Source: Candidatus Eiseniibacteriota bacterium | GTDB lineage: Bacteria; Eisenbacteria; RBG-16-71-46; CAVPCR01 | Assembly (NCBI GenBank): GCA_963823555.1 | Contig: CAWGMA010000003.1 | Location: forward strand, 1-64,000 | DNA length: 64,000 nucleotides | Direction: 5' to 3' | In this document: positions 1 through 64,000 of the stretch, one piece after another | How the letters are laid out: the number at the start of each line of letters is the position of its first letter | Numbering within the stretch: position 1 is the first letter of the stretch | Notes under the pieces: model-generated | Seen by the model: only the letters and a program-made list of their open reading frames with translations | Databases searched by the model: none | Told to the model about the DNA's origin: nothing | Made by a program: the position numbers and the translations under genes

Positions 1-1165
1 CTGTCCTGCTGCTTCGTTCCATTTCTCGTATTGCTCTGATCTTGCTGGTCGGGGCTGGGCTACTGATCCGAAGCTTCCGCGCGCTCACCCAGGTCGATCT
101 CGGCTTTCGACCCGAACGCCTGGTGAGCTTCTTCGTCGGCGCGCCGCCCGCGCCGTTCGACAGCATCGACGCGGTAAGGACCACTATCGGACCCTGGAGG
201 AACGGCTTCGCGCGGTGCCCGGCGTTGCTTCAGTCGGCTCGGTGGACGCCCTGCCGCTCGCCGGCTTCGACAGCGACGTCAACTTCCATATCGAGGGGCG
301 AGCGCTGCCCAAGCCCGGCGAAGGGCAAGTGGCCTGGATCCGGCGCGCGACCCCCGACTATTTTCCGACCCTGGGCCTCGAGCTGGTTGAAGGACGAGGC
401 TTCGACTCGCGCGACACCCAGGACGCAGCACCGGTGGTCATCGTCAACCAGACCCTGGCCAGGCGCAGCTTCGGATCCGAGAGCGCGCTCGGTAAACGCA
501 TCAACGTCAACCGGGCGAGCGCGCCGGTGTGGCGGGAGATCGTCGGCGTCGCTCACGACGTCAAGAACTTCGGTCTGCGCGCCGAGTCACGCAATGCCGC
601 GTACTTCCCGTTCGAGCAGCTGCCCACCCGCGGCATGTTCTTGGTGGTCAGAGCTGGTGGCGATCCAGACTCGGTGATTCCCGCCGTGCGCCAAGCGATC
701 ACTGCGCTCGACCCGACCGCGGCGCCGAGCGTGTCGACGATGAGGGATCTCATCCGTAGCTCGGTGGCCGTCGATCGTTTCCTCACCCAGCTGTTGGCTT
801 TGTTTGCCTTGGTGGCTCTTTTGCTCGCCGCGGTCGGGCTCTATGGCCTGGTCAGCTACAGCGTCGGACGACGGCTGCGCGAGATCGGTCTGCGCATGGC
901 TTTGGGCGCCGATCGGACCGAGGTTTCGTCGTGGGTGCTTCGACAGAGTTTGCGTCTCTCGATCGTGGGCGTGGCCTGTGGACTTCTCGGCGCCCTGTTC
1001 ATGACTCGCTTCATGGCGGGCCTGCTGTTCGAGGTGAGCCCGATCGATCCGCTGACGCTCGGCTCGGTGGCGGCAGTGATGATCGCGGTCACCGCGGGCG
1101 CGAGTGTCGTGCCCGCCTGGCGCGCAGCTCGGACCGACCCGGTCACGGCGCTACGCGCCGACTGA
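1..1165 (+). CDS. ABC transporter permease (MacB/FtsX-like, ADOP type), 5'-truncated by the window, frameshift near 170-215
   Basis: LLIRSFRALTQVDLGF in one frame, then TPDYFPTLGLELVEGRGF, VVIVNQTLARR, GLYGLVSYSVGRRLREIGLRMALGA and C-terminal PAWRAARTDPVTALRAD. Confidence 0.88.
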   Translation, partial: CPAASFHFSYCSDLAGRGWATDPKLPRAHPGRSRLSTRTPGELLRRRAARAVRQHRRGKDHYRTLEERLRAVPGVASVGSVDALPLAGFDSDVNFHIEGRALPKPGEGQVAWIRRATPDYFPTLGLELVEGRGFDSRDTQDAAPVVIVNQTLARRSFGSESALGKRINVNRASAPVWREIVGVAHDVKNFGLRAESRNAAYFPFEQLPTRGMFLVVRAGGDPDSVIPAVRQAITALDPTAAPSVSTMRDLIRSSVAVDRFLTQLLALFALVALLLAAVGLYGLVSYSVGRRLREIGLRMALGADRTEVSSWVLRQSLRLSIVGVACGLLGALFMTRFMAGLLFEVSPIDPLTLGSVAAVMIAVTAGASVVPAWRAARTDPVTALRAD

Positions 1166-1173
1166 GGGCGTAG

Positions 1174-1746
1174 CAGTCCCGAATGCCCCTTCGGGGCGTC
1201 GATGAGTATGAAAGCGCCTGAGCCAGATGTAACAGCGGCGGCGGATCGGAGTCGCCCCGCTGGGTGACGCCTCGGCTGGCGGGTGAATCCAGAGGGTAGG
1301 CCTCGGCTCCGCTCTCCGTCGCTTCGGGCGTGGCGGTGGATCGTGGGGTTCTCGCTGCGCTCCTCCGAGAGGCACCCTGCGGGACGACCCGAGTCCGCCG
1401 CCTTGCGGACGTCTTGGAGGGCGCTCTATTCGAACTTCCACGTCTCTGGGAAAGAGGCCTTTTCAGAACAGTCGTGCATGCCCCTTCGGGGCGCCGATGA
1501 GGATGAAAACGCCTCACTGGATTCGGCTCGAGTGGAGCGGCCGCGCTTGCGCGGCCGAGGCGGACTCTGTCCGCTTTCGTCTCTTCGAAGGGGCGCATTT
1601 TCAGAACAGTCCAGGATGGCCCTCGAGGCTCCGACGAGGATGAAACATTTCACCGAATCATGGCTTTTCATGGCTAGCTCGGCCGAGGCGGACTGTGTCC
1701 GCCTCCTCAAAGGAGAAGGGCAATTTCAGAACAGCCCGTGGTGAAA
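1174..1746 (+). repeat. Intergenic mosaic repeat: 3-4 degenerate copies of a ~50 bp unit plus two copies of a second 23 bp hairpin unit
   Basis: (TTTTCAGAA)CAGTC-N4-ATGCCCCTTCGGGGCG(C/T)CGATGAG(G/T)ATGAAA at ~1174 and 1460, diverged copy at 1598, partial TTTCAGAACAG at 1724; CGGCCGAGGCGGACT(C/G)TGTCCGC at 1552 and 1680. Confidence 0.8.
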
Positions 1747-1808
1747 GTCCCTCCGGCTGCTAGGCCCGCGCCTTGGCGAAGCGGCTCGGTTGCTGGTAGG
1801 AATCGTCT

Positions 1809-2190
1809 GTGAGCGAGCCCCACCACGACGACGAGTTCACCCTTTTCGATTTGCGCGTGGAAGTGATCGGCTCCACCCCGGCCTGGAGATGGTGTGCAAC
1901 CACCGAATCGGCGACTACTTCGAGCTCTGCGGCGAAAATCTGACCCTGCCGCCCGGTCAGTCGTTTCCGATCTATGCCCTCGCGGCCTTGCTGCCGTTGT
2001 TGCCGGCCAAGCAGCGGCAGACCCATGCCAATGACTGGATGACCACCGACAGCGACATCGCCTGCCCGATCCGCTGTGCGGCGCGGTGTTCCGGATCACT
2101 CGGGTCGGCGAGCGGGTGTTCCGACATTCCGAGGTGACCCGCACGCCGCTCTCGTCGGCGCCCGACCCAGCCCCCAAAAAGGACGAATGA
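1809..2190 (+). CDS. TIGR04076-family protein (frameshifted)
   Basis: DDEFTLFDLRVEV...MVCNHRIGDYFELCGENLTLPPGQSFPIYALAALLPLLPAKQRQTHANDWMTTDSDIACP; ATGA overlap with the next gene at 2187-2190. Confidence 0.75.
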
Positions 2191-3275
2191 GCGTCGCCGG
2201 ACCCAGGGGCGCCGTGACCCGTGGCGAGGAGGGAGAACGCTTGGCGGTCGAGCGCGTCGAGATCGCGCCGGGATACACCGTGCCGCGCTGGATTCAAGGC
2301 TGCTGGCAGCTGTCGGCGGGCCACGGCTCGCGGGCTCTCGACGAAGAAACGCTTCTGCGCCGCCTGCTCGAGCGCACTCGTCTCGGTTTCGACACCTTCG
2401 ACTGCGCCGACATCTACACCGGCGTCGAAGAGCTGCTACGGCGGCTACTCGCCGGGCTCGGCGCGCACCTCGGCGCCGCGCACGGTCCAGGTCCACACGA
2501 AGCTCGTCCCCGACCTGGCGCTCCTTAGCCTCGACTCGACCGGCGCTCGGTCGCGCGCGTCGTCGACCGCTCGCTCCGCCGTCTCGGCGTCGACGTCTCG
2601 GACTCGGTTCAGTTCCACTGGTGGGGCTACCAGACAACGGGTTGTGTCGACGTCGTACACTGGCTCGCCGACCTGCGGCGCGCCGGCAAGATCCGTCATC
2701 TCGGGGTCACCAACTTCGACGCCGCGCACTCTCGAGATCGCTCTCGAGCGGGATTCCGATTGCCCTCGTCCAGGTGCAGTACTCGCTGCTCGACCGCCGT
2801 CCGGCGGCGACCTCGGCGATCTCTGCCGCGTCGCGGGGTTCGTCTGCTCTGCTACGGCACTCGCCGGTGGCTTTCTCGCTGAGCGATGCTTGGCGGCGCC
2901 GGACCGATCGAGCTGGCGAACCGATCGCTGGTCAAGTATCGGCTGATCGTCGACGAGCTGGGCGGCTGGCACTGTTTGCAGCGACTGCTCCAGACTCTTC
3001 ACGCGGTGGCGCGGGATCGCCACACCACGATCCCGGCGATCGCGACTCGCTGGGTCCTTGAGCGTCCGAGCGTGGCTGCGGTGATCGTTGGCGTCGGCGA
3101 TGGCAGCCACGATTTGATGGCTCTTCAACCCGCCCAGCTCGGTGACCGCGATCGCCAGAGGATCGACACCGCGCTCACTGAGATGCCGAGTCCGCCAGGC
3201 GGCGTCTACGAGCTCGAGCGCGAGATCGACGGTCGCCACGGACGGATCATGAAGTACGACCTTCAGAGCGGGTGA
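2187..3275 (+). CDS. Aldo/keto reductase (multiple frameshifts)
   Basis: GCWQLSAGHG, GFDTFDCADIYTGVEE, VHTKLVPD, QVQYSLLDRRP, NRSLVKYRLIVDELGGW, GRHGRIMKYDL across frames. Confidence 0.8.
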
Positions 3276-3342
3276 GCTCGCTCGGCTACTATCTTCGACC
3301 TGCGACCACCCCCGGGAACCGAGCCCAGCGTAGAGAACGCAC

Positions 3343-4499
3343 ATGCCAGGTAATAGCTTCGGACACGTCTTCCGCATCACGACCGCCGGCGAGAGCCACG
3401 GGCCGGCCAATGTCGCGATCGTCGACGGGGTACCGGCCGGCTCTCGGCTGTCCGAGGCCGACCTCCGGCCCGATCTGGCGCGGCGTCGCCCCGGCCAGTC
3501 GTCGAGGTCACCACCCAGCGCCAGGAGAGCCGACGACGCGGAGATCCTCTCGGGGGTCTTCGGGGGCACACCACCGGCACCGCGATCTCGCGATCGTGAT
3601 TCGCAACCGCGATCAACGCTCGCGCGACTACTCGACCGACATCGCGACAGTAAATCCGACCCGGCCACGCCGATTACACCTTCGACGCCAAGTACGGTCG
3701 CCGCGACTATCGCGGCGGTGGTCGCTTCGAGCGCGCGCGAGACCAACGTCCGGGTCGCGGCCGGCGCGGTCGCCAAGAAGCTGCTGCGAGTCGCTCCACG
3801 GCGTCGCGGTCGTCGGCTACGTGCGCCAGGTCGGCTCGTCATCGCTGACGCCGGTGCCGGCACGCCGCGGGGGTCGACCAGTCGCCGACGTCGAGGCGAA
3901 CATCGTCCGCTGCCCGGACCGACGCGCGGCGGCGGATGATCGAGCTGATCGAGAAGGTGCGCAAGCAGGCGACTCGATCGGCGGCGTGGCCGAGATCGTC
4001 GCCCCGGAGTGTCCCGGCGGGTTGGGGCGAGCCGGTGTTCGACAAGCTCAAGGCCGATCTCGCAAGGCCCTGTTCAGCCTGCCGGCGGTGCTCGGCGTCG
4101 AGTACGGCACTGGCTTCGGCTGCGCGACGCGCGAGGGGGAGCGAGAACAACGACCGTTCTGTCGCAACGAGGGCGACACCGCGCGATCGTGACCCGACAC
4201 GAACCGCCACGGCGGCATGCTCGGCGGCATCTCGTCGGGCATGCCGATCGTCCTGCGTGCGGCGTCAAGCCGACCAGCAGCTTGCCGCGCGAGCAAGACA
4301 CGGTGACGAATCGCGGCGAACCGACGACGATCCGCACCAAGGGCCGCCACGATCCCGTGCCTGCTGCCGCGCTTCGTACCGATGGCCGAGGCCATGGTCG
4401 CGCATCGTGCTCGCCGATCACTGGCTGCGTCAGCTCAGCATCACGGCCGCCCGAGAGCTGCTCGAGTCGGAGCGACCCAGCGCGAAGAACGGCGCTTGA
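3343..4499 (+). CDS. aroC: Chorismate synthase (multiple frameshifts, probably sequencing errors)
   Basis: [65 protein letters not shown] motifs spread over three frames. Confidence 0.92.
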
Positions 4500-5244
4500 A
4501 CCTCCTGCTGCTGACCGAAGAAGACTTCGACCGCGGCGGTCCTGACTGCCATCGCGTGACCCACGCGGAGGCGACGGTCCGCGACGAGCGGCTCGTTCAC
4601 CTGCGCAAAGTGCTGCGGGCCGAGGTCGGCGACTCCCTGAAGGCGGGGTTGCTCGACGGCAAGGTCGGTCGCGCGACCGTGCTCGCGATCGATGTGCGCG
4701 GGTGTCGTCTCGAGGTCGAGCTCGATTCGGATCCGCCAGCGCCGCTCCCCGCCTCGCTGGTGCTCGCCCTGCCCCGGCCCAAGTTCCTGGGCCGCATCCT
4801 GCAGTCCGCGACGACCATGGGAGTCAAGGAGATGGCGTTCGACAGCGCGCGGGTCGAAAAGAGCTTCTGGAGCAGCTCGCTGCTCGAGCCGGCAAGGCTC
4901 GAGCGGCATCTGCTCCTGGGTCTCGCGCAGGGCCGCGACACGGCCCTGCCGAGGCTTCGAGATCGAGCGCAGCTGGAACGACGCCGTCGAGCTTCTGGCG
5001 GCGCGACTCGTCGACTCGAAGGGCTACCTCGCCGACGGCGACGCCGAGCATCCCTTTGCAGCTTCGATCCCGGGCCCCACGGTAGTCTTGGTCGGTCCGG
5101 AGGGCGGCCTGATCGATGCTGAGATCGCGCAGCTCGAGGCGATCGGCTTCGAGCCGCGGAGCCTGGGACCGAGACCGCTTCGGGTGGAGACAGCGGTGCG
5201 CGGTTCTCCTCGGGCGAGTCAGCAATCCATGCCCCGACTCTTGA
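4496..5244 (+). CDS. rsmE: 16S rRNA m3U1498 methyltransferase RsmE (frameshift near 4960)
   Basis: HLRKVLRAEVGD, LALPRPK, RVEKSFWSS, GLAQGRDT, VGPEGG, SLGPRPLRVETAV; TTG start overlaps the aroC stop. Confidence 0.85.
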
Positions 5245-5549
5245 TCGGTCCAATCGTTCCCACGGAATCGTTGAAGTCGCGACCAGGCCAAGCAGGTTCC
5301 AACACTCGTGGCACAATGGCCCCACCAACTCAAGGCCCGGTCGAGAAGCTGATGCGAGGCGTGCACCAAGATCACCGCCGCCAGCGGCTTTGGCGTCAAC
5401 CCCGGAGTCACCGTGACGCTCCAGTCAGGCGGCACGATCGAGTTTCAGGCCGGCTCCAGTGCGGCGGGGATTCTCAACGCAAAAATCGGCTTCCCCTGAG
5501 CGCTGGCCTCGGAGCGACGGCGGAGCGACCGTCGCTCCCCACGTAACGA

Positions 5550-6566
5550 TTGGTTCGCGGGTTGATCACCCACATCACCAACGGCGAATCGGCGGCCGCT
5601 CGCATCCGCAATTCGGGTGTCGACGGCGAGGTCTTTTCCTGGGACGACGTTCTTCACGAGGGGCCGGTTTCTGCCGGTCTGGCGCTCGGCGAGCTGAGTG
5701 TGGTTCGCGCCGCCTTCGTCGCAAGCCAGGGTTGGAGCGATCCCGAGAGCGCGCGAGAACGATTCGAGGAACGAAACCGTCGCCTCGAGCGGTCTCTTTT
5801 TCTGCGACGAGGTCTGCCTGTGGTTCGAGCACGATCTCTACGATCAGCTCCAGCTCTTGCAGCTGCTCGACTGGTTCCACGGCCGATGGCCAGGCAACGT
5901 CCAGCGCAACGCACCCGCTGCAAGCGGTAGCAGGCTCAGCCTGGTCTCTATTGGCGACCACGAGTCGGTGTCGTCCTTTCTCGGCCTCGGCCAACTCGAA
6001 CCCGAGTACTTCCCGGCGCTGTTCGACGACCGGATCACCGTCGGCCGCGATCTGTTGAAGCTCGGCCAGGAAGGCTGGCGAGCCTTCCGCGCCGATCCGC
6101 TCTGTTGGCTCGACCTGGCAACTCATCCGCGGCCCGCGCTTCCGTTCCTGGCCAACGCGATGACGAGACTGCTCCAAGAGCCGCCCTCGACTCGCAACGG
6201 CCTGGGCCGCACCGAGCAACAGGCGCTGAACAAGTGAACGGACGGAGCCGTACCCTGGGCGAGCTGTTCTGCGATTCCCAGCGGCGCGAGCAGGCTCCGT
6301 TCCTGGGCGACCTGGTTTTCTTCGATCGCATCGAGGCGCTGGCAACCGAGCCCCGAGCCTTGCTGATCCTCGAGCAGGGTCGAGGATCGGTGACGCCGGC
6401 GAGGGCATGCCGCACAGCCCGGTTGACGCCAGACGGCGAGGCAGTGGCGAGCGGCGAGCTCGACGCCATCGACGTCCTCGGTTGCGATCGCTGGTTGGGT
6501 GGCGTCCACCTGCTTGCTGGACATGCGATGTGGCGCTGGGACGGCGAGCGCCCAATCATGATCTGA
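5550..6566 (+). CDS. DUF1835-domain protein (frameshifted)
   Basis: HITNGESAA, WDDVLHEGPV, LWFEHDLYDQLQL, FLGDLVF, RWLGGVHL...WRWD. Confidence 0.75.
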
Positions 6567-6663
6567 CACCGAGGTCTCGGTACTCGGCCTCGGGCTCTCC
6601 ATTCTGGGCTCGAGCGCGTGCTCCGTTAAGATCGGAGCGAAGTCGAGAACGGAGCGCAGAAGC

Positions 6664-7105
6664 ATGGTCGAGCGAACTGTCCCCACCGACCGCCCGAGAT
6701 CCGAGATCAGCCGCCGCGCGGTGCTCGGCGGAGCCGCCGCCACTCTCCGGTGTGGGCCTTTGCGGTTGGACCTGCCGGCGCGATCTTGCGGGTCGCGGTC
6801 GAAGAAGGAACGGAGTGGCAGCCTCTTCTGTTCACCCGAGAGCAGGCGCACGCGGTCGCTACCCTTGCCGAAACGATCCTGCCGGCGACCACCGAGCCCA
6901 AGCGAAGCCCCGGCGCACTCGACGCGCGGGTCCACGAGTTCATCGACCTAGAGCTGTCGCTGGCCGACGACGACGCGCCGACCGAGTTCCTACAAGGACT
7001 CGCCTGGGTCGAAGCACGCAGTGAGGCGGTATACGATGGCGCCGTCGCCGATCTCTCGGGCGCCGAGCGCATCGAGCTGCTCGACCCGATCAGCGACCGC
7101 CACGA
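6664..7105 (+). CDS. Gluconate 2-dehydrogenase subunit 3-like Tat-exported protein, frameshifted and 3'-truncated at the junction
   Basis: Twin-arginine ISRRAVLGG; LAETILPAT..SPGALDARVHEFIDL; the C-terminal part is missing. Confidence 0.65.
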
Positions 7106-7109
7106 GATC

Positions 7110-8465
7110 GCGCAGACGCGGCCGAGGTAGTCCTTCACCAGCCCGAGGAAGCGCTCCTGCTGGCCGCGGTAGAGCCAGACGATGGCCGCGAGGTTCTGCA
7201 TCTGCTCGGGCGAGAAGTCGTAGATCTTGCGCGTGACCTTGCGGTAGACGTTGCGCGCGTCGAGCATCAGCACCTTGTCGCGGCGCTCGGCCGGCTTGGC
7301 CCGGTCGAAGTGCCACAGCTCGCAGGGGACGGTGCGGGTGTAGAAGAAGTTGGAGCGGATGGAGATCATCACGTCCACGTCGCCGGTCTCGACGATCTTC
7401 TGGCGCACCTCCTTCTCGCCGTGCCCGGCGCTGGACGCCTGCGAGGACATGACGAAGCCGGCGCGGCCCTTGTCGCTCAGGTAGCTCCAGAAGTAGGAGA
7501 TCCAGAGGTAGTTGCCGTTGCAGACCTTCTTCTGCTTGTTCACGCCCGGCAGGCCGAAGGGCAGGCGCGGGTCGCCCTTGATGCGCTCGGCGTCCACCAG
7601 GTCCACGTTGAAGGGCGGATTGGCCATCACGAAGTCGCACTTGCCGACGAGGCTGTGCTCGTCCTGGTAGTAGGTGATGGCCTCGGCGATCTTGCCCTCC
7701 AGCCCGTGCACCGCGAGGTTCATCTTGGCGATGCGGATGGTGTCGCGGTTCTTCTCCTGGCCGTAGAAGACGACCTTCTTCGCCGTGTCGCCGCCCTCGT
7801 GCTCGATGAAGTGGCTGGACTGCACGAACATGCCGCCCGAGCCGCAGGCCGGGTCGAACACCGTGCCGTGGTCGGGCTCGATGACGTTGACGATGGTCTG
7901 CACGATCGACGACGGCGTGAAGAACTCGCCGTTGTCGTGCGCCTTCTGGATCGAGAACTTGGCGAGGAAGTACTCGTAGATGCGGCCGAAGACGTCGCCG
8001 GTGGCCTGCTTGATCTGCTCGCTGTTGAACAGGCGCATCAGGTCTTCGAGCACCTTGGTCTCGAAGATGCCGTAGTCCTTGGGCAGCACGCCGAGGAGCG
8101 GCTCGAACTCGGCCTCGATGGCGGTCATGGCCTCGGTGACGAGCTTGGGCAGGTCGGCGCCGCTCACGGCGGCCTGCTGCATGATCCAGTCGTAGCGGGC
8201 CTTCTCGGGCAGGTAGAGCGAGCGGCGGCGCGATGTAGTCGGCCGGCAGGACCTTGCGCTTCGGCATCTTGCCGCTGGCCTGGTCGGCCTCGATCTGCCG
8301 GTGCGCGGCGTCGAAGCGGTTGGCGGCGTGGCGCAGGAAGATGACGCCCAGCACCGGCATGAAGTAGTCGCTGGAGGTGAGCTTGGAGTTGGCGCGGAGG
8401 TTGTCCGCGGCCTCCCAGAGGTCGGCTTCGAGCTTCTCGATGTCCTTGAAGGCGTCGCTGTTCAT
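7110..8465 (-). CDS. hsdM: Type I restriction-modification methyltransferase subunit M (N6-adenine); 1-nt frameshift near 8225; 3'-truncated at the junction
   Basis: LEADLWEAADNLRANSKL, DVFGRIYEYFL, GEFFTPSSIV, FDPACGSGGMF (motif I), MANPPFN (motif IV). Confidence 0.93.
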
Positions 8466-8566
8466 GCCGTGCGGGGGTTCCCTTCGTTCATGTCATGGGT
8501 GCTGCGAGGACGCCCGGCATTCGGTTCCGGTTCGGCTGGCCAGCGCGCCATGAGCGTTCCCGGGAG

Positions 8567-8626
8567 GCCTAACGCCCAGCATCAGCAGCGGCGCGGAGCG
8601 CCGTCCGCTGCATGCTGTTGTTAGGT
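8567..8626 (-). mobile_element. Integron attC site 6 (60 bp)
   Basis: Minus strand ACCTAAC-aacag-CATGCAGC...GCTGATG-ctgggc-GTTAGGC; R'' GGCAACCTAAC is the exact complement of GTTAGGTTGCC at the start of the same cassette (9581-9591). Confidence 0.92.
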
Positions 8627-8632
8627 TGCCTC

Positions 8633-9550
8633 TCATACTCGCTTCGAACTCCAGTACTCACGCAAGCTAGCAATTCTGCCATTGGACAGCTCTATGATTG
8701 CGACCTCTCGGATCTGTTTTCGCACGCCCTGGACGAGATCATCAAATTCTGCCTCCCACTCTGCGACCCCCGTTTCACCGCCCCCGTGAAGCGAGAGTAT
8801 CCGGAACTGTATGCTTGCCTGTTGGTCAACGACCTTTCGCTCCCAGTATTGTCGTATTTCAGCGATACCTTTAAGGGGGCGATCAAAGGCCCGTTCTTGG
8901 TAGATAGCATCAGAAGTGAAGAGGCTGCCCAACGCATCCACATCCTGGCTAGTCCACGCTTCGCCATAGCGACTCACGAGTTCTTTCAGTCCGTCCTGGG
9001 GCGGGCGACAAAGGTCCACCAGAGCAGCGTCCGGTTTCCAACTCTCGCGCAGCGCGCTGACCGAGCGCTTGGATGTGTCTCTGCTCACGAGCTTCCATGC
9101 CCACGGCCCGTACTCGACGGTACCCTGAGAATCAAAGCCGAGCCACTTTCCGAGCATGGCATTGCCAGTAGTATGGAGCACGAACTGGAACGTCCCATGC
9201 CAGATTTCGCCTTCGGCCAAGTTCTCCCAGCGACCCGTCAGATACGTTGCACTCTTCAGGCGACCTGAAAGCCGGTGAGTATGGGATTGAGATGTCACGT
9301 TGCGAGCAACGACGAAAGGGCCAACCTGACTGAGACGCATTAGCTGCTGTTCGTACCTGAAAATGCCCTTCGATGGGTACCTATAGCAGCATTCCCAGAT
9401 TCCTCGGACATGACGTCCCGGGCGAGGGAGCCCTCCTGAGACGATTCGTGCCAAGAAGTGATGAAGGGGCTCCTGGAGCACAATCTGGCTTGCAGCGGCA
9501 AGCACCACCCCTGCCACGAATAGGGCTATGGCGAGGACGGCGTCAATCAT
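8633..9550 (-). CDS. Gene cassette 6: N-terminal TM helix + beta-strand-rich domain + C-terminal SnoaL/NTF2-like domain
   Basis: Hydrophobic N-terminus; LTGRWEN..GEIWHGTFQFVLHTTGNAMLGKWLGF; YGEAWTSQDVDALGSLFTSDAIY...GIAEIRQYW...GRIASLREYW; bounded by attC sites. Confidence 0.75.
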   Translation of the reverse strand: MIDAVLAIALFVAGVVLAAASQIVLQEPLHHFLARIVSGGLPRPGRHVRGIWECCYRYPSKGIFRYEQQLMRLSQVGPFVVARNVTSQSHTHRLSGRLKSATYLTGRWENLAEGEIWHGTFQFVLHTTGNAMLGKWLGFDSQGTVEYGPWAWKLVSRDTSKRSVSALRESWKPDAALVDLCRPPQDGLKELVSRYGEAWTSQDVDALGSLFTSDAIYQERAFDRPLKGIAEIRQYWERKVVDQQASIQFRILSLHGGGETGVAEWEAEFDDLVQGVRKQIREVAIIELSNGRIASLREYWSSKRV

Positions 9551-9584
9551 CGGTGTCGCTCACTTCCAAATGCATCGTTTGGCA

Positions 9585-9644
9585 ACCTAACGTGGGGCAT
9601 CAGCGGCGGCGCACAGCGCCGGCCGCTGCATGCGGCTGTTAGCC
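9585..9644 (-). mobile_element. Integron attC site 5 (60 bp), R'' box rebuilt by the IS end
   Basis: Minus strand GGCTAAC-agccg-CATGCAGC...GCTGATG-ccccac-GTTAGGT; same short family as attC6. Confidence 0.9.
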
Positions 9645-9660
9645 TCAATGTAGCGAAAAG

Positions 9661-11039
9661 TCAGGCGGCTTGGCTGAGGGCATGAGCGATACGATGGAAC
9701 AAGGCTTCGGTCGTGGCGTTGCGAGCCAGGCGGAGCACGGTCGCTCCGGCTGGCTTGACGATCTCGCCGGCACGGTTGAAGAGCTCAAAGCGGAGCGTAC
9801 GGATGCTCTTGAGGACGAAGAGCGTTGTGCGCTTCCTGGAACGAGGTCGCCTGGGGGCGCCGGTCTCGATCTGGAAGTTGGTCAGCAGGTTGTGGGCGAG
9901 AACGACGAGCTGCTGCCAGGCGCTGTTGGCGCCGTAGTGATGGGTCGGGATCGTGTCGAAGGCGAGACCGGTCTTCAGTTCCCCGATCGTCTTCTCGTGG
10001 GCGCCCCGACCGCCCATGAAGTGCCACAGACGTCGGGGATCGAGGGTCAGGTTGGTGGCGACGGCGGAGTACTCGTAGGTGCCGTTGTCGGGGTCGAAGA
10101 GGTCGAGCTGGTAGTTCTTGCGCGTGCGGTGATGGACCTTCTTGCGATAGATGACGACGCGAAGGGTCAGCGCCCACTTCTCGAGGGTGATCTGCTGCTC
10201 GAAGGCATCCACCTCGGCTCGAGCCGCTTCCAGCGGCGGCGTGCGCGGATCAGGCTCTTCAGATCGAGCCAGCGCCAGAAGGGGACCTTGATCGCGTAGC
10301 CGGCGGCACGGGTTTCCAGCAGCTGGAAGACTTCACGGCGAAAGAAGGCCCCATCGAGGCGGAAGTCGAGCCGGTAGTCGTGGCCGAGCGTCTCGGCGAC
10401 CTGCGTGAAGAGGTCGCGGAGGAACGCGATGGACTTCTTGCCGTCGTGGACGTTCCCCGAGCGATTCTTCACCCGCAGGATGTGCCCGGTCTCGGCCAGG
10501 TGGGCGGTGATCGGGTAGTAGCTCGGCACCTTGCGGTGGTGGGGATTGAAGCCACGGAACGCCCGCTCCACCTTGAGGCCGGTGGAGTTGACGGTGCCGT
10601 CGACATCGATGGTCAGGGTGGCCAGGGGCAACCGGGTGATGGCCCGAGCCACGACAGCGGCATTCAGCGCCCGGAGCCGTTGCAGCGACGCTTCGGTGAA
10701 GCGCTTCAACCAGCGGCTGACGGTGTGGACGGCCGGGAGATCAGCCAGAGCGCAGAAGCGCAGCACCAGCGGATCGTGATTGAGGAAGGCGACATGGTGA
10801 AGTCGTCGCCCACCGACGACCAGGAGAGCGATCAGCAACCGGACCATCGACACCAGGCCGAAGTCACCGCAGACCCCCGCTCCGGCGAGGTGTTGTCGGA
10901 GGAGCTTGTTGAACTCGATGGCGCGCAGGTAGCGGCTGAACAGCTCGAGACCAGCGTACGAGGTCAGGCCGGTCGCGGAGAACTCGACGTGAAGATCACC
11001 ATTGACTCGCCGACTCAAATCCGCTTTTCTTCGTCTCAC
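9661..11039 (-). CDS. IS1380-family DDE transposase (single frameshift near 10212)
   Basis: LTSYAGLEL, TIDVDGTV, GFNPHHRKVPSYYP, NRSGNVHD, FRLDGAFF, RGAHEKTIGELK, ANSAWQQLVVLAHNL; the stop abuts the IR. Confidence 0.88.
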
Positions 11040-11120
11040 AGTATGTGGCCTTTCGTTGAGGTCGAGTGGTGTTCTGGTACAACGCCTTCAAACCACAACG
11101 GAAGGCCCTACTTCAAGCGG

Positions 11121-11146
11121 AAAGGCTCGGGTGACCGAGCCTTTTT
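11121..11146. terminator. Hairpin at the IS left end, terminator-like and possibly bidirectional
   Basis: AAAGGCTCGG-gtga-CCGAGCCTTT (10 bp perfect stem) with a T5 tract on plus and TTT on minus. Confidence 0.6.
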
Positions 11147-11158
11147 GCTACATCAAGG

Positions 11159-11419
11159 TTAGGCCACCCCCCTTGCCCGGGTACCAGCGAGAAGTCCCTC
11201 GACACTCAGGTCCTCATCAGCATCAGGCCAATGAATGCCCTCGCCGTCTCCGAGGATCTCCCAGTTGTTCCTCGCCGAGGCCGTTGCATGAAGAAGCCGC
11301 GGGAACCAAACGAGAGGAGCCGTTATGACCCGTCCATCCGCAAGCCCAACAGTGAGTTCGTCGTCCGAGATGGAGACGGTCCGAGCCAGCGGACGGAGTT
11401 CAATCGGGGAAGTACTCAT
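11159..11419 (-). CDS. DUF2442-family putative antitoxin (cassette 5)
   Basis: LTVGLADGRVITAPLVWFPRLLHAT...GEGIHWPDADEDLSVEGLL; its TAA lies in the original R'' box GGCCTAAC. Confidence 0.85.
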   Translation of the reverse strand: MSTSPIELRPLARTVSISDDELTVGLADGRVITAPLVWFPRLLHATASARNNWEILGDGEGIHWPDADEDLSVEGLLAGTRARGVA

Positions 11420-11639
11420 CCCAGGCCTCCTGCAGAATAGTCGAGTTCTCAAGCACGATCGCCTGGATTCTCCGGAGTTCCCATGGCGAGAAACCTGTGG
11501 ACCGAGCCAGACGGACCGGATTGAGCCAGAACTTCGCCAACATCCCTTCGCGCTGGACGTGAACGTGCGGGGGCTCTCCAATCTCATTGGAGAAGAAGAA
11601 CAGCCGATATGGCCCCGCGCGCAGGATCGTTGGCGACAT
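11400..11639 (-). CDS. DUF4160-family putative toxin (cassette 5)
   Basis: MSPTILRAGPYRLFFFSNE..EPPHVHV...AKFWLNPV..A...GF...EL...AWDEYF; overlaps its DUF2442 partner. Confidence 0.87.
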   Translation of the reverse strand: MSPTILRAGPYRLFFFSNEIGEPPHVHVQREGMLAKFWLNPVRLARSTGFSPWELRRIQAIVLENSTILQEAWDEYFPD

Positions 11640-11645
11640 GGACTT

Positions 11646-11654
11646 AGTCTAGCA
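11646..11654 (-). promoter_or_regulatory. Extended -10 promoter of the DUF4160/DUF2442 cassette (leaderless)
   Basis: Minus strand TGC-TAGACT, 6 nt upstream of the ATG, no RBS. Confidence 0.55.
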
Positions 11655-11686
11655 CTTTGCCCCATTTCCAACAGCCGCGTGCCAGT

Positions 11687-11786
11687 GGCCTACGTGCGCG
11701 CTCAGCTGCCGCCGGCAACTTCGCGATGCTCCGATTCTACTACCAAACTTGCGTTGCCGGCGGGCAGCTGCAGCGCGTGGTTATGC
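11687..11786 (-). mobile_element. Integron attC site 4 (100 bp); R' reads GTAGGCC, one T short
   Basis: Minus strand GCATAAC-cacgc-GCTGCAGC...GCTGAGC-gcgcac-GT(T)AGGCC; R'' matches GTTATGC at the cassette start (12436-12442). Confidence 0.85.
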
Positions 11787-12412
11787 CATATACTCGCCTT
11801 GGCTGGGGAGTTCGATGGCGACCTTGCGTTCAGCCCAGCATTGATTGACCGCCTTTAGAACTTCGAGCCGGCGTTCCTCCGTCATGTCCTGCCGGACAGA
11901 AGGGTCGCAGAGCCAGAACGCGTAGTTGAGGAAGACAGCTTGGTTGTTGGCGCTCACTTCGCATATGAAATCCATGCCGTTGTAGGCCAAAATCTCCGAA
12001 AGACCGTGAAGTTGCTCGCTGGCCGTTCGGTCAGCGAGCATGAATCGATTCGGGATTTCACCGACGAAGCTCGAGCCGAAGTAGCCGCTCGGAACAGCGA
12101 TTGTTCCCGCGATATTCCGGTTGAACTCGGCCAAGTCCTCGGCAGGCACCCAAAGCTCGAGGCGCGCCGTTGCTACCCACGCGCCGAGGCTCGAATCGTG
12201 AGACGTAGAAGTCGTCGACTTCGAACTCGGTGACGTACCCTGCGAACGGAGCCTCCTGCGTGTTCCAGTCTCGTGCAATCTGCCGGGCGTAACCGATGCT
12301 GAGGACGGAGAGAAAATCGGCTCGTAGCGGGGAGTCTGGGCGGAAACTCGCGCATGCCCGACGCGTACACCAGGCGGAGTTCGTGCAGGCCAACTGGTCG
12401 ATAAAGCTTCAT
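11781..12412 (-). CDS. Gene cassette 4: 'ADP-ribosylation/crystallin J1'-type (ART-like) protein, two frameshifts
   Basis: MKLYRPVGLHELRLV..SGMREFPPRLP / YARQIARDWN...GYVTEFEVD / ELWVPAEDLAEFNRNI across three frames; TAA inside R''. Confidence 0.7.
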
Positions 12413-12435
12413 CTCGCTCGTCCAGCTACTTTGTA

Positions 12436-12566
12436 GCATAACGTCCGGCATCAGCTGCGGGCAAGGTGGCGCGCCCCTGGCGCGCCGACCAAGTCCGCGG
12501 CGCCGCAGGCGCCGCTGTCGCCAGGGGCGTGACACCTTGGCCGTCAGCTGCATGCCGTTGTTCGCC
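12436..12566 (-). mobile_element. Integron attC site 3 (131 bp)
   Basis: Minus strand GGCGAAC-aacgg-CATGCAGC...GCTGATG-ccggac-GTTATGC with a long central palindrome; R'' complements GTTCGCC at 13532-13538. Confidence 0.9.
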
Positions 12567-12633
12567 GTCGCTTTGTCTCGGTCTCGACACCTTGAGCCTT
12601 GCGCGGAGTTGCAGCAGAACCTCGTCGCTTCGC

Positions 12634-13505
12634 TCACTCTCGGAATTCGTCGAAGAACTTGTCGTCAACGTCAAAGGTAAGGCGGGGTGTGAGGCCGAGT
12701 TCCAGTCTCTGGAACATCTCGACGAGCTTATTGCCGTCGACGAGCTCAATGGGGGAGCGCCGTCCCGACGAGCCTCTCGTCGAGCTTCTTGTGTGAACGT
12801 CCCCGTCGTTAGGATTATACCCTTGTCGGCACGACCGAGCATGGCTCCACGGAAGTCCCGAACCACGGGCGCCCCGACGCTGCTCCGATATCGTTTGCAC
12901 TGAAACAGAACCTTGAAGGTAACGAAGGGATTCACCTCGAGAATTCCCTCGCCGTCGATCCCCTCGTCGCCGGAACGGCCAGTCAGTGAGACCTGCTGGA
13001 ATCCTGCTTCGCGAAGCAGCCGCTGAGAGAGTCGCTCGAATCCCGCGAAGGGCAGAGCTATGATGATGTCGAGAAGTTGCTCACGGTAGTTTGCGGAGGC
13101 CGAGATGTCCACATCGTCTGGTGATTCAGTGTCGTCCGGAGTTGTGAGCTCCTGCCTCTGCCTCCGTCTTGCGGCGTCGGCTTGGACTTGCTTGCGGAAG
13201 ATCTCCTGCGCGTCGGCGTAGGTGAGGTGAGTCTTGGAGCCGTTGTCAGTCAGGCTCCAAACCCCACGATTGGAAGAATCGAGAAGGCCCTCGCGCTTGA
13301 GGTAGAACCGCGCCCAAGCAACTTGGTTCTTGAATCGCGGTCCACCGGAGGGGAGTGTCTCGTTCAACTGCTCCTCAGAGATGCCAGACAACTCGGCGAC
13401 CTTGTCGGTCGCTTCGTCGGGTGTGGCCGAGCCGCCGAGAGCCCGGAGCGCATCGAGGAGCGGGCCGAAATGGTGCAGGAACTGAGTGCCTTGCTTCTTG
13501 GTCAT
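12634..13505 (-). CDS. mrr: Gene cassette 3: Mrr-family type IV restriction endonuclease (frameshift near 12750)
   Basis: Mrr_N (PLLDALRALGGSA...RFKNQVAWARFYLKREGLL.S..RGVWSLT) and Mrr_cat (FERL, GRSGDEGIDG, QCKRY, VRDFRGAM, KGIILTTG.FT..A, IELVDG). Confidence 0.92.
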
Positions 13506-13531
13506 GGTGATCTCGTTATTGGTTTGTCTCC

Positions 13532-13630
13532 GGCGAACGTTCAGGGTAACCCGCGGGCCGAACCCGGTGCGGGCCTTGCGCACGCAAGGCCCGTGACGGG
13601 CGGGCCGTCAGGTTCACCCTGCTGTTAGCC
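13532..13630 (-). mobile_element. Integron attC site 2 (99 bp)
   Basis: Minus strand GGCTAAC-agcag-GGTGAACC...GGTTACC-ctgaac-GTTCGCC; R'' complements GTTAGCC at 14184-14190. Confidence 0.92.
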
Positions 13631-13631
13631 A

Positions 13632-13922
13632 TCAGCCCCTCGACCGCCATCTGCGTGGATCGCGACGACCATGCATACATGCCACCACGACAATTGTGTC
13701 GCTGTAGAGCCGATAGAAGAGTCCGTAGGGGAACCGCCTCACCCGAATTCGGCGCGTGTCGCGATGGAGAACGGGGAACGCCCTGGGGTTCTCGAGAACC
13801 CGCTCCATTGTGGAACGCAGGGCTTCGAGGAACGCCTCACCAAGGGCAGGGCCCCGCTCGCGGTACCAGCGGAACGCCTCCTCAATGTCTGCGGCGGCCG
13901 CCGGCCGAACGACGACCTTCAC
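13632..13922 (-). CDS. RelE/ParE-family toxin (cassette 2)
   Basis: VRPAAAADIEEAFRWY....ALG..FL....ENPRAFP...RR..VRRFPY.LFY....IVVVACMHGRRDP. Confidence 0.88.
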   Translation of the reverse strand: MKVVVRPAAAADIEEAFRWYRERGPALGEAFLEALRSTMERVLENPRAFPVLHRDTRRIRVRRFPYGLFYRLYSDTIVVVACMHGRRDPRRWRSRG

Positions 13923-14134
13923 GGAGTCTCGTGCTCGAGGCGCTGAAGAACCTCATCCCATGGGATTCCACGAGGTCCGTCCCGATCAAGATCGTCGAGG
14001 CGTCGGTCCAACTCCTCCCGCTGCCGGGCCGTCAGCGGTACGTCCTGGTCCTCTAGGCTGTCCCACAGCTTCTCAAGCAACTTGAGCCGTTCATCCGGCG
14101 AGAGTTTGTTGATGTCGATGGCTGGTTCGCTCAT
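13919..14134 (-). CDS. Putative addiction-module antitoxin, TIGR02574-like (cassette 2)
   Basis: LSPDERLKLLEKLWDSL....LT..QREELDRRL......GIPWDEV; GTGA overlap with the toxin start. Confidence 0.88.
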   Translation of the reverse strand: MSEPAIDINKLSPDERLKLLEKLWDSLEDQDVPLTARQREELDRRLDDLDRDGPRGIPWDEVLQRLEHETP

Positions 14135-14140
14135 GCCCCT

Positions 14141-14169
14141 ATTCTCCCATTGGCCGGCTGCCAAGCCAA
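14141..14169 (-). promoter_or_regulatory. Sigma70-type promoter of the TA cassette 2 (leaderless)
   Basis: Minus strand TTGGCT-17 nt (ending TGG)-GAGAAT-6 nt-ATG. Confidence 0.6.
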
Positions 14170-14183
14170 GGGCCCATCTGACT

Positions 14184-14284
14184 GGCTAACGCACGGCTAA
14201 CCCGCGGGCGGGCCCGGCGCGACCCTTGCGCTCTCTGCAAGGGTCGTGACGGGGCCGACCGTCGGGTTCAGCCGGTAGTTATAC
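14184..14284 (-). mobile_element. Integron attC site 1 (101 bp)
   Basis: Minus strand GTATAAC-taccg-GCTGAACC...GGTTAGC-cgtgc-GTTAGCC; R'' complements GTTATAC at attI. Confidence 0.92.
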
Positions 14285-14285
14285 G

Positions 14286-14765
14286 TCACTGTCTGCCACC
14301 TTCACGCTTCGGACTTCTTTCCGCGGAGTTCTTGTCTCCATCGATTCGGCGCCTGAAGAGGTCGTAGTGCGCCCTGAGTCGCCCAACGTATTGCGGATCT
14401 TGAAGCACGACTTCCTCGATGAGCCGCAGGATCTCGGGAGCGTGCCCTGACTGCGGACTCGCCAGGTTGAGAATGGGGCCCTTCACTTGGTGAACGACCT
14501 CCGGATCGTCCTCGTGGGCCCACTTCGCGTAGAACTCGGCCGGCTCCCAGCCGTAGGCCACGACAGCTTCCGCGGACTTGCTGCGAGAGGAGACGACGTA
14601 GAAGAACACACGTCGGCAGTCGCACTCAGGCTCGTCACAGTACATCTCCAGGAGCGCATATTCCCCCGCCGGCAACTTGAACGGCGACGAGGCGAGGAGG
14701 GTAACCGTTCGCGTTTCTCGCCTTGCGATCTCTGGAAAGTGGTCGTGGAAGCCAACGTACGGCAT
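14286..14765 (-). CDS. Gene cassette 1: hypothetical protein with a CxxxxCxC motif
   Basis: 159 aa ORF filling the cassette; A.RETR.V, LEMYCDEPECDCRRVFF, VAYGWEP.EFY, D..YV.RL..HY..FR. Confidence 0.75.
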   Translation of the reverse strand: MPYVGFHDHFPEIARRETRTVTLLASSPFKLPAGEYALLEMYCDEPECDCRRVFFYVVSSRSKSAEAVVAYGWEPAEFYAKWAHEDDPEVVHQVKGPILNLASPQSGHAPEILRLIEEVVLQDPQYVGRLRAHYDLFRRRIDGDKNSAERSPKREGGRQ

Positions 14766-14788
14766 GCGCTCACCCTCGATTGATGTGC

Positions 14789-14807
14789 GTATAACGTGAA
14801 GTATACC
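14789..14807 (-). mobile_element. Putative attI site
   Basis: Minus strand GGTATAC-ttcac-GTTATAC (degenerate L box, 5 bp spacer, R box); no attC-like palindrome upstream; lies between the intI stop and the first cassette. Confidence 0.75.
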
Positions 14808-15023
14808 GCATGGATATCTCGCTTCTCGTTGCAGGGCGGTGCCAGGCTATCTCAATGGGCCGCGAGGGGAAAGACGTGATGCTCGCGGCCATTCCGCTGG
14901 AATCGGCCCGTACCCATACCGTGCTATCTAGCGGCCTCACGCGGGATATCCGGATACACGCTTCACTTCGTCCTGTCGCGTGGTGGAGAAGCCGCTGCGA
15001 AGCCAGGCCCGCCCGGCCCCGGC

Positions 15024-16109
15024 TCAGTCGAGTGGGCTCCTCACACCCCGCCCGCCCCGGTTGAGCACGTGCGTGTAGATCATCGTGGTACTCACATCGC
15101 GGTGGCCGAGGAGTTCCTGGATCGTCCGGATGTCGTAGCCGGCCTCGAGCAGGTGGGTCGCAAACGAGTGCCGCAGCGAGTGACAGCTCGCCGGCTTGGG
15201 GATACCGGCGCGCCGCACGGCCTCCTTGACCGCGCGCTGCAGCACCGACTCGTGCAGGTGATGCCGCCGGCGCTCCCCGCTGACACGATCCACGTACGGT
15301 CGACTGGCCGGGAAGACCCACTGCCAGGCCCATTCGCGGCTCGCGTTCGGGTACTTGGTGGCTAGCGCATAAGGCAATTCCACACTCCCCAGTCCATCCC
15401 GCAAGGCCGCCCCATGCTGCTTCCGCACCCGCTCGAGATGCGCCGCGAGCGGAGCCTTCACCCTCCTCGGAAGCATGGTGATGCGGTCCTTCCTCCCCTT
15501 CCCGTCACGGACCAGGATCTCGTTGCGAGCCATGTCCACATCCTTGACCCGGATCCGGCAGCATTCCATCACGCGCAGACCCGCACCGTAGAGAAGCGAG
15601 GCCATGATCCAGTGCGTGCCGTGGAGATGAGAGAGAATCGCCTCCACCTCGTCCCGGATCAGGACGACCGGCAGGCGCTGCGGGCGCTTGGCGCGGACGA
15701 TTCCGTCCATCCAGGCAAGGTCTCGATCCAGCACCTCGCGATAGAGAAACAGCAGCGCGCTCAGGGCCTGGTTCTGCGTCGATGCACTCACGCCGCGAGC
15801 CGCCAGGCTCGAGAGAAAGGCGGTGATCTCTGCCTCCGCCATCTCCAGCGGGTGACGCTTCCGGTGGAAGAAGATGAACCGCTTGACCCAGCCGACGTAC
15901 GCCTTCTCCGTGCGGTAGCTGTAGTGGCGCGCCCGGATGGCCATCCGCATCCGATCCAGAAGCTTCGGGGGACGCGGGCGCGCGGCGCCCGGCGGGGGCG
16001 CGGCGCCCGGCGCGTCCGACCAGCCCTCCGCCACGAGCGATCCGCTGTGGCCCCCGATCTCCGCACCTGCCGCTGCCCGGAACAGCGGCCCTTGCATCAT
16101 GAACCTCAT
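15024..16109 (-). CDS. intI: Integron integrase (tyrosine recombinase)
   Basis: [42 protein letters not shown], IntI-specific [58 protein letters not shown] before the ATG at 16109. Confidence 0.97.
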
Positions 16110-16193
16110 CTCATCACTCCTCGGGGTCCATGATCTGTAAGGAGCCCAGCACCACGAGCGGGCAGACTTCGTCCCTCTCACCGTCAGGCGGCC

Positions 16194-16220
16194 AAAAAAA
16201 GCGCGCCCGGCGGCTACGCG
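16194..16220 (-). terminator. Terminator-like GC hairpin with T7 tract between the NusG paralogue and intI
   Basis: Minus strand CGCGTagCCgccGGGCGCGc-TTTTTTT; imperfect stem with a bulge. Confidence 0.45.
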
Positions 16221-16292
16221 GGAAGATGCGGCCACGTCGAGGTCCCCGAGCCATCGCTGAGCGGCCCGTGTGCGGAGCCGCCGCGGTTCCTC

Positions 16293-17006
16293 TCAGGTCG
16301 CCCGTGCGTAGCGATGTGCGCTCGCGTCCACGTCGAGCCCGGCCGCCATGCTGGTGGCCGCATGACGTCGCGGATCGCAAACGGGCTCCACGTCACGCGC
16401 GTCGATCTCGACCGCCGCACCGCGGCCGAGAACGCTCACGTTGAGCACGAGTCTGGCGCGCCCCCGCCGGAACCAGCGTCCGGCCACCAGGCCCTCGATA
16501 CCGGCAAGAGGTCCGCTGGTCACCCGCACCCGCATGCCTCGCTCGAGCGCCGGGGACGGCACGAGATCCGCCCCGGTCGCCAGGGCTGCACGGATCTGAC
16601 GGAGCTCCGCGAGCAGTCGCTCCGGTCGCGTGACGGGGATCATTCGCGCGATGGCGCCCGTTTCCAGGAGCGCCACCCGCCACTCAGGCGTCAGGCAGGC
16701 AAAGACGTAGCTCGCGAAGAGCGGCACCTGATGGACACGGCGGCGAAGCGTGCCCGTTCGGTGATCGCGGAGAGGAAGGTAATGCCGAACATGGAGACGC
16801 TCGCAGGCACGACCCACCTGCTTCTCTCGCCGCGAGCGGGTGTAGAGGACCGCCCAGGACTCGCCGTCGAGAGGCAGATCGAGGCTGTCGATCGGCGCCG
16901 TCTCGCGGTCGGCCTGCGGCTCCGGGTCCTCGGCGCATGCTCCCTGCCCGGGCGCCGGGCGCGCCACCATGGGGTATGCCGTCGGATACTGGGGCACGGC
17001 GGTCAT
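16293..17006 (-). CDS. NusG-family transcription antiterminator paralogue (UpxY/RfaH-like)
   Basis: NGN motifs WAVLYTRSRREKQV, HYLPL, PLFASYVF; KOW GMRVRVTSGPLAGIEG...RLVLNVSVLGRGAAVEID; RBS GGAGG 6 nt before the ATG at 17006. Confidence 0.9.
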   Translation of the reverse strand: MTAVPQYPTAYPMVARPAPGQGACAEDPEPQADRETAPIDSLDLPLDGESWAVLYTRSRREKQVGRACERLHVRHYLPLRDHRTGTLRRRVHQVPLFASYVFACLTPEWRVALLETGAIARMIPVTRPERLLAELRQIRAALATGADLVPSPALERGMRVRVTSGPLAGIEGLVAGRWFRRGRARLVLNVSVLGRGAAVEIDARDVEPVCDPRRHAATSMAAGLDVDASAHRYARAT

Positions 17007-17018
17007 CTTCGACCTCCA

Positions 17019-17111
17019 GTCCGCGGGGCGGCGAGCCTCACCAGCGGTGACCGGGGGTGCCCCGCGTCGGACCAAGGGTCAAGACTAGCAGTGACTCCGA
17101 GTCATCCTCAA
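17019..17111 (-). promoter_or_regulatory. Promoter, palindromic operator and structured leader of the NusG paralogue
   Basis: Minus strand TTGAGG-18-TAGTCT with extended TG; TGACTC-C-GAGTCA palindrome at 17092-17104; leader stem CGCGGGGC (17022-17029)/GCCCCGCG (17059-17066). Confidence 0.55.
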
Positions 17112-17159
17112 GGCGTTTGCCGCCCCTCCACGACGGCCGCATCCCCTTCTACCAGGGGA

Positions 17160-17705
17160 CTATTCCGGCTCCTCGGATTGTTCACTGCCGGCGTCCTCGA
17201 GGAACGTGCCATCCGGGGCCAGCGTGACCTCGACGTCCCTGGCGGCGCCCGTTGCCAGGATGATCTCGTATTCCTCGATCACGTCCTCACCTTCCCTTAC
17301 CGCCCTCGTTTCCATGATCTCCTTGAGTGCGGCGCCGGGATACCTGCTCGCCACGGCGTTCCGGACCGCCGCGGGCAGATCCGACTCGGGGATCTGCTGC
17401 TCCCAGTTGTGGAGGGTGCCGTCCTCCTTGATGTCCGCCTCCAGCTTCCTCCCATCCACCTCGAACTCGACATCGACGACGACGATGTCGCCCTCCTTCT
17501 CCTGGCTCCACTCGCGGATCTCGGCCCCGGGGAATCTGGCCTCGAGAGCCGCCCTCACCTTCGCGGGAACCTCGTTCTCCTCCGCCGCCTTCTCTTCGAC
17601 CGCTTGCTCCTGCTGGGCGCAGGCGATCGGCATGAGCAAGATGGATAGAGCGAACAAGACCTTGAATAACCCATCGGCCGACTGCTTCACACAGCGTGAG
17701 ATCAT
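17160..17705 (-). CDS. PepSY-like/BLIP-fold periplasmic (lipo)protein
   Basis: Signal peptide ending PIAC; two repeats VPAKV..A....FPGA.I.E / LPAAV..AV...YPGA.LKE; GGAGG RBS. Confidence 0.75.
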   Translation of the reverse strand: MISRCVKQSADGLFKVLFALSILLMPIACAQQEQAVEEKAAEENEVPAKVRAALEARFPGAEIREWSQEKEGDIVVVDVEFEVDGRKLEADIKEDGTLHNWEQQIPESDLPAAVRNAVASRYPGAALKEIMETRAVREGEDVIEEYEIILATGAARDVEVTLAPDGTFLEDAGSEQSEEPE

Positions 17706-17756
17706 GAGCACGTCCTCCGATCTGCGGAATCTCAACGCTCCTGTGCCTGACTCGGG

Positions 17757-20273
17757 TCAGGGTACCACCACGACACGGCGGCTGATCGTTGCTCCATCGG
17801 TATCGAGTCGGACGAAGTAGATCCCCGCAGGAATGGGGTGGCCGCTCGCAGCTCGTCCATCCCAGGATACGGCCTGAGTTCCACTCCCTGTCGCCCCATC
17901 GTGCAGCAGAACCACGAGCCGGCCCGAGACGTCGCAGAGGGAAACCCGTACCCGGCCCGGTCCGCCAGCATCGAACTCGACGACCGCCGGGAACGCATCC
18001 GAGGTGAGCGGATTCGCCGCCCGAACCCGGATCGCGGGAGCAAGCCGTGCGCCTCCAGCAGCCTGGGCCGCCGCCGGACCGTGGAGAGTGACGCGGCCGC
18101 GAGTGTCCACGGCCTCCAGGCGATAGAAGTACGTGATCCGGGGGACGACATTCGAATCCAGGAAGGCGAATGGCCCGGGGCCGGCCGCGGTCGGCGGATC
18201 GATCGAGTGGATGCGCCGCCCCTGAAGGCCAACCGTCTCCGAGCGATGGAGATGAAAGGCAAGCAACCCGGAGCTCTCCCCCACCGACCAGGCAACGCGG
18301 ATGCCACCTGACTCGGGAATCGCAACGAACGAGCCGATCTCGACGGGAACCGGGATGTCGCACTGCATCGGCAAGACGAAGACACCGCCGTTGCCTCCTG
18401 CCACGTACACCTCGCGGCCGTTTGTCGCCACGCCGGCGGAGCCGCCCGCCGTCGCGCGGTTGCCGACGATCCGCGGGGATGCGGGATCCCGGACGTCCAC
18501 CACCTCGAGCCAGCCGCCGTAGTAGGAGGCGACGTAGGCGTAGTGACCGTGGACCACAACGTCGCGGGCTCGCCCGCGAAAGCCCACCGTCCCGGTGAGC
18601 ACCGGAGCGGTCGGGTCCGAGACATCGAGGATCATGAGATCTTCCCTGGTGGGAAAACCTTCTCCCGCAACATAGGCAAAGCCATTGCTCACCATGACAC
18701 CATAGGTGTAATACGAAGGCAGATCGGCATGGCCGATGAAGCGGGGCGTCGCAGGCTCCGTGATGTCCGCGATGAGGAGCCCCGCGCCAAGAGTCGTGAT
18801 GTAAAGGTGGTTGCCGGTAATCGCCAGACGCGACGGGAACTCATCCCCGGTCGGGACCTCAGCCAGGAGAACAGGTGCCGCGGGGTTCGTCACATCGAGG
18901 ACATTGAGGGTGTGCCCGGCCACATAGGCATGATGCCCGCTCACCGCCACACCACGCGCACCTCCCCCGATGCTCGCGCCACCGAGTATCACCGGAGCGG
19001 TTGGATCGGAGACATCCACGATTCGTAGCCCAAGATCCCGCATCGCGACATACACGAGCGGCGGGGCCATCGCCAGTTCATTCGCGCCGAACACCGGGGC
19101 GTTGCCGACGATCCGCGGACCCGTGGGGATGGTGATGTCGATGATCTGCAGGCCACCTTGCCAGTCATCGGCGACATAGGCGTAATCCCCGGAAAGGGCC
19201 ACATCCCAGGCTCGCCCGGGAGTCTCTGTATGCCCGACCAGGGGCGGGGTATCGGGGGAGGTCACGTCGACGAAGTGCAGATTCTCCCTCCCGTCGGCGA
19301 CACAGACGAGAGCGCCAGCGACCGCCACGTCTTCCCCGCCCAGGGCGAAGCCGCCTGCGATCTCCGGAGCGGTAGGATCGGTGAGATCGAGAATGGTGAG
19401 CCCGCCGCCATGCCCGGTCATGTAGCCACGGTCCCCTTCGATCCCCATGTCCCACACCTCCCCGGGGACTGCCAGCTGGCTCACGATGACGGGAGCCGCC
19501 GGGTCGGCGACCGAGACGACGGCGAGTCCCTGCTCGCGATCAGGAACGTAGACGACTTCGCCGGCCGGGATGGCGGCGTAGGCGAAACCGGGGGTGTCCA
19601 CGCGGCCGACGATCCGCGGCGAAGCAGCGTCGGACACGTCAACGACCACGAGCCCTGAATACCCGTCCGCCACATAGGCCAGTGTGCCATCAACCCCAAC
19701 CCCTACAGCGAAACCCGATGTCTCGACCGCACCGCGCACGACAGGATGCTCCACGTCCGAGACATCGACGACCCGGAGCCCGGCATAGTTGACGACGTAG
19801 GCGAAGTGGTTCGCCGCCGCGACGCCGTAACCGCCAAGAGACATCCCGCAGGTCCCGACCACGATCGGGGAGGCAGGAGAGGTTATGTCGGCGATGACGA
19901 GACCAACTCCTTCGACGGCAAGGAACGCGTGATCCCCGCGGAGGACGATATCGCGGGCAAAGCCACCAGTGCCCAGGCGCGTCACGAGTGCGGGTGCAGA
20001 CGAATCGGAGATGTCGATCACATCGAGGGAGCCGTAGCTCAAGTCTCCGGTCGCAGCGAAGGCAAGCGTTCCAGAGAGAACCACCTCTCGTGGCGCGACA
20101 TCGAGACCGATGCTGCCGATCCAGTGGAGGTACTCGGCATAGTCGATGCACTCAGAAGGGGTGCCACGCGCGGGCAACACCAGGAGCAGCGAGAGGAGAA
20201 TGACGGTGGAAAAGGGCCGCAAACACCGCATGCGCGACCATCCAAGTCGGGACCGCGTCCCCGCAGAAGCCAC
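17757..20273 (-). CDS. Secreted LVIVD-repeat protein with C-terminal FlgD-Ig domain
   Basis: About 13 repeats of AYVA....GL.IVDVSDP..P.IVG; C-terminal DVSGRLV..L.DG....G...VSWDGR...G.....GIYFVRL; the start may be the ATG at 20231. Confidence 0.88.
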   Translation of the reverse strand: MASAGTRSRLGWSRMRCLRPFSTVILLSLLLVLPARGTPSECIDYAEYLHWIGSIGLDVAPREVVLSGTLAFAATGDLSYGSLDVIDISDSSAPALVTRLGTGGFARDIVLRGDHAFLAVEGVGLVIADITSPASPIVVGTCGMSLGGYGVAAANHFAYVVNYAGLRVVDVSDVEHPVVRGAVETSGFAVGVGVDGTLAYVADGYSGLVVVDVSDAASPRIVGRVDTPGFAYAAIPAGEVVYVPDREQGLAVVSVADPAAPVIVSQLAVPGEVWDMGIEGDRGYMTGHGGGLTILDLTDPTAPEIAGGFALGGEDVAVAGALVCVADGRENLHFVDVTSPDTPPLVGHTETPGRAWDVALSGDYAYVADDWQGGLQIIDITIPTGPRIVGNAPVFGANELAMAPPLVYVAMRDLGLRIVDVSDPTAPVILGGASIGGGARGVAVSGHHAYVAGHTLNVLDVTNPAAPVLLAEVPTGDEFPSRLAITGNHLYITTLGAGLLIADITEPATPRFIGHADLPSYYTYGVMVSNGFAYVAGEGFPTREDLMILDVSDPTAPVLTGTVGFRGRARDVVVHGHYAYVASYYGGWLEVVDVRDPASPRIVGNRATAGGSAGVATNGREVYVAGGNGGVFVLPMQCDIPVPVEIGSFVAIPESGGIRVAWSVGESSGLLAFHLHRSETVGLQGRRIHSIDPPTAAGPGPFAFLDSNVVPRITYFYRLEAVDTRGRVTLHGPAAAQAAGGARLAPAIRVRAANPLTSDAFPAVVEFDAGGPGRVRVSLCDVSGRLVVLLHDGATGSGTQAVSWDGRAASGHPIPAGIYFVRLDTDGATISRRVVVVP

Positions 20274-20417
20274 ATCAAACCTACCACCACTCGGTCAAGC
20301 AGTCCACGAGCCCGTTCGATCACTCTCGAGTTCCTCGTCCCGGGATCCAGTGACAGGGACGATGGAATCCGCAAGCTCGTTCGCGAACGCCGGCCGCGCT
20401 GTCGACCGCGGCCGGGA

Positions 20418-21617
20418 TCAGGCGAGTGCCGCCGCCGCGGGAGGCAGCGCGAGCGCACGCAACAGATCCACCTCGCGAGCCATCTGCTTGCTGAGGGCCA
20501 GATGATGCACCTTGACCTCCTCGAGATCCCAGTCGAACGCCGCCACGCGATCGCTGATCTCGAGAAAGCCGCCCGCGAGCTCGTCGCGCGTCGCCTCGTA
20601 GGCGGCGAGTGCCTGGTCGCCCCCGCGAGCGATGGCGTTCGCGAGGAGCTCCGCGTCGCGAAGCGCATCGCTGATGCCGTGCGCGGTGATCGGGTCGCGG
20701 AAGAAGCCGGCATCCCCGACGAGCGCCCAGCCCGGCCCCGCCGCGCGGCGGAGAAAGCCCGGCATCCCGGGGAACGCATGCAGGCGCCCCGCAAGCGACG
20801 CGCCTGCGAGCTGGGGCCTGAGCCCGGGAGCGCTCTCGGCGAGAACGCGCCGGTACATCGCCTCCACTCCCCCGGACAGCTCGGCATGGAACCTCGCCGG
20901 CGAGAAGGCGACGAACACGCACGTCGCCCGGTCATTCGTGGGGATCACGCCGGCGCTCACTCCCGGGCGATAGTGCCAGTGAAAACCGTTGACCTCGAGA
21001 CCGTTCCAGTAGCCATAGACGACCGCAGCCGCGTGATCGCCCGCGGCCACCACCGGCGCCTCGACGAGATCCGCGATCCTCGAGCGCAGGCCATCGGCGC
21101 CGATCACGATACCGGCGGCGATGCGCCGCACGCCGCCACCGGGCTCGGCCACGACCACGCCGTTCACGCGGCCAACGTCGTCTCGTGTCACATCGATCAC
21201 CTGCACGCCGTGAGCCACATCGGCCCCCGCATCCCGCGCCGCATCGACGAGGATCGCGTCGAGCACGGTGCGCCGCGGCGCATAGAGCGCATCCACCCCG
21301 TCGCGGGGCTTGATGGCGATCGCGATCTCCTCGTCGGCATAATGGAAGGACGTGGTCCGGATCGCCGGCGTCCCGCTGGCGGCGACCGCCGCGCGCAACC
21401 CCCAGCGCTCGAGCTGGAGCACGCCGCCCCGCATCAAGGCATGCGTCGATAGCGTATCCGTGCCGGCGCGGCCGCGGTCCACGGCGAGAACGCGGAGACC
21501 GTGGCGGGCGAGCAGCATGGCGGTGGAGGCGCCGGCAACCCGGGCACCGACGACGATCACATCGTACTCGGGATGCAGACTTCCCATCTCCGCATTCCCT
21601 GTCGACTCGCGGTTCAT
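20418..21617 (-). CDS. NAD(P)/FAD-dependent oxidoreductase
   Basis: YDVIVVGARVAGASTA, IGADGLRS, WALVGDAGFFRDPITAHGISDA; RBS GAGGAG. Confidence 0.88.
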   Translation of the reverse strand: MNRESTGNAEMGSLHPEYDVIVVGARVAGASTAMLLARHGLRVLAVDRGRAGTDTLSTHALMRGGVLQLERWGLRAAVAASGTPAIRTTSFHYADEEIAIAIKPRDGVDALYAPRRTVLDAILVDAARDAGADVAHGVQVIDVTRDDVGRVNGVVVAEPGGGVRRIAAGIVIGADGLRSRIADLVEAPVVAAGDHAAAVVYGYWNGLEVNGFHWHYRPGVSAGVIPTNDRATCVFVAFSPARFHAELSGGVEAMYRRVLAESAPGLRPQLAGASLAGRLHAFPGMPGFLRRAAGPGWALVGDAGFFRDPITAHGISDALRDAELLANAIARGGDQALAAYEATRDELAGGFLEISDRVAAFDWDLEEVKVHHLALSKQMAREVDLLRALALPPAAAALA

Positions 21618-21652
21618 GGCGATCTCCTCTCCTTCGATCCTGGCGCGATCCT

Positions 21653-22912
21653 TCAGGCCGCCACGGTGGCGGGCGCTTCGTGGACTCGCGCCATGCGGCA
21701 CGCGATGTGCCCGGCCAGATGCCGCGCGTCGGCGCCCACCCCATCGATGAAGCTCGAGTTGCGACGACGGAGGAACATGAGCCCGAGGACATAGAGCCCC
21801 TCGGCGGCGGTGACTCCACCCGTGTGCCGGATCTCGCCCCGCTCATCGAGCACCGGCACGCGGAGCCACGGGTAGCTGCGGCGATAGCCCGTGGCCCACA
21901 CGACGGTGCGAATGCCCTCGGCGGCGAGATCCAGCTCCTCCGGTGCTGCCGGGACGCGAATGGGGGCGACCGGCGCCGCCGGAGGCACCTCGGCGGACAG
22001 CCCGACGCGCGCGATGAAGTCATCGATGCGCCGGAGCTGGCGCGCGAGCTTCGCATCCGCGGCAGCCACCGTACCGGCGAGGTCCGGAGCGAAGGTCATC
22101 CGCGCCCCCGCCGCCGCCGCCGCGCGGCCCACGAGGCGCACCCCGGAGGCCGCGAGCACGCCCAGGTCGAGCGGGCGATGGGCGGGGCTTCCGATGAGCT
22201 GGAGCGACGGCTGACGCCGCGAGGCCTCGAGATCGAACACCTCATCGGCCGACTGGTTGAGAGTGCCCATCGCGTCGAGCCAGTAGAGGATGTCCCGACC
22301 GCGGTAACGGCGCGGCAGGCGGATGTGCCGGCCCACGGCGAGCGTCACCGGTCGGCCGGAGCGATGGATCTCGGCGGCCAGCTGGATCCCGGTCGCCGAG
22401 GCGCCGATGACGAGGACTCCGCCCGCCGGCAGTTGATCGGGATTGCGGTAGCGGGAGGGAACCACCTGGGCCACGTCCGGCGAGAGGCTCGCCGCCATGT
22501 CAGGAACGTGTGGGATGTCGCAGTGTCCGGTGGCGACGACGACGTTGGCCGCATGCCAATCACCCTGGTCGGTCGCGATCCGGTAGCCCGCCGCATTCCG
22601 CTCCACCGCGGTCACGGTGACTCCGGTGTGAACCGGCGCCGCGATCGAGCGCGAGTAATCCTCGAGCAGGTCGATCACCTCGTGCTTCGCCATGAAGCCA
22701 TCGGGATCAGGCCCCTGGTAGCGGTAACCGGGAAGCCGCGACTGCCATCTCGGCGTGAGGAGGCGCAGGGAATCCCAGCGCTCGCTCCGCCACCGCTCGC
22801 CGACGCGTCCCCGCTCGAGCACGACGTGGTCGATCGCGCGCTCGGTGAGACAGCGGCTCATCGCGAGTCCCGCCTGCCCTCCGCCGATGATGATCACGTC
22901 CGTGTTCTTCAT
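21653..22912 (-). CDS. Flavin-containing monooxygenase-like FAD/NAD(P)-binding protein
   Basis: IIGGGQAGLA, ERWRSERWDSLRL, VVATG, LVIGASATGIQ, VVWATGY; RBS GAGGAG. Confidence 0.88.
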   Translation of the reverse strand: MKNTDVIIIGGGQAGLAMSRCLTERAIDHVVLERGRVGERWRSERWDSLRLLTPRWQSRLPGYRYQGPDPDGFMAKHEVIDLLEDYSRSIAAPVHTGVTVTAVERNAAGYRIATDQGDWHAANVVVATGHCDIPHVPDMAASLSPDVAQVVPSRYRNPDQLPAGGVLVIGASATGIQLAAEIHRSGRPVTLAVGRHIRLPRRYRGRDILYWLDAMGTLNQSADEVFDLEASRRQPSLQLIGSPAHRPLDLGVLAASGVRLVGRAAAAAGARMTFAPDLAGTVAAADAKLARQLRRIDDFIARVGLSAEVPPAAPVAPIRVPAAPEELDLAAEGIRTVVWATGYRRSYPWLRVPVLDERGEIRHTGGVTAAEGLYVLGLMFLRRRNSSFIDGVGADARHLAGHIACRMARVHEAPATVAA

Positions 22913-22998
22913 GACCTGACTCCTCGAATGTTGGGGCCGCCGGCCGGATCCGATGATCGGAGGGCCGGCGGCCTCGCTCGTGTTCATGCTCCCTGCGT

Positions 22999-23583
22999 TC
23001 ACCCCGCGTCGACCGAGATGGCGACCGGGACGCCGTTGGTGACGATGTCGAACACGGCCGAACGGGCCCGTGACTGCATCACGATCGCGTTCAGCTTCTC
23101 CGCTGAAGCGTCACCCTTGATCTTGAAGTGGACCTTGATCTGCTGGTAACCGTTCCGCACCTCGGCGGAGAGACCGAGGAGGCCGTTGAGATCGATGTCG
23201 CCCTCGACCGTCGATTCCACCTCGTAGAGCGTCACCCCGCGCGCGGAGGCGATGTTGCCGATCCCCGCGGTGAGGCAGGAGGCGAGGGCGCCGAGCAGGA
23301 TCTCGGCCGGGGTCGGACCCTGGTCGCGACCGACGAGGACCTCCGGGTGGTCCGCGTCGAAGGTGAACTCGCGCACGTGCTGCTGCTCGCCGCCGGCGCC
23401 GTAGAACGACTCGAAGCGAGTGCGGCTGTGCGTGCCCTGCTGCCAGCGGTTCACGGCGCGGAACTGGAACTTGGCGATCTCGGGCTGACCCTTCACGACA
23501 TCGAGAGTGGCGAAGAGCTTCGGGACATCGACGCCGTTCAGGGGCTCGGGCTGGCGCTTGGGCTGGGTCATCGTGGTCGTCAT
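22999..23583 (-). CDS. OsmC-family protein
   Basis: LNGVDV, FQFRAVNRW, ADHPEVLVGRDQGPTPAEILLGALASCLT, VEGDIDL.G.LG. Confidence 0.88.
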   Translation of the reverse strand: MTTTMTQPKRQPEPLNGVDVPKLFATLDVVKGQPEIAKFQFRAVNRWQQGTHSRTRFESFYGAGGEQQHVREFTFDADHPEVLVGRDQGPTPAEILLGALASCLTAGIGNIASARGVTLYEVESTVEGDIDLNGLLGLSAEVRNGYQQIKVHFKIKGDASAEKLNAIVMQSRARSAVFDIVTNGVPVAISVDAG

Positions 23584-23665
23584 GGCTCGTATCTCCTCTT
23601 ATGTGGTTTGGGTTGCTGGAGCCCCGGGCCGAGGACCGGCGCCGTCGGGCTCGATCACCCACTAC

Positions 23666-23681
23666 AGCACCCGGTGTGCCA
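23666..23681 (-). promoter_or_regulatory. Sigma54 (-24/-12) promoter of the OsmC operon
   Basis: Minus strand TGGCAC-ACCGG-GTGCT (GG-N10-GC spacing). Confidence 0.78.
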
Positions 23682-23709
23682 GACTGGAAGAATCCAGTAT
23701 CGAATTACT

Positions 23710-23722
23710 AATCAACAAGTTA
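23710..23722 (+). promoter_or_regulatory. IHF-binding site
   Basis: AATCAACAAGTTA is an exact WATCAANNNNTTR match, in an AT-rich patch between the promoter and enhancer sites. Confidence 0.7.
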
Positions 23723-23747
23723 GCGAGATTCGCTGATCCCGGAACGG

Positions 23748-23803
23748 CGACGAGATCTCGTGAACGACGAGATTTCGTCGGCCCAGGAGACGAGAAATCG
23801 TCG
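23748..23803. promoter_or_regulatory. Three upstream activator sites CGACGA-N4-TCGTCG
   Basis: CGACGAgatcTCGTGA (23748), CGACGAgattTCGTCG (23765), AGACGAgaaaTCGTCG (23788). Confidence 0.72.
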
Positions 23804-23870
23804 CCACGGGCCCGGGCACCGCGTACCATCGGTTGGCGGGCCGAAAGCAAGGTCAGGAGGGATCGGAGAG

Positions 23871-25801
<1,931 letters not shown>

Positions 25802-25805
<4 letters not shown>

Positions 25806-28800
25806 CCGAAGCGGTCCTCAGCCCAACGCCTCGCCCACGAGCCGCGCCTGCTCCGCCTTGTGCGCCGCCGGGTAACCCTCGGCCGGGCTCGACCGCTCGG
25901 GACGCGTGACACTCCGCACCCGGACCCCGGCGGGCGCCAGTTCGTCGAGAAGCGGGATCGACCCACTTCCGCGCACCCATGTTGGCGGGTTCCTCCTGGA
26001 GCCAGACGATCTCGCGCAGCTTGGGGTAGGTCCCGATCAGTTTCGCGACTTGATCCCGCGGGAACGGGTACAGGAGCTCGATGCGCCCGATCGCGACCGT
26101 GCTCGCCGCTTTTCGACCGCTCATCGGTCGGCCACCTCGTAGAAGATCTTCCCGGAACAGAGAACGAGACGCGTGATGGCCTTCGCCTTCCCGGGGAGGA
26201 CCGGATCGTCGAGCACCGGCTGGAATCCGCCGCTCGAGAGCGCAGCGAGCGACGATACGGCGCGCGGATGCCGGAGCAGGCTCTTCGGCGTGAAGACGAC
26301 GAGCGGCCGGATCTCACGGTGGAGGGCCTGCCGGCGCAGGAGATGGAAGTACTGGGCCGGCGTCGAGCAGTTGGCGACGCGGATGTTGCCCTCGACCGCC
26401 AGGGCGAGGTAGCGCTCGACCCGCGCGCTCGAGTGCTCTGGACCCTGTCCCTCGTAGCCGTGCGGCAGGAGCATCGTGAGCCGCGAGGTGACAGTCCCCA
26501 CTTGGCGAGCCCGGCGATGATGAACTGGTCGATGACGATCTCGGCGCCGTTGGCGAAGTCGCCGAACTGGGCCTCCCAGATCACCAGCGCTCCGGTATCA
26601 GCGACCGAGTAGCCGTACTCGAACCCGAGCACCCCGTACTCCGAGAGCGGCGAGTTGTGCAGCTCGAGCGGGCCCACGGCCCGGGCGAGGTGCTGGATCG
26701 GGACGATACTGCGCGCCGGTCTCCGCGTCATGCAGCACGAGGTGGCGCTGGCTGAACGTCCCGCGCACCGTGTCCTGGCCGGTGAGCCGGATCGGGACGC
26801 CGTCGACACGCAGCGACGCGAGCGCGAGCGCCTCGGCGTGGCCCCAGTCGAGAGCCGAGTCGGAAGTGATCTCGCTCCGCAGGCGGAAGAGCTTCACGAG
26901 CTTCCGGTTCAGGTTGAACCCCGTCCGGCACCCGGTGAAGCTCGGAGTTCAGCTCCGCGGAGCATGCGATCCGGTACCGCCGTCTCCGGCTCCGTGACGA
27001 TCGACGACCGTCGCCGGTGACTCGGTCGGGCTCGGCGCCGTCCCACTCGCCGTCGGCGAGTCGGCGCGCAGCTCCTCCTGGGTCTTGATGAGCGATCTGG
27101 TACATTCGCTATCGGTCTCGGCGGCGGCACTCATCCTGCGTGACGATACCGAGCCGGGCCAGACGTCGGGCATAGATCGCCCGCACCGGTCGGATGCTTG
27201 TCGATCGGCCTTGTACATCACGGGCTGCGTGTAGCGCGGCTCGTCCCCCTCGTTGTGCCCGTGCCGGCGGTACCCGACCAGGTTGATGACGACGTCGTTC
27301 GCGAACTTCCGCCGGTACATCATCGCGAGGTTCACGACAGCGATGCAGGCCTCGGGATCGTCGGCGTTGACGTGCACGATCGGCATGTCGAAGCCCCTTG
27401 GCGAGATCGCTCGCGAAATCGGTGGACGCGCGCATCGCGCGGATCGGTCGTGAAGCCGATCTGGTTGTTCATGATGACGTGGAGGGTACCGCCGGTGCCG
27501 TAGCCGCGAGCTTCGAGAGGTTGAGCGTCTCGGCGACGACACCCTGCGCGGCGAAGGCGGCGTCCCCGTGGATCAGGATCGGCAGCACGCAGCACGGCTC
27601 GTGGCAGGGCCTCGGCACCGGTGCGGTCGGTCTGCGTGCGCGCGCGTGAAGCCCTCGACCACGGGATCGACGGCCTCGAGATGGCTGGGGTTCGGCATCA
27701 GCGGCGATCTCAGGGACTCGCCGACGCGCCGCGTGGTGAACGTCCCCGTCGGCGCCGTGGTGGTACTTCACGTCGCCGGTGCCGCCGCGCGGGCGTGAGG
27801 GTCTCCTCGACCGCGCGCCCGCCCTCGAACTCGGCGAGCAGCACCTCGTAGGACAGGCCGAGGATGTGCGCGAGCACGTTGAGCCGGCCGCGATGCGCCA
27901 TCCCCATGACGATGTCGTGCGTCCCCTGCTCGTACGACAGCTCGATGCCGCGCCGCAGCATCGGGCACGATGCATGTCGAGCCCCTCGATCCCGAATCGC
28001 TTGTGCCCGAGGTAGGACGCGTGCAGAAACGTCTCGAGCGTATCGACCCGGGTCAGGTCGGCAAGAGCAGTCGCTGCGTCGTCGTCCGACGAGGGGCAGG
28101 AAGTGCTCGCGCGACTCGATGACGCGTCGCAGCCACGAGCGTTCGTCGTGGTTGGCGATGTGCTCGATCTCGTAGGCGATCGTCCCGCAGTACGTCTCGC
28201 GGAGGCGCGGCACGGCGTCCGCAAGGGTCTCGCCGCCGACGAAGGTGTTGAGGACGCCGATCGGGAATCTGCGGCCATGATCTCCGGCGTCAGGCCCATG
28301 TAGGCGGGGTCGAGACCCGGCTCGCCGCGCGGCGGCGTGCCGAGCGGATCGAGCTGGGCGGCAAGGTAGCCGTGAGTCCGGAACGTCCCGGACGAGCCGC
28401 ATGGCCGCGGCGACGTGAGCGAGGGTGTCGAGTCCGAAACCGATCGCCGGGCGCCGCCGACCCCTGCCGGCAGGCTCACCGCCAGGGGGGGTGCCGTCGT
28501 GCGGCCCGCCCACTCGATCCCCAGCTCCTCGGCGATCTCCTCGTAGAACCGGGCATCACCCCCGAGGAGCCGTGTCCACGAGCTCGAGAAACATCCCGGA
28601 CTCGGCCCCCTGGATGATGCGGTGGTCATAGGTGCTCGTCATCGTGAGCAGGCGCCGGCCGGCGACATCGCGGATCGCACCGGTCGCGATGATCGAGCCC
28701 TGGCCCGACATGAGACGCGGCACGGAGGCGACGGTCCCGATCGTGCCGGGGTTGGTGAGCGTGATCGTGCCGCCCTGATAGGCGTCGGGCAGGAGCTTGC

Positions 28801-29401
28801 CCTCGCGGGCCCCGGCGACGAGACGCTCGTACTCGGCGAGGTACTCGCCGAAGGACAGGCGATGGGCGTCCTTGATGATCGGGACCAGGAGGTTGCGGCT
28901 CCCGTCCTTGCGCTCCACGTCCACGGCGAGGCCGAGGCCCATCCGGTCCGGCACGCGACGGTGGGGCGCCCCGCCAACATCCACCACGGCCTGGAACATG
29001 ACCGGGAAGCGGTCGCAAGCACGCACGATGGCCCAGCCGATGACATGCGTGAAGGAGAGCTTCTTGCCCCGGATCGCGAGCGAGCGGTTCATCGTGGCGC
29101 GGAAATCGGCGAGGATGGAGACCTCCACATCGCGGAACGAGGTCGCGGTCGGGACCTCGAGCGATGCTTCCATGTTCTTCGAGAGACGCAGCGCCGGGCC
29201 GGTGATGGGGATGAGATCCCCTCCCGCCACAGCAGCAGGAGCCGCTTCCGGGGTACCGGTTCTCGGCGCCGACTCTTCTCTCGCCCGATCCTCGAAGAAC
29301 GCTCGCCACGCAGGCGGCACCGAGTCCGGATGGCGGCGGTAGTCCTCCTCCATGGCTGCGATGAAGGCGGAATTGACGGTATCGAAGTCCGGTCTGCTCA
29401 C
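25802..29401 (-). CDS. kgd: Multifunctional 2-oxoglutarate dehydrogenase Kgd/OdhA (E2 catalytic domain fused to E1), heavily frameshifted in the E1 part
   Basis: [12 protein letters not shown]2 domain [13 protein letters not shown]...[16 protein letters not shown]1 motifs [83 protein letters not shown]. Confidence 0.9.
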
Positions 29402-29408
29402 GATGGGA

Positions 29409-29765
29409 TCACTCGCCGCGATAGACGCAGCCAGCGGTGCACGTCTCGTCGATGCGGATCTCGGCGAGCCCGAGGAGGCGGGACACGAGCTTCTGCCAGA
29501 TCCAGATCGCGATGCGCTCGGCGGTGGGGTTCTCGAGGCCGGGGATGTCGTTCAGGTAGCGATGGTCGAGCGCCTCGCGGCACTCGGCGAAGGCGTCCTT
29601 CAGGTCGGCGAAGTCCATGACCCAGCCCTGCTCGGCCTCGAGCTCACCGCGGACGACGATGGTCACGCGGTAGGAATGCCCGTGCAGCCGCCGGCACTTG
29701 TGATCGGGCGGGGCATTGGGCAGATCGTGAGCGGCTTCGAAGGTGAACTGCTTGAAGATCTCCAT
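29409..29765 (-). CDS. queD: 6-carboxy-5,6,7,8-tetrahydropterin synthase
   Basis: MEIFKQFTFEAAH.LP....HKCRRLHGHSY, GWVMDF, LDHRYLN, NPTAE. Confidence 0.93.
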   Translation of the reverse strand: MEIFKQFTFEAAHDLPNAPPDHKCRRLHGHSYRVTIVVRGELEAEQGWVMDFADLKDAFAECREALDHRYLNDIPGLENPTAERIAIWIWQKLVSRLLGLAEIRIDETCTAGCVYRGE

Positions 29766-29779
29766 GGCGTCGCTTGATC

Positions 29780-31165
29780 CTACGCCACGGCGGCCTTCCG
29801 GTAAAGACACCGGCCGGCGCGCTCGAGGCCACCGGTTGCCGCCGGCAGGCGCTCGCCGCCTCCGATCATGAGGTAGCCGCCGGGACGAAGCGCCGCGGCG
29901 AACCGTTCGGCCATGGCGCGCTGCCGCGCGGCGCCAAGATAGGTGAATGCCACGTTGCGACAGAGGATCAAATCGAGCGGCGCGGGCAGGGGTTCCCGCA
30001 TGAAATCGCGGCGCACGAAACGCACGCCGGCGGTGAGTGCGGGGGCGAGCCGGTAGACCGTGCCGTCCGCGGTCGCTTCCGGCGCGAAGCGACGGGCCAG
30101 GACATCGGCCGGCACGGAATGCACGCTGGCCGGGGGATACGCCGCCGTCCGGGCTCGTTCGAGCACCTCCTCGCGCACGTCGACGGCGAGGATGTCGAGA
30201 CCCGCAGCGGGCCAGCGTTCGTTCCACAGGAGGCGGAGCGTGTACGGCTCCTCTCCCGAAGCGCAACCCAGGCTCGCGGCGCGGGCCGCCCGCCCGAGCG
30301 CGGCGAGCGCCGGCAGGGCCGTCTCCGCCAGATGGAACCAGTCCTCGCGATCGCGGAAGAATCGCGAGATCGTGACGCCGAGGATCTCGGTGAGCCGTAT
30401 CTCCTCCTCGGGATGCGCGGTCACGTGATCGAGATATCCGGCGTAGCTCTCGATTCCGAGCGCCGCCATGCGCGCGACGAGGCGCGAGCGGAGGTGGCGG
30501 CGCGGCTTGCGATATCCGGACCACGAGAGATCGAGCCGGGACAGGAGCTCGCGCAGGAAGTCGTCGAAGCGCGCCCACCCCCGGTGGTCGTCGACCGCGA
30601 GACCGCCCACCGGTGGCCGTAGCGGAGCGATGGGCCGCGAGCCCGCCCCCAGGTCGAGCGCCCCGAGCCGGGCGCGAATGTGCGCGGTGTGACTCCCCTC
30701 CCAGTAGACCTGCCCGCACGCGAGACAGCGCCGGAAGTCGCGCCCGCGCTCGCGAACGACGGCGGGCACATCAGCCACCACCTCGCCGAGCGCGACCGTC
30801 TCGGTGAGGCCGTTGCAGAGGCTGCAGCGCGTGAACAGGCGCGCCAGCGGGTCGGCGGGGAAGGCCCGATAGAACTCGCGCAGCTGAGAATCGAGATCGG
30901 TGGCGAGGATGAGAAGGCGATGGTGCCGCGGCAAGGGAAAGGTGCGATCGCGGGTCACGACGGTGCGCGATTCGATGCGCGCGAGCCGCGCCAGCCCGGC
31001 GCGCGTGGGCTCGTGGCTGCCGGGCAACGCGGGGGAGATCACGTCTTCCCCGGCCACCCGCAGCCAGCGCGCCAGACGCGCGAGCATGCGGTCGGCGAGG
31101 AACCGGCGCGCCTCCCGGCGCGCCTCCTGGCCCGAGGCCGAGGTGATCATGGCACCTTCATCCAT
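29780..31165 (-). CDS. Mut7-C (PIN-like) RNase domain fused to a CheR-type methyltransferase
   Basis: FLADRMLARLARWLR, VTRDR, RCSLCN, RCLACGQVYWEGSH; then TISRFFRD, GCASGEEPYTL, DLILCRNV, LRPGGYLMIG. Confidence 0.82.
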   Translation of the reverse strand: MDEGAMITSASGQEARREARRFLADRMLARLARWLRVAGEDVISPALPGSHEPTRAGLARLARIESRTVVTRDRTFPLPRHHRLLILATDLDSQLREFYRAFPADPLARLFTRCSLCNGLTETVALGEVVADVPAVVRERGRDFRRCLACGQVYWEGSHTAHIRARLGALDLGAGSRPIAPLRPPVGGLAVDDHRGWARFDDFLRELLSRLDLSWSGYRKPRRHLRSRLVARMAALGIESYAGYLDHVTAHPEEEIRLTEILGVTISRFFRDREDWFHLAETALPALAALGRAARAASLGCASGEEPYTLRLLWNERWPAAGLDILAVDVREEVLERARTAAYPPASVHSVPADVLARRFAPEATADGTVYRLAPALTAGVRFVRRDFMREPLPAPLDLILCRNVAFTYLGAARQRAMAERFAAALRPGGYLMIGGGERLPAATGGLERAGRCLYRKAAVA

Positions 31166-31232
31166 GGACGCTCGCTTGAGGTATAATCGTGTCGGCCGTC
31201 ACCGGCGGCTTGCGTAGCGCGGGGAGAGGCGG

Positions 31233-34200
31233 ATGCCACGATCGAGCTCGACAGGGTTGCTTCTCCCACTCGCCGCACTCTGCGTTCTCGCCGCCTCTCC
31301 CCACAGAGCCGGTGCGGCCCCGCTTCCGCTCACTCACTCCGATCATGCCATCGAGTTCGACGGCATCACCATCCACACGACGACGTACCTCATCCGGAAT
31401 CCGCAAGCCCTCGCGCTTCCGGGCTCCCGGGGTGTCGTTCTCCTGTGGGGTGAGGAGCTTCCCGACGGTCGCCTGATCCCCACCTACGCCATCAGTCTCG
31501 ATGGCCGGCGGTTCGCGCGCGTCCGCGAGGCCAGCGCCACCCTGCGCCTCCGCTACGCGGAGTTCGATCCCCTCGTACGACCACCCGAAGTGGCGCCCGC
31601 GCTCGCGGCCGATGGGGCAAGCGAGCTTGCGATCGTCCAGTTCCGGACGCGCCCGCTGGCCGAATACGCAACCGCGATCCGCGACCTCGGTGGGCAAGTC
31701 TACACCCCGCTCGCCGACCAGGCGCTCATCGCGCGGCTGCCCGCCGCCGCGCGGGCGGAGTTGAGCCGGCTCCCGCTCGTGCGCTGGGTCGGCCCGGTGC
31801 ATCCAGCCTACAAGATCGAGGCGGAGATCCTCGCCCCGCTCGCCGCATCCGGCACGCTCGCGCCGCGACGCTACTCGATCATGCTCTACGAACGCGGACC
31901 GGAGGCGCAGGCCCGCGTGGCCACCGCGATCGAGGCGGCCGGCGGCCTCGTGCACGGCACGACGCCGGCGGGCTTCCGCCTCGAGGCCACGCTCGACGGC
32001 GCGCAGCTGCTCGCCGCGGCCCGGCGCGACGAGGTCATGTTCATCGATCGCAAGGGCGAGATGGAAGCCGACATGGACATCGTGCGCGTGATCGGCGGCA
32101 GCGACTACATCCACAAGACCCTCGGCTTCCTCGGGACCGGGGTCTCCGGCGAGGTCATGGACACCGAGCTCGAGCTCACGCATCCGGAGTGGGCGCATCC
32201 GCCGCTCGTGCACCTTCCCGGCGGCGACATCGTGCACGGCACGCGCGTCTTCGGCATCGTCTTCGCGCAGGGACTCAACCCCCGCGCGCGCGGGCTCCTG
32301 CCCGACGGGCAGGGGATCTTCGCCTATCGCACGCCGCTGCTCGGCGGCGGGCCGACTCGCTACCAGCACACCGCGGAGCTGGTCGACCCGGCCGGTCCCT
32401 ACCGCGCCGTCTTCCAGACCGACAGCACCGGGGATCCGCTCTCGACCGAGTACACGACGATCTCGGCCGAGATGGACGACATCCTCTTCCTCTACGACAT
32501 CGTGATCACCCAGTCGCAGAGCAACGACGGCGACCAGGGGTCGCGCCCGCAGGCCTGGGCCAAGAACATCGTCTCCTGCGGCGGCATCAAGCACCACGAC
32601 ACGCTCGACCGGAGCGACGACCGCTGGGATGGCTACGCGAGCATCGGGCCGGCCGCCGACGGCCGCATCAAGCCCGACCTCGCGCACTTCTGCGACTATG
32701 TCTACACGACGACGGTTGGCGGCGGATACACCGCCACCATGGCGGCACCAGCGCCGCCACGCCGATCATCGGTGGACACTTCGGCCTCTTCTTCCAGATG
32801 TGGCACGAGGGAGTCTTCCCGGGGTTCGGCGGCGGCCCCTCGGTGTTCGACGATCGCCCGCACATGACGACGGCCAAGGCGCTCATGGTCAACACCGCCT
32901 TCCGCTACGACTGGCACGTTGCGGGGCCGAACGGCGATCTCGATCGCTTCAAGCAGGGCTGGGGCATGGCCGACCTCCAGAAGCTCTACGATGACCGGGA
33001 GCACATCCTGATCATCGACGAGAGCGACATCCTCGCGCCCTTCGAATCACGGGAGTACCAGATCGAGGTCGGCGACACCGACACCGAGCTCCGCGCCACG
33101 CTGGTCTACGCCGATCCGCGCGGCAACGTCGGGTCGACGCAGCACCGGATCAACGATCTCTCGCTCCGCGCCACGAGCCCGCTGGGAACGATCTACTGGG
33201 GCAACGTCGGCCTGATCGACGACAACTGGTCCACTCCCGGCGGCGCCTCGAACACGATCGACACGGTCGAGAACATCTTCATCGCCGATCCGGAGCCCGG
33301 GACGTGGACCGTCGCGGTCATCGCCGACGAGCTGATCGAGGACTCCCACCTCGAGACGCCGGAGCTCGATGCCGACTTCGCGCTGGTGGCGGCGGCGCAT
33401 GGCCCGCCGCCCCCGCCGCCGGTGGTGCCGGTCCTCTGGGACAACGGTCCCCTCGTGACCCATCCCGGCCAGGGCGCCGGCGGCGCCGATGCCAGCGCGA
33501 GAGAGAGCGTGACCCTCGGGGAAGCGATCATGGGCTACAGCCACCATGTCGCCACCGGGGCGCGTGTGGCCGATGACTTCACCGCGGATGACGCATGGAC
33601 CATCGAGCAGATCGAGTTCTTCGCCTATCAGACCGGAGCCGGCCCCGGGAACCCGACCATCCACCACGCCAACGTCCGCATCTGGGAAGGCTCGCCGCTC
33701 GAACCAGGTAGCCGCGTGGTGTACGGGGACTCGCTCACCAATCTGCTCACCGGAGCGGTCTGGGACACGCTCTATCGCACCGACGAGACGACGGTCCCCA
33801 CCGCCACCGACCGCGCGGTCTACCGGCTCAGGTGCGAGGTCGAGGGCTGGACGCTCCCGCCCGGCACCTACTGGATCGACTGGCAGGTGGACGGGACGCT
33901 CAGCTCCGGACCCTTCGTGCCGCCGATCACGATCCCTGGACAGACGAACCCGCCCGGCGCCAACGCCATCCAGTACTCGGACGCGAGCTGGCATCCGGTC
34001 ATGGACACCGGAAGCCTCACGCCGGATGATTTCAAGTTCGTGCTCCGCGGCAAGATCGAGAACACCCCGGCGAGCGCCGGCGGATCGAGCCCGGATGTGG
34101 CGCGGGCGATCGTGTCGCTCCGGCCCAACCCCTTCAATCCACTGCTGACGATCGAGCTCTCGTTCGCGCGCGCGGGAGTGGCCAGCCTCCGCCTCTACGA

Positions 34201-34378
34201 TGTGAGAGGACGGCTCATGCGCTCGCTCCTCGACGGCCGGGTCGCGGCCGGAACCAGCACCATCGAGTGGGACGGGCGTGACGCGGCGGGAGCCGCGCTG
34301 CCTTCCGGCGCCTACCTCTACGAGCTGCGGATCGATGGCCGCGTGCGCGATCGCGGCAAGGCCGTTCTCCTCCGGTAG
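31233..34378 (+). CDS. Secreted S8 (subtilisin-family) serine peptidase with C-terminal FlgD-Ig domain; one frameshift near 32740
   Basis: Triad VMDTE / HGTRVFGI / GGTSAATP; GPAADGRIKPD; PNPFNP...YDVRGR..WDGRD; TATAAT at 31182-31187 upstream. Confidence 0.88.
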
Positions 34379-34461
34379 CCCGCGGGTTCGCCACAGGTCA
34401 ATGGTAGACTCCGGCCATCGCTCCGAGCACGGGGCTCATTCCATCCCCGGGAGGTCATCGC

Positions 34462-34524
34462 ATGATCGGGCGGACGCTGGCCCACTACAAGATCCTGTCG
34501 AAGCTCGGCGCGGGCGGAACATGA
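34462..34524 (+). pseudogene. 20-codon remnant of a Ser/Thr protein kinase N-terminus
   Basis: RBS GGAGGT, then MIGRTLAHYKILSKLGAGGT*, matching the start of Hanks-type kinases up to the Gly-rich loop. Confidence 0.65.
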
Positions 34525-34550
34525 CGGAGCCTGGAACATGACCGACGACC

Positions 34551-35819
34551 GTGACACGCCTCGAGATGGAGGAGGGGTTCGACCTCCCCGCCGTCCCCGC
34601 GACACCGCATGAGATCGGCCGCGCCTACCGTGAGGTGCTGACGCTGGGGACGGGCGGACTCATCCTCGCCCGCAAGGATCATCTGCTCTCCCTCTTCGCC
34701 GCCGGCGGGGATCTCGTTCATCTCGATCTCGAAGGCCGCTTGCATCGCGCCTGGATCGGCGGCGACTCCTACCAGCGTGGGTTCGATGGGCGCGTGCGCC
34801 GGGTGGTGATCGAACGCGATGATGCGTTCCGTTCGCTCGCGATCGAGCTCATCGCCGAGGAGCGCGCCGAGGAGCTGATGGAGAATGCGGGCGCTCTCGT
34901 GCGAGCGGCCGCGCGGGCGCTGCCGGCGGCGGCGCCGGCCACGATCGCGGGACCGCTGGCCCGGGCCGGACGCTGGGATCCGGCTCGTTACCGCGCGGAG
35001 ATCGAACGCTTCCGCACGATCTACGACCCCATCCCCATCCTGCCGCCGGCTGAGAACCGCTCGCTCGTCGTCCAGCTCACCTCCGGCTGCTCGTGGAACC
35101 GCTGCACGTTCTGCCACCTCTACCGCGACGCCACCTTCACGCTCAAGACACCAGAGCTCCTGCGCAGCCACGTCGAGGCGGTGCTGGCGCTCGTCGGCCG
35201 CGCGCTGCCGCTCCGCCGCGGCATCTTCCTGGGTCAGGCCAATGCGCTCTGCGTGGCGCAGGAGAAGCTCCTCCCGCTCATCGAGATCGTGCGCGAGGAG
35301 CTGGCCCGGGTCGGCGCTCCTGCGGGATTCGACCGGCTGGCCGCGTTCGTCGACGCCTTCTCGGCGCCGAAAACCGCGGATGACTATCGAGAATTGCGAG
35401 CGCGAGGACTCGAGAGCGTGGCCCTCGGGCTCGAGAGCGGCAACGCCGATGTGCTGGCGCAGCTCGGGAAGCCCGCCGAGGCGGAGCAGGCGATCGCGCT
35501 GGCCGCGGCGACGCGCGCCGCGGCTGTCCGGCTCGGGATCATCGTCCTCGTCGGCGCCGGCGGCGCCGGCCTGGCTCGCGCCCACGTCGCGGACACGGTG
35601 CGCACGATCGTTGCGATGCAGGCAACGCGGCGCGATCGGATCTACCTGTCACCCCTCGTCATCCACCCCGGCTCGGTGTACGAGGAGCGTGGCACCGGGG
35701 CGGACCGCCTCGATGCCGCTGGTCTCGCGGCCCAGGCGGCGGAGATCCGCGACGGGCTGCGCGCGGCGGGGGTCGCGGCGCCGATCGCGCTCTACGACAT
35801 CCGGCGCTTCATCTACTGA
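34551..35819 (+). CDS. Radical SAM protein
   Basis: CxxxCxxC in GCSWNRCTFC; IFLGQANAL, LGLESG. Confidence 0.88.
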   Translation: MTRLEMEEGFDLPAVPATPHEIGRAYREVLTLGTGGLILARKDHLLSLFAAGGDLVHLDLEGRLHRAWIGGDSYQRGFDGRVRRVVIERDDAFRSLAIELIAEERAEELMENAGALVRAAARALPAAAPATIAGPLARAGRWDPARYRAEIERFRTIYDPIPILPPAENRSLVVQLTSGCSWNRCTFCHLYRDATFTLKTPELLRSHVEAVLALVGRALPLRRGIFLGQANALCVAQEKLLPLIEIVREELARVGAPAGFDRLAAFVDAFSAPKTADDYRELRARGLESVALGLESGNADVLAQLGKPAEAEQAIALAAATRAAAVRLGIIVLVGAGGAGLARAHVADTVRTIVAMQATRRDRIYLSPLVIHPGSVYEERGTGADRLDAAGLAAQAAEIRDGLRAAGVAAPIALYDIRRFIY

Positions 35820-35872
35820 AGCTTCGCTGCCACCGGTCTCTGCTGCGGCAGGGGATCACGGCACAGCGAGAG

Positions 35873-36271
35873 TCAAGGCGCGCCCGCGATCACCGCATCG
35901 ACCTCGATCTCGACCAGCATGTCGGGGCTCACGAGCCGCTTCACCTCGACCATGGTCGCCGCCGGGCGGATATCCCGGAAGAACTCGGCATGCGCCCGCC
36001 CGATGGCCTCCCAGTCGTCGATGTTGGTGACGTACATGCGGGTGCGCACCACGTCGGACATTCGCGCCCCGGCCGCGGAGAGCGCCGCCTCGATGTTGCG
36101 GAGCGCCTGCACGGCCTGGGCGTAGGCATCGCCGGCGCCCACGAGCCGCCCGGCGGCGTCGGTGGCGGTGGTTCCGGCGACATGAACCTGGTTGCCGACG
36201 CGCACGGCGCGCGAGTAGCCGACGATGGGTTCCCAGGGGGCCCCGCTCGAGATGTTCTTCCGCTCGATCAT
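35873..36271 (-). CDS. RidA/YjgF-family protein
   Basis: [47 protein letters not shown]. Confidence 0.92.
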
Positions 36272-36281
36272 CGCCCGGCCG

Positions 36282-36884
36282 CTAGCGCCCCGCGGCCGGG
36301 GTCTCGCTCCCGGCGAAGGTGAATACCGAGCGCAGGAACTTCACCATCCGCGACAGGAACCATATCGAGACCAGGACGAGGGCCATGACGACGAAGAACG
36401 CGATCACCGGATGCGCGACCGCGAGCCAGAGGAGGCCGAGAACCAGGCCGTCGCCGGCGAGGCTCGCCGTCCAGTTCGAGAACGGCTCGGGCGAGGCGTT
36501 GATGGCCGCCCGTGAGGTCGCCTTGGTGAGATGCGAATTGAGAGCCACCGTGCCGCCGAGGAGCGCCGCCATCACCTGAAAGATCGGAGAGGTGTCACCG
36601 ACCGCCATGTAGGCGAGCGCCGCTCCCCCGAGCGGACGGATGAAGGTATGGATCGTATCCCACACCGAATCGACCGCCGGGATCTTGTCGGCCACGAACT
36701 CGATCACGTAGAAGAGACCCGCAGTCACGAGGACGACCACGCTGCTCAAGGGATCGAGCGAGCTGGGGAGATCGATCCATCCCAGGCGATGGGTGAGCCC
36801 GAGGACGAACACGACGGCATAGAGATTGATGCCCGTGGCCCAGCTCGTGCCGAGCATGAGACCCAGAGTCGCCAGGGTTTCCAT
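36282..36884 (-). CDS. DUF4126 membrane protein
   Basis: [41 protein letters not shown]. Confidence 0.85.
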
Positions 36885-36918
36885 CTCTTGTTACCTGCTG
36901 GGGGGGGCCGCGCCGAGC

Positions 36919-37428
36919 CTATTCCAGCTCGTACATGGCTGCCTTGGGTGTCGCCTTGGCCCTGACCGAATCCGGCATGGTCGCGGCCGAGTCCGGGCTC
37001 GCCGACGCGGCTACCAGGTGGCGCAAGTAGTTGATGACATCCCAGCGCTGTTCGGGCTCGAGGTCCTTCTCGAAGCTGGGCATGGGCCGCCTGCCTTCGG
37101 TGATCTTCCAGAAGAGCTCCCCATCGCTCTGCGCAGGGATTCGATGGACGATGTCGGCCGGCTTCCTCGAGAGCCCCTTGGCCATCTTGCCGTCACCGTG
37201 ACCGTCGGCGCCGTGGCAACCCAGACAGGTGCTCCGGTAGATAGCCGCTCCCCGCGCCACGGATTCCTCGCCCGCCGCGATCGGGTTCGGAACCCCACGT
37301 GCTTCTTCAGGGGCGCGCCACCCCCCCAGCTCGGTGGCCGCCGGGGCCGGCTTGTCCTCGGCCCAGGAGCCAGCACCCATGAGAAGCGCCACCCCGGCCG
37401 CCACGGTGAGAATCGATATCGCTCGCAT
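36919..37428 (-). CDS. Monoheme c-type cytochrome
   Basis: Signal peptide; CLGCH, SDGELFWKITEG..PMP. Confidence 0.87.
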   Translation of the reverse strand: MRAISILTVAAGVALLMGAGSWAEDKPAPAATELGGWRAPEEARGVPNPIAAGEESVARGAAIYRSTCLGCHGADGHGDGKMAKGLSRKPADIVHRIPAQSDGELFWKITEGRRPMPSFEKDLEPEQRWDVINYLRHLVAASASPDSAATMPDSVRAKATPKAAMYELE

Positions 37429-37670
37429 GGCCAATCCTTGATCGATGTGACAACGCCCCACGGACCGGGGCTTCGGGACAACAGATCCGCTGCCGGCCGG
37501 CCCCGCCGGGCTCGAGGGCCCATAGAGGTTACCGTCTCGACGGCCGCGGTGCCAGATCCTGTCCCGGCCTTCTGGACCTCGGAGTCTACAGGCCCCGGAG
37601 TGGGTGCGGATCATCTTCCACGAAGCCGGTACAATGCCGGAACCCACTCTTTCACGATGCAGGAGGCGTC

Positions 37671-38330
37671 ATGAAGATCAATCGCTCGATGAGTATCGCG
37701 ATCATCCTCGCGGGTGCGATCTCGATCATCGGTTGCTCGGACCGTGGGGCGCGCAGCCCCGAGCCATCCCCCGCGGCCCGGCCCGAGGCCGCGGCCCCGG
37801 CACCGGCCGCGGAGCCGGAGGCCGCAGCGGCCGGCACCGCGGCTTCTCCGGCGGAGCTCCCGGCAGCGGCGGAGGAGACATCGGCGCCCGCTCCGACCGA
37901 AGCGACGAGCCAGCCTGTGCCTGCCGCGACGAGCGAGCCCGCGGCCGTCGCCGCCGAGCCGGCGGTACGATCCGCGCCGGAGTCGACGCCGGCGTCCCCG
38001 CCCGCCCCGGAAGCCGCCGCGGCGCGGATCGAGGTTCGGGCGACCAAGGCCGGCTTGACGCGCATCGGTGCCGAGAAGTGCAAGATGTGCCACAAGCTCC
38101 AGTACGACTCCTGGGCGGCGACGAAGCACGCGGCCGAAAGCCCGGCGCTCGACTGCGAGTCGTGCCATGGACCGGGGAGCGAGTACAAGGTGATGGCGAT
38201 CATGAAGGACCCGGCGCAGGCCAAGGCGGCCGGCCTCGTCATGCCGGGAAAGGAGTTCTGCGTGAAATGCCACCAGGACAACTGGTCGGACGACATGATC
38301 GCCAAGGTGCACGCGCACAAGAAGAAATGA
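37671..38330 (+). CDS. Triheme c-type cytochrome lipoprotein with a Pro/Ala-rich linker
   Basis: Lipobox IIGC; CKMCH, CESCH, CVKCH. Confidence 0.85.
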   Translation: MKINRSMSIAIILAGAISIIGCSDRGARSPEPSPAARPEAAAPAPAAEPEAAAAGTAASPAELPAAAEETSAPAPTEATSQPVPAATSEPAAVAAEPAVRSAPESTPASPPAPEAAAARIEVRATKAGLTRIGAEKCKMCHKLQYDSWAATKHAAESPALDCESCHGPGSEYKVMAIMKDPAQAKAAGLVMPGKEFCVKCHQDNWSDDMIAKVHAHKKK

Positions 38331-38456
38331 GACCGCTCGAGACGCGGGCCATGACGACGCCATGCGCGCCGGGTCGATGCCCGCCATGAGTCGTCAGCGA
38401 TGTGCTATAAGCCGGGGCATCGGACCATGAGCGTGATGAAAGGAAGCGAGAGAAAT

Positions 38457-39793
38457 ATGATCGCTAGGACCCGAGCAGATCGCTTGACGATGCTGTTGCT
38501 GATGCTTCCTGTCCTCATCGTGGTCCCGACCCTGTCCGTTGCCGAGGACACACCGGACGCCGAAGTGCCAGCAGCATCCACGGCGCCGGAAGCGCCGGCA
38601 GGACCGGCTGTCCCGCCATCGACTCCGCTCGATCAGATGAGTCTCCGGCTCTCACCGCTCACCGAGGCTGATCTCGCCGCCGAGGCCGACGCCTGGCTGG
38701 CTCTCGCCAAGGCCGAGACCCAGAAGGTCGTCGACGCCCGACTCAGGCTAGGAAGAGCCAGCGAAGCCGAGACGGCCGCTGCAGGCGAGGCCGTCATGGC
38801 CGTCCGAGCCGAACGACGCGAGATCTTCGAGCGCTTCTCAGCCGTGCTCTCCGCCTGGGAGGGCAAGGGCGGCGATCCAGCGAAGATCGCCACCTACCGC
38901 CAGTACATGAGCGCCGTGGCCAAGAGGGGCTCAAGTCGACCCAGATCTCGACCCTCTGGGCCCTGGCCAAGAGGTGGCTCACTTCCCGTGACGGCGGCAT
39001 CCGCTGGGCCATCCGGATCGTGCTCTTCGTGATCGCACTGATGCTCCTGGGCGCGGTGGCGAAGATCGTGTTCGCCTTGACCGGAAGGGCCCTCGGCCGC
39101 GTGCCGGACATCTCCAAGCTGCTCAAGGACTTTCTGGTCCGCGCTGCCTACTGGCTCACGCTGATCATCGGACTCGCCATCGTCGCCTCGCTCCTCGGTG
39201 TCAACATGTCGCCCGTGTTGGCCATGATCGGCGGCGCCAGCTTCATCATCGCCTTTGCGATGCAGAGCACGCTCTCGAACTTCGCGGCCGGTCTCCTGAT
39301 CATGATCTACAAGCCGTTCGATGTCGGGAACGTCGTCACCCTGGCCGGGACCACGGGCACGGTCAAGGAGGTCAGCCTGGTCTCGACGACCCTGGTCACC
39401 GGCGACAACCAGGTGATCGTCATTCCCAACGGCAATGTCTGGAGCAGTGTCATCACGAACATCACGGTGAACGACCAGCGCCGCGTGGATCTCATCTTCG
39501 GAATCGGGTATGACGACGACGCCGATCTTGCTCGCAAGATCCTCGAAGAGGTGGTCGCCGCCCATCCGCTGGTGCTCAAGGAACCGGCCCCGGTCGTGCG
39601 CCTGAACGAGCTCGGCGATTCCTCGGTGAACTTCATCTGCCGGCCGTGGGCCAAGACCGCCGACTACTGGACCGTCTACTGGGATGTCACCCAGCAGGTC
39701 AAGCAGCGCTTCGACGCGGCGAGCATCTCGATTCCGTTCCCGCAGCGCGACGTCCATGTCTACACGCACGGCACCGCCCCGGCGACACCTTGA
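38457..39793 (+). CDS. mscS: Small-conductance mechanosensitive channel with N-terminal periplasmic extension (frameshift near 38930)
   Basis: FAMQSTLSNFAAG, PFDVG, IPNGNVW, RRVDL.FGIGY, LGDSSVNF, IPFPQRDVH. Confidence 0.85.
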
Positions 39794-39802
39794 GATCTGG
39801 AG

Positions 39803-41623
39803 ATGGAAGCCTATCCGCCCATCGAGAACCATGGCATCATCGGCGATCTCCACACGGTCGCCCTTGTCAGCACGGACGCGACGATCGACTTCCTCTGCTT
39901 CCCCGATTTCGACTCGCCGTCGATCTTCGCCTCGCTGCTGGACGCCCAGCGCGGGGGCTCGTTCGAGCTGGCGCCGAGCCGCGAAGAAGCGACCCGGAAA
40001 CAGATCTATCTACCCGACTCGAACATTCTCCTCACCCGCTTTCTCTCCGCGGAGGGTGTCGCCGAGATATCCGACTTCATGCCGGTCGAGGAGGATGGGG
40101 TCGCCCATAACCTCGTGCGGCGCGTGAAGGCGGTGCGCGGCGAGAGCCATATCCGCATGCGGCTGGCGCCGCGGTTCGACTACGGGAGAGCGCGCCATCA
40201 CATCGAGCGGAATGCTGACGGTGCTGTCGTCTTCATCCCCGAGGGCGGCCCCAACCCGGCGCTTCGTCTCCGCACCGAGGTTCCCGTCGAGATCCGCAAC
40301 GGGGACGCCTGCGCCGAGTTCACGCTGCGCTCGGGGGAGTCCGCCGCGTTCGTGCTCGAACAGGCCACAGCGGGCGAAGAGTCACCCTGCTCGGCAGCGC
40401 ACTACGTTGCCGACTCTTTCAAGCAGACCCTCAACTTCTGGCGCTCCTGGATCGGGCGCTCCACGTACAACGGACGCTGGCGGGAGATGGTCAACCGCTC
40501 GGCGCTCACACTCAAGTTGCTGTTCTCACAGAAGCACGGCTCCATGGTCGCGGCGGCTACCTACGGCCTACCGGAAGAGATCGGAGGAGAGCGCAACTGG
40601 GACTATCGCTACACCTGGATCCGCGACACCTCCTTTGCCGCCTATGCGCTGTTCCGCCTCGGATACACCGATGAGGCGGCGCGGTTCATGGACTGGATCG
40701 GAGCACGATGCGCGGAGATCGAAACCGGGGATGCGCTCGGCATCATGTACGCCGCCGACGGCCACATGGAGCTCAAGGAGGAGGAACTCCGGCACTTCGC
40801 CGGCTATCGGGGTTCGGTCCCGGTGCGGATCGGCAATGCCGCCTACAATCAGCTCCAGCTCGACATCTACGGCGAACTCATGGACGCGGTGTATCTCCAC
40901 GACAAGTACGGATCCCAGATTTCCTATGACCTCTGGTGCCACCTGGTTCCTCTCGTCGACTGGGTCTGTGACAACTGGCAGCTCCCCGACGAAGGCATCT
41001 GGGAAACGCGGGGCCCCCGTCAGGAGTTCCTGTTCTCTCGCCTCATGTGCTGGGTTGCCCTCGACCGAGCCATCCGCCTGGCCCGCAAGCGCTCCCTTCC
41101 CGGGCCGCTTCCCCGCTGGTTCGAGACGAGGGACGAGATCTACCGCGACATCTTCACGAATTTCTGGAACGCGCGGCTGGGGGCCTTCGTGCAGTACAAG
41201 GGCGCGACCGTGCTCGATGCCGGGGCGCTCATCATGCCTCTGGTCCGCTTCATCAGCGCCAAGGATCCGCGCTTTCTCTCGACGCTCAGGGCGATCGAGG
41301 CCGATCTGGTGAGCGACTCGCTCGTCTACCGCTACCACACCGGGGATCACTTCTCGGACGGGCTCGAGGGGCGGGAAGGCACCTTCAGCCTGTGCAGCTT
41401 CTGGTACGTCGAGTGCCTGTCGCGGTCGGGAGATCTCGAGAAGGCACGCTTCTACTTCGAGAAGATGCTCGGCTATGCCAATCACCTCGGGCTCTTCGCC
41501 GAACAGCTCGGCCCGCGCGGGGAACACCTGGGGAACTTCCCCCAGGCGTTCACCCACCTGGCGCTCATCAGTGCGGCCTACGACCTCGACCGGCGACTTT
41601 CGGTGGCGGGCCGGCCGGAGTAG
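39803..41623 (+). CDS. Glycoside hydrolase family 15 (trehalase/glucoamylase-like)
   Basis: IGDLHTVALV, LPEEIGGERNWDYRYTWIRD, QLQLDIYGE, PDEGIWE, GNFPQAFTH. Confidence 0.93.
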   Translation: MEAYPPIENHGIIGDLHTVALVSTDATIDFLCFPDFDSPSIFASLLDAQRGGSFELAPSREEATRKQIYLPDSNILLTRFLSAEGVAEISDFMPVEEDGVAHNLVRRVKAVRGESHIRMRLAPRFDYGRARHHIERNADGAVVFIPEGGPNPALRLRTEVPVEIRNGDACAEFTLRSGESAAFVLEQATAGEESPCSAAHYVADSFKQTLNFWRSWIGRSTYNGRWREMVNRSALTLKLLFSQKHGSMVAAATYGLPEEIGGERNWDYRYTWIRDTSFAAYALFRLGYTDEAARFMDWIGARCAEIETGDALGIMYAADGHMELKEEELRHFAGYRGSVPVRIGNAAYNQLQLDIYGELMDAVYLHDKYGSQISYDLWCHLVPLVDWVCDNWQLPDEGIWETRGPRQEFLFSRLMCWVALDRAIRLARKRSLPGPLPRWFETRDEIYRDIFTNFWNARLGAFVQYKGATVLDAGALIMPLVRFISAKDPRFLSTLRAIEADLVSDSLVYRYHTGDHFSDGLEGREGTFSLCSFWYVECLSRSGDLEKARFYFEKMLGYANHLGLFAEQLGPRGEHLGNFPQAFTHLALISAAYDLDRRLSVAGRPE

Positions 41624-41644
41624 CGGCGTCCCGGTTTCGGATCC

Positions 41645-43504
41645 TCACCGGGCGAGCACGATCTTCTCCGAGATACTCCGGCCACCGGCTTCGAGGCGGC
41701 AGATATAGACGCCGGAGCGCACCGCGCGGCCGACCTCGTCCTCCCCATTCCAGGCGATCGCGTGATACCCGGCTTCGCGCCCGCCATCCACCAGGACGCG
41801 GACATTGCGACCACGTACGTCGTAGATCTGCAGGACCACCCGTGCCGGTTCCGGCAGCTCGTAACGGATCAGAGTCGAGGGATTGAAGGGATTGGGGCGG
41901 ATCGGACCGAGAGCGACGCGCTGGGGCGACCCCGCAGACGCCAGAGGATCGTCACCCACCGCGGTCTGCTCGCTGATCTCCGCGGTCGTTGAACAGCAGC
42001 TCACACCATCGCGGTCATCGGTCACACAGAGCGCGACCGTGAAGCTGCCGGTGCCGGCGTACGTGTGCTGCGGGGTCGGACCGGTCCCGGTCGTGCCGTC
42101 GCCGAAATCCCACTGGTACTCGACGATCGTACCGTCGGGGTCCTGCGACCCGCGGCCATCGAAGGTGATGGTCTCCCCGACTTCGCCGGAGTACGGGCCA
42201 CCGGCGTCGCAGAGCGGGAGCGCGTTCACATCGGCGCTGGTCGGGCACGAGCTGAAGCGCCCACTCGCGTCCGTTACCGTCAGGGTGACCGTGTACACGC
42301 CGGGAAGCTCGTAGACGTGGGAAGCAAGGGCTCCGATGCCCAGCAGGCCGTCCCCGAAATCCCAGAAATACGCCACCACGCTGCCACCGGGATCCGGGTC
42401 GTAGGACGCCGAGCCGTCGAACTCGAGCGCGGATCCGGCCTCACCGCTGTAGGGCCCGCCCGCATCGCAGATCGGCTCGACACCGCTGCACGGATCATCC
42501 ATCTGCGTGCCGCAGGTCGAGACCCCGGGCGGCGGCGAACCGTTGATGCCCGCATTCAGCACGCTGGCGAAGTCCACGCTGTGGTCCCCGGCCAGCCCGG
42601 TCCATCGCAGCCGCCCCGGCAACACTCCGGGCCCGATGGGGAAGCCTTCGAGCTTGATCCATGCCGGCGCGGAGTCACTTACGAAGAAGCGGATCTTGCT
42701 GAAGACACGCGGCCCATCGAGGAACACGTTCTGCCCCACGGTGGTCGATGCAGCGTAACTGTAGCGAGGGTAGATATCGAACCGCCCCCACCCCTGGATC
42801 TCACCGCCGTTCGCCATCATCACCTGCTGCCCCGAGATCCAGATGTTCTCGCTGGAAACCACGCCGATCTCCATGAAGGACGCCTGCGAGTAGCCGTCGA
42901 CGACGACATAGAGACTGTCGATCGTACCCGCGCCAATCGTCTTCTCTCGCACGATGGTGGTTGGATCACTGGAGAAGGAAAGGGCCACGCTCCCTTGACA
43001 CTGATCCGGCTGCATGCCGGACGGCGTACCGGGGCAGGCTCGGCGGAAGATCCCCTGCCTGAGCAGTTCCAGATCGATGATGAAGACCGATCCATCGCCG
43101 TTGAGATCGGCACTCAGGCCCGGACCGAAGAGCATCCACTGCCGGCCGAACAGCCCGAAATCGACCGCATCCGAGTAGCAGTCGTGGTTCAACTCGGCGG
43201 CAGCGGTATTGAGGTAGGCGTCCCGGCCGCAGAACTCGGCGTCTTCCCAGAGGCCGTCATGGCAAATGGCGAGCGCGGCTGCGCCCGGCGGCTGATCCGC
43301 GGGGACCACTCCGGGGGGCCATCCCGATGAGAATCCAAACTCGACCCGCGCCGGCGAATCGGCAAGCGCGGCGCCAGGCCAGACCAATGATGCGATACAG
43401 ATGAATAGGTTCGCAGCACATGCTCGCGCCTTCACGGTGCACCTCCAGGCGGTCCAGAGTCCATGGCGGGTGCAGCGCGGTTCCGGTCGACCACCCGCCT
43501 TCAC
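41645..43504 (-). CDS. Secreted protein with two PKD domains and a C-terminal FlgD-Ig domain
   Basis: Two DAGGPYSG...FDG..S.DPD....Y.WDFGDG repeats; PNPFNPST; start uncertain. Confidence 0.82.
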   Translation of the reverse strand: MKAGGRPEPRCTRHGLWTAWRCTVKARACAANLFICIASLVWPGAALADSPARVEFGFSSGWPPGVVPADQPPGAAALAICHDGLWEDAEFCGRDAYLNTAAAELNHDCYSDAVDFGLFGRQWMLFGPGLSADLNGDGSVFIIDLELLRQGIFRRACPGTPSGMQPDQCQGSVALSFSSDPTTIVREKTIGAGTIDSLYVVVDGYSQASFMEIGVVSSENIWISGQQVMMANGGEIQGWGRFDIYPRYSYAASTTVGQNVFLDGPRVFSKIRFFVSDSAPAWIKLEGFPIGPGVLPGRLRWTGLAGDHSVDFASVLNAGINGSPPPGVSTCGTQMDDPCSGVEPICDAGGPYSGEAGSALEFDGSASYDPDPGGSVVAYFWDFGDGLLGIGALASHVYELPGVYTVTLTVTDASGRFSSCPTSADVNALPLCDAGGPYSGEVGETITFDGRGSQDPDGTIVEYQWDFGDGTTGTGPTPQHTYAGTGSFTVALCVTDDRDGVSCCSTTAEISEQTAVGDDPLASAGSPQRVALGPIRPNPFNPSTLIRYELPEPARVVLQIYDVRGRNVRVLVDGGREAGYHAIAWNGEDEVGRAVRSGVYICRLEAGGRSISEKIVLAR

Positions 43505-43564
43505 AAGAGGTGACGACGCGGGCGGTCCGACGACGGGGGAAAAGGAGCGAACAAGGGAGGCGAG

Positions 43565-44149
43565 TCAGCTCAGCGCTGGCCGCAGCCGGCGCCGCATGAT
43601 CGGCCGCGTGGGAGAGCGGCGGGCGGCCTCCCTGAATCCCGCGGCGCGATAGAGCGTAGCCGGACCATGATAGGCGAACGCATCCGCGGTCTTGCCGCTC
43701 GCGGGCTCGACGGCGTAGCCCTCGACGATGCAGCCACCTTGTCGTCTGACGAAGTCGACAGCGGCTCGAAGCAGCAACGTCGCCACGCCGCGCCGCCGGT
43801 ACTCCTTCTGGATGAAGAAACAGACCACCGACCACACCGGCTTCGAATCGACCGGGCTCAGGATCTTCGAGCGCGCGAGGCGGGGGAACTCCTCGCGGGG
43901 CGCGACCGAGCACCACCCGACGGGGGTGCCTTCGTGATAGGCGAGAATCCCGGGGATCGCACCCCCGCCGACGATCGCCTTCATCGCGCGCCGGTTCTTC
44001 TCTCCCTTTTGGGCGTTGAACTCCCGGCTGCTCACTCGCCACCACATGCACCAGCAGCCACCGCAAGCGCCGCGCGGCCCGAAGAGCGCGACGAAATCCG
44101 GCCATGTCTCCGGGGTCAGTTCGCGGAAAGTGAGCTTCTGACGGGCCAT
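43565..44149 (-). CDS. GNAT-family acetyltransferase
   Basis: LFGPRGACGGCWC, VGWCSVAPR, CFFI...YRRRGVA..LL. Confidence 0.88.
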   Translation of the reverse strand: MARQKLTFRELTPETWPDFVALFGPRGACGGCWCMWWRVSSREFNAQKGEKNRRAMKAIVGGGAIPGILAYHEGTPVGWCSVAPREEFPRLARSKILSPVDSKPVWSVVCFFIQKEYRRRGVATLLLRAAVDFVRRQGGCIVEGYAVEPASGKTADAFAYHGPATLYRAAGFREAARRSPTRPIMRRRLRPALS

Positions 44150-44160
44150 CACATCCCTTC

Positions 44161-45030
44161 TCAGCACGACGCGTCGGCGGGCCGGAGCTCGATCAATCCC
44201 CCGGCCACCCAGGTCGGCGGCGCCGCGCCATAGGCTTCCGATGTGTCTTCCACAACGAGTTCATGGATCGTGGCTGTGAACGGTCCCATGAGGTGCCGGA
44301 CCACTTGACCCACGTCACGGGCATCGCTCTTGTTGTCGACACAGTGCTGATTGTACTCGCGGTAGCGGCCGGCTCCGAGGAGCGCGAACCCCTCGTCGAT
44401 CTTGCGTCGCGCGCGCTCGAGTCCCCCCTGCTCGGGAAGAAGGGCTCGCTCCGCTGGATCCCCGTAACCCACGCCATGGTGGAAGGGGTCGGCCGTGGCC
44501 ACGATGACCGAGTCGCGCGCGCGCTGCTCGAGCTCGCCGATCCCGGGCAGCCGCTCGGGATGGCCCCCCGCGAGATGCGGATAGCGGAGGACGAGCTCCG
44601 GGCCATCGATACCCCGCCGCTGCGTCTCCACGCCCCACAGAAAGAGGAAGTGATCGAGGGAGAACTCCTGCCTCCAGTCCTCGTGGCCCGCGAGCCCCGG
44701 CCCTTGGATGCCCCATGACCGCTCGTTGCTCGGATCGCTGCCCTCCGCGACTCGCCGGCGCGCCGTCTCGAGCTCCGGGGTCAGGGCGTGGAGCACCCCG
44801 ATCACCAGCACCCGCTCGGCATCCGTGTCGAGAGCCGCATGCACCGCCGCCGCGATCAGATGGCCGCAGGTCTCGATGCCGGCGTGCGGAAAGATGACGG
44901 CGCCCCCCGCCTTGAGCGCGGGCGCCAGGCACCATGCCCTACCGGCATCGAGGAGTCGATGGGCACCATCCGGGCCAAGACGGCGCTGCGCCTCGGTCGA
45001 AAGGTGCTTGTAATCGGGCAGGCGGCGCAT
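44161..45030 (-). CDS. Hypothetical protein, possibly Memo/LigB-like fold
   Basis: 289 aa clean ORF; IFPHAG, VIGVLH, EFSLD, ATADPFHHG. Confidence 0.55.
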   Translation of the reverse strand: MRRLPDYKHLSTEAQRRLGPDGAHRLLDAGRAWCLAPALKAGGAVIFPHAGIETCGHLIAAAVHAALDTDAERVLVIGVLHALTPELETARRRVAEGSDPSNERSWGIQGPGLAGHEDWRQEFSLDHFLFLWGVETQRRGIDGPELVLRYPHLAGGHPERLPGIGELEQRARDSVIVATADPFHHGVGYGDPAERALLPEQGGLERARRKIDEGFALLGAGRYREYNQHCVDNKSDARDVGQVVRHLMGPFTATIHELVVEDTSEAYGAAPPTWVAGGLIELRPADASC

Positions 45031-45046
45031 CGGAGTCTCGACGCAC

Positions 45047-46138
45047 TCAGGGGAAGGAATAGCTCACGCCGGTTGTGATCGTGAGATCGTTCTTCGCTGC
45101 ATCCCCTGTCCCTGGCGGCCTGGCATCGTAGGATTCCTGGAGCGTGAGCTCGATATAGAGGTTCTTGATGGTCTCCCAGCGCCCGGTTGCGCTGAAGCTG
45201 AGGCGATAGCGCTCGAGATCGTTGAGGCTCACCGAGGGAGTCAGGTTCACCGTCAGATCGCGCTTCGGCCGTTCGTAGAAGAATCGCTGCAGGTTCAAGG
45301 GGGCGCTCAGTTCCGAGGAGGTTTCGTAATCAGCCCCTCCCACCGAACGCTCTGATACCCCGGATACCGCGAGCGCCAGGCTCAGTATCTGGTGGTTCTC
45401 CTTGACCAGAAACCGGCCCCCGCCGAGCCAGATGGTGAACCGGGGATCGTATCCCTGGTCCGGGTTCTGTTCGCCCTTGAAGCCGCTGACCACCAGCAGC
45501 CGCTCCGGCAGATTCCGGGTGCCTTCGAGCGACACCCAGTTTCTGATCGTCTCCGCGGCATTCTCCTGCGAGGAGAAGAAGCTCGATCCCTGGAGGTTCA
45601 CGGTCCATTTCCGGCTCACGTACGTTACGGTCCCGTTCGCGCTCCACTGCACCACGGTGTTGGCCTGAGAGTATCCAAAGCCCAACCCGGCGTCGCCCGA
45701 GAGGCGAGACCAGAACGTCTTGTTGATAGGGGTGATGCTGACCACATCGAACATCAACAGGCTCTCATCCGCTCCCTCCACACCGCGCACCGTGATCCTG
45801 CCCGCCTCATCGCCCGGCGCCAGGGTCCCGAAGTACCTGAGTCCGTCCTCGTCCTCGACCTCATAGAGATACTTCGAGGTGACCTCGGCCACCCACTCCC
45901 ACTTGAGGTAGATCTTGTCGGGTGAGGGATCGGTGCTCAGCGTGAGCTGGGCGCGGCTCATCCCCTTGATCTCGCCGGTCAGGACATCCCCGTTGGCGAG
46001 CTTGATGACATCGGTCTTGGGGTGGGCGTGGGCGAGCTCGAAGAGCCCGAGCAATGACAACGCAATGACGGCAATCTGGGTGATTGCGACGAGATGGAGT
46101 GAGCGACCGGGCGTTGTGAGCCCTCCGCTGGCAGCCAT
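45047..46138 (-). CDS. DUF481-type outer-membrane beta-barrel protein
   Basis: KTDVIKLANGDVLTGEIK N-domain, alternating beta strands, aromatic C-terminus GVSYSFP. Confidence 0.75.
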   Translation of the reverse strand: MAASGGLTTPGRSLHLVAITQIAVIALSLLGLFELAHAHPKTDVIKLANGDVLTGEIKGMSRAQLTLSTDPSPDKIYLKWEWVAEVTSKYLYEVEDEDGLRYFGTLAPGDEAGRITVRGVEGADESLLMFDVVSITPINKTFWSRLSGDAGLGFGYSQANTVVQWSANGTVTYVSRKWTVNLQGSSFFSSQENAAETIRNWVSLEGTRNLPERLLVVSGFKGEQNPDQGYDPRFTIWLGGGRFLVKENHQILSLALAVSGVSERSVGGADYETSSELSAPLNLQRFFYERPKRDLTVNLTPSVSLNDLERYRLSFSATGRWETIKNLYIELTLQESYDARPPGTGDAAKNDLTITTGVSYSFP

Positions 46139-46403
46139 GGCGGGGACTCTACGCCAGCAACGAATACAGGGCAACACGGACGCCCAGCCCCGCACGGAGC
46201 GGCTGTCGGCCCGGCTGCCCATGTGCATCATGCATCAGCCTGGTGCAGTCCGCAGCCGTCGGGGAGCTGGGTTCGGGCCGGCATGACCGGCGCAAGCGGC
46301 TGCAGGAAGGCTTCTTCCTCACCCCCTGGGGTCCGGCATCGTCCTTGCTCAGCGCCATACGAACCCCAACCCGTCATTCACCAGGTACCAAGAAGGAAGA
46401 ACG

Positions 46404-47156
46404 ATGACTCGAGCACTGATCCTCGTCGCCATCGCCGCCCTGGCCGTGGTTTCAGCGTGCGGCGATAGCAGCCAGCCCAGAACCTCACAGCTCTCCCTCT
46501 CGGCCACCACGCGTCCGCCCGGGAGCCGCCTCGCCGCCGGAGCGCCGCTCCCGGCCGCGGCATCGGACACGCTCTTCGATGGCGAGAACACCCTGATCGT
46601 TACCCGCGCCGAGGTTGTGCTCAAGGAGGTCGAGCTCGAGACCATCGACTCGCCCGACTGCGACGAGGACTCCTCCGGCTGCGACGAATTCACGAGTGGC
46701 CCGATCCTTCTCGACCTGCCGCTCGACGGCGGAACAGAGCAGGTGGTGGCGATCGCGGTCACACCGGGGAGCTATGACGAGGTCGAGTTCGACATCCACA
46801 AAGTGAGCGGTGACGACCCGGCGGAGGCCGTCTTCCGCCAGGCTCACCCCCAGATGGAGGACGCGAGCATCCGTGTCGAGGGCACGTTCAACGGTGAGGC
46901 GTTCACGTTCGTGACCGATCTCGACGAGGAGCAGGAGCGGGAACTATCGCCCCCACTAGTCATCGCCGATGATTCGGACCCTGCCAATGTCACCTTGCGC
47001 TTCGACATGTCGCGCTGGTTCCGCGACTCGTCGGGCACGCTCATCGACCCGCGGACCGCCACCACCGGCGAGCCGAACGAGAGCATGGTCGAGGAGAATA
47101 TCAAGAACTCGATCAAGGCCTTCGAGGACGACGACCACGACGGCGAGGAAGACTGA
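46404..47156 (+). CDS. Hypothetical lipoprotein (DUF4382-like)
   Basis: Lipobox VSAC; GPILLDLPL, GSYDEVEFDIHK, WF....G.LIDP. Confidence 0.65.
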   Translation: MTRALILVAIAALAVVSACGDSSQPRTSQLSLSATTRPPGSRLAAGAPLPAAASDTLFDGENTLIVTRAEVVLKEVELETIDSPDCDEDSSGCDEFTSGPILLDLPLDGGTEQVVAIAVTPGSYDEVEFDIHKVSGDDPAEAVFRQAHPQMEDASIRVEGTFNGEAFTFVTDLDEEQERELSPPLVIADDSDPANVTLRFDMSRWFRDSSGTLIDPRTATTGEPNESMVEENIKNSIKAFEDDDHDGEED

Positions 47157-47272
47157 TCCCGACTGTCATCCGCCCTTGACGGCCAGGCCCACCAGGGACT
47201 GGCCGTTCGCGTCCCGATGTCGTAGGATTCGCCCCGTCAAGGTCCCAGACTGGCAACCCGACGGGAGTGATC

Positions 47273-48022
47273 ATGAAGAGAATCAGCCTGATCCCATGTG
47301 CCGTAGCCTGCCTGCTCGCCGCATTCCTGATGGCGGGTGGCGCCCAGGCCCAGGTCCCCGACCAGTTCACGAACCTCAAGGTCTTCCCCAAGGACGTCGG
47401 CAAGCGCGAGCTGGTGGACGCGATGAAGGACTTCTCGGCGGCGCTCGGCGTGCGCTGCACCCACTGCCACGTCCAGAAGGCTCCAGGGGACTTCTCCTCG
47501 ATCGACTGGGCCACGGATGAACTGGATCACAAGAAGGTCGCCCGCGGCATGATGGCCATGGTGGGGGAGATCAACAAGAAGCTGCTCCCCGCCGCGGGCG
47601 AGAAGAATGCCCAGGTGAGCTGCATCACCTGCCATCGCGGTCTCACGGACCCCGCCACCCTTGATCAGGTGCTGCTCGAGGTCACCGAGAAGGAAGGCGC
47701 GCCGGCCGCCGCGGCCAAGTACAAGGAGCTGCGCCAGGACTACTACGGCACCGGGTCCTACGATTTCAGCCCCGAGACCCTGGGCCAGGTGGCACAGGTC
47801 CTCGCCCAGGAGAAGGGCGACATGAACGCCGCCATGACCATGGTCGACCTCAATCTCGAGATGAATCCCAAGGATGCCGAGAGCCACCTGATGAAGGCGC
47901 ACATGCTGCAAGCCAAGGGTGACACCGCCGGCGCCCTGGCGAGCGTGAACAAGGCGCTCGAGCTGGATCCGGAGAACGAGCAGGCCAAGAAGATGCTCGA
48001 GCAGTTGCAGCAGGCGAAGTAG
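47273..48022 (+). CDS. Diheme c-type cytochrome (reaction-centre cytochrome-like family) with TPR
   Basis: FTNLKVFP, LGVRCTHCH, VSCITCHRG; C-terminal KALELDPEN. Confidence 0.82.
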   Translation: MKRISLIPCAVACLLAAFLMAGGAQAQVPDQFTNLKVFPKDVGKRELVDAMKDFSAALGVRCTHCHVQKAPGDFSSIDWATDELDHKKVARGMMAMVGEINKKLLPAAGEKNAQVSCITCHRGLTDPATLDQVLLEVTEKEGAPAAAAKYKELRQDYYGTGSYDFSPETLGQVAQVLAQEKGDMNAAMTMVDLNLEMNPKDAESHLMKAHMLQAKGDTAGALASVNKALELDPENEQAKKMLEQLQQAK

Positions 48023-48060
48023 CAGATCGGTTCGGCCTCTGGTCCCTGGGAGAGTGAATC

Positions 48061-48495
48061 GTGCGCGGAAGGAAGCTCTTGTGGAGGAGCGCGGCCGTCG
48101 TGGCCGCGCTCCTCGTGTTGATCCAGTTCTGGCCGGTGAAACGCACCAACCCGCCGGTGACGTCGGACGTGGTTGCCTCCACCGAGGTCAAGGCGCTCCT
48201 GCGCCGCGCCTGCTACGACTGCCATTCGAACGAGACCCGCTGGCCGTGGTACAGCCGCGTGGCGCCGGTCTCGTGGCTCCTTGCGGATCACGTCAAGGAC
48301 GGACGCAAGGACTTGAACTTCTCCGAGTGGCCCGTTCTCGATTTCGAGGCCCAGCAGGAGGCGTTCGAGGACATCACCAAGCAGCTCCAAGAGGGCAAGA
48401 TGCCGCTTCTGAGCTACAAGCTCGGACACCCCGAATCCTGGCTCAACGCCGAGGAGCGAGCGGTCCTTCTCGACTGGGCGCGCCCGGGGGACTAG
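48061..48495 (+). CDS. Haem-binding domain protein
   Basis: ACYDCHSNET.WPWYS.VAPVSW, GRKDLNFSEW, MPLLSY. Confidence 0.87.
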   Translation: MRGRKLLWRSAAVVAALLVLIQFWPVKRTNPPVTSDVVASTEVKALLRRACYDCHSNETRWPWYSRVAPVSWLLADHVKDGRKDLNFSEWPVLDFEAQQEAFEDITKQLQEGKMPLLSYKLGHPESWLNAEERAVLLDWARPGD

Positions 48496-48507
48496 GCCGC
48501 TCCGACC

Positions 48508-49230
48508 CTACGGCTGCGTCAGCTCCACGAGCTCGACGCGCTCGCCACCGACCTCGAGCACGACACCGATCCCCGAAGCGTAGTACTTGTTCTCATGAGC
48601 GCCGGACTCGAGGCCGTTCCACTCCTCGATCTGGACACATCCGGTGAAGTCGCCGTAGGGGACCGTGGCGGACTGATCGACGGCGATGACCTTCCCCCAG
48701 TCCTCCGCCTCATCCTCGTAGTACTCCTGCCGGTACTCCTCCCCGATATGCGCGCCGGGATTGCTCCACATGATGATCCCGGGGAGCGCGCCATCGACGC
48801 CCCACTCCCAGGAACCCTCGGTGCTCACGACCTGGCCGTCCTCGATCTCCTTCGAATCCTCCCCCAGATACCAGACGTTGCCCTCGATGTCCTGGGCGAA
48901 CCAATCGAATGTCGCTTCGATCAGACCTCCATCGAGGTAGACGCTGTCGCTGACGGCCGTGGCCGTGACGCCGTTCACCACCCGCGGCGCCGAGAGGACC
49001 TCGACCACGATCCTCTCGTGGCCCTCATCGGTGTCGGCTTCGAAGACCGCCCGCGTCCCCGGGACGAGCGGGAAGAAGGCGTTGGTCACGGCGCCGGCCC
49101 ATTCGGTCGGGAGCTCCGGGTGGTAGGGCGGGCTCATTGGATTGTCGTCGCAGCCTGCGGCCGAGAAGACGCACGCCACGAGCACCAGGACTGCGAACGC
49201 CCGATGGCAGGCAACGAAACATGAACGCAT
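48508..49230 (-). CDS. Hypothetical lipoprotein
   Basis: Lipobox AAGC; TNAFFPLVPG, DWFAQD.EGNVWYLGE, YRQEYY, KYYASGIG. Confidence 0.7.
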   Translation of the reverse strand: MRSCFVACHRAFAVLVLVACVFSAAGCDDNPMSPPYHPELPTEWAGAVTNAFFPLVPGTRAVFEADTDEGHERIVVEVLSAPRVVNGVTATAVSDSVYLDGGLIEATFDWFAQDIEGNVWYLGEDSKEIEDGQVVSTEGSWEWGVDGALPGIIMWSNPGAHIGEEYRQEYYEDEAEDWGKVIAVDQSATVPYGDFTGCVQIEEWNGLESGAHENKYYASGIGVVLEVGGERVELVELTQP

Positions 49231-49293
49231 GGCATTCCCCTTTCCGGTCCGCTCGGACCCGCTGGTGATCACGGAGGGAGCAAGCGAGACGTT

Positions 49294-49305
49294 GGATTTG
49301 TGACA
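49294..49305 (-). promoter_or_regulatory. Putative ECF sigma promoter element, copy 1
   Basis: Minus strand TGTCACAAATCC, identical to the copy at 50716-50727. Confidence 0.55.
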
Positions 49306-49323
49306 GCCGCCCCGGCCGCGATC

Positions 49324-50097
49324 CTAGGGTTCGAGCGGGAGCAAGTACGATCCGCGGAGGTCTGCCGCTTCGGTGAGGACGCGCGCGCCTTCCTTGAGAA
49401 AGACCTGCCTTCCGGCCACCCGGATCTCGACCCGGGGTGCCGCGCGCGGGATCTGGATCTCGAAGCTGGCCCCCGAACCCGTGTTGTCGACAACGAGTCG
49501 ATCCACCTCCGAGGTGAAGGTCGCCGCCCCTTGCGCGGTGCGGACGAGCACGTCGTCGCCGGCGGTGAGCAGCACTTCGATCGCGCCAGCGGACTGGGTT
49601 TGCACGAACTCGATCGAGAGGTTCGGCCCCGGCGCGACGGCGATGCCACCGCTCGCCGGCGGCGCGACGGCCGGACCCGGCGTCACCTCCGGGGCAATGG
49701 GGATCGAAGGACGCGTGAGCGATCCGATGCGCTCCACGACCGCATCCACCCATCCGGGCACGGGAGATCCGGGAAGGGCATACGCCGCACCGGCGATGCC
49801 GAGCGCCACGAGGAGGCCGGCCGCTCGCCGGCGCCACTGGGATCGCGCTCCGCGCGGCGCCGAGGCCGAGATTGTGGCGCTCCGCGCCCTCGCCATCACG
49901 TCTCCGGCGGCCACAAGAGGCGGCTCGTGGTCGAGCTCCTGGAGCAGCCTGAGCACCGCGGCCTCTTCCCGTTCTGCCACGGCCACGCGCTCACGACAAG
50001 CGCCACAGTCCCTCATGTGCATGCGGGCAGGAGCATCCGCCGCGACGGGCAGCTCGCTGTGCAAGAGGCGTTCTATCCGTTCGTCATCGAGGTGCAT
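49324..50097 (-). CDS. Anti-sigma factor (zf-HC2 + TM)
   Basis: HLDDE...HMRDCGAC (HxxxCxxC), then a TM helix; overlaps the sigma gene stop. Confidence 0.8.
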   Translation of the reverse strand: MHLDDERIERLLHSELPVAADAPARMHMRDCGACRERVAVAEREEAAVLRLLQELDHEPPLVAAGDVMARARSATISASAPRGARSQWRRRAAGLLVALGIAGAAYALPGSPVPGWVDAVVERIGSLTRPSIPIAPEVTPGPAVAPPASGGIAVAPGPNLSIEFVQTQSAGAIEVLLTAGDDVLVRTAQGAATFTSEVDRLVVDNTGSGASFEIQIPRAAPRVEIRVAGRQVFLKEGARVLTEAADLRGSYLLPLEP

Positions 50098-50617
50098 CGC
50101 AAGCACCCTCCGTCCTCGCGTAGATCTCGCGGAATGCGCGCTTGGCGCGCGCCAGGAGCACCCCCACACTCGCTTCGTTCAGCTCGAGGGCCGCCGCGAT
50201 ATCGCGGTAGCGGTAGCCCTCGGCCATGAGCAGCAGCATCGCCCGTTCGCGCTCCGGCAGTTGCTCGAGCGCTCGCCGCACGGCCCGGCGGGAATCCTCC
50301 GCCATCGCCGTCTCATCCGGAGCTGGAGACGGCGGGGCGTGCATGCTCTCCGCTCCCTCCCTGGCCAAGAGACTCAGCCGCCGCCTGCGCGTCGTCATCT
50401 GGTTCCGGAAGAGGTTCAAGGCCACGGTGATGAGCCAGGCTTCCGGCGTCTCCGGCATCGCCCCCCTCTGATAGAGCTTGATGAACGCCTCCTGCACCAG
50501 GTCCGACGCCAGCTCCGGCTCGCCCGAGAGACGATCCATGACGCGCCACAGCCGCTGAAAGTGGCTATCGAAAAGCTCCACGAATCGATCGTGGAACGAT
50601 GTGGTTCCCGCGTTCAG
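50084..50617 (-). CDS. ECF RNA polymerase sigma factor (probable CTG start at 50617)
   Basis: DLVQEAFIKL, AWLITVALNL, ALEQLPERER, GYRYRDIAAAL....VGVLLARAK; GAGG precedes the in-frame CTG. Confidence 0.88.
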   Translation of the reverse strand: MNAGTTSFHDRFVELFDSHFQRLWRVMDRLSGEPELASDLVQEAFIKLYQRGAMPETPEAWLITVALNLFRNQMTTRRRRLSLLAREGAESMHAPPSPAPDETAMAEDSRRAVRRALEQLPERERAMLLLMAEGYRYRDIAAALELNEASVGVLLARAKRAFREIYARTEGACDAPR

Positions 50618-50715
50618 TGGACCTCGCTCCTGTGGCGACCGTGATTCGACCGCGCCGCACTGAGGCCGCGCACCGGCAGCCCAATGGGCCTCATCATAGG
50701 AACCCCAGGCCCGGG

Positions 50716-50727
50716 GGATTTGTGACA
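50716..50727 (-). promoter_or_regulatory. Putative ECF sigma promoter element, copy 2 (autoregulatory)
   Basis: Minus strand TGTCACAAATCC, about 100 bp upstream of the sigma gene. Confidence 0.55.
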
Positions 50728-50767
50728 CTCCGGGGTGGATCCGGCGCTGTCCCGGACCGGCCGGGAC

Positions 50768-53059
50768 TCAGAAGCGCCAGTCGATCCCGAGAACCAGCGG
50801 CGCCAGCGGGCGCATCTCGATCGCGGCCACCTCGCCGGTCTCCGGATCGCGGAGATAGGTCAAGGTGTTCCGCCGGCCGAGGAGGTTCGTGACCGTCCCG
50901 AACAGCGCCACCTCCGCATCCCGTCCCCCAGCCGTGAGGTGCCAGTGCTTGCGCACCCCGAAGTCCACGCGCGAGTAGGCGGGAAGCGCGGCTGCGCCGA
51001 GCGACCCGCCGTCGAGCTCGGGGTTGCCGGCGAACTCGCAGCCGAGGTCGAGGAGATTGCAGGCCTCCCACTCGAGACTGCCGGATGCGATCGTGGTGCG
51101 GCGCCCGAAAGCTGCTTCCGCGCCCACCCGGAACGAGAGCGTGGAGGTCGGGAAGACTGTCACGCCGCCCTCGAGGCGGTGGACGGCGCCGTGAGAGGGG
51201 ACATAGCTCCCGTCCTCGCTCGTGAGGCGCACGCGCTGGAGACCGTAGCTCGCAACGACGCCGTAGCGAACCCCGCTCGCCGCGAGGTCGACCGCGATGC
51301 CCTGCGCCGATCCCGAACCGACGGCGAACTCACCGGTCGCGAAAGGAGCGCTCGATTCGGGTGCGGCGAGCAGGAGGCCGCGCGCTCGGCGCGCGTAGGC
51401 CTGCAGGCCGAGGCGCACGCCGGCCCGGGGGCGATATTCGGCGGCGAGGACTCCCAGATCGCTCGCCGCGATCGGCACGCCGGGGGCAGCGGTACCGATA
51501 TAGAGCTCGGCAGGGAAGACGTTCCCCACCACCGACTCCGCATTGCGGAGCGACTGCGCGAACTGGTGCGCCCGCGCGTAACGGGCGGAAAGTGTGGTCC
51601 TGGTCGAGGGCGCCCACCGGATCTCGGTGCCGGGCGCCGCGCGCCATTCCGCTCCCGTCGTGGCCAGGGAGAGGGAAAAGGTGGCTTCCGTGCGCGGTGC
51701 GAGATGACGGATGTGACGGCCGGCCAAGGTCACGACCGGCGTCAGGACCTCGAGCCCGAACGAGGGCACGGCGTCGCTGTCGGACCCGACCCGATAGGAA
51801 GTCGTGATGGTCTCGACCCGGAGTTCCCCGGCCGAGGTGGCCTGTGGGGATGAGTGCTCGAGAGCGGCGAAAAACCCCGCGTCGCGGCGGGTGGAAGACA
51901 GCGCGAGCCCGGCCTTCGCCGTCGCCCAGACCGCGCTGGCCTCGCCCGCCGCGTGGTAGCCGCGCATGAGGAGCGCGACCCGCGAGTACTCGCGGCGCCA
52001 CTCGGCGCCAAGGGACTGGCTGTGCCACTCGATGTCGTTGCGTGGCGAATCGGCGCCAGCCTCGGTTTCCGCCGCCGCAGCACCCGATGCACCGATCTCG
52101 TTCCCGTTGTCGTAGCCGAGCACTCGCAACCGCCCGCCGAACACGGGCGTCTCCAGCTTGGCGAGCCAGTCGACCGCCTGGCTCTCGACGTAGGAAGGCT
52201 CGCCCGCCGGGGCGATCAGATCGTGGAGGCCCGAGCGCAGGCTCAAGACGTAGCCCGCGCCGCCCGTGCCGAGAGGACCATCGACCGTCACCCGACCCTG
52301 AGTCGTGCTGAGCGATCCCTGGGCACGAAGCCGCGGCCCAGGTGTCCGCGTGACGGCATCGACCGCAGCGGAGAGCGCGTGCGCGCGGGCGAGTGCGGGA
52401 GCGGTCGATGCGATTGACAGACTGGACAGCGCATCGGGGTTGAAGGCGCTCGACATCCCCGTCGTGTGATACGGGTTCAGGACCGGGATCCCATCCAGCG
52501 AATAGGCGGTTTCACCCGCTTCGCCACCGCGAACGTGGAGCGCGTGCGGCGTCTCGGCCTCGAGCACGACCTCGCCGCCGCCGAGCGCGGGAAAGACATC
52601 CGGTTCGGCGAGCAGTGGATGGTGGCGCACCGCAGCGATCGAGGACTCGCGGTCCGGGTACTCGGCGCTCTCACCCGTATCGGCGCCACGAACGAAGATC
52701 GGCGCGCGGACATTCTGGGCCTCGACCGGCAGCGGCTCGGGAGGAAGGGAGACGTTGATCTCGAGCTCTCCCTCCCGGGGCACGAGCGCATGGAGGGAAC
52801 GCGGGGCATAGCCGATGCGGCGAATCGTGATGTGCCGCGGTCCGGGTGGGACACGGGCGAGGATGTACCGCCCCCCGGCATCGGTGATCGTGGTGCGCGC
52901 GAGATCGGGGAGAGAGATCACCGCCCCGGCCAGCGGTGCCGAGGTCTCCGCATCGCGAACGATCCCGACGAGTGCGGTCTCGGCGGCCAGAGCGACGACA
53001 GGTATCGCCGCCATGACTGCGAGCAGGAGCAGGATCGTCAGGTGATGGGAACGGCTCAT
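50768..53059 (-). CDS. TonB-dependent receptor-like protein with N-terminal carboxypeptidase-regulatory domain
   Basis: GIVRDAETSAPLAGA...RRIGY; plug VRGG....LDGIPVLNP.H; LPAYSRVD; C-terminal IDWRF. Confidence 0.82.
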   Translation of the reverse strand: MSRSHHLTILLLLAVMAAIPVVALAAETALVGIVRDAETSAPLAGAVISLPDLARTTITDAGGRYILARVPPGPRHITIRRIGYAPRSLHALVPREGELEINVSLPPEPLPVEAQNVRAPIFVRGADTGESAEYPDRESSIAAVRHHPLLAEPDVFPALGGGEVVLEAETPHALHVRGGEAGETAYSLDGIPVLNPYHTTGMSSAFNPDALSSLSIASTAPALARAHALSAAVDAVTRTPGPRLRAQGSLSTTQGRVTVDGPLGTGGAGYVLSLRSGLHDLIAPAGEPSYVESQAVDWLAKLETPVFGGRLRVLGYDNGNEIGASGAAAAETEAGADSPRNDIEWHSQSLGAEWRREYSRVALLMRGYHAAGEASAVWATAKAGLALSSTRRDAGFFAALEHSSPQATSAGELRVETITTSYRVGSDSDAVPSFGLEVLTPVVTLAGRHIRHLAPRTEATFSLSLATTGAEWRAAPGTEIRWAPSTRTTLSARYARAHQFAQSLRNAESVVGNVFPAELYIGTAAPGVPIAASDLGVLAAEYRPRAGVRLGLQAYARRARGLLLAAPESSAPFATGEFAVGSGSAQGIAVDLAASGVRYGVVASYGLQRVRLTSEDGSYVPSHGAVHRLEGGVTVFPTSTLSFRVGAEAAFGRRTTIASGSLEWEACNLLDLGCEFAGNPELDGGSLGAAALPAYSRVDFGVRKHWHLTAGGRDAEVALFGTVTNLLGRRNTLTYLRDPETGEVAAIEMRPLAPLVLGIDWRF

Positions 53060-53170
53060 GATCGATTCTCGCCGGGTCGGTTGATCGCCGTCCCCTCGAT
53101 TCTATCATGAGCCGCCCCGCGAGCGCAGGATCAGTTCGATCGACTTCGCGGCCGACCGCCTCGCCGCCTC

Positions 53171-54451
53171 TCAGAAGAAGAGCTCGATGTTCATCATGAA
53201 GACCGGTCCGTTGGAACCGACCAGGAGCGGATAGCTCAGGTAGCCCACGGGAGAGCTGTCGACATAGATGAGCTCCGGATTGAAGCGCAGGATCCGCGTC
53301 TTGAATGGGTAGTAGTTGATGCCGCCGCCGGCATCCCAAGGGATCCCGTACTCGCCGAAGATGCGCGAGGTGAACCCGTAGAGCATGAGGGTCTGCGGAA
53401 TCACCATCGCGGATGCCTGGGCCTGGAAGCCGTGATCATAGAGGTCGTCCACCGGCAAGGGGCCGTTGGCCTTCAGGTTCTGCACCCACCGGATGTAGTA
53501 GTCCCCCTCGAGCGCGTAGCCGCGGTACTTGAGCGCCCCATCGAAGGCCGACATGCGGTAGTCCGCCTGCTCGACCAGGAGCCCCTCGCCGAAGGCACCG
53601 GGCTGGAAGATCCCCGTGCCGTTGGACAGCCGGATCTGGGTGTTCTCGGGATCCTCCGTGCGCGGCTGGTTCTGCCTCGTCTCGCGGCTGGCGGTGAAGG
53701 CGGTACCCAGGTTCGTGGCCAGCGCCTCATGCCCGTCGAAGTCACCGAAGCCCTCGTAGGTGCCGAAACCTCCCCCCGTCCACCACAGCGCTCCCGATAG
53801 GGTGTTCATGCCCGGGGCGAGCTGGCCCGCATCCACGCCGAGCTGGCTCAGGTTGTCGCCCAGCATGCCCTTGTAGTGGAGGCCATCGGTGATGTCGCCC
53901 TCGGCCCAGATGCCGCTCGTGTAGGAACCGCGGAAGAACTCATCGCCGATCGTGCGATTGTCTTGCTTCGCCCAGAACGGAAAGGTGCCGCGCGTCGTCC
54001 GCGTCGTCGGCAGGCCGCCGATGCCGCCTCCCACCGTGACGTGCTCGTTGAACCGGTAGGTGAGATTCCCGGCGAGAACCACCTGGGCGCCGAGCCCCTG
54101 GCTCGTGTTGGAGGTCCAGACATACGACAGGTAGCGGAACTTGGGCGTGCCCAGCCAGCCCTTGAAGTAGAGGATCCCCTTCTGGAACTGGAGATCGTCG
54201 CGCTGGTCCAGCTCCACGGTCTCGCCGGCCGCGTTGATGTAGGTGTCATCGAGCCCGCGCTGGTTCAGGTAGCGAAGGTAGGTGTAGAAGCTGAAGTCCA
54301 CGCGGCCGCGGTCACCGTCGTAGAGGTTGAAGCCCTTGGCGGGGGTGAGATCCCGCTTCGACTCCTCCTCGGCGAGTGATCCCGTGACCAGCATGCTCAC
54401 GAGCAGAACCGCGACCCAAGTTCCCAGAATTGCCTTCTGCCACTGATTCAT
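53171..54451 (-). CDS. Putative porin-like outer-membrane protein
   Basis: Signal peptide, aromatic-rich beta strands, C-terminal IELFF. Confidence 0.6.
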   Translation of the reverse strand: MNQWQKAILGTWVAVLLVSMLVTGSLAEEESKRDLTPAKGFNLYDGDRGRVDFSFYTYLRYLNQRGLDDTYINAAGETVELDQRDDLQFQKGILYFKGWLGTPKFRYLSYVWTSNTSQGLGAQVVLAGNLTYRFNEHVTVGGGIGGLPTTRTTRGTFPFWAKQDNRTIGDEFFRGSYTSGIWAEGDITDGLHYKGMLGDNLSQLGVDAGQLAPGMNTLSGALWWTGGGFGTYEGFGDFDGHEALATNLGTAFTASRETRQNQPRTEDPENTQIRLSNGTGIFQPGAFGEGLLVEQADYRMSAFDGALKYRGYALEGDYYIRWVQNLKANGPLPVDDLYDHGFQAQASAMVIPQTLMLYGFTSRIFGEYGIPWDAGGGINYYPFKTRILRFNPELIYVDSSPVGYLSYPLLVGSNGPVFMMNIELFF

Positions 54452-54704
54452 CAAGTTCGCCCTCCTGACTCGCCTGGCGGTCCTGCGCATCCGATACAGC
54501 CTGTTCCTTGCAGCAAGGAGACGACCGCGAGAAACCCGCCGCATCATAGATCATCCCGGCCGGCGGCGGGAGGCCGTGTCAACAGGGTCTGCACTGTGGT
54601 CAACGTGGTGGCCGGCGGCTACGACAGGGTCTTCCAGGGAAGGCAGGCCTTCGTGCTGCGAAGTCACGGGGTTGTCACCCCGCACCTGCCGCCCGCAGGA
54701 CGGC

Positions 54705-57700
54705 ATGACCCTTGCGCGTCCCGGCTTCATGGGCTGCCGAAGTCACATCGCACACGCGGTGCTCGTGCTCGCCGCGGCCGCGATCGCAACGCCCGGCCCC
54801 GGCATCGCTCGCGCCACGGACCTGGACGGGAACGGGATCGAGGACGAGCGCGAGCTTCCGCTCGCTCGCCGCTTCGCGCCCACGCTCGCGCTGCACGCCC
54901 CTGATATCGAGCGGAACGGCATCCGCGTGCCGGTCTATCCGGTGCCGGTCGAGATCATGGGGCTCGCCGGTGCCGCGCCCGGCGAGGGCTTGCCTGCCGA
55001 TCGCCTCTTCGTCCTCTGGAGACAGCAGCCCCTCGACTATCCCTACGGCGATCACTGGGTCGCGGCCGCGGGCTGGGCGCCTCCGCTCGCCGAGAGCGAT
55101 CCGCAGCATGATTACTCGGCGCTCAGCGATGATCCGATCCTCCGCCAGATCGCGCCGCCGGCGATGCTGTTCGGTCCCTACTCGCTTCGCTTTCACTGGG
55201 AGTACGGCAACCCGGCCGTCGACGAGCCGGCCGAGTGGTATCAGGTCTGGGAATCAGGGAACGAGTGGACGCGGCCCGGGGCGGATTTTCCGCCCACCGC
55301 CTACGCTCACCTCCGCCGCTGCGAGGAGGCGGGCTGCGCGCCCGGCCGTGTTCTCATCCAGTACTGGTTCTTCTTTCCCTTCAACGACTGGATCAACAAT
55401 CACGAGGGCGACTGGGAGGGTATGAATGTCATCGTCTCGAGCGACGATCCCGATTCGGCTACCGCGCTCGACATCGAGTACTTCGCCCACCGGATCCACC
55501 TCGTCCGCCCGCCCGGGATGCCGCTCGCGGAGCATTGCATCATCACGGAGGCGACGCATCCCGTGGCGTTCGTCGGCGGACACGGCCGGCTCACGGGCTG
55601 CATCGGCGGCACCGGCGAGGGCGAGGCGTCGCACGGCTTCTATCCGACACCGGGGCGCTTCGCCGAGGTGAGCGAGGGCGATCCCCTCGGGTGCTTCGAG
55701 CGCGCCGACGAAGAGATCTCGACTCGAGCCGGGCCCACCGTCCACTGGTCCGACCTCGCGGTCGAGGTGATCCCCGCTCCCGAGGCCATCGACACCGGCG
55801 CCGAGCCCGAGCGCGGCTGGCTCGTGGCCGATCTCCTGTGGGGAACGCGGCGCGTGCCCTCGGTGGGCGGCGCCCTGTGGCACGATGTGGGCAACTACGC
55901 GCCGCACGGCCCCGCGCACAATCCCGCGCAGCGCTTCGGAAGGGTGGCGGCGCTGACCTCGACCCGGCCCTACTCGAGCCCGGGAGATCCGCATGCACTG
56001 CCGTACGCGGCCGATGAAGCGGGGTGGGTGCCGTTCGCGTTCTTCCTCGATGCGTTCACCGGCATGACGAGCCTGGAGCCGGGAAGCCTTGCGACGTGGA
56101 CGGTCGGCACCGGAACATGGGAGCTGGCCTCGGGCTCCCTCCTGGGCACGGGCGACGGCGACCAGCGGGCGACGAATCGCGCGTTCTTCCGGAGCCAGTG
56201 GCCGCCGGACTGGTACACGCTGCCATTTGCCGAGTGGAATTCACGCGCCGCGCGCTTCGCGGCGGATGTGGCGCTGCTCTCGCCTCTCGTCTCCGGCGAC
56301 GCCGCGGGCCTTGCCGTTTCCGGAGCAGCCGGGTCCGGTGAAGGTGACGGCCAGGTGCGGGTGGTCCTCGGTCGCGGCTCGGCCGGCGCGTACGAGCTGC
56401 AGATGCGGGTGTGGGCGAGCACCGGGGACAGCCTCGTCAGCGCCGTGACCGTTCCCGATCCGGGAAGCGCGACCCATCGCCTCGAGGTCCTGACCTTCGC
56501 CCCCGATGGCGGCGGGCTCTTCCATGATGTCTGGCTCGATGGCGCGCTCGTCCTCGGCTCGGTTGCCACCCCAGGCGAGCGCGACGACACGCGCGGGCTC
56601 GTCGCCGACGGCGGGGCGCACGCGCGCTTCGATCGCGTGGCCTTCTCGGGGCTCCGCCTCGAGTCGAGGTGGCGCCATGCACCGTTCGCTTCCATCACGA
56701 CGCCGGCCGCTGGCGCAATCATCTACTCATGTCCGCAAGAGATTGCCTGGCGGGCGGCCGACGAGAAGGCGGACGACGGCATCGCCACGCAGCGGCTGGC
56801 CCTCTCGATCGACGGCGGGGCGACCTGGGAGGAGATCGCGAGCCTCGGCGGCGAGGAGCGGAGCCTGGTCTGGCAGCCGCCGGCCGCGGCCGCCGACTCG
56901 GCCCTGATCGCCCTCACGGTCACGGATGTCGAGGGCGACTCCCGCACCGTGCGGAGCGGGATCTTTCGCCTCGCGAGCGGCGAGCCGCCGGCTTCCGTGC
57001 TCTCGCCCGCCGGCGGCGAGAGCTGGATGCGCGGCACGACGCACTGGGTGCGCTGGGCGGCACCTTGCCGGGACACGGTCGATCTCGCGCTCTCGACCGA
57101 CGGCGGGGCCACGTTCCCCGTGCCGATCGCGGCGCGGGTGCCGAACGGCGGCGCGTTCGCATGGGCGATCCCCTCCTGGCTTCCGGTGGGGCAACCATGC
57201 CGGGTGCGGATCATAGGAGGCGGGCTTCCGGCGGCAACGAGCCCCGACTTCACTCTCGCCTGGGATGGGATGATCGCCGGCGGCGACTTCGAGATCGAGA
57301 GCCCCTGGTCGCTCTCGATCGTCGCGGAGGCGATGCGCGGCGAGGCCGCCTCCTCGCACGGCATCGGCGACCCGCCGCTCGGCGCACCGATTGGCATGCA
57401 GTCATCCCTCCACGTCAATGTCCGCGCCTCCGGACTGACTGCGCCCGCCGAGCCGCCCGGCGCCCCGGATCCCGACCCGCCGTGGCCGGCGCGCTCGCAA
57501 CTCGCGATCGCGGCCGAATCGGAGGCGATCCCGCTCGCCGAGCCGGCTGCCCTGCAGGCGGTGCACATCGCGCTCCGGGCCATCGCCATCATCGGCGCCA
57601 CCCCCGGGGCGGCGGCCTCGGCCCGCGCCACCCTTTCGGCTTCCTACCGAGGTGCTTCCGGCGGCGAGCTCGAGCGTCACGATCTCGCCACCCTCTCGAT

Positions 57701-58178
57701 CGCCCGCACCGAGCCCGGCTGTCACGAGGAATTTCTGGACGAGATCCTCCCCCTCCATGAAGCCCCTCTCGGCGCCACACGGCTCCGCTTCGTGATCCGC
57801 CTCGAGGGCGCGGCCCACGCCATGGGGCCGGGTGTTTCAGCGGAAACCGAGGTGGTCGCCGACGACCTCCATCTGGTCGAGGCGGTGGATCTCCCGGCGC
57901 CGCGGCCGCTGGAGGCTCAACCCTCCCTCACCGTCCATCCCGATCCCACCGGCGGCCCGGTACGCCTCGAGATCTTCCTGGGGAGCGAATCCATCGTTTC
58001 ACTTTCCATCTTCACCGCCGCCGGCCGCAAGGTCGCGCGCGTCATCTCATCACGCCCCCATCCTCCTGGAACCCACGCCTTCACCTGGGACCCGGGGGAG
58101 CTCCCAAGCGGCACCTACTTCTTCCTTCTCGAGACCGGCAATGCAACGTGCACGCGCAAGTGGGTGCGATTGCGCTGA
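54705..58178 (+). CDS. Large secreted multidomain protein: Vps62/NPP1-like domain, Ig-like repeats, C-terminal FlgD/T9SS-like domain
   Basis: LARRFAP.L.LH, IQYWFFFPFND...HEGDWE, V.SP.GGE.W..G....V.W, LSTDGG.TF, FTAAGRKV...LPSGTYF. Confidence 0.72.
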   Translation: MTLARPGFMGCRSHIAHAVLVLAAAAIATPGPGIARATDLDGNGIEDERELPLARRFAPTLALHAPDIERNGIRVPVYPVPVEIMGLAGAAPGEGLPADRLFVLWRQQPLDYPYGDHWVAAAGWAPPLAESDPQHDYSALSDDPILRQIAPPAMLFGPYSLRFHWEYGNPAVDEPAEWYQVWESGNEWTRPGADFPPTAYAHLRRCEEAGCAPGRVLIQYWFFFPFNDWINNHEGDWEGMNVIVSSDDPDSATALDIEYFAHRIHLVRPPGMPLAEHCIITEATHPVAFVGGHGRLTGCIGGTGEGEASHGFYPTPGRFAEVSEGDPLGCFERADEEISTRAGPTVHWSDLAVEVIPAPEAIDTGAEPERGWLVADLLWGTRRVPSVGGALWHDVGNYAPHGPAHNPAQRFGRVAALTSTRPYSSPGDPHALPYAADEAGWVPFAFFLDAFTGMTSLEPGSLATWTVGTGTWELASGSLLGTGDGDQRATNRAFFRSQWPPDWYTLPFAEWNSRAARFAADVALLSPLVSGDAAGLAVSGAAGSGEGDGQVRVVLGRGSAGAYELQMRVWASTGDSLVSAVTVPDPGSATHRLEVLTFAPDGGGLFHDVWLDGALVLGSVATPGERDDTRGLVADGGAHARFDRVAFSGLRLESRWRHAPFASITTPAAGAIIYSCPQEIAWRAADEKADDGIATQRLALSIDGGATWEEIASLGGEERSLVWQPPAAAADSALIALTVTDVEGDSRTVRSGIFRLASGEPPASVLSPAGGESWMRGTTHWVRWAAPCRDTVDLALSTDGGATFPVPIAARVPNGGAFAWAIPSWLPVGQPCRVRIIGGGLPAATSPDFTLAWDGMIAGGDFEIESPWSLSIVAEAMRGEAASSHGIGDPPLGAPIGMQSSLHVNVRASGLTAPAEPPGAPDPDPPWPARSQLAIAAESEAIPLAEPAALQAVHIALRAIAIIGATPGAAASARATLSASYRGASGGELERHDLATLSIARTEPGCHEEFLDEILPLHEAPLGATRLRFVIRLEGAAHAMGPGVSAETEVVADDLHLVEAVDLPAPRPLEAQPSLTVHPDPTGGPVRLEIFLGSESIVSLSIFTAAGRKVARVISSRPHPPGTHAFTWDPGELPSGTYFFLLETGNATCTRKWVRLR

Positions 58179-58261
58179 ACGAACGGCCTGCCCCGCCCGG
58201 CGCGAGCGCCGCGCCGGGCAACCCACCCCGAACACCCGCTAAGCTCCCGCCGCGCATCATC

Positions 58262-58291
58262 TTGAGTCGCCTGTAAGGCGCATGCTATAAT
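58262..58291 (+). promoter_or_regulatory. Sigma70 promoter of the CotH-domain gene
   Basis: TTGAGT-18-TATAAT with extended TG. Confidence 0.65.
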
Positions 58292-58432
58292 ACCGTGGTC
58301 GCTGCCGCCGAGCTTCCCTCGGCCGCCACACGCCGACCGCGTCGCCCACCACGCGGCTGGTGACGTCCTGACCTGGCTGCGGGAGGCCGCCCAGGATGGA
58401 GCGCCCCCCCTAAGACTTCGAGGACATCGCGC

Positions 58433-61400
58433 ATGCGCTCTTCACGAACGGTTCGCGCGCTCGTTCCCGGCATCCCGGCTGCCGCGCTCTTGACCCTGAT
58501 CACAGCCCTCTCCGCGCTGCCGGCCGCCGCCTACGAGATGCACATCAACTGCGGTTCGGTGAACTACACCGCCCAGAACGGAACGCTCTTCGTGGCGGAC
58601 CGCGTCTACGTTGCCGGTGATGCGGGCTACATCGCGGGCTGGGACAACTACACCTGGAATGCGGTTGGCGGCACGCCGGATCCCCTGCTCTACGCCTATA
58701 CGCGCAACAGCTTCATTCCCAATCCGCTCGAGTATCGCTTCGACGTCCCGAACGGCGACTACCTCGTCCGCCTCCGCATGATCGACAACTTCAAGCACTC
58801 GACGGGCGAGAACCAGTTCGATGTTCGCATCGAGGGTCAGGAGGTCGCTGCCAACATCGACCTCTATGCGCTCGTCGAGCGCACGTATGCCATCGACTTC
58901 ACCTTCGCCGCCACGGTGACCGACGGCGTCCTCAACGTCGTCCTCCAGCCCGATTTCGGCTTCGCGTCACTGGCCGGGATCTCGGTCGTCTCACGTGCAC
59001 CCGACTCGACGCCGCCGGCGCTGCCGACCGGCCTCACCGCCGCCGACAACTACGAGGCGGTCGCCCTCGACTGGGACCCGAACCCGGAGGACGACATCGC
59101 CGCCTACCAGGTCGAGCGGGCAACGAGCGCCGGCGGGCCCTTCACTCCGGTCGCCACCGTCGACCGCGTCTCCCGCCGCATGGATCGCCTTCCCCCCGGC
59201 GGCCCCTTCCACTACCGGGTGCGCGCCGTCGACGCCTACGGCAACGCCTCCGATCCAACCGACCCGGTGAGCGCGAGCTCGCTCGCGCAGACCGCGACCA
59301 CGCTCCCCGCGGTGCACGTGATCATCGCTCCTGACAGCCTCGAGCGGCTGGACGACAACCCAACGCTTGACACCTACTACCAGTGCGATGTCGCCTTCGA
59401 CCAGGACCTCTACACCGACGCCACCTGCCGCTACCGGGGCAACGTCTCGCGCTCCCTCCTCAAGAAATCCTGGAAGGTCAAGCTCGGCACGGGCCTCTTC
59501 GAGGGGCGCGAGAACTTCAACCTCAACTCGGAGTACATCGACAAGTCGCTCCTCCGCGAGCGCCTCTCCTATGATCTCTTCGCGCGAAACGGCTGCCCGG
59601 CGCCGCGCTCGCGCTTCGTCCACATGATCGTGAACGGCAAGTGGATGGGGGTACGGAACGACGTCGAGAACGTCGACGTCGAATCGCTCACGCGCCTGGG
59701 GCTCGCCACCGTCAACGCCACCATGTACAAGCCGGTGAGCTCGCCACCGCCCGGGGTCCATAGCAACCTGATCCCGCTCGCCACACCCGGGGATTACATG
59801 CTCGCCTACGAGAAGGAGCTGGGCGACCCCGGCGACTATTCGGATCTCATCAGCTTCATCGAGGGTCTCAACTTCGCGAGCGCGGATTCGGCCTTCCACT
59901 TCATCGCCCGGAAGATGGATCTCAATCGCTTCCTCGACTTCTACTCGACCCAGGTCGTGTTGCAGAACACGGACATCACCTTCAAGAACTGGTTCTTCCA
60001 TCACGATCTCACCACCGACCGCTGGACCATGATCCCCTTCGACACCGACCTCACCTTCGGTGTCGTCTGGCCCTTCAGCGATGTTTTCGCCTACAACGAG
60101 TCGGTGTTCCTGGGTGCCGGCAACCGCCTCTTCGGGAAGGTGCAATCGGATCCCATGCTCCGCCAGCTCCATCTGGATCGGGTGCGGCAGATCCTCGCCA
60201 CCACGTTCTCCGGTCCGGCCACCGATGGTCTCATCGACTCGGTCCATGCCGAGGTCGAGGTGGATGCGAGGCGCGACTGGTGGAAGTGGGGCTGGGAGAA
60301 GAACGACTGGTTCGAGGCGAGCCCGGCCGAGCTCCGCACCTTCGTCTCCGGGCGCACGACTTCACTCCTCAACGAGATCGCGGTCGTCGAGGCCCCGTCC
60401 GACCTCGTCATCAACGAGCTCATGGCCTCGAACGCCACCACCGTCACCGACGAGTGGGGCGATCACGACGACTGGATCGAGATCTTGAATCGCGGCGGCG
60501 CGCCGGTCAGCACCCTCGGGCTCTACCTGACCGACGACCTCGGCCTGCCCGGGCGCTTCGCGCTACCCGACACCACGCTCCAGCCCGGCGATCACCTCAT
60601 CATCTGGGCCGACTCGGAGCCCGCCGAGGGGCCGTGGCACGCGCCCTTCAAGCTCGAGAAGAAGGGCGAGGCGGTCGGCCTCTTCTCGGGTCCGCTCGCC
60701 ACCTCGGCCCCGATCGACGTCCGCGTCTTCGATCGCCAGCTCACCGATGTGAGCTACGGGCGCCTCCCGGACGGCAGCCCCTACTGGCAGCTCCTGCCGA
60801 CTCCGACCCCCGGGGCGGCGAACGTCGGCGGCGGCAACATCAAGCCGCAGATCGACGATGTCGTCCACTTCCCGCCCGCGCCCGGTGCCAACGCGCCGGT
60901 GCGGGTGACCGCGACCTTCTGGGACGAGGGCGGGCTCGCGCTGACGCAGCTCAAGTACGACGCCGGAGCGGGCTACGTCACCGAGACGATGTACGATGAC
61001 GGCCTGCACGGGGACGGCGACGCGGGCGATGGCACCTTCGGCGCCGAGATCCCGGGACAGCCGCCGCTCACCACCGTCCACTACTACCTGCGCGCGGTCG
61101 ACGACCTCGGTGCGGTCACCAACGATCCCCCCGACGCGCCGCTCCTCACCTACAGCTATCTCACCGGCTACGAGGCCCCGCCCGCCTACTTGAACGAGTT
61201 CATGGCCTCGAACGCCGCCACCATCCAGGACGAGTTCGGCGACTACGACGACTGGGTCGAGATCTGGAACGCGGGGCAGGACACGCTCCGTCTCGGCGGC
61301 AAGCACCTGACCGACAACCTCACCAACCCCACCAAGTGGGTGTTCCCGCCGGACGTGAACCTGCCGCCGGGCGAGTACCTGATCGTGTGGTGCGACGGCG

Positions 61401-61930
61401 AGCCGTTCGAGGGACCGCTCCACACCACCTTCAGGCTCGATGCCGCGGGTGAGCAGCTCGGCTTCTTCGATTCGGTCGTGCTCGGCGTGGGGATCATCGA
61501 CAGTCTCACCTTCGGACCGCAGGCGACCGACGTCTCCTACGGCCGGCTCCCCGATGGCGGCACCTGGCGGATCCTCCCGACCCCGACTCCCGGCGCCACC
61601 AACGGCACCGACATCGGGATCGGTGATGACGGCGCTCCCGGGACGCTCCCGCGCGCGCTTGCGATCCGCGGCCCCTATCCCAACCCCTTCAACCCGCGCG
61701 CGGTCTTCGTCCTCGAGGTACCGGAGCAGGGCCAGGTGCGCGCCGTGATCCACGATGTCCAGGGCCGGCGCCTCCGCGTGCTCCTCGACGCGCCGCTCGC
61801 GCCCGGACGGCACCGCCTCGAGTGGGACGGCCGCGATGGGCAGGGCCGCTCGGTGGCGAGCGGCGTCTACTGGCTCCGCCTCGAGGCCGGCGGCAAGACC
61901 CGCGACGCGCGCGCCGTGCTCCTGCGGTGA
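58433..61930 (+). CDS. Secreted malectin-like + FN3 + CotH kinase + two lamin-tail domains + FlgD-Ig protein
   Basis: INCGS..Y; YRGNVS..KKSWKVK, LRERLSY, KNWFF..WTMIPFDTDLTFG; two NE.MASN...DE.GD.DDW.EI; PNPFNP. Confidence 0.87.
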   Translation: MRSSRTVRALVPGIPAAALLTLITALSALPAAAYEMHINCGSVNYTAQNGTLFVADRVYVAGDAGYIAGWDNYTWNAVGGTPDPLLYAYTRNSFIPNPLEYRFDVPNGDYLVRLRMIDNFKHSTGENQFDVRIEGQEVAANIDLYALVERTYAIDFTFAATVTDGVLNVVLQPDFGFASLAGISVVSRAPDSTPPALPTGLTAADNYEAVALDWDPNPEDDIAAYQVERATSAGGPFTPVATVDRVSRRMDRLPPGGPFHYRVRAVDAYGNASDPTDPVSASSLAQTATTLPAVHVIIAPDSLERLDDNPTLDTYYQCDVAFDQDLYTDATCRYRGNVSRSLLKKSWKVKLGTGLFEGRENFNLNSEYIDKSLLRERLSYDLFARNGCPAPRSRFVHMIVNGKWMGVRNDVENVDVESLTRLGLATVNATMYKPVSSPPPGVHSNLIPLATPGDYMLAYEKELGDPGDYSDLISFIEGLNFASADSAFHFIARKMDLNRFLDFYSTQVVLQNTDITFKNWFFHHDLTTDRWTMIPFDTDLTFGVVWPFSDVFAYNESVFLGAGNRLFGKVQSDPMLRQLHLDRVRQILATTFSGPATDGLIDSVHAEVEVDARRDWWKWGWEKNDWFEASPAELRTFVSGRTTSLLNEIAVVEAPSDLVINELMASNATTVTDEWGDHDDWIEILNRGGAPVSTLGLYLTDDLGLPGRFALPDTTLQPGDHLIIWADSEPAEGPWHAPFKLEKKGEAVGLFSGPLATSAPIDVRVFDRQLTDVSYGRLPDGSPYWQLLPTPTPGAANVGGGNIKPQIDDVVHFPPAPGANAPVRVTATFWDEGGLALTQLKYDAGAGYVTETMYDDGLHGDGDAGDGTFGAEIPGQPPLTTVHYYLRAVDDLGAVTNDPPDAPLLTYSYLTGYEAPPAYLNEFMASNAATIQDEFGDYDDWVEIWNAGQDTLRLGGKHLTDNLTNPTKWVFPPDVNLPPGEYLIVWCDGEPFEGPLHTTFRLDAAGEQLGFFDSVVLGVGIIDSLTFGPQATDVSYGRLPDGGTWRILPTPTPGATNGTDIGIGDDGAPGTLPRALAIRGPYPNPFNPRAVFVLEVPEQGQVRAVIHDVQGRRLRVLLDAPLAPGRHRLEWDGRDGQGRSVASGVYWLRLEAGGKTRDARAVLLR

Positions 61931-62104
61931 GGCCGCGGCTAGAGCAGGGTCGGCGGGGGCCGCTCGCGAGGGGGGCGCTCCGGCTCGGACAGTCCTCGCG
62001 CGCCTGCGGATCGCGTGCCACCGGGACGAAGCTCATTGCCGCTGGCGCGCTGCGGAACTCGCCGTCGGCCCCCCTCGCATCGCGCCCTACCTGACGAGAC
62101 TACC

Positions 62105-62734
62105 GGCCCCAGTCGAACTCCGCGCGCTCGGGGATAATGGTCACGGCCTGGCCGCCATCGGTGATGAAGCCGTGGACTCGCGCGCCATCCCGGAAATGCA
62201 CGCGCTGGCTGTCGATGGAGCTGGAAGGTCTGGATCACGCCGGGCCGAGTTCCCGTCCCAGGGTGAGCTCACGGCATGCGAGGCCCGACCGGTGAAGCGG
62301 AAGGTCACCCACTCGCTCGCGAGCGCGCCATGCGCGAGCAGATCGCGATCGAGGGGATGGAACATGATGGCGGCATCGAGCCCCGCGAAGGCGTCGGCCT
62401 CGAGGAGCTTGATCTTGCCGCCGCCGCCCTCCTCGGCCGGCGTGCCGAGAAGGATGACCTCGCCAGGAAGCTCGTTCGCGACTGACGCGAGCCCGATGAA
62501 AGGCCCCGAGCGCACCGCCGGCAATGAGGTTGTGACCGCAGGCGTGCCCGATCTCGGGGAGCGCATCGTACTCGGCGAGGACCGCGATGCGCGGCCCGCC
62601 GCCTCGCTCAACCAGGCCGAGGCTTTCGTCTCGGCGAAGCGGAGCTCAGGGTTCGCGTGGATCCGGCGCGCCAGACCGGCCAGCGCCAGCGCCTCCTTCT
62701 CGATGGCGCCGAGGATACGATCGCGCGTGGTCAT
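62105..62734 (-). pseudogene. Degraded M20-family amidohydrolase
   Basis: IHANPEL.F.E, AEYDALP.IGHACGHN, GTPAEEGGGGK, SHA..SPW.G; internal deletion near 62600, frameshifts, C-terminal third absent. Confidence 0.75.
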
Positions 62735-62777
62735 GCTGCCTCCATCTTCCAGCTCGCTTCGCGCTCCGGGATTCCTC

Positions 62778-63941
62778 TCAAGTTGCGAACTCGCCGCCCC
62801 ACAGATCTTCCAGGAACTGACGAACGGGGAGAATGGTCACGCCCTCGAGCCGACGCCGCCTGGGCTCGAGGCTCACGCAGAGGAATCGCCGGAGCTTCTT
62901 CTCCTCAGCCAGAGCCCTGAGTGGCCTCAATTCCTGAGATGAGACGTTCTCCTTCGCCTTGACCTCGATGGCGGTGTGGTCGCCGAGGATGAAATCGACC
63001 TCGAACCCGGACGCCGATCGCCAGTGGCTCACGGTCTCACCTGAAACGTAGTCACGATAACAGGCAAGCTCGTGGAACAACCACGTCTCGAACGCCGGTC
63101 CGAATTCAGGCGTCCCCGGTTTCACCAGGCGCCCCTGGAGCGCCGAGACCACCCCCACGTCAAAGAAGTAGTACTTGGAGGACACGAGCGGCTTTCTCTT
63201 CTTCGACTGCCGCCACGCGGGCACTTCATGCAGGAGCAGCGTGTCCTTGAGGATCTCGAAGTACTCGTAGACGGTCGTTCGAGGCACCTGGGCATCGCTC
63301 GCCACATTGGTGTAATTCACGATCGTGGCGTTGCACAGGGCGGCCATCTGCAGGAACCGGCTGAATGCCGGCACATTGCGTGTGGCACCCTCGGCGACGA
63401 TCTCCTGCTGGAGATAGGTCCCGCAATAGGCTTTGAGATCGGCGGCGGGGTCTGCGGAGAAGTAGATCGATGGCAAGAGGCCGCGCTCGATCGCCCGTCG
63501 CAGGTCGAAGTGCTCCCCGAGCTCCCGGAAGCAGAGCGGGTGAAGGTAGCGGGTGCGGGCCCGGCCGCCGAGGAGGTTCACCCCGCCCCGCCGGAGCTTG
63601 CGGGCGCTCGATCCGGTCAGGAGGAAGCGGACACCGCGATCCTCGATCAGCCGATGGACCTCGTTGAGAAGCTCCGGCAGCCGCTGGATCTCGTCGATGA
63701 CTATGAGCCGATCGCCCGCCGACAGCTCCTCGGCCAGACGCGAGGGACGCTGGCTCAGGGCGAGGTAGACCGACGTATCCAGCAGGTCATAAACCCGCGC
63801 CCTTGGCAGCGAACGCCGCAGGAGGAACGTCTTCCCCGTCTGCCGCGGGCCGAAGAGAAAGTGAGACTTCTTCGCCAGCCAGCCGTCGAGGTCGGCGATG
63901 CGCGCGATGGCAGGGGGTGGGGTGGGCAGCCGTGTCGCCAT
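62778..63941 (-). CDS. AAA_14 ATPase with DUF4143 and a C-terminal PD-(D/E)xK-like tail
   Basis: FGPRQTGKT, IDEIQR, LTGSSARKL, KYYFFDVGV, EVDFIL...AIEVK. Confidence 0.9.
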   Translation of the reverse strand: MATRLPTPPPAIARIADLDGWLAKKSHFLFGPRQTGKTFLLRRSLPRARVYDLLDTSVYLALSQRPSRLAEELSAGDRLIVIDEIQRLPELLNEVHRLIEDRGVRFLLTGSSARKLRRGGVNLLGGRARTRYLHPLCFRELGEHFDLRRAIERGLLPSIYFSADPAADLKAYCGTYLQQEIVAEGATRNVPAFSRFLQMAALCNATIVNYTNVASDAQVPRTTVYEYFEILKDTLLLHEVPAWRQSKKRKPLVSSKYYFFDVGVVSALQGRLVKPGTPEFGPAFETWLFHELACYRDYVSGETVSHWRSASGFEVDFILGDHTAIEVKAKENVSSQELRPLRALAEEKKLRRFLCVSLEPRRRRLEGVTILPVRQFLEDLWGGEFAT

Positions 63942-63943
63942 AG

Positions 63944-63981
63944 TCGTCATTTATCATGACAAATGACGAGACCGTCGTCAA
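63944..63981 (-). promoter_or_regulatory. Promoter overlapped by a 26 bp palindromic operator
   Basis: TCGTCATTT-A-TCATGA-C-AAATGACGA (63944-63969); minus strand TTGACG-17-CATGAT. Confidence 0.65.
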
Positions 63982-64000
63982 GAGCCGACGGCACCTGGCA

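Follow-up and report, generated by a model that had tools for sequence, protein, structure and literature searches.

A NusG paralogue and a downstream ops-like site at the head of an inverted-type integron: a candidate module for expression of the cassette array

In the accepted model of the integron, cassette expression depends on position, and distal cassettes are near-silent until they are shuffled forward. In inverted (reverse) integrons, as at the locus described here, intI, attI and the array share one strand. The available parts of PMC4889954 and PMC4909258 describe no elongation-factor gene or loading site for such integrons, unlike what we report here, and we found no account in print of integron control by an elongation factor and its loading signal.

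The closest described control systems come from specialised NusG proteins. As set out in the part of PMC11685472 available to us, the Bacteroides gene for UpxY, a NusG paralogue, stands in front of the genes on which UpxY is presumed to act, and its opsX element reads YGCGNAGCR and has a pause hairpin that extends to -12 to -9. The locus studied here shares that gene position as well as an N-C-G-N-A-G-N mini-hairpin preceded by a hairpin that reaches about -10. It differs from the UpxY system, within the same portion of that source, in that opsX lies in the leader before the gene, whereas the site here lies past the gene. Furthermore, no UpxZ-like gene separates the paralogue from intI, which comes next, and the presumed target is an integron array rather than capsule polysaccharide genes. 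With RfaH, as presented in the accessible text of PMC7593976 and PMC7819879, the locus shares an ops-like site and foreign-gene targets; unlike the RfaH gene, the paralogue gene is linked to its target.

The integron and the gene that precedes it

The window, the whole 64,000-nt stretch that was analysed, carries the integron on its minus strand (Table 1). An earlier note on this DNA had placed a UpxY/RfaH-like NusG paralogue about 180 bp before a co-oriented intI, with attI and six co-oriented cassettes behind it and no polysaccharide operon. This description was borne out: the gap between paralogue and intI is 183 bp, the six attC sites lie on the same strand as the attI core and every cassette ORF, and no polysaccharide genes were found after the paralogue at this locus.

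Table 1. Coordinates of the paralogue gene, its flanking signals and the integron parts within the window
Feature	Position	Strand	Basis
Sigma70-like promoter candidate, TTGAGG-18-TAGTCT with TG extension	17082..17111	-	below the threshold of the scan tool, which found none
NusG paralogue, specialised; NGN + beta-KOW, extended N-terminus	16293..17006	-	profile, model, alignment
Conserved hairpin region, candidate pause hairpin; GTAGC on 5' side	16175..16222	-	
Ops-like 12-mer GGACGAAGTCTG, candidate non-template-DNA hairpin and loading site	16163..16174	-	
Integron integrase IntI, inverted type, same orientation as array	15024..16109	-	TIGR02249 + motifs
attI core	14789..14807	-	conserved core + cassette 1 copy
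Cassette 1, hypothetical protein of 159 aa; contig C2 has a 99% copy	14286..14765	-	
attC 1	14184..14284	-	own attC heuristic
Cassette 2, antitoxin (PF09720) + ParE toxin; 98% copy on C2	13632..14134	-	
attC 2	13532..13630	-	own attC heuristic
Cassette 3, Mrr-type restriction endonuclease; frameshift near 3' end	12634..13505	-	
attC 3	12436..12566	-	own attC heuristic
Cassette 4, unknown protein, frameshifted	11781..12412	-	
attC 4	11687..11786	-	own attC heuristic
Cassette 5, DUF4160 + DUF2442 gene pair	11159..11639	-	
IS1380-family element at start of attC 5; transposase frameshifted	9643..11158	-	terminal inverted repeats, profile
attC 5	9585..9644	-	own attC heuristic
Cassette 6, membrane-anchored protein with SnoaL-like domain	8633..9550	-	
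attC 6	8567..8626	-	own attC heuristic

IntI scores 461 bits against TIGR02249 (cut-off 265) in a profile search, its catalytic motifs are intact, and the IntI-specific insertion is visible when it is aligned to an Xer-type protein. The attI core is common to five aligned loci, and the C2 copy of cassette 1 starts at this core. The two cassettes duplicated on C2 are only suggestive of integron recombination activity; no overlap joining the start of G000 C3 to C2 was found. The attC sites were called with a heuristic of our own, not the IntegronFinder model, and it was tuned on these very sites; three 30 kb shuffles gave 0, 1 and 0 matches at a score of at least 30. A seventh candidate, with a score of 30 and within an ORF, was dropped. 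The array is interrupted by the IS1380 element, and several cassette ORFs are frameshifted. The earlier note spoke of distal defence cassettes, which holds for the frameshifted Mrr gene and two toxin-antitoxin-type pairs (cassette 2 and cassette 5, the latter of which we take to be toxin-antitoxin-like); the rest of the array is not defence-like. Contigs of four DNA runs cover parts of the stretch, and no listed piece spans both the paralogue and intI; among RNA data sets, none is listed as containing 14200-17200.

The paralogue ORF is intact and matches Pfam NusG (E 3.8e-7). Its AlphaFold model shows an NGN domain and a beta-KOW domain (pLDDT 95), and Foldseek with this model returns NusG/RfaH matches. 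The best NCBIfam match is UpxY, at 63 bits and under the NF033644 cut-off of 100; the scores for RfaH (TIGR01955, 37 against 144.5 bits) and LoaP (NF033641, 26 against 125 bits) also fall below threshold. A housekeeping nusG is present at C3:540 kb, and its Rho loop keeps IFG; the loop of the window paralogue reads VLG. The paralogue is thus a specialised NusG, extra to the housekeeping protein and diverged at the Rho loop. Rho itself is present. Like RfaH, again in the accessible text of PMC7593976 and PMC7819879, the aligned paralogues keep the equivalent of F56 (32 of 33) and have changed NusG Rho-loop F165 (to L in 31 of 33). Unlike RfaH in those texts, they lack E48, of the autoinhibition and ops-contact set (E in 1/33), and R73 (R in 0/33), and the KOW is modelled as beta. 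Because E48 and R73 are absent and Rho-loop G166 is kept, exclusion of Rho is not certain.

Linkage of the clade to cassette arrays

Within the phylum, the clade comprises eight copies in 4 of 206 genomes, four of them in a single genome. A quick tree placed seven of the eight loci, all in one 34-row group (SH-aLRT 98) that contains no outgroup locus. EcRfaH sits on a long branch in this tree, so we do not claim where, at its deep nodes, the clade branches with respect to RfaH or UpxY. Some 27 further clade proteins came without genomic context and are outside the linkage counts.

Six of the eight copies stand clearly upstream of an array and co-oriented with it. Behind the paralogue come intI, attI and array in four loci (the window, L046, L048 and L049), and attI and an attC array without intI in L044. 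In L043 the paralogue faces an opposite-strand Xer-type integrase and is co-oriented with a 21-repeat array beyond it. At L045 a single full attC was detected, 3.5 kb off, and L047 is cut by the contig edge. No overlap joining the end of G036 C1 to the start of C4 was found. The upstream neighbours of the paralogue vary between genomes, and seven of the eight genes have a promoter-like site of their own, which weakens the earlier caveat that genes further upstream on the same strand could make the adjacency coincidental. The linkage recurs in related genomes, and the adjacency of paralogue and integron is not chance.

Recurrence has its limits. The paralogue is absent at 26 of 30 sampled intI loci of the phylum, seven of which have the same inverted layout, and it is therefore dispensable. 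The inverted layout itself occurs in 9 of the 10 phylum loci having a detected attC. The count of IntI homologues proposed earlier returns a recurrent upstream paralogue, at a minority of intI loci. All four intI-linked cases fall within one five-member IntI group and probably have one origin; the fifth member, G048, is without the gene, having lost it or never had it.

The nearest outgroup consists of NusG paralogues of Planctomycetota and Verrucomicrobiota polysaccharide loci, 30-46% identical to the clade. These distant relatives differ from it in having neither intI nor attC nearby (0/155), and 22 of the 33 checked lead polysaccharide genes. No close homologue precedes a polysaccharide locus, a check that the earlier note had set for its proposal. 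A paralogue and ops site from a polysaccharide-type operon might have been inserted once beside an integron and carried along without acting. The close kinship of the IntI-linked cases, the absence of the gene from G048 and most phylum integrons, and the accumulation of foreign DNA in integron regions would all fit such hitchhiking. We consider it quite improbable, as the paralogue is retained at 46-60% identity with a dN/dS of 0.25-0.59, its motif accompanies every copy, and it is found beside two integrase families, Xer-type and IntI, only 36% identical, with four copies in one genome.

An ops-like site past the gene

The 12-mer GGRCGRAGYSYR lies 3' of the paralogue gene in all eight clade copies, 87-199 nt past the stop codon, against a genome-wide background of 0.7% per 400 nt, the motif having been defined on the same eight loci. 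Its stem covaries, switching between A:T and G:C pairs. The 12-mer fits the opsX form and pause-hairpin arrangement published in PMC11685472, as far as the available part of that paper shows them. It resembles RfaH ops and Bacteroides opsX as a 12-nt element with a predicted non-template mini-hairpin. The flanks of the outgroup genes, which were not used to define the motif, hold it in 15 of 292 sense windows and 2 of 292 antisense windows, and the stem is complementary in 16/16 near matches against 19/35 far ones. A minority of the Planctomycetota and Verrucomicrobiota paralogues share the 12-mer, placed close to the gene on its 5' or its 3' side; the strict motif is absent from most outgroup genes, and a flank-inclusive weight matrix gave no sense-strand enrichment there. 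The short motif alone is unspecific, with matches in 104 of 206 phylum genomes and the majority of 30 loci read falling inside coding sequence.

The hairpin upstream of the 12-mer is conserved and has an internal loop, with no two-sided covariation; a search of seven loci against Rfam, with E values as high as 1 allowed, returned nothing. Such a hairpin, together with the strong hairpins of attC sites, could point to a LoaP-like protein that reads through attC hairpins or intrinsic terminators, the conserved element then working as a hairpin in the RNA and not as an ops site in the DNA. We give this little credence. The covariation falls in the opsX-like mini-stem, terminator-like sites in the region number 3 against 7.2 in shuffles, and termination at attC is rare according to the available parts of PMC11511950 and PMC8876359. 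The suggestion that attC hairpins form the read-through barrier is accordingly unlikely. Since this published work, in the portions available, argues that attC hairpins are not major terminators, untranslated RNA is the more likely obstacle.

What the module may act on

The module consists of a promoter-like site, the paralogue gene, the hairpin and the ops-like 12-mer; these components, the order in which they stand, their repeated occurrence and the motif itself are observed. The module heads an inverted-type integron and likely loads the paralogue onto RNA polymerase to give one long transcript through intI and the array. Transcription would start near 17080, with a polymerase pause at the 12-mer, where the non-template strand may fold a small R-C-G-N-A-G-Y hairpin for the NGN domain to recognise. 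By displacing housekeeping NusG, the paralogue would then keep Rho from the untranslated attI/attC spacers and from cassettes that are poorly translated, and possibly aid translation too. Because the 12-mer sits just past its own gene, the newly made paralogue could act in cis. Our best reading of these sequences is that the cassette array has a processivity (anti-Rho) factor dedicated to it and recruited through an ops-type site.

No promoter-like site was found between the integrase end (or the motif) and attI in any of six regions, and no Pc-like site before attI by two sigma70-like patterns; the phylum's promoters are uncharacterised.

The module could instead regulate the integrase, raising a co-oriented intI and suppressing an opposed Xer-type integrase through antisense or convergent transcription, with cassettes using local promoters. 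In the window, the 12-mer is 54 nt ahead of the intI start; in L043 and L047 read-through would be antisense to the integrase, and at L043 a separate promoter-like site lies immediately ahead of the array. We regard integrase control as unlikely, since L044 retains the gene, motif and attI without an integrase, proteins of this family would not usually target a lone 1.1 kb gene, and opposite effects would be required in the two layouts. The earlier note had proposed read-through across both intI and array, with their expression coupled. Read-through of the array remains likely; the coupling to intI looks secondary, because the orientation of the paralogue tracks the array and not the integrase (L043, L044). 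The array is the most probable target, and integrase co-expression would be a by-product of the inverted layout.

If array-wide read-through is correct, a dedicated elongation factor would be an unreported layer of integron control, deep arrays could be expressed without recombination, and integron arrays would be a further kind of target for specialised NusG proteins. The locus also allows one to ask directly whether distal expression is limited by Rho and uncoupled translation or by RNA decay, since it supplies a defined protein, a 12-nt site and, in G048, a natural relative that lacks the gene.

It is tempting to speculate, tentatively, that promoter, paralogue and downstream ops-like site form a portable module that replaces the Pc gradient, with the factor loading in cis so that whole arrays are expressed at once. 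The same module might also serve an undescribed Xer-type integron-like system, with no IntI insertion and long attC-like repeats. Clade-level members were not found in three other phyla among 121, 351 and 401 sampled genomes, where one sample gave two outgroup-level matches and the other two were without a positive control. In viral contigs, a single-protein search found no relative; an alignment search gave 51 distant loci, and there were 22 motif matches, none with an IntI match or attC. Plasmids held four distant matches.

The integron and its leading NusG paralogue

The window spans positions 1-64000 of contig C3 in genome G000, and its minus-strand element is a genuine integron. IntI (461 bits) lies on the same strand as the NusG-family gene, 183 bp downstream of it, matching the co-orientation and spacing of about 180 bp that the earlier note had described. 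The attI core is conserved across five aligned loci, and on contig C2 of the same genome a copy of cassette 1 (99%), itself part of an attC array, starts at the position of this core. Six attC sites, all on the minus strand, were found with our own two-arm scan, tuned on the window sites; the attI site and six co-oriented cassettes claimed after intI are confirmed. Co-orientation of integrase and array is already described (PMC4889954) and is common in the phylum, occurring in 9 of the 10 intI loci with detected attC. Pfam found no hsdS or hsdR in window positions 1-6700, and intI is absent from the first 32 kb of contig C2.

Features of the integron, its neighbourhood and related loci
Feature	Position	Strand	Remark
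NusG paralogue	16293-17006	-	
Seven-T run	16198-16192	-	in hairpin loop; window copy only, not called a terminator
12-mer	16163-16174	-	candidate loading site
intI	15024-16109	-	
attI core	14807-14789	-	
Cassette 1		-	unknown protein
Cassette 2		-	antitoxin/ParE pair
Cassette 3		-	Mrr, frameshifted as assembled
Cassette 4		-	unknown protein, frameshifted as assembled
Cassette 5		-	DUF4160/DUF2442 pair, then IS1380
IS1380	9643-11158		exactly at first box of attC 5; attC 5 intact
Cassette 6		-	SnoaL-domain protein
hsdM	6707-8465	-	type I restriction methyltransferase, frameshifted; directly after last attC
Second attC array	G000:C2:1,600-28,600		about 13 sites; window cassettes 1 and 2 recur in it as 98-99% copies
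Xer-type system, L043	G000:C3:409,234-432,820		
Xer-type system, L047	G036 C1 end and C4:1-39,300		DUF1802-like integrase tail
Runs of ~310 bp cassettes	L046:3500-8100; L044:8500-9200		near-identical, at G036 array heads
Composite motif, L264	G060:C277:2951		GGTAGC + 12-mer
Distant paralogue, L131	L131:10705-13334		leads phage-tail sheath and tube genes

The leading ORF belongs to the NusG family (Pfam, E 3.8e-7). Modelled from 60 relatives, its predicted structure is an NGN plus beta-KOW fold of high confidence (pLDDT 95), for which Foldseek returned matches to NusG and RfaH. The protein scores 63 bits for UpxY (cut-off 100), 37 for RfaH (cut-off 144), 26 for NusG (cut-off 136) and 26 for LoaP (cut-off 125). 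All four scores fall under the family cut-offs. The protein is a genuine specialised NusG paralogue outside UpxY, RfaH and LoaP, and the genome also carries a separate housekeeping nusG. Among 33 clade sequences, the position of RfaH F56 is F in 32, that of F165 in the NusG Rho loop is L in 31, G166 of that loop is retained in 31, and RfaH E48 and R73 are essentially missing; the roles of these residues follow PMC7593976, section 10. A crude dN/dS estimate over 21 clade pairs is 0.25-0.59. All five genomes tested have a Rho match, above cut-off in four. A second, weaker rho-like match occurs in the window's genome and each of four relatives.

Recurrence and limits of the linkage

A profile search of 206 phylum genomes found eight close copies of the paralogue in four of them (two in G000, four in G036, one each in G047 and G049) and two further, distant copies; close database matches are titled Candidatus Eisenbacteria. 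In a quick tree that took in seven of the eight copies (L047 was omitted as frameshifted), all seven fall inside one 34-row group (SH-aLRT 98) without any outgroup locus. The order paralogue, intI, attI, attC array is found in the window, L046, L048 and L049, and in L044 intI is missing, the paralogue being followed by attI and attC. L043, the second G000 copy, faces a tyrosine recombinase on the opposite strand with 36% identity to IntI, past which 21 long repeats and cassette-like genes lie on the paralogue's strand. L047 is arranged like L043 up to the contig edge that cuts it. The start of contig C4 of the same genome carries 31 matches to the long repeat; the join of C4 to the L047 contig (end of C1) is putative, no overlap between the two having been found. 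L045 is a weak case, with small co-oriented genes and a single full attC 3.5 kb off. Six of the eight copies are clearly linked to an array, and the linkage proposed for the window does recur in related genomes. Given the contexts of the eight copies, the orientation of the paralogue tracks the array, not the integrase; that the module instead controls the integrase, a reading favoured by the promoter-like site that L043 has of its own before its array, is unlikely.

The integrase of the integron-like, Xer-type system at L043 and L047 lacks the IntI insertion. The 21-31 long repeats start and finish like attC boxes, flank secreted-protein and toxin-antitoxin-like genes, and went unrecognised by our attC scan. 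No publication evidently on such an array was seen among listed work on non-canonical integron-like systems, including the relevant part of PMC8618304. No ORF was called between attC sites in the ~310 bp cassette runs of L046 and L044.

Among the matches listed, none of 155 distant paralogues (30-46% identity, many on short contigs) has an IntI match or attC nearby. By our count, 22 of 33 Pfam-checked outgroup paralogues lead polysaccharide synthesis or export genes; the check covered 67 of 88 candidate proteins. The distant G038 copy likewise leads such genes. No close homologue was seen to lead a polysaccharide locus, the placement that would have counted against the idea of the earlier note.

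An intI match is present in 66 of the 206 genomes. A paralogue upstream of intI appears in only four of the best 30 intI loci and is missing from the other 26, which include the unpublished G072. The four linked IntI sit in one five-member group (support 93) and therefore probably go back to a single origin, by inheritance or by transfer between two families. G048, the fifth member, lacks the paralogue; it retains a promoter-like site resembling theirs 305 nt ahead of its IntI match, and the other 25 IntI loci show no such pattern. This suggests that the paralogue gene sits between intI and intI's promoter, and that it is dispensable. Simple hitchhiking of the paralogue beside the integron strikes us as improbable.

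A candidate loading site and a predicted role

A promoter-like site, TTG-N-TAnnnT, lies upstream of seven of the eight clade genes, against a chance expectation of about 2% per stretch searched. The six regions between integrase end (in L044, the motif) and attI contain none, and a stricter scan rule gave no site in the window. Aligning the DNA 3' of the paralogue stop codon revealed a conserved block; the 12-mer GGRCGRAGYSYR stands 87-199 nt past the stop in all eight copies (genome-wide, 0.7% per 400 nt). Two instances of a longer form are present in G000 and four in G036, always after a paralogue; the motif also matches elsewhere in 104 of the 206 genomes. No NusG paralogue was called near the composite motif of L264.

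Since the 12-mer was defined on the eight clade loci, outgroup loci give a fairer test. Their flanks carry it in sense orientation in 8 of 146 cases upstream and 7 of 146 downstream, compared with 0 and 2 of 146 in antisense orientation and a background of 0.27%; a weight matrix with flanks gave no such enrichment. A complementary R:Y pair accompanies 16 of 16 near outgroup matches versus 19 of 35 far ones, and in seven aligned clade copies the pair is G:C in four and A:T in three. The hairpin upstream of the 12-mer is conserved, with no two-sided change seen. The G-G start and Y-R end of the 12-mer presumably fit the elemental pause consensus. In passages of PMC11685472, E. coli ops is GCGGTAGC and Bacteroides opsX, spanning -11 to +1, is YGCGNAGCR; hairpins of class-1 pauses reach -12 to -9. 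With a hairpin that reaches about -10, our element fits the same register.

Gene order and motif are established, and from them we infer each later step. The paralogue would load at the 12-mer, the polymerase would stay processive through intI (in L043, through 1.6 kb of untranslated antisense instead), and it would then cross the cassette array, a course of events that we consider fairly likely. RfaH acts mainly via NusG/Rho exclusion and aid to translation, and cis-loading is mentioned as a proposed ancestral mode, in passages of PMC7819879. That attC hairpins form the barrier, as the earlier note supposed, is doubtful, because in the passages concerned attC removal was mostly without effect and poor translation reduced downstream mRNA (PMC11511950), and attC sites are not terminators (PMC8876359). 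The same passages of PMC11511950 favour mRNA stability, Rho not being tested in them. Read-through of hairpins in the manner of LoaP is given little credence here.

Full-text searches, judged by title and abstract start, found no publication on an integron with a NusG paralogue, RfaH or antiterminator, in line with the claim that none with a dedicated antiterminator is described; they covered few subscription journals and no supplements, such as the neighbour tables of PMC7593976 that could bear on novelty. Within that scope the combination of integron and specialised NusG paralogue is new and narrow in distribution, with a predicted function. The distant paralogue of L131, which does not lead polysaccharide genes, has the same 12-mer 75 nt downstream.
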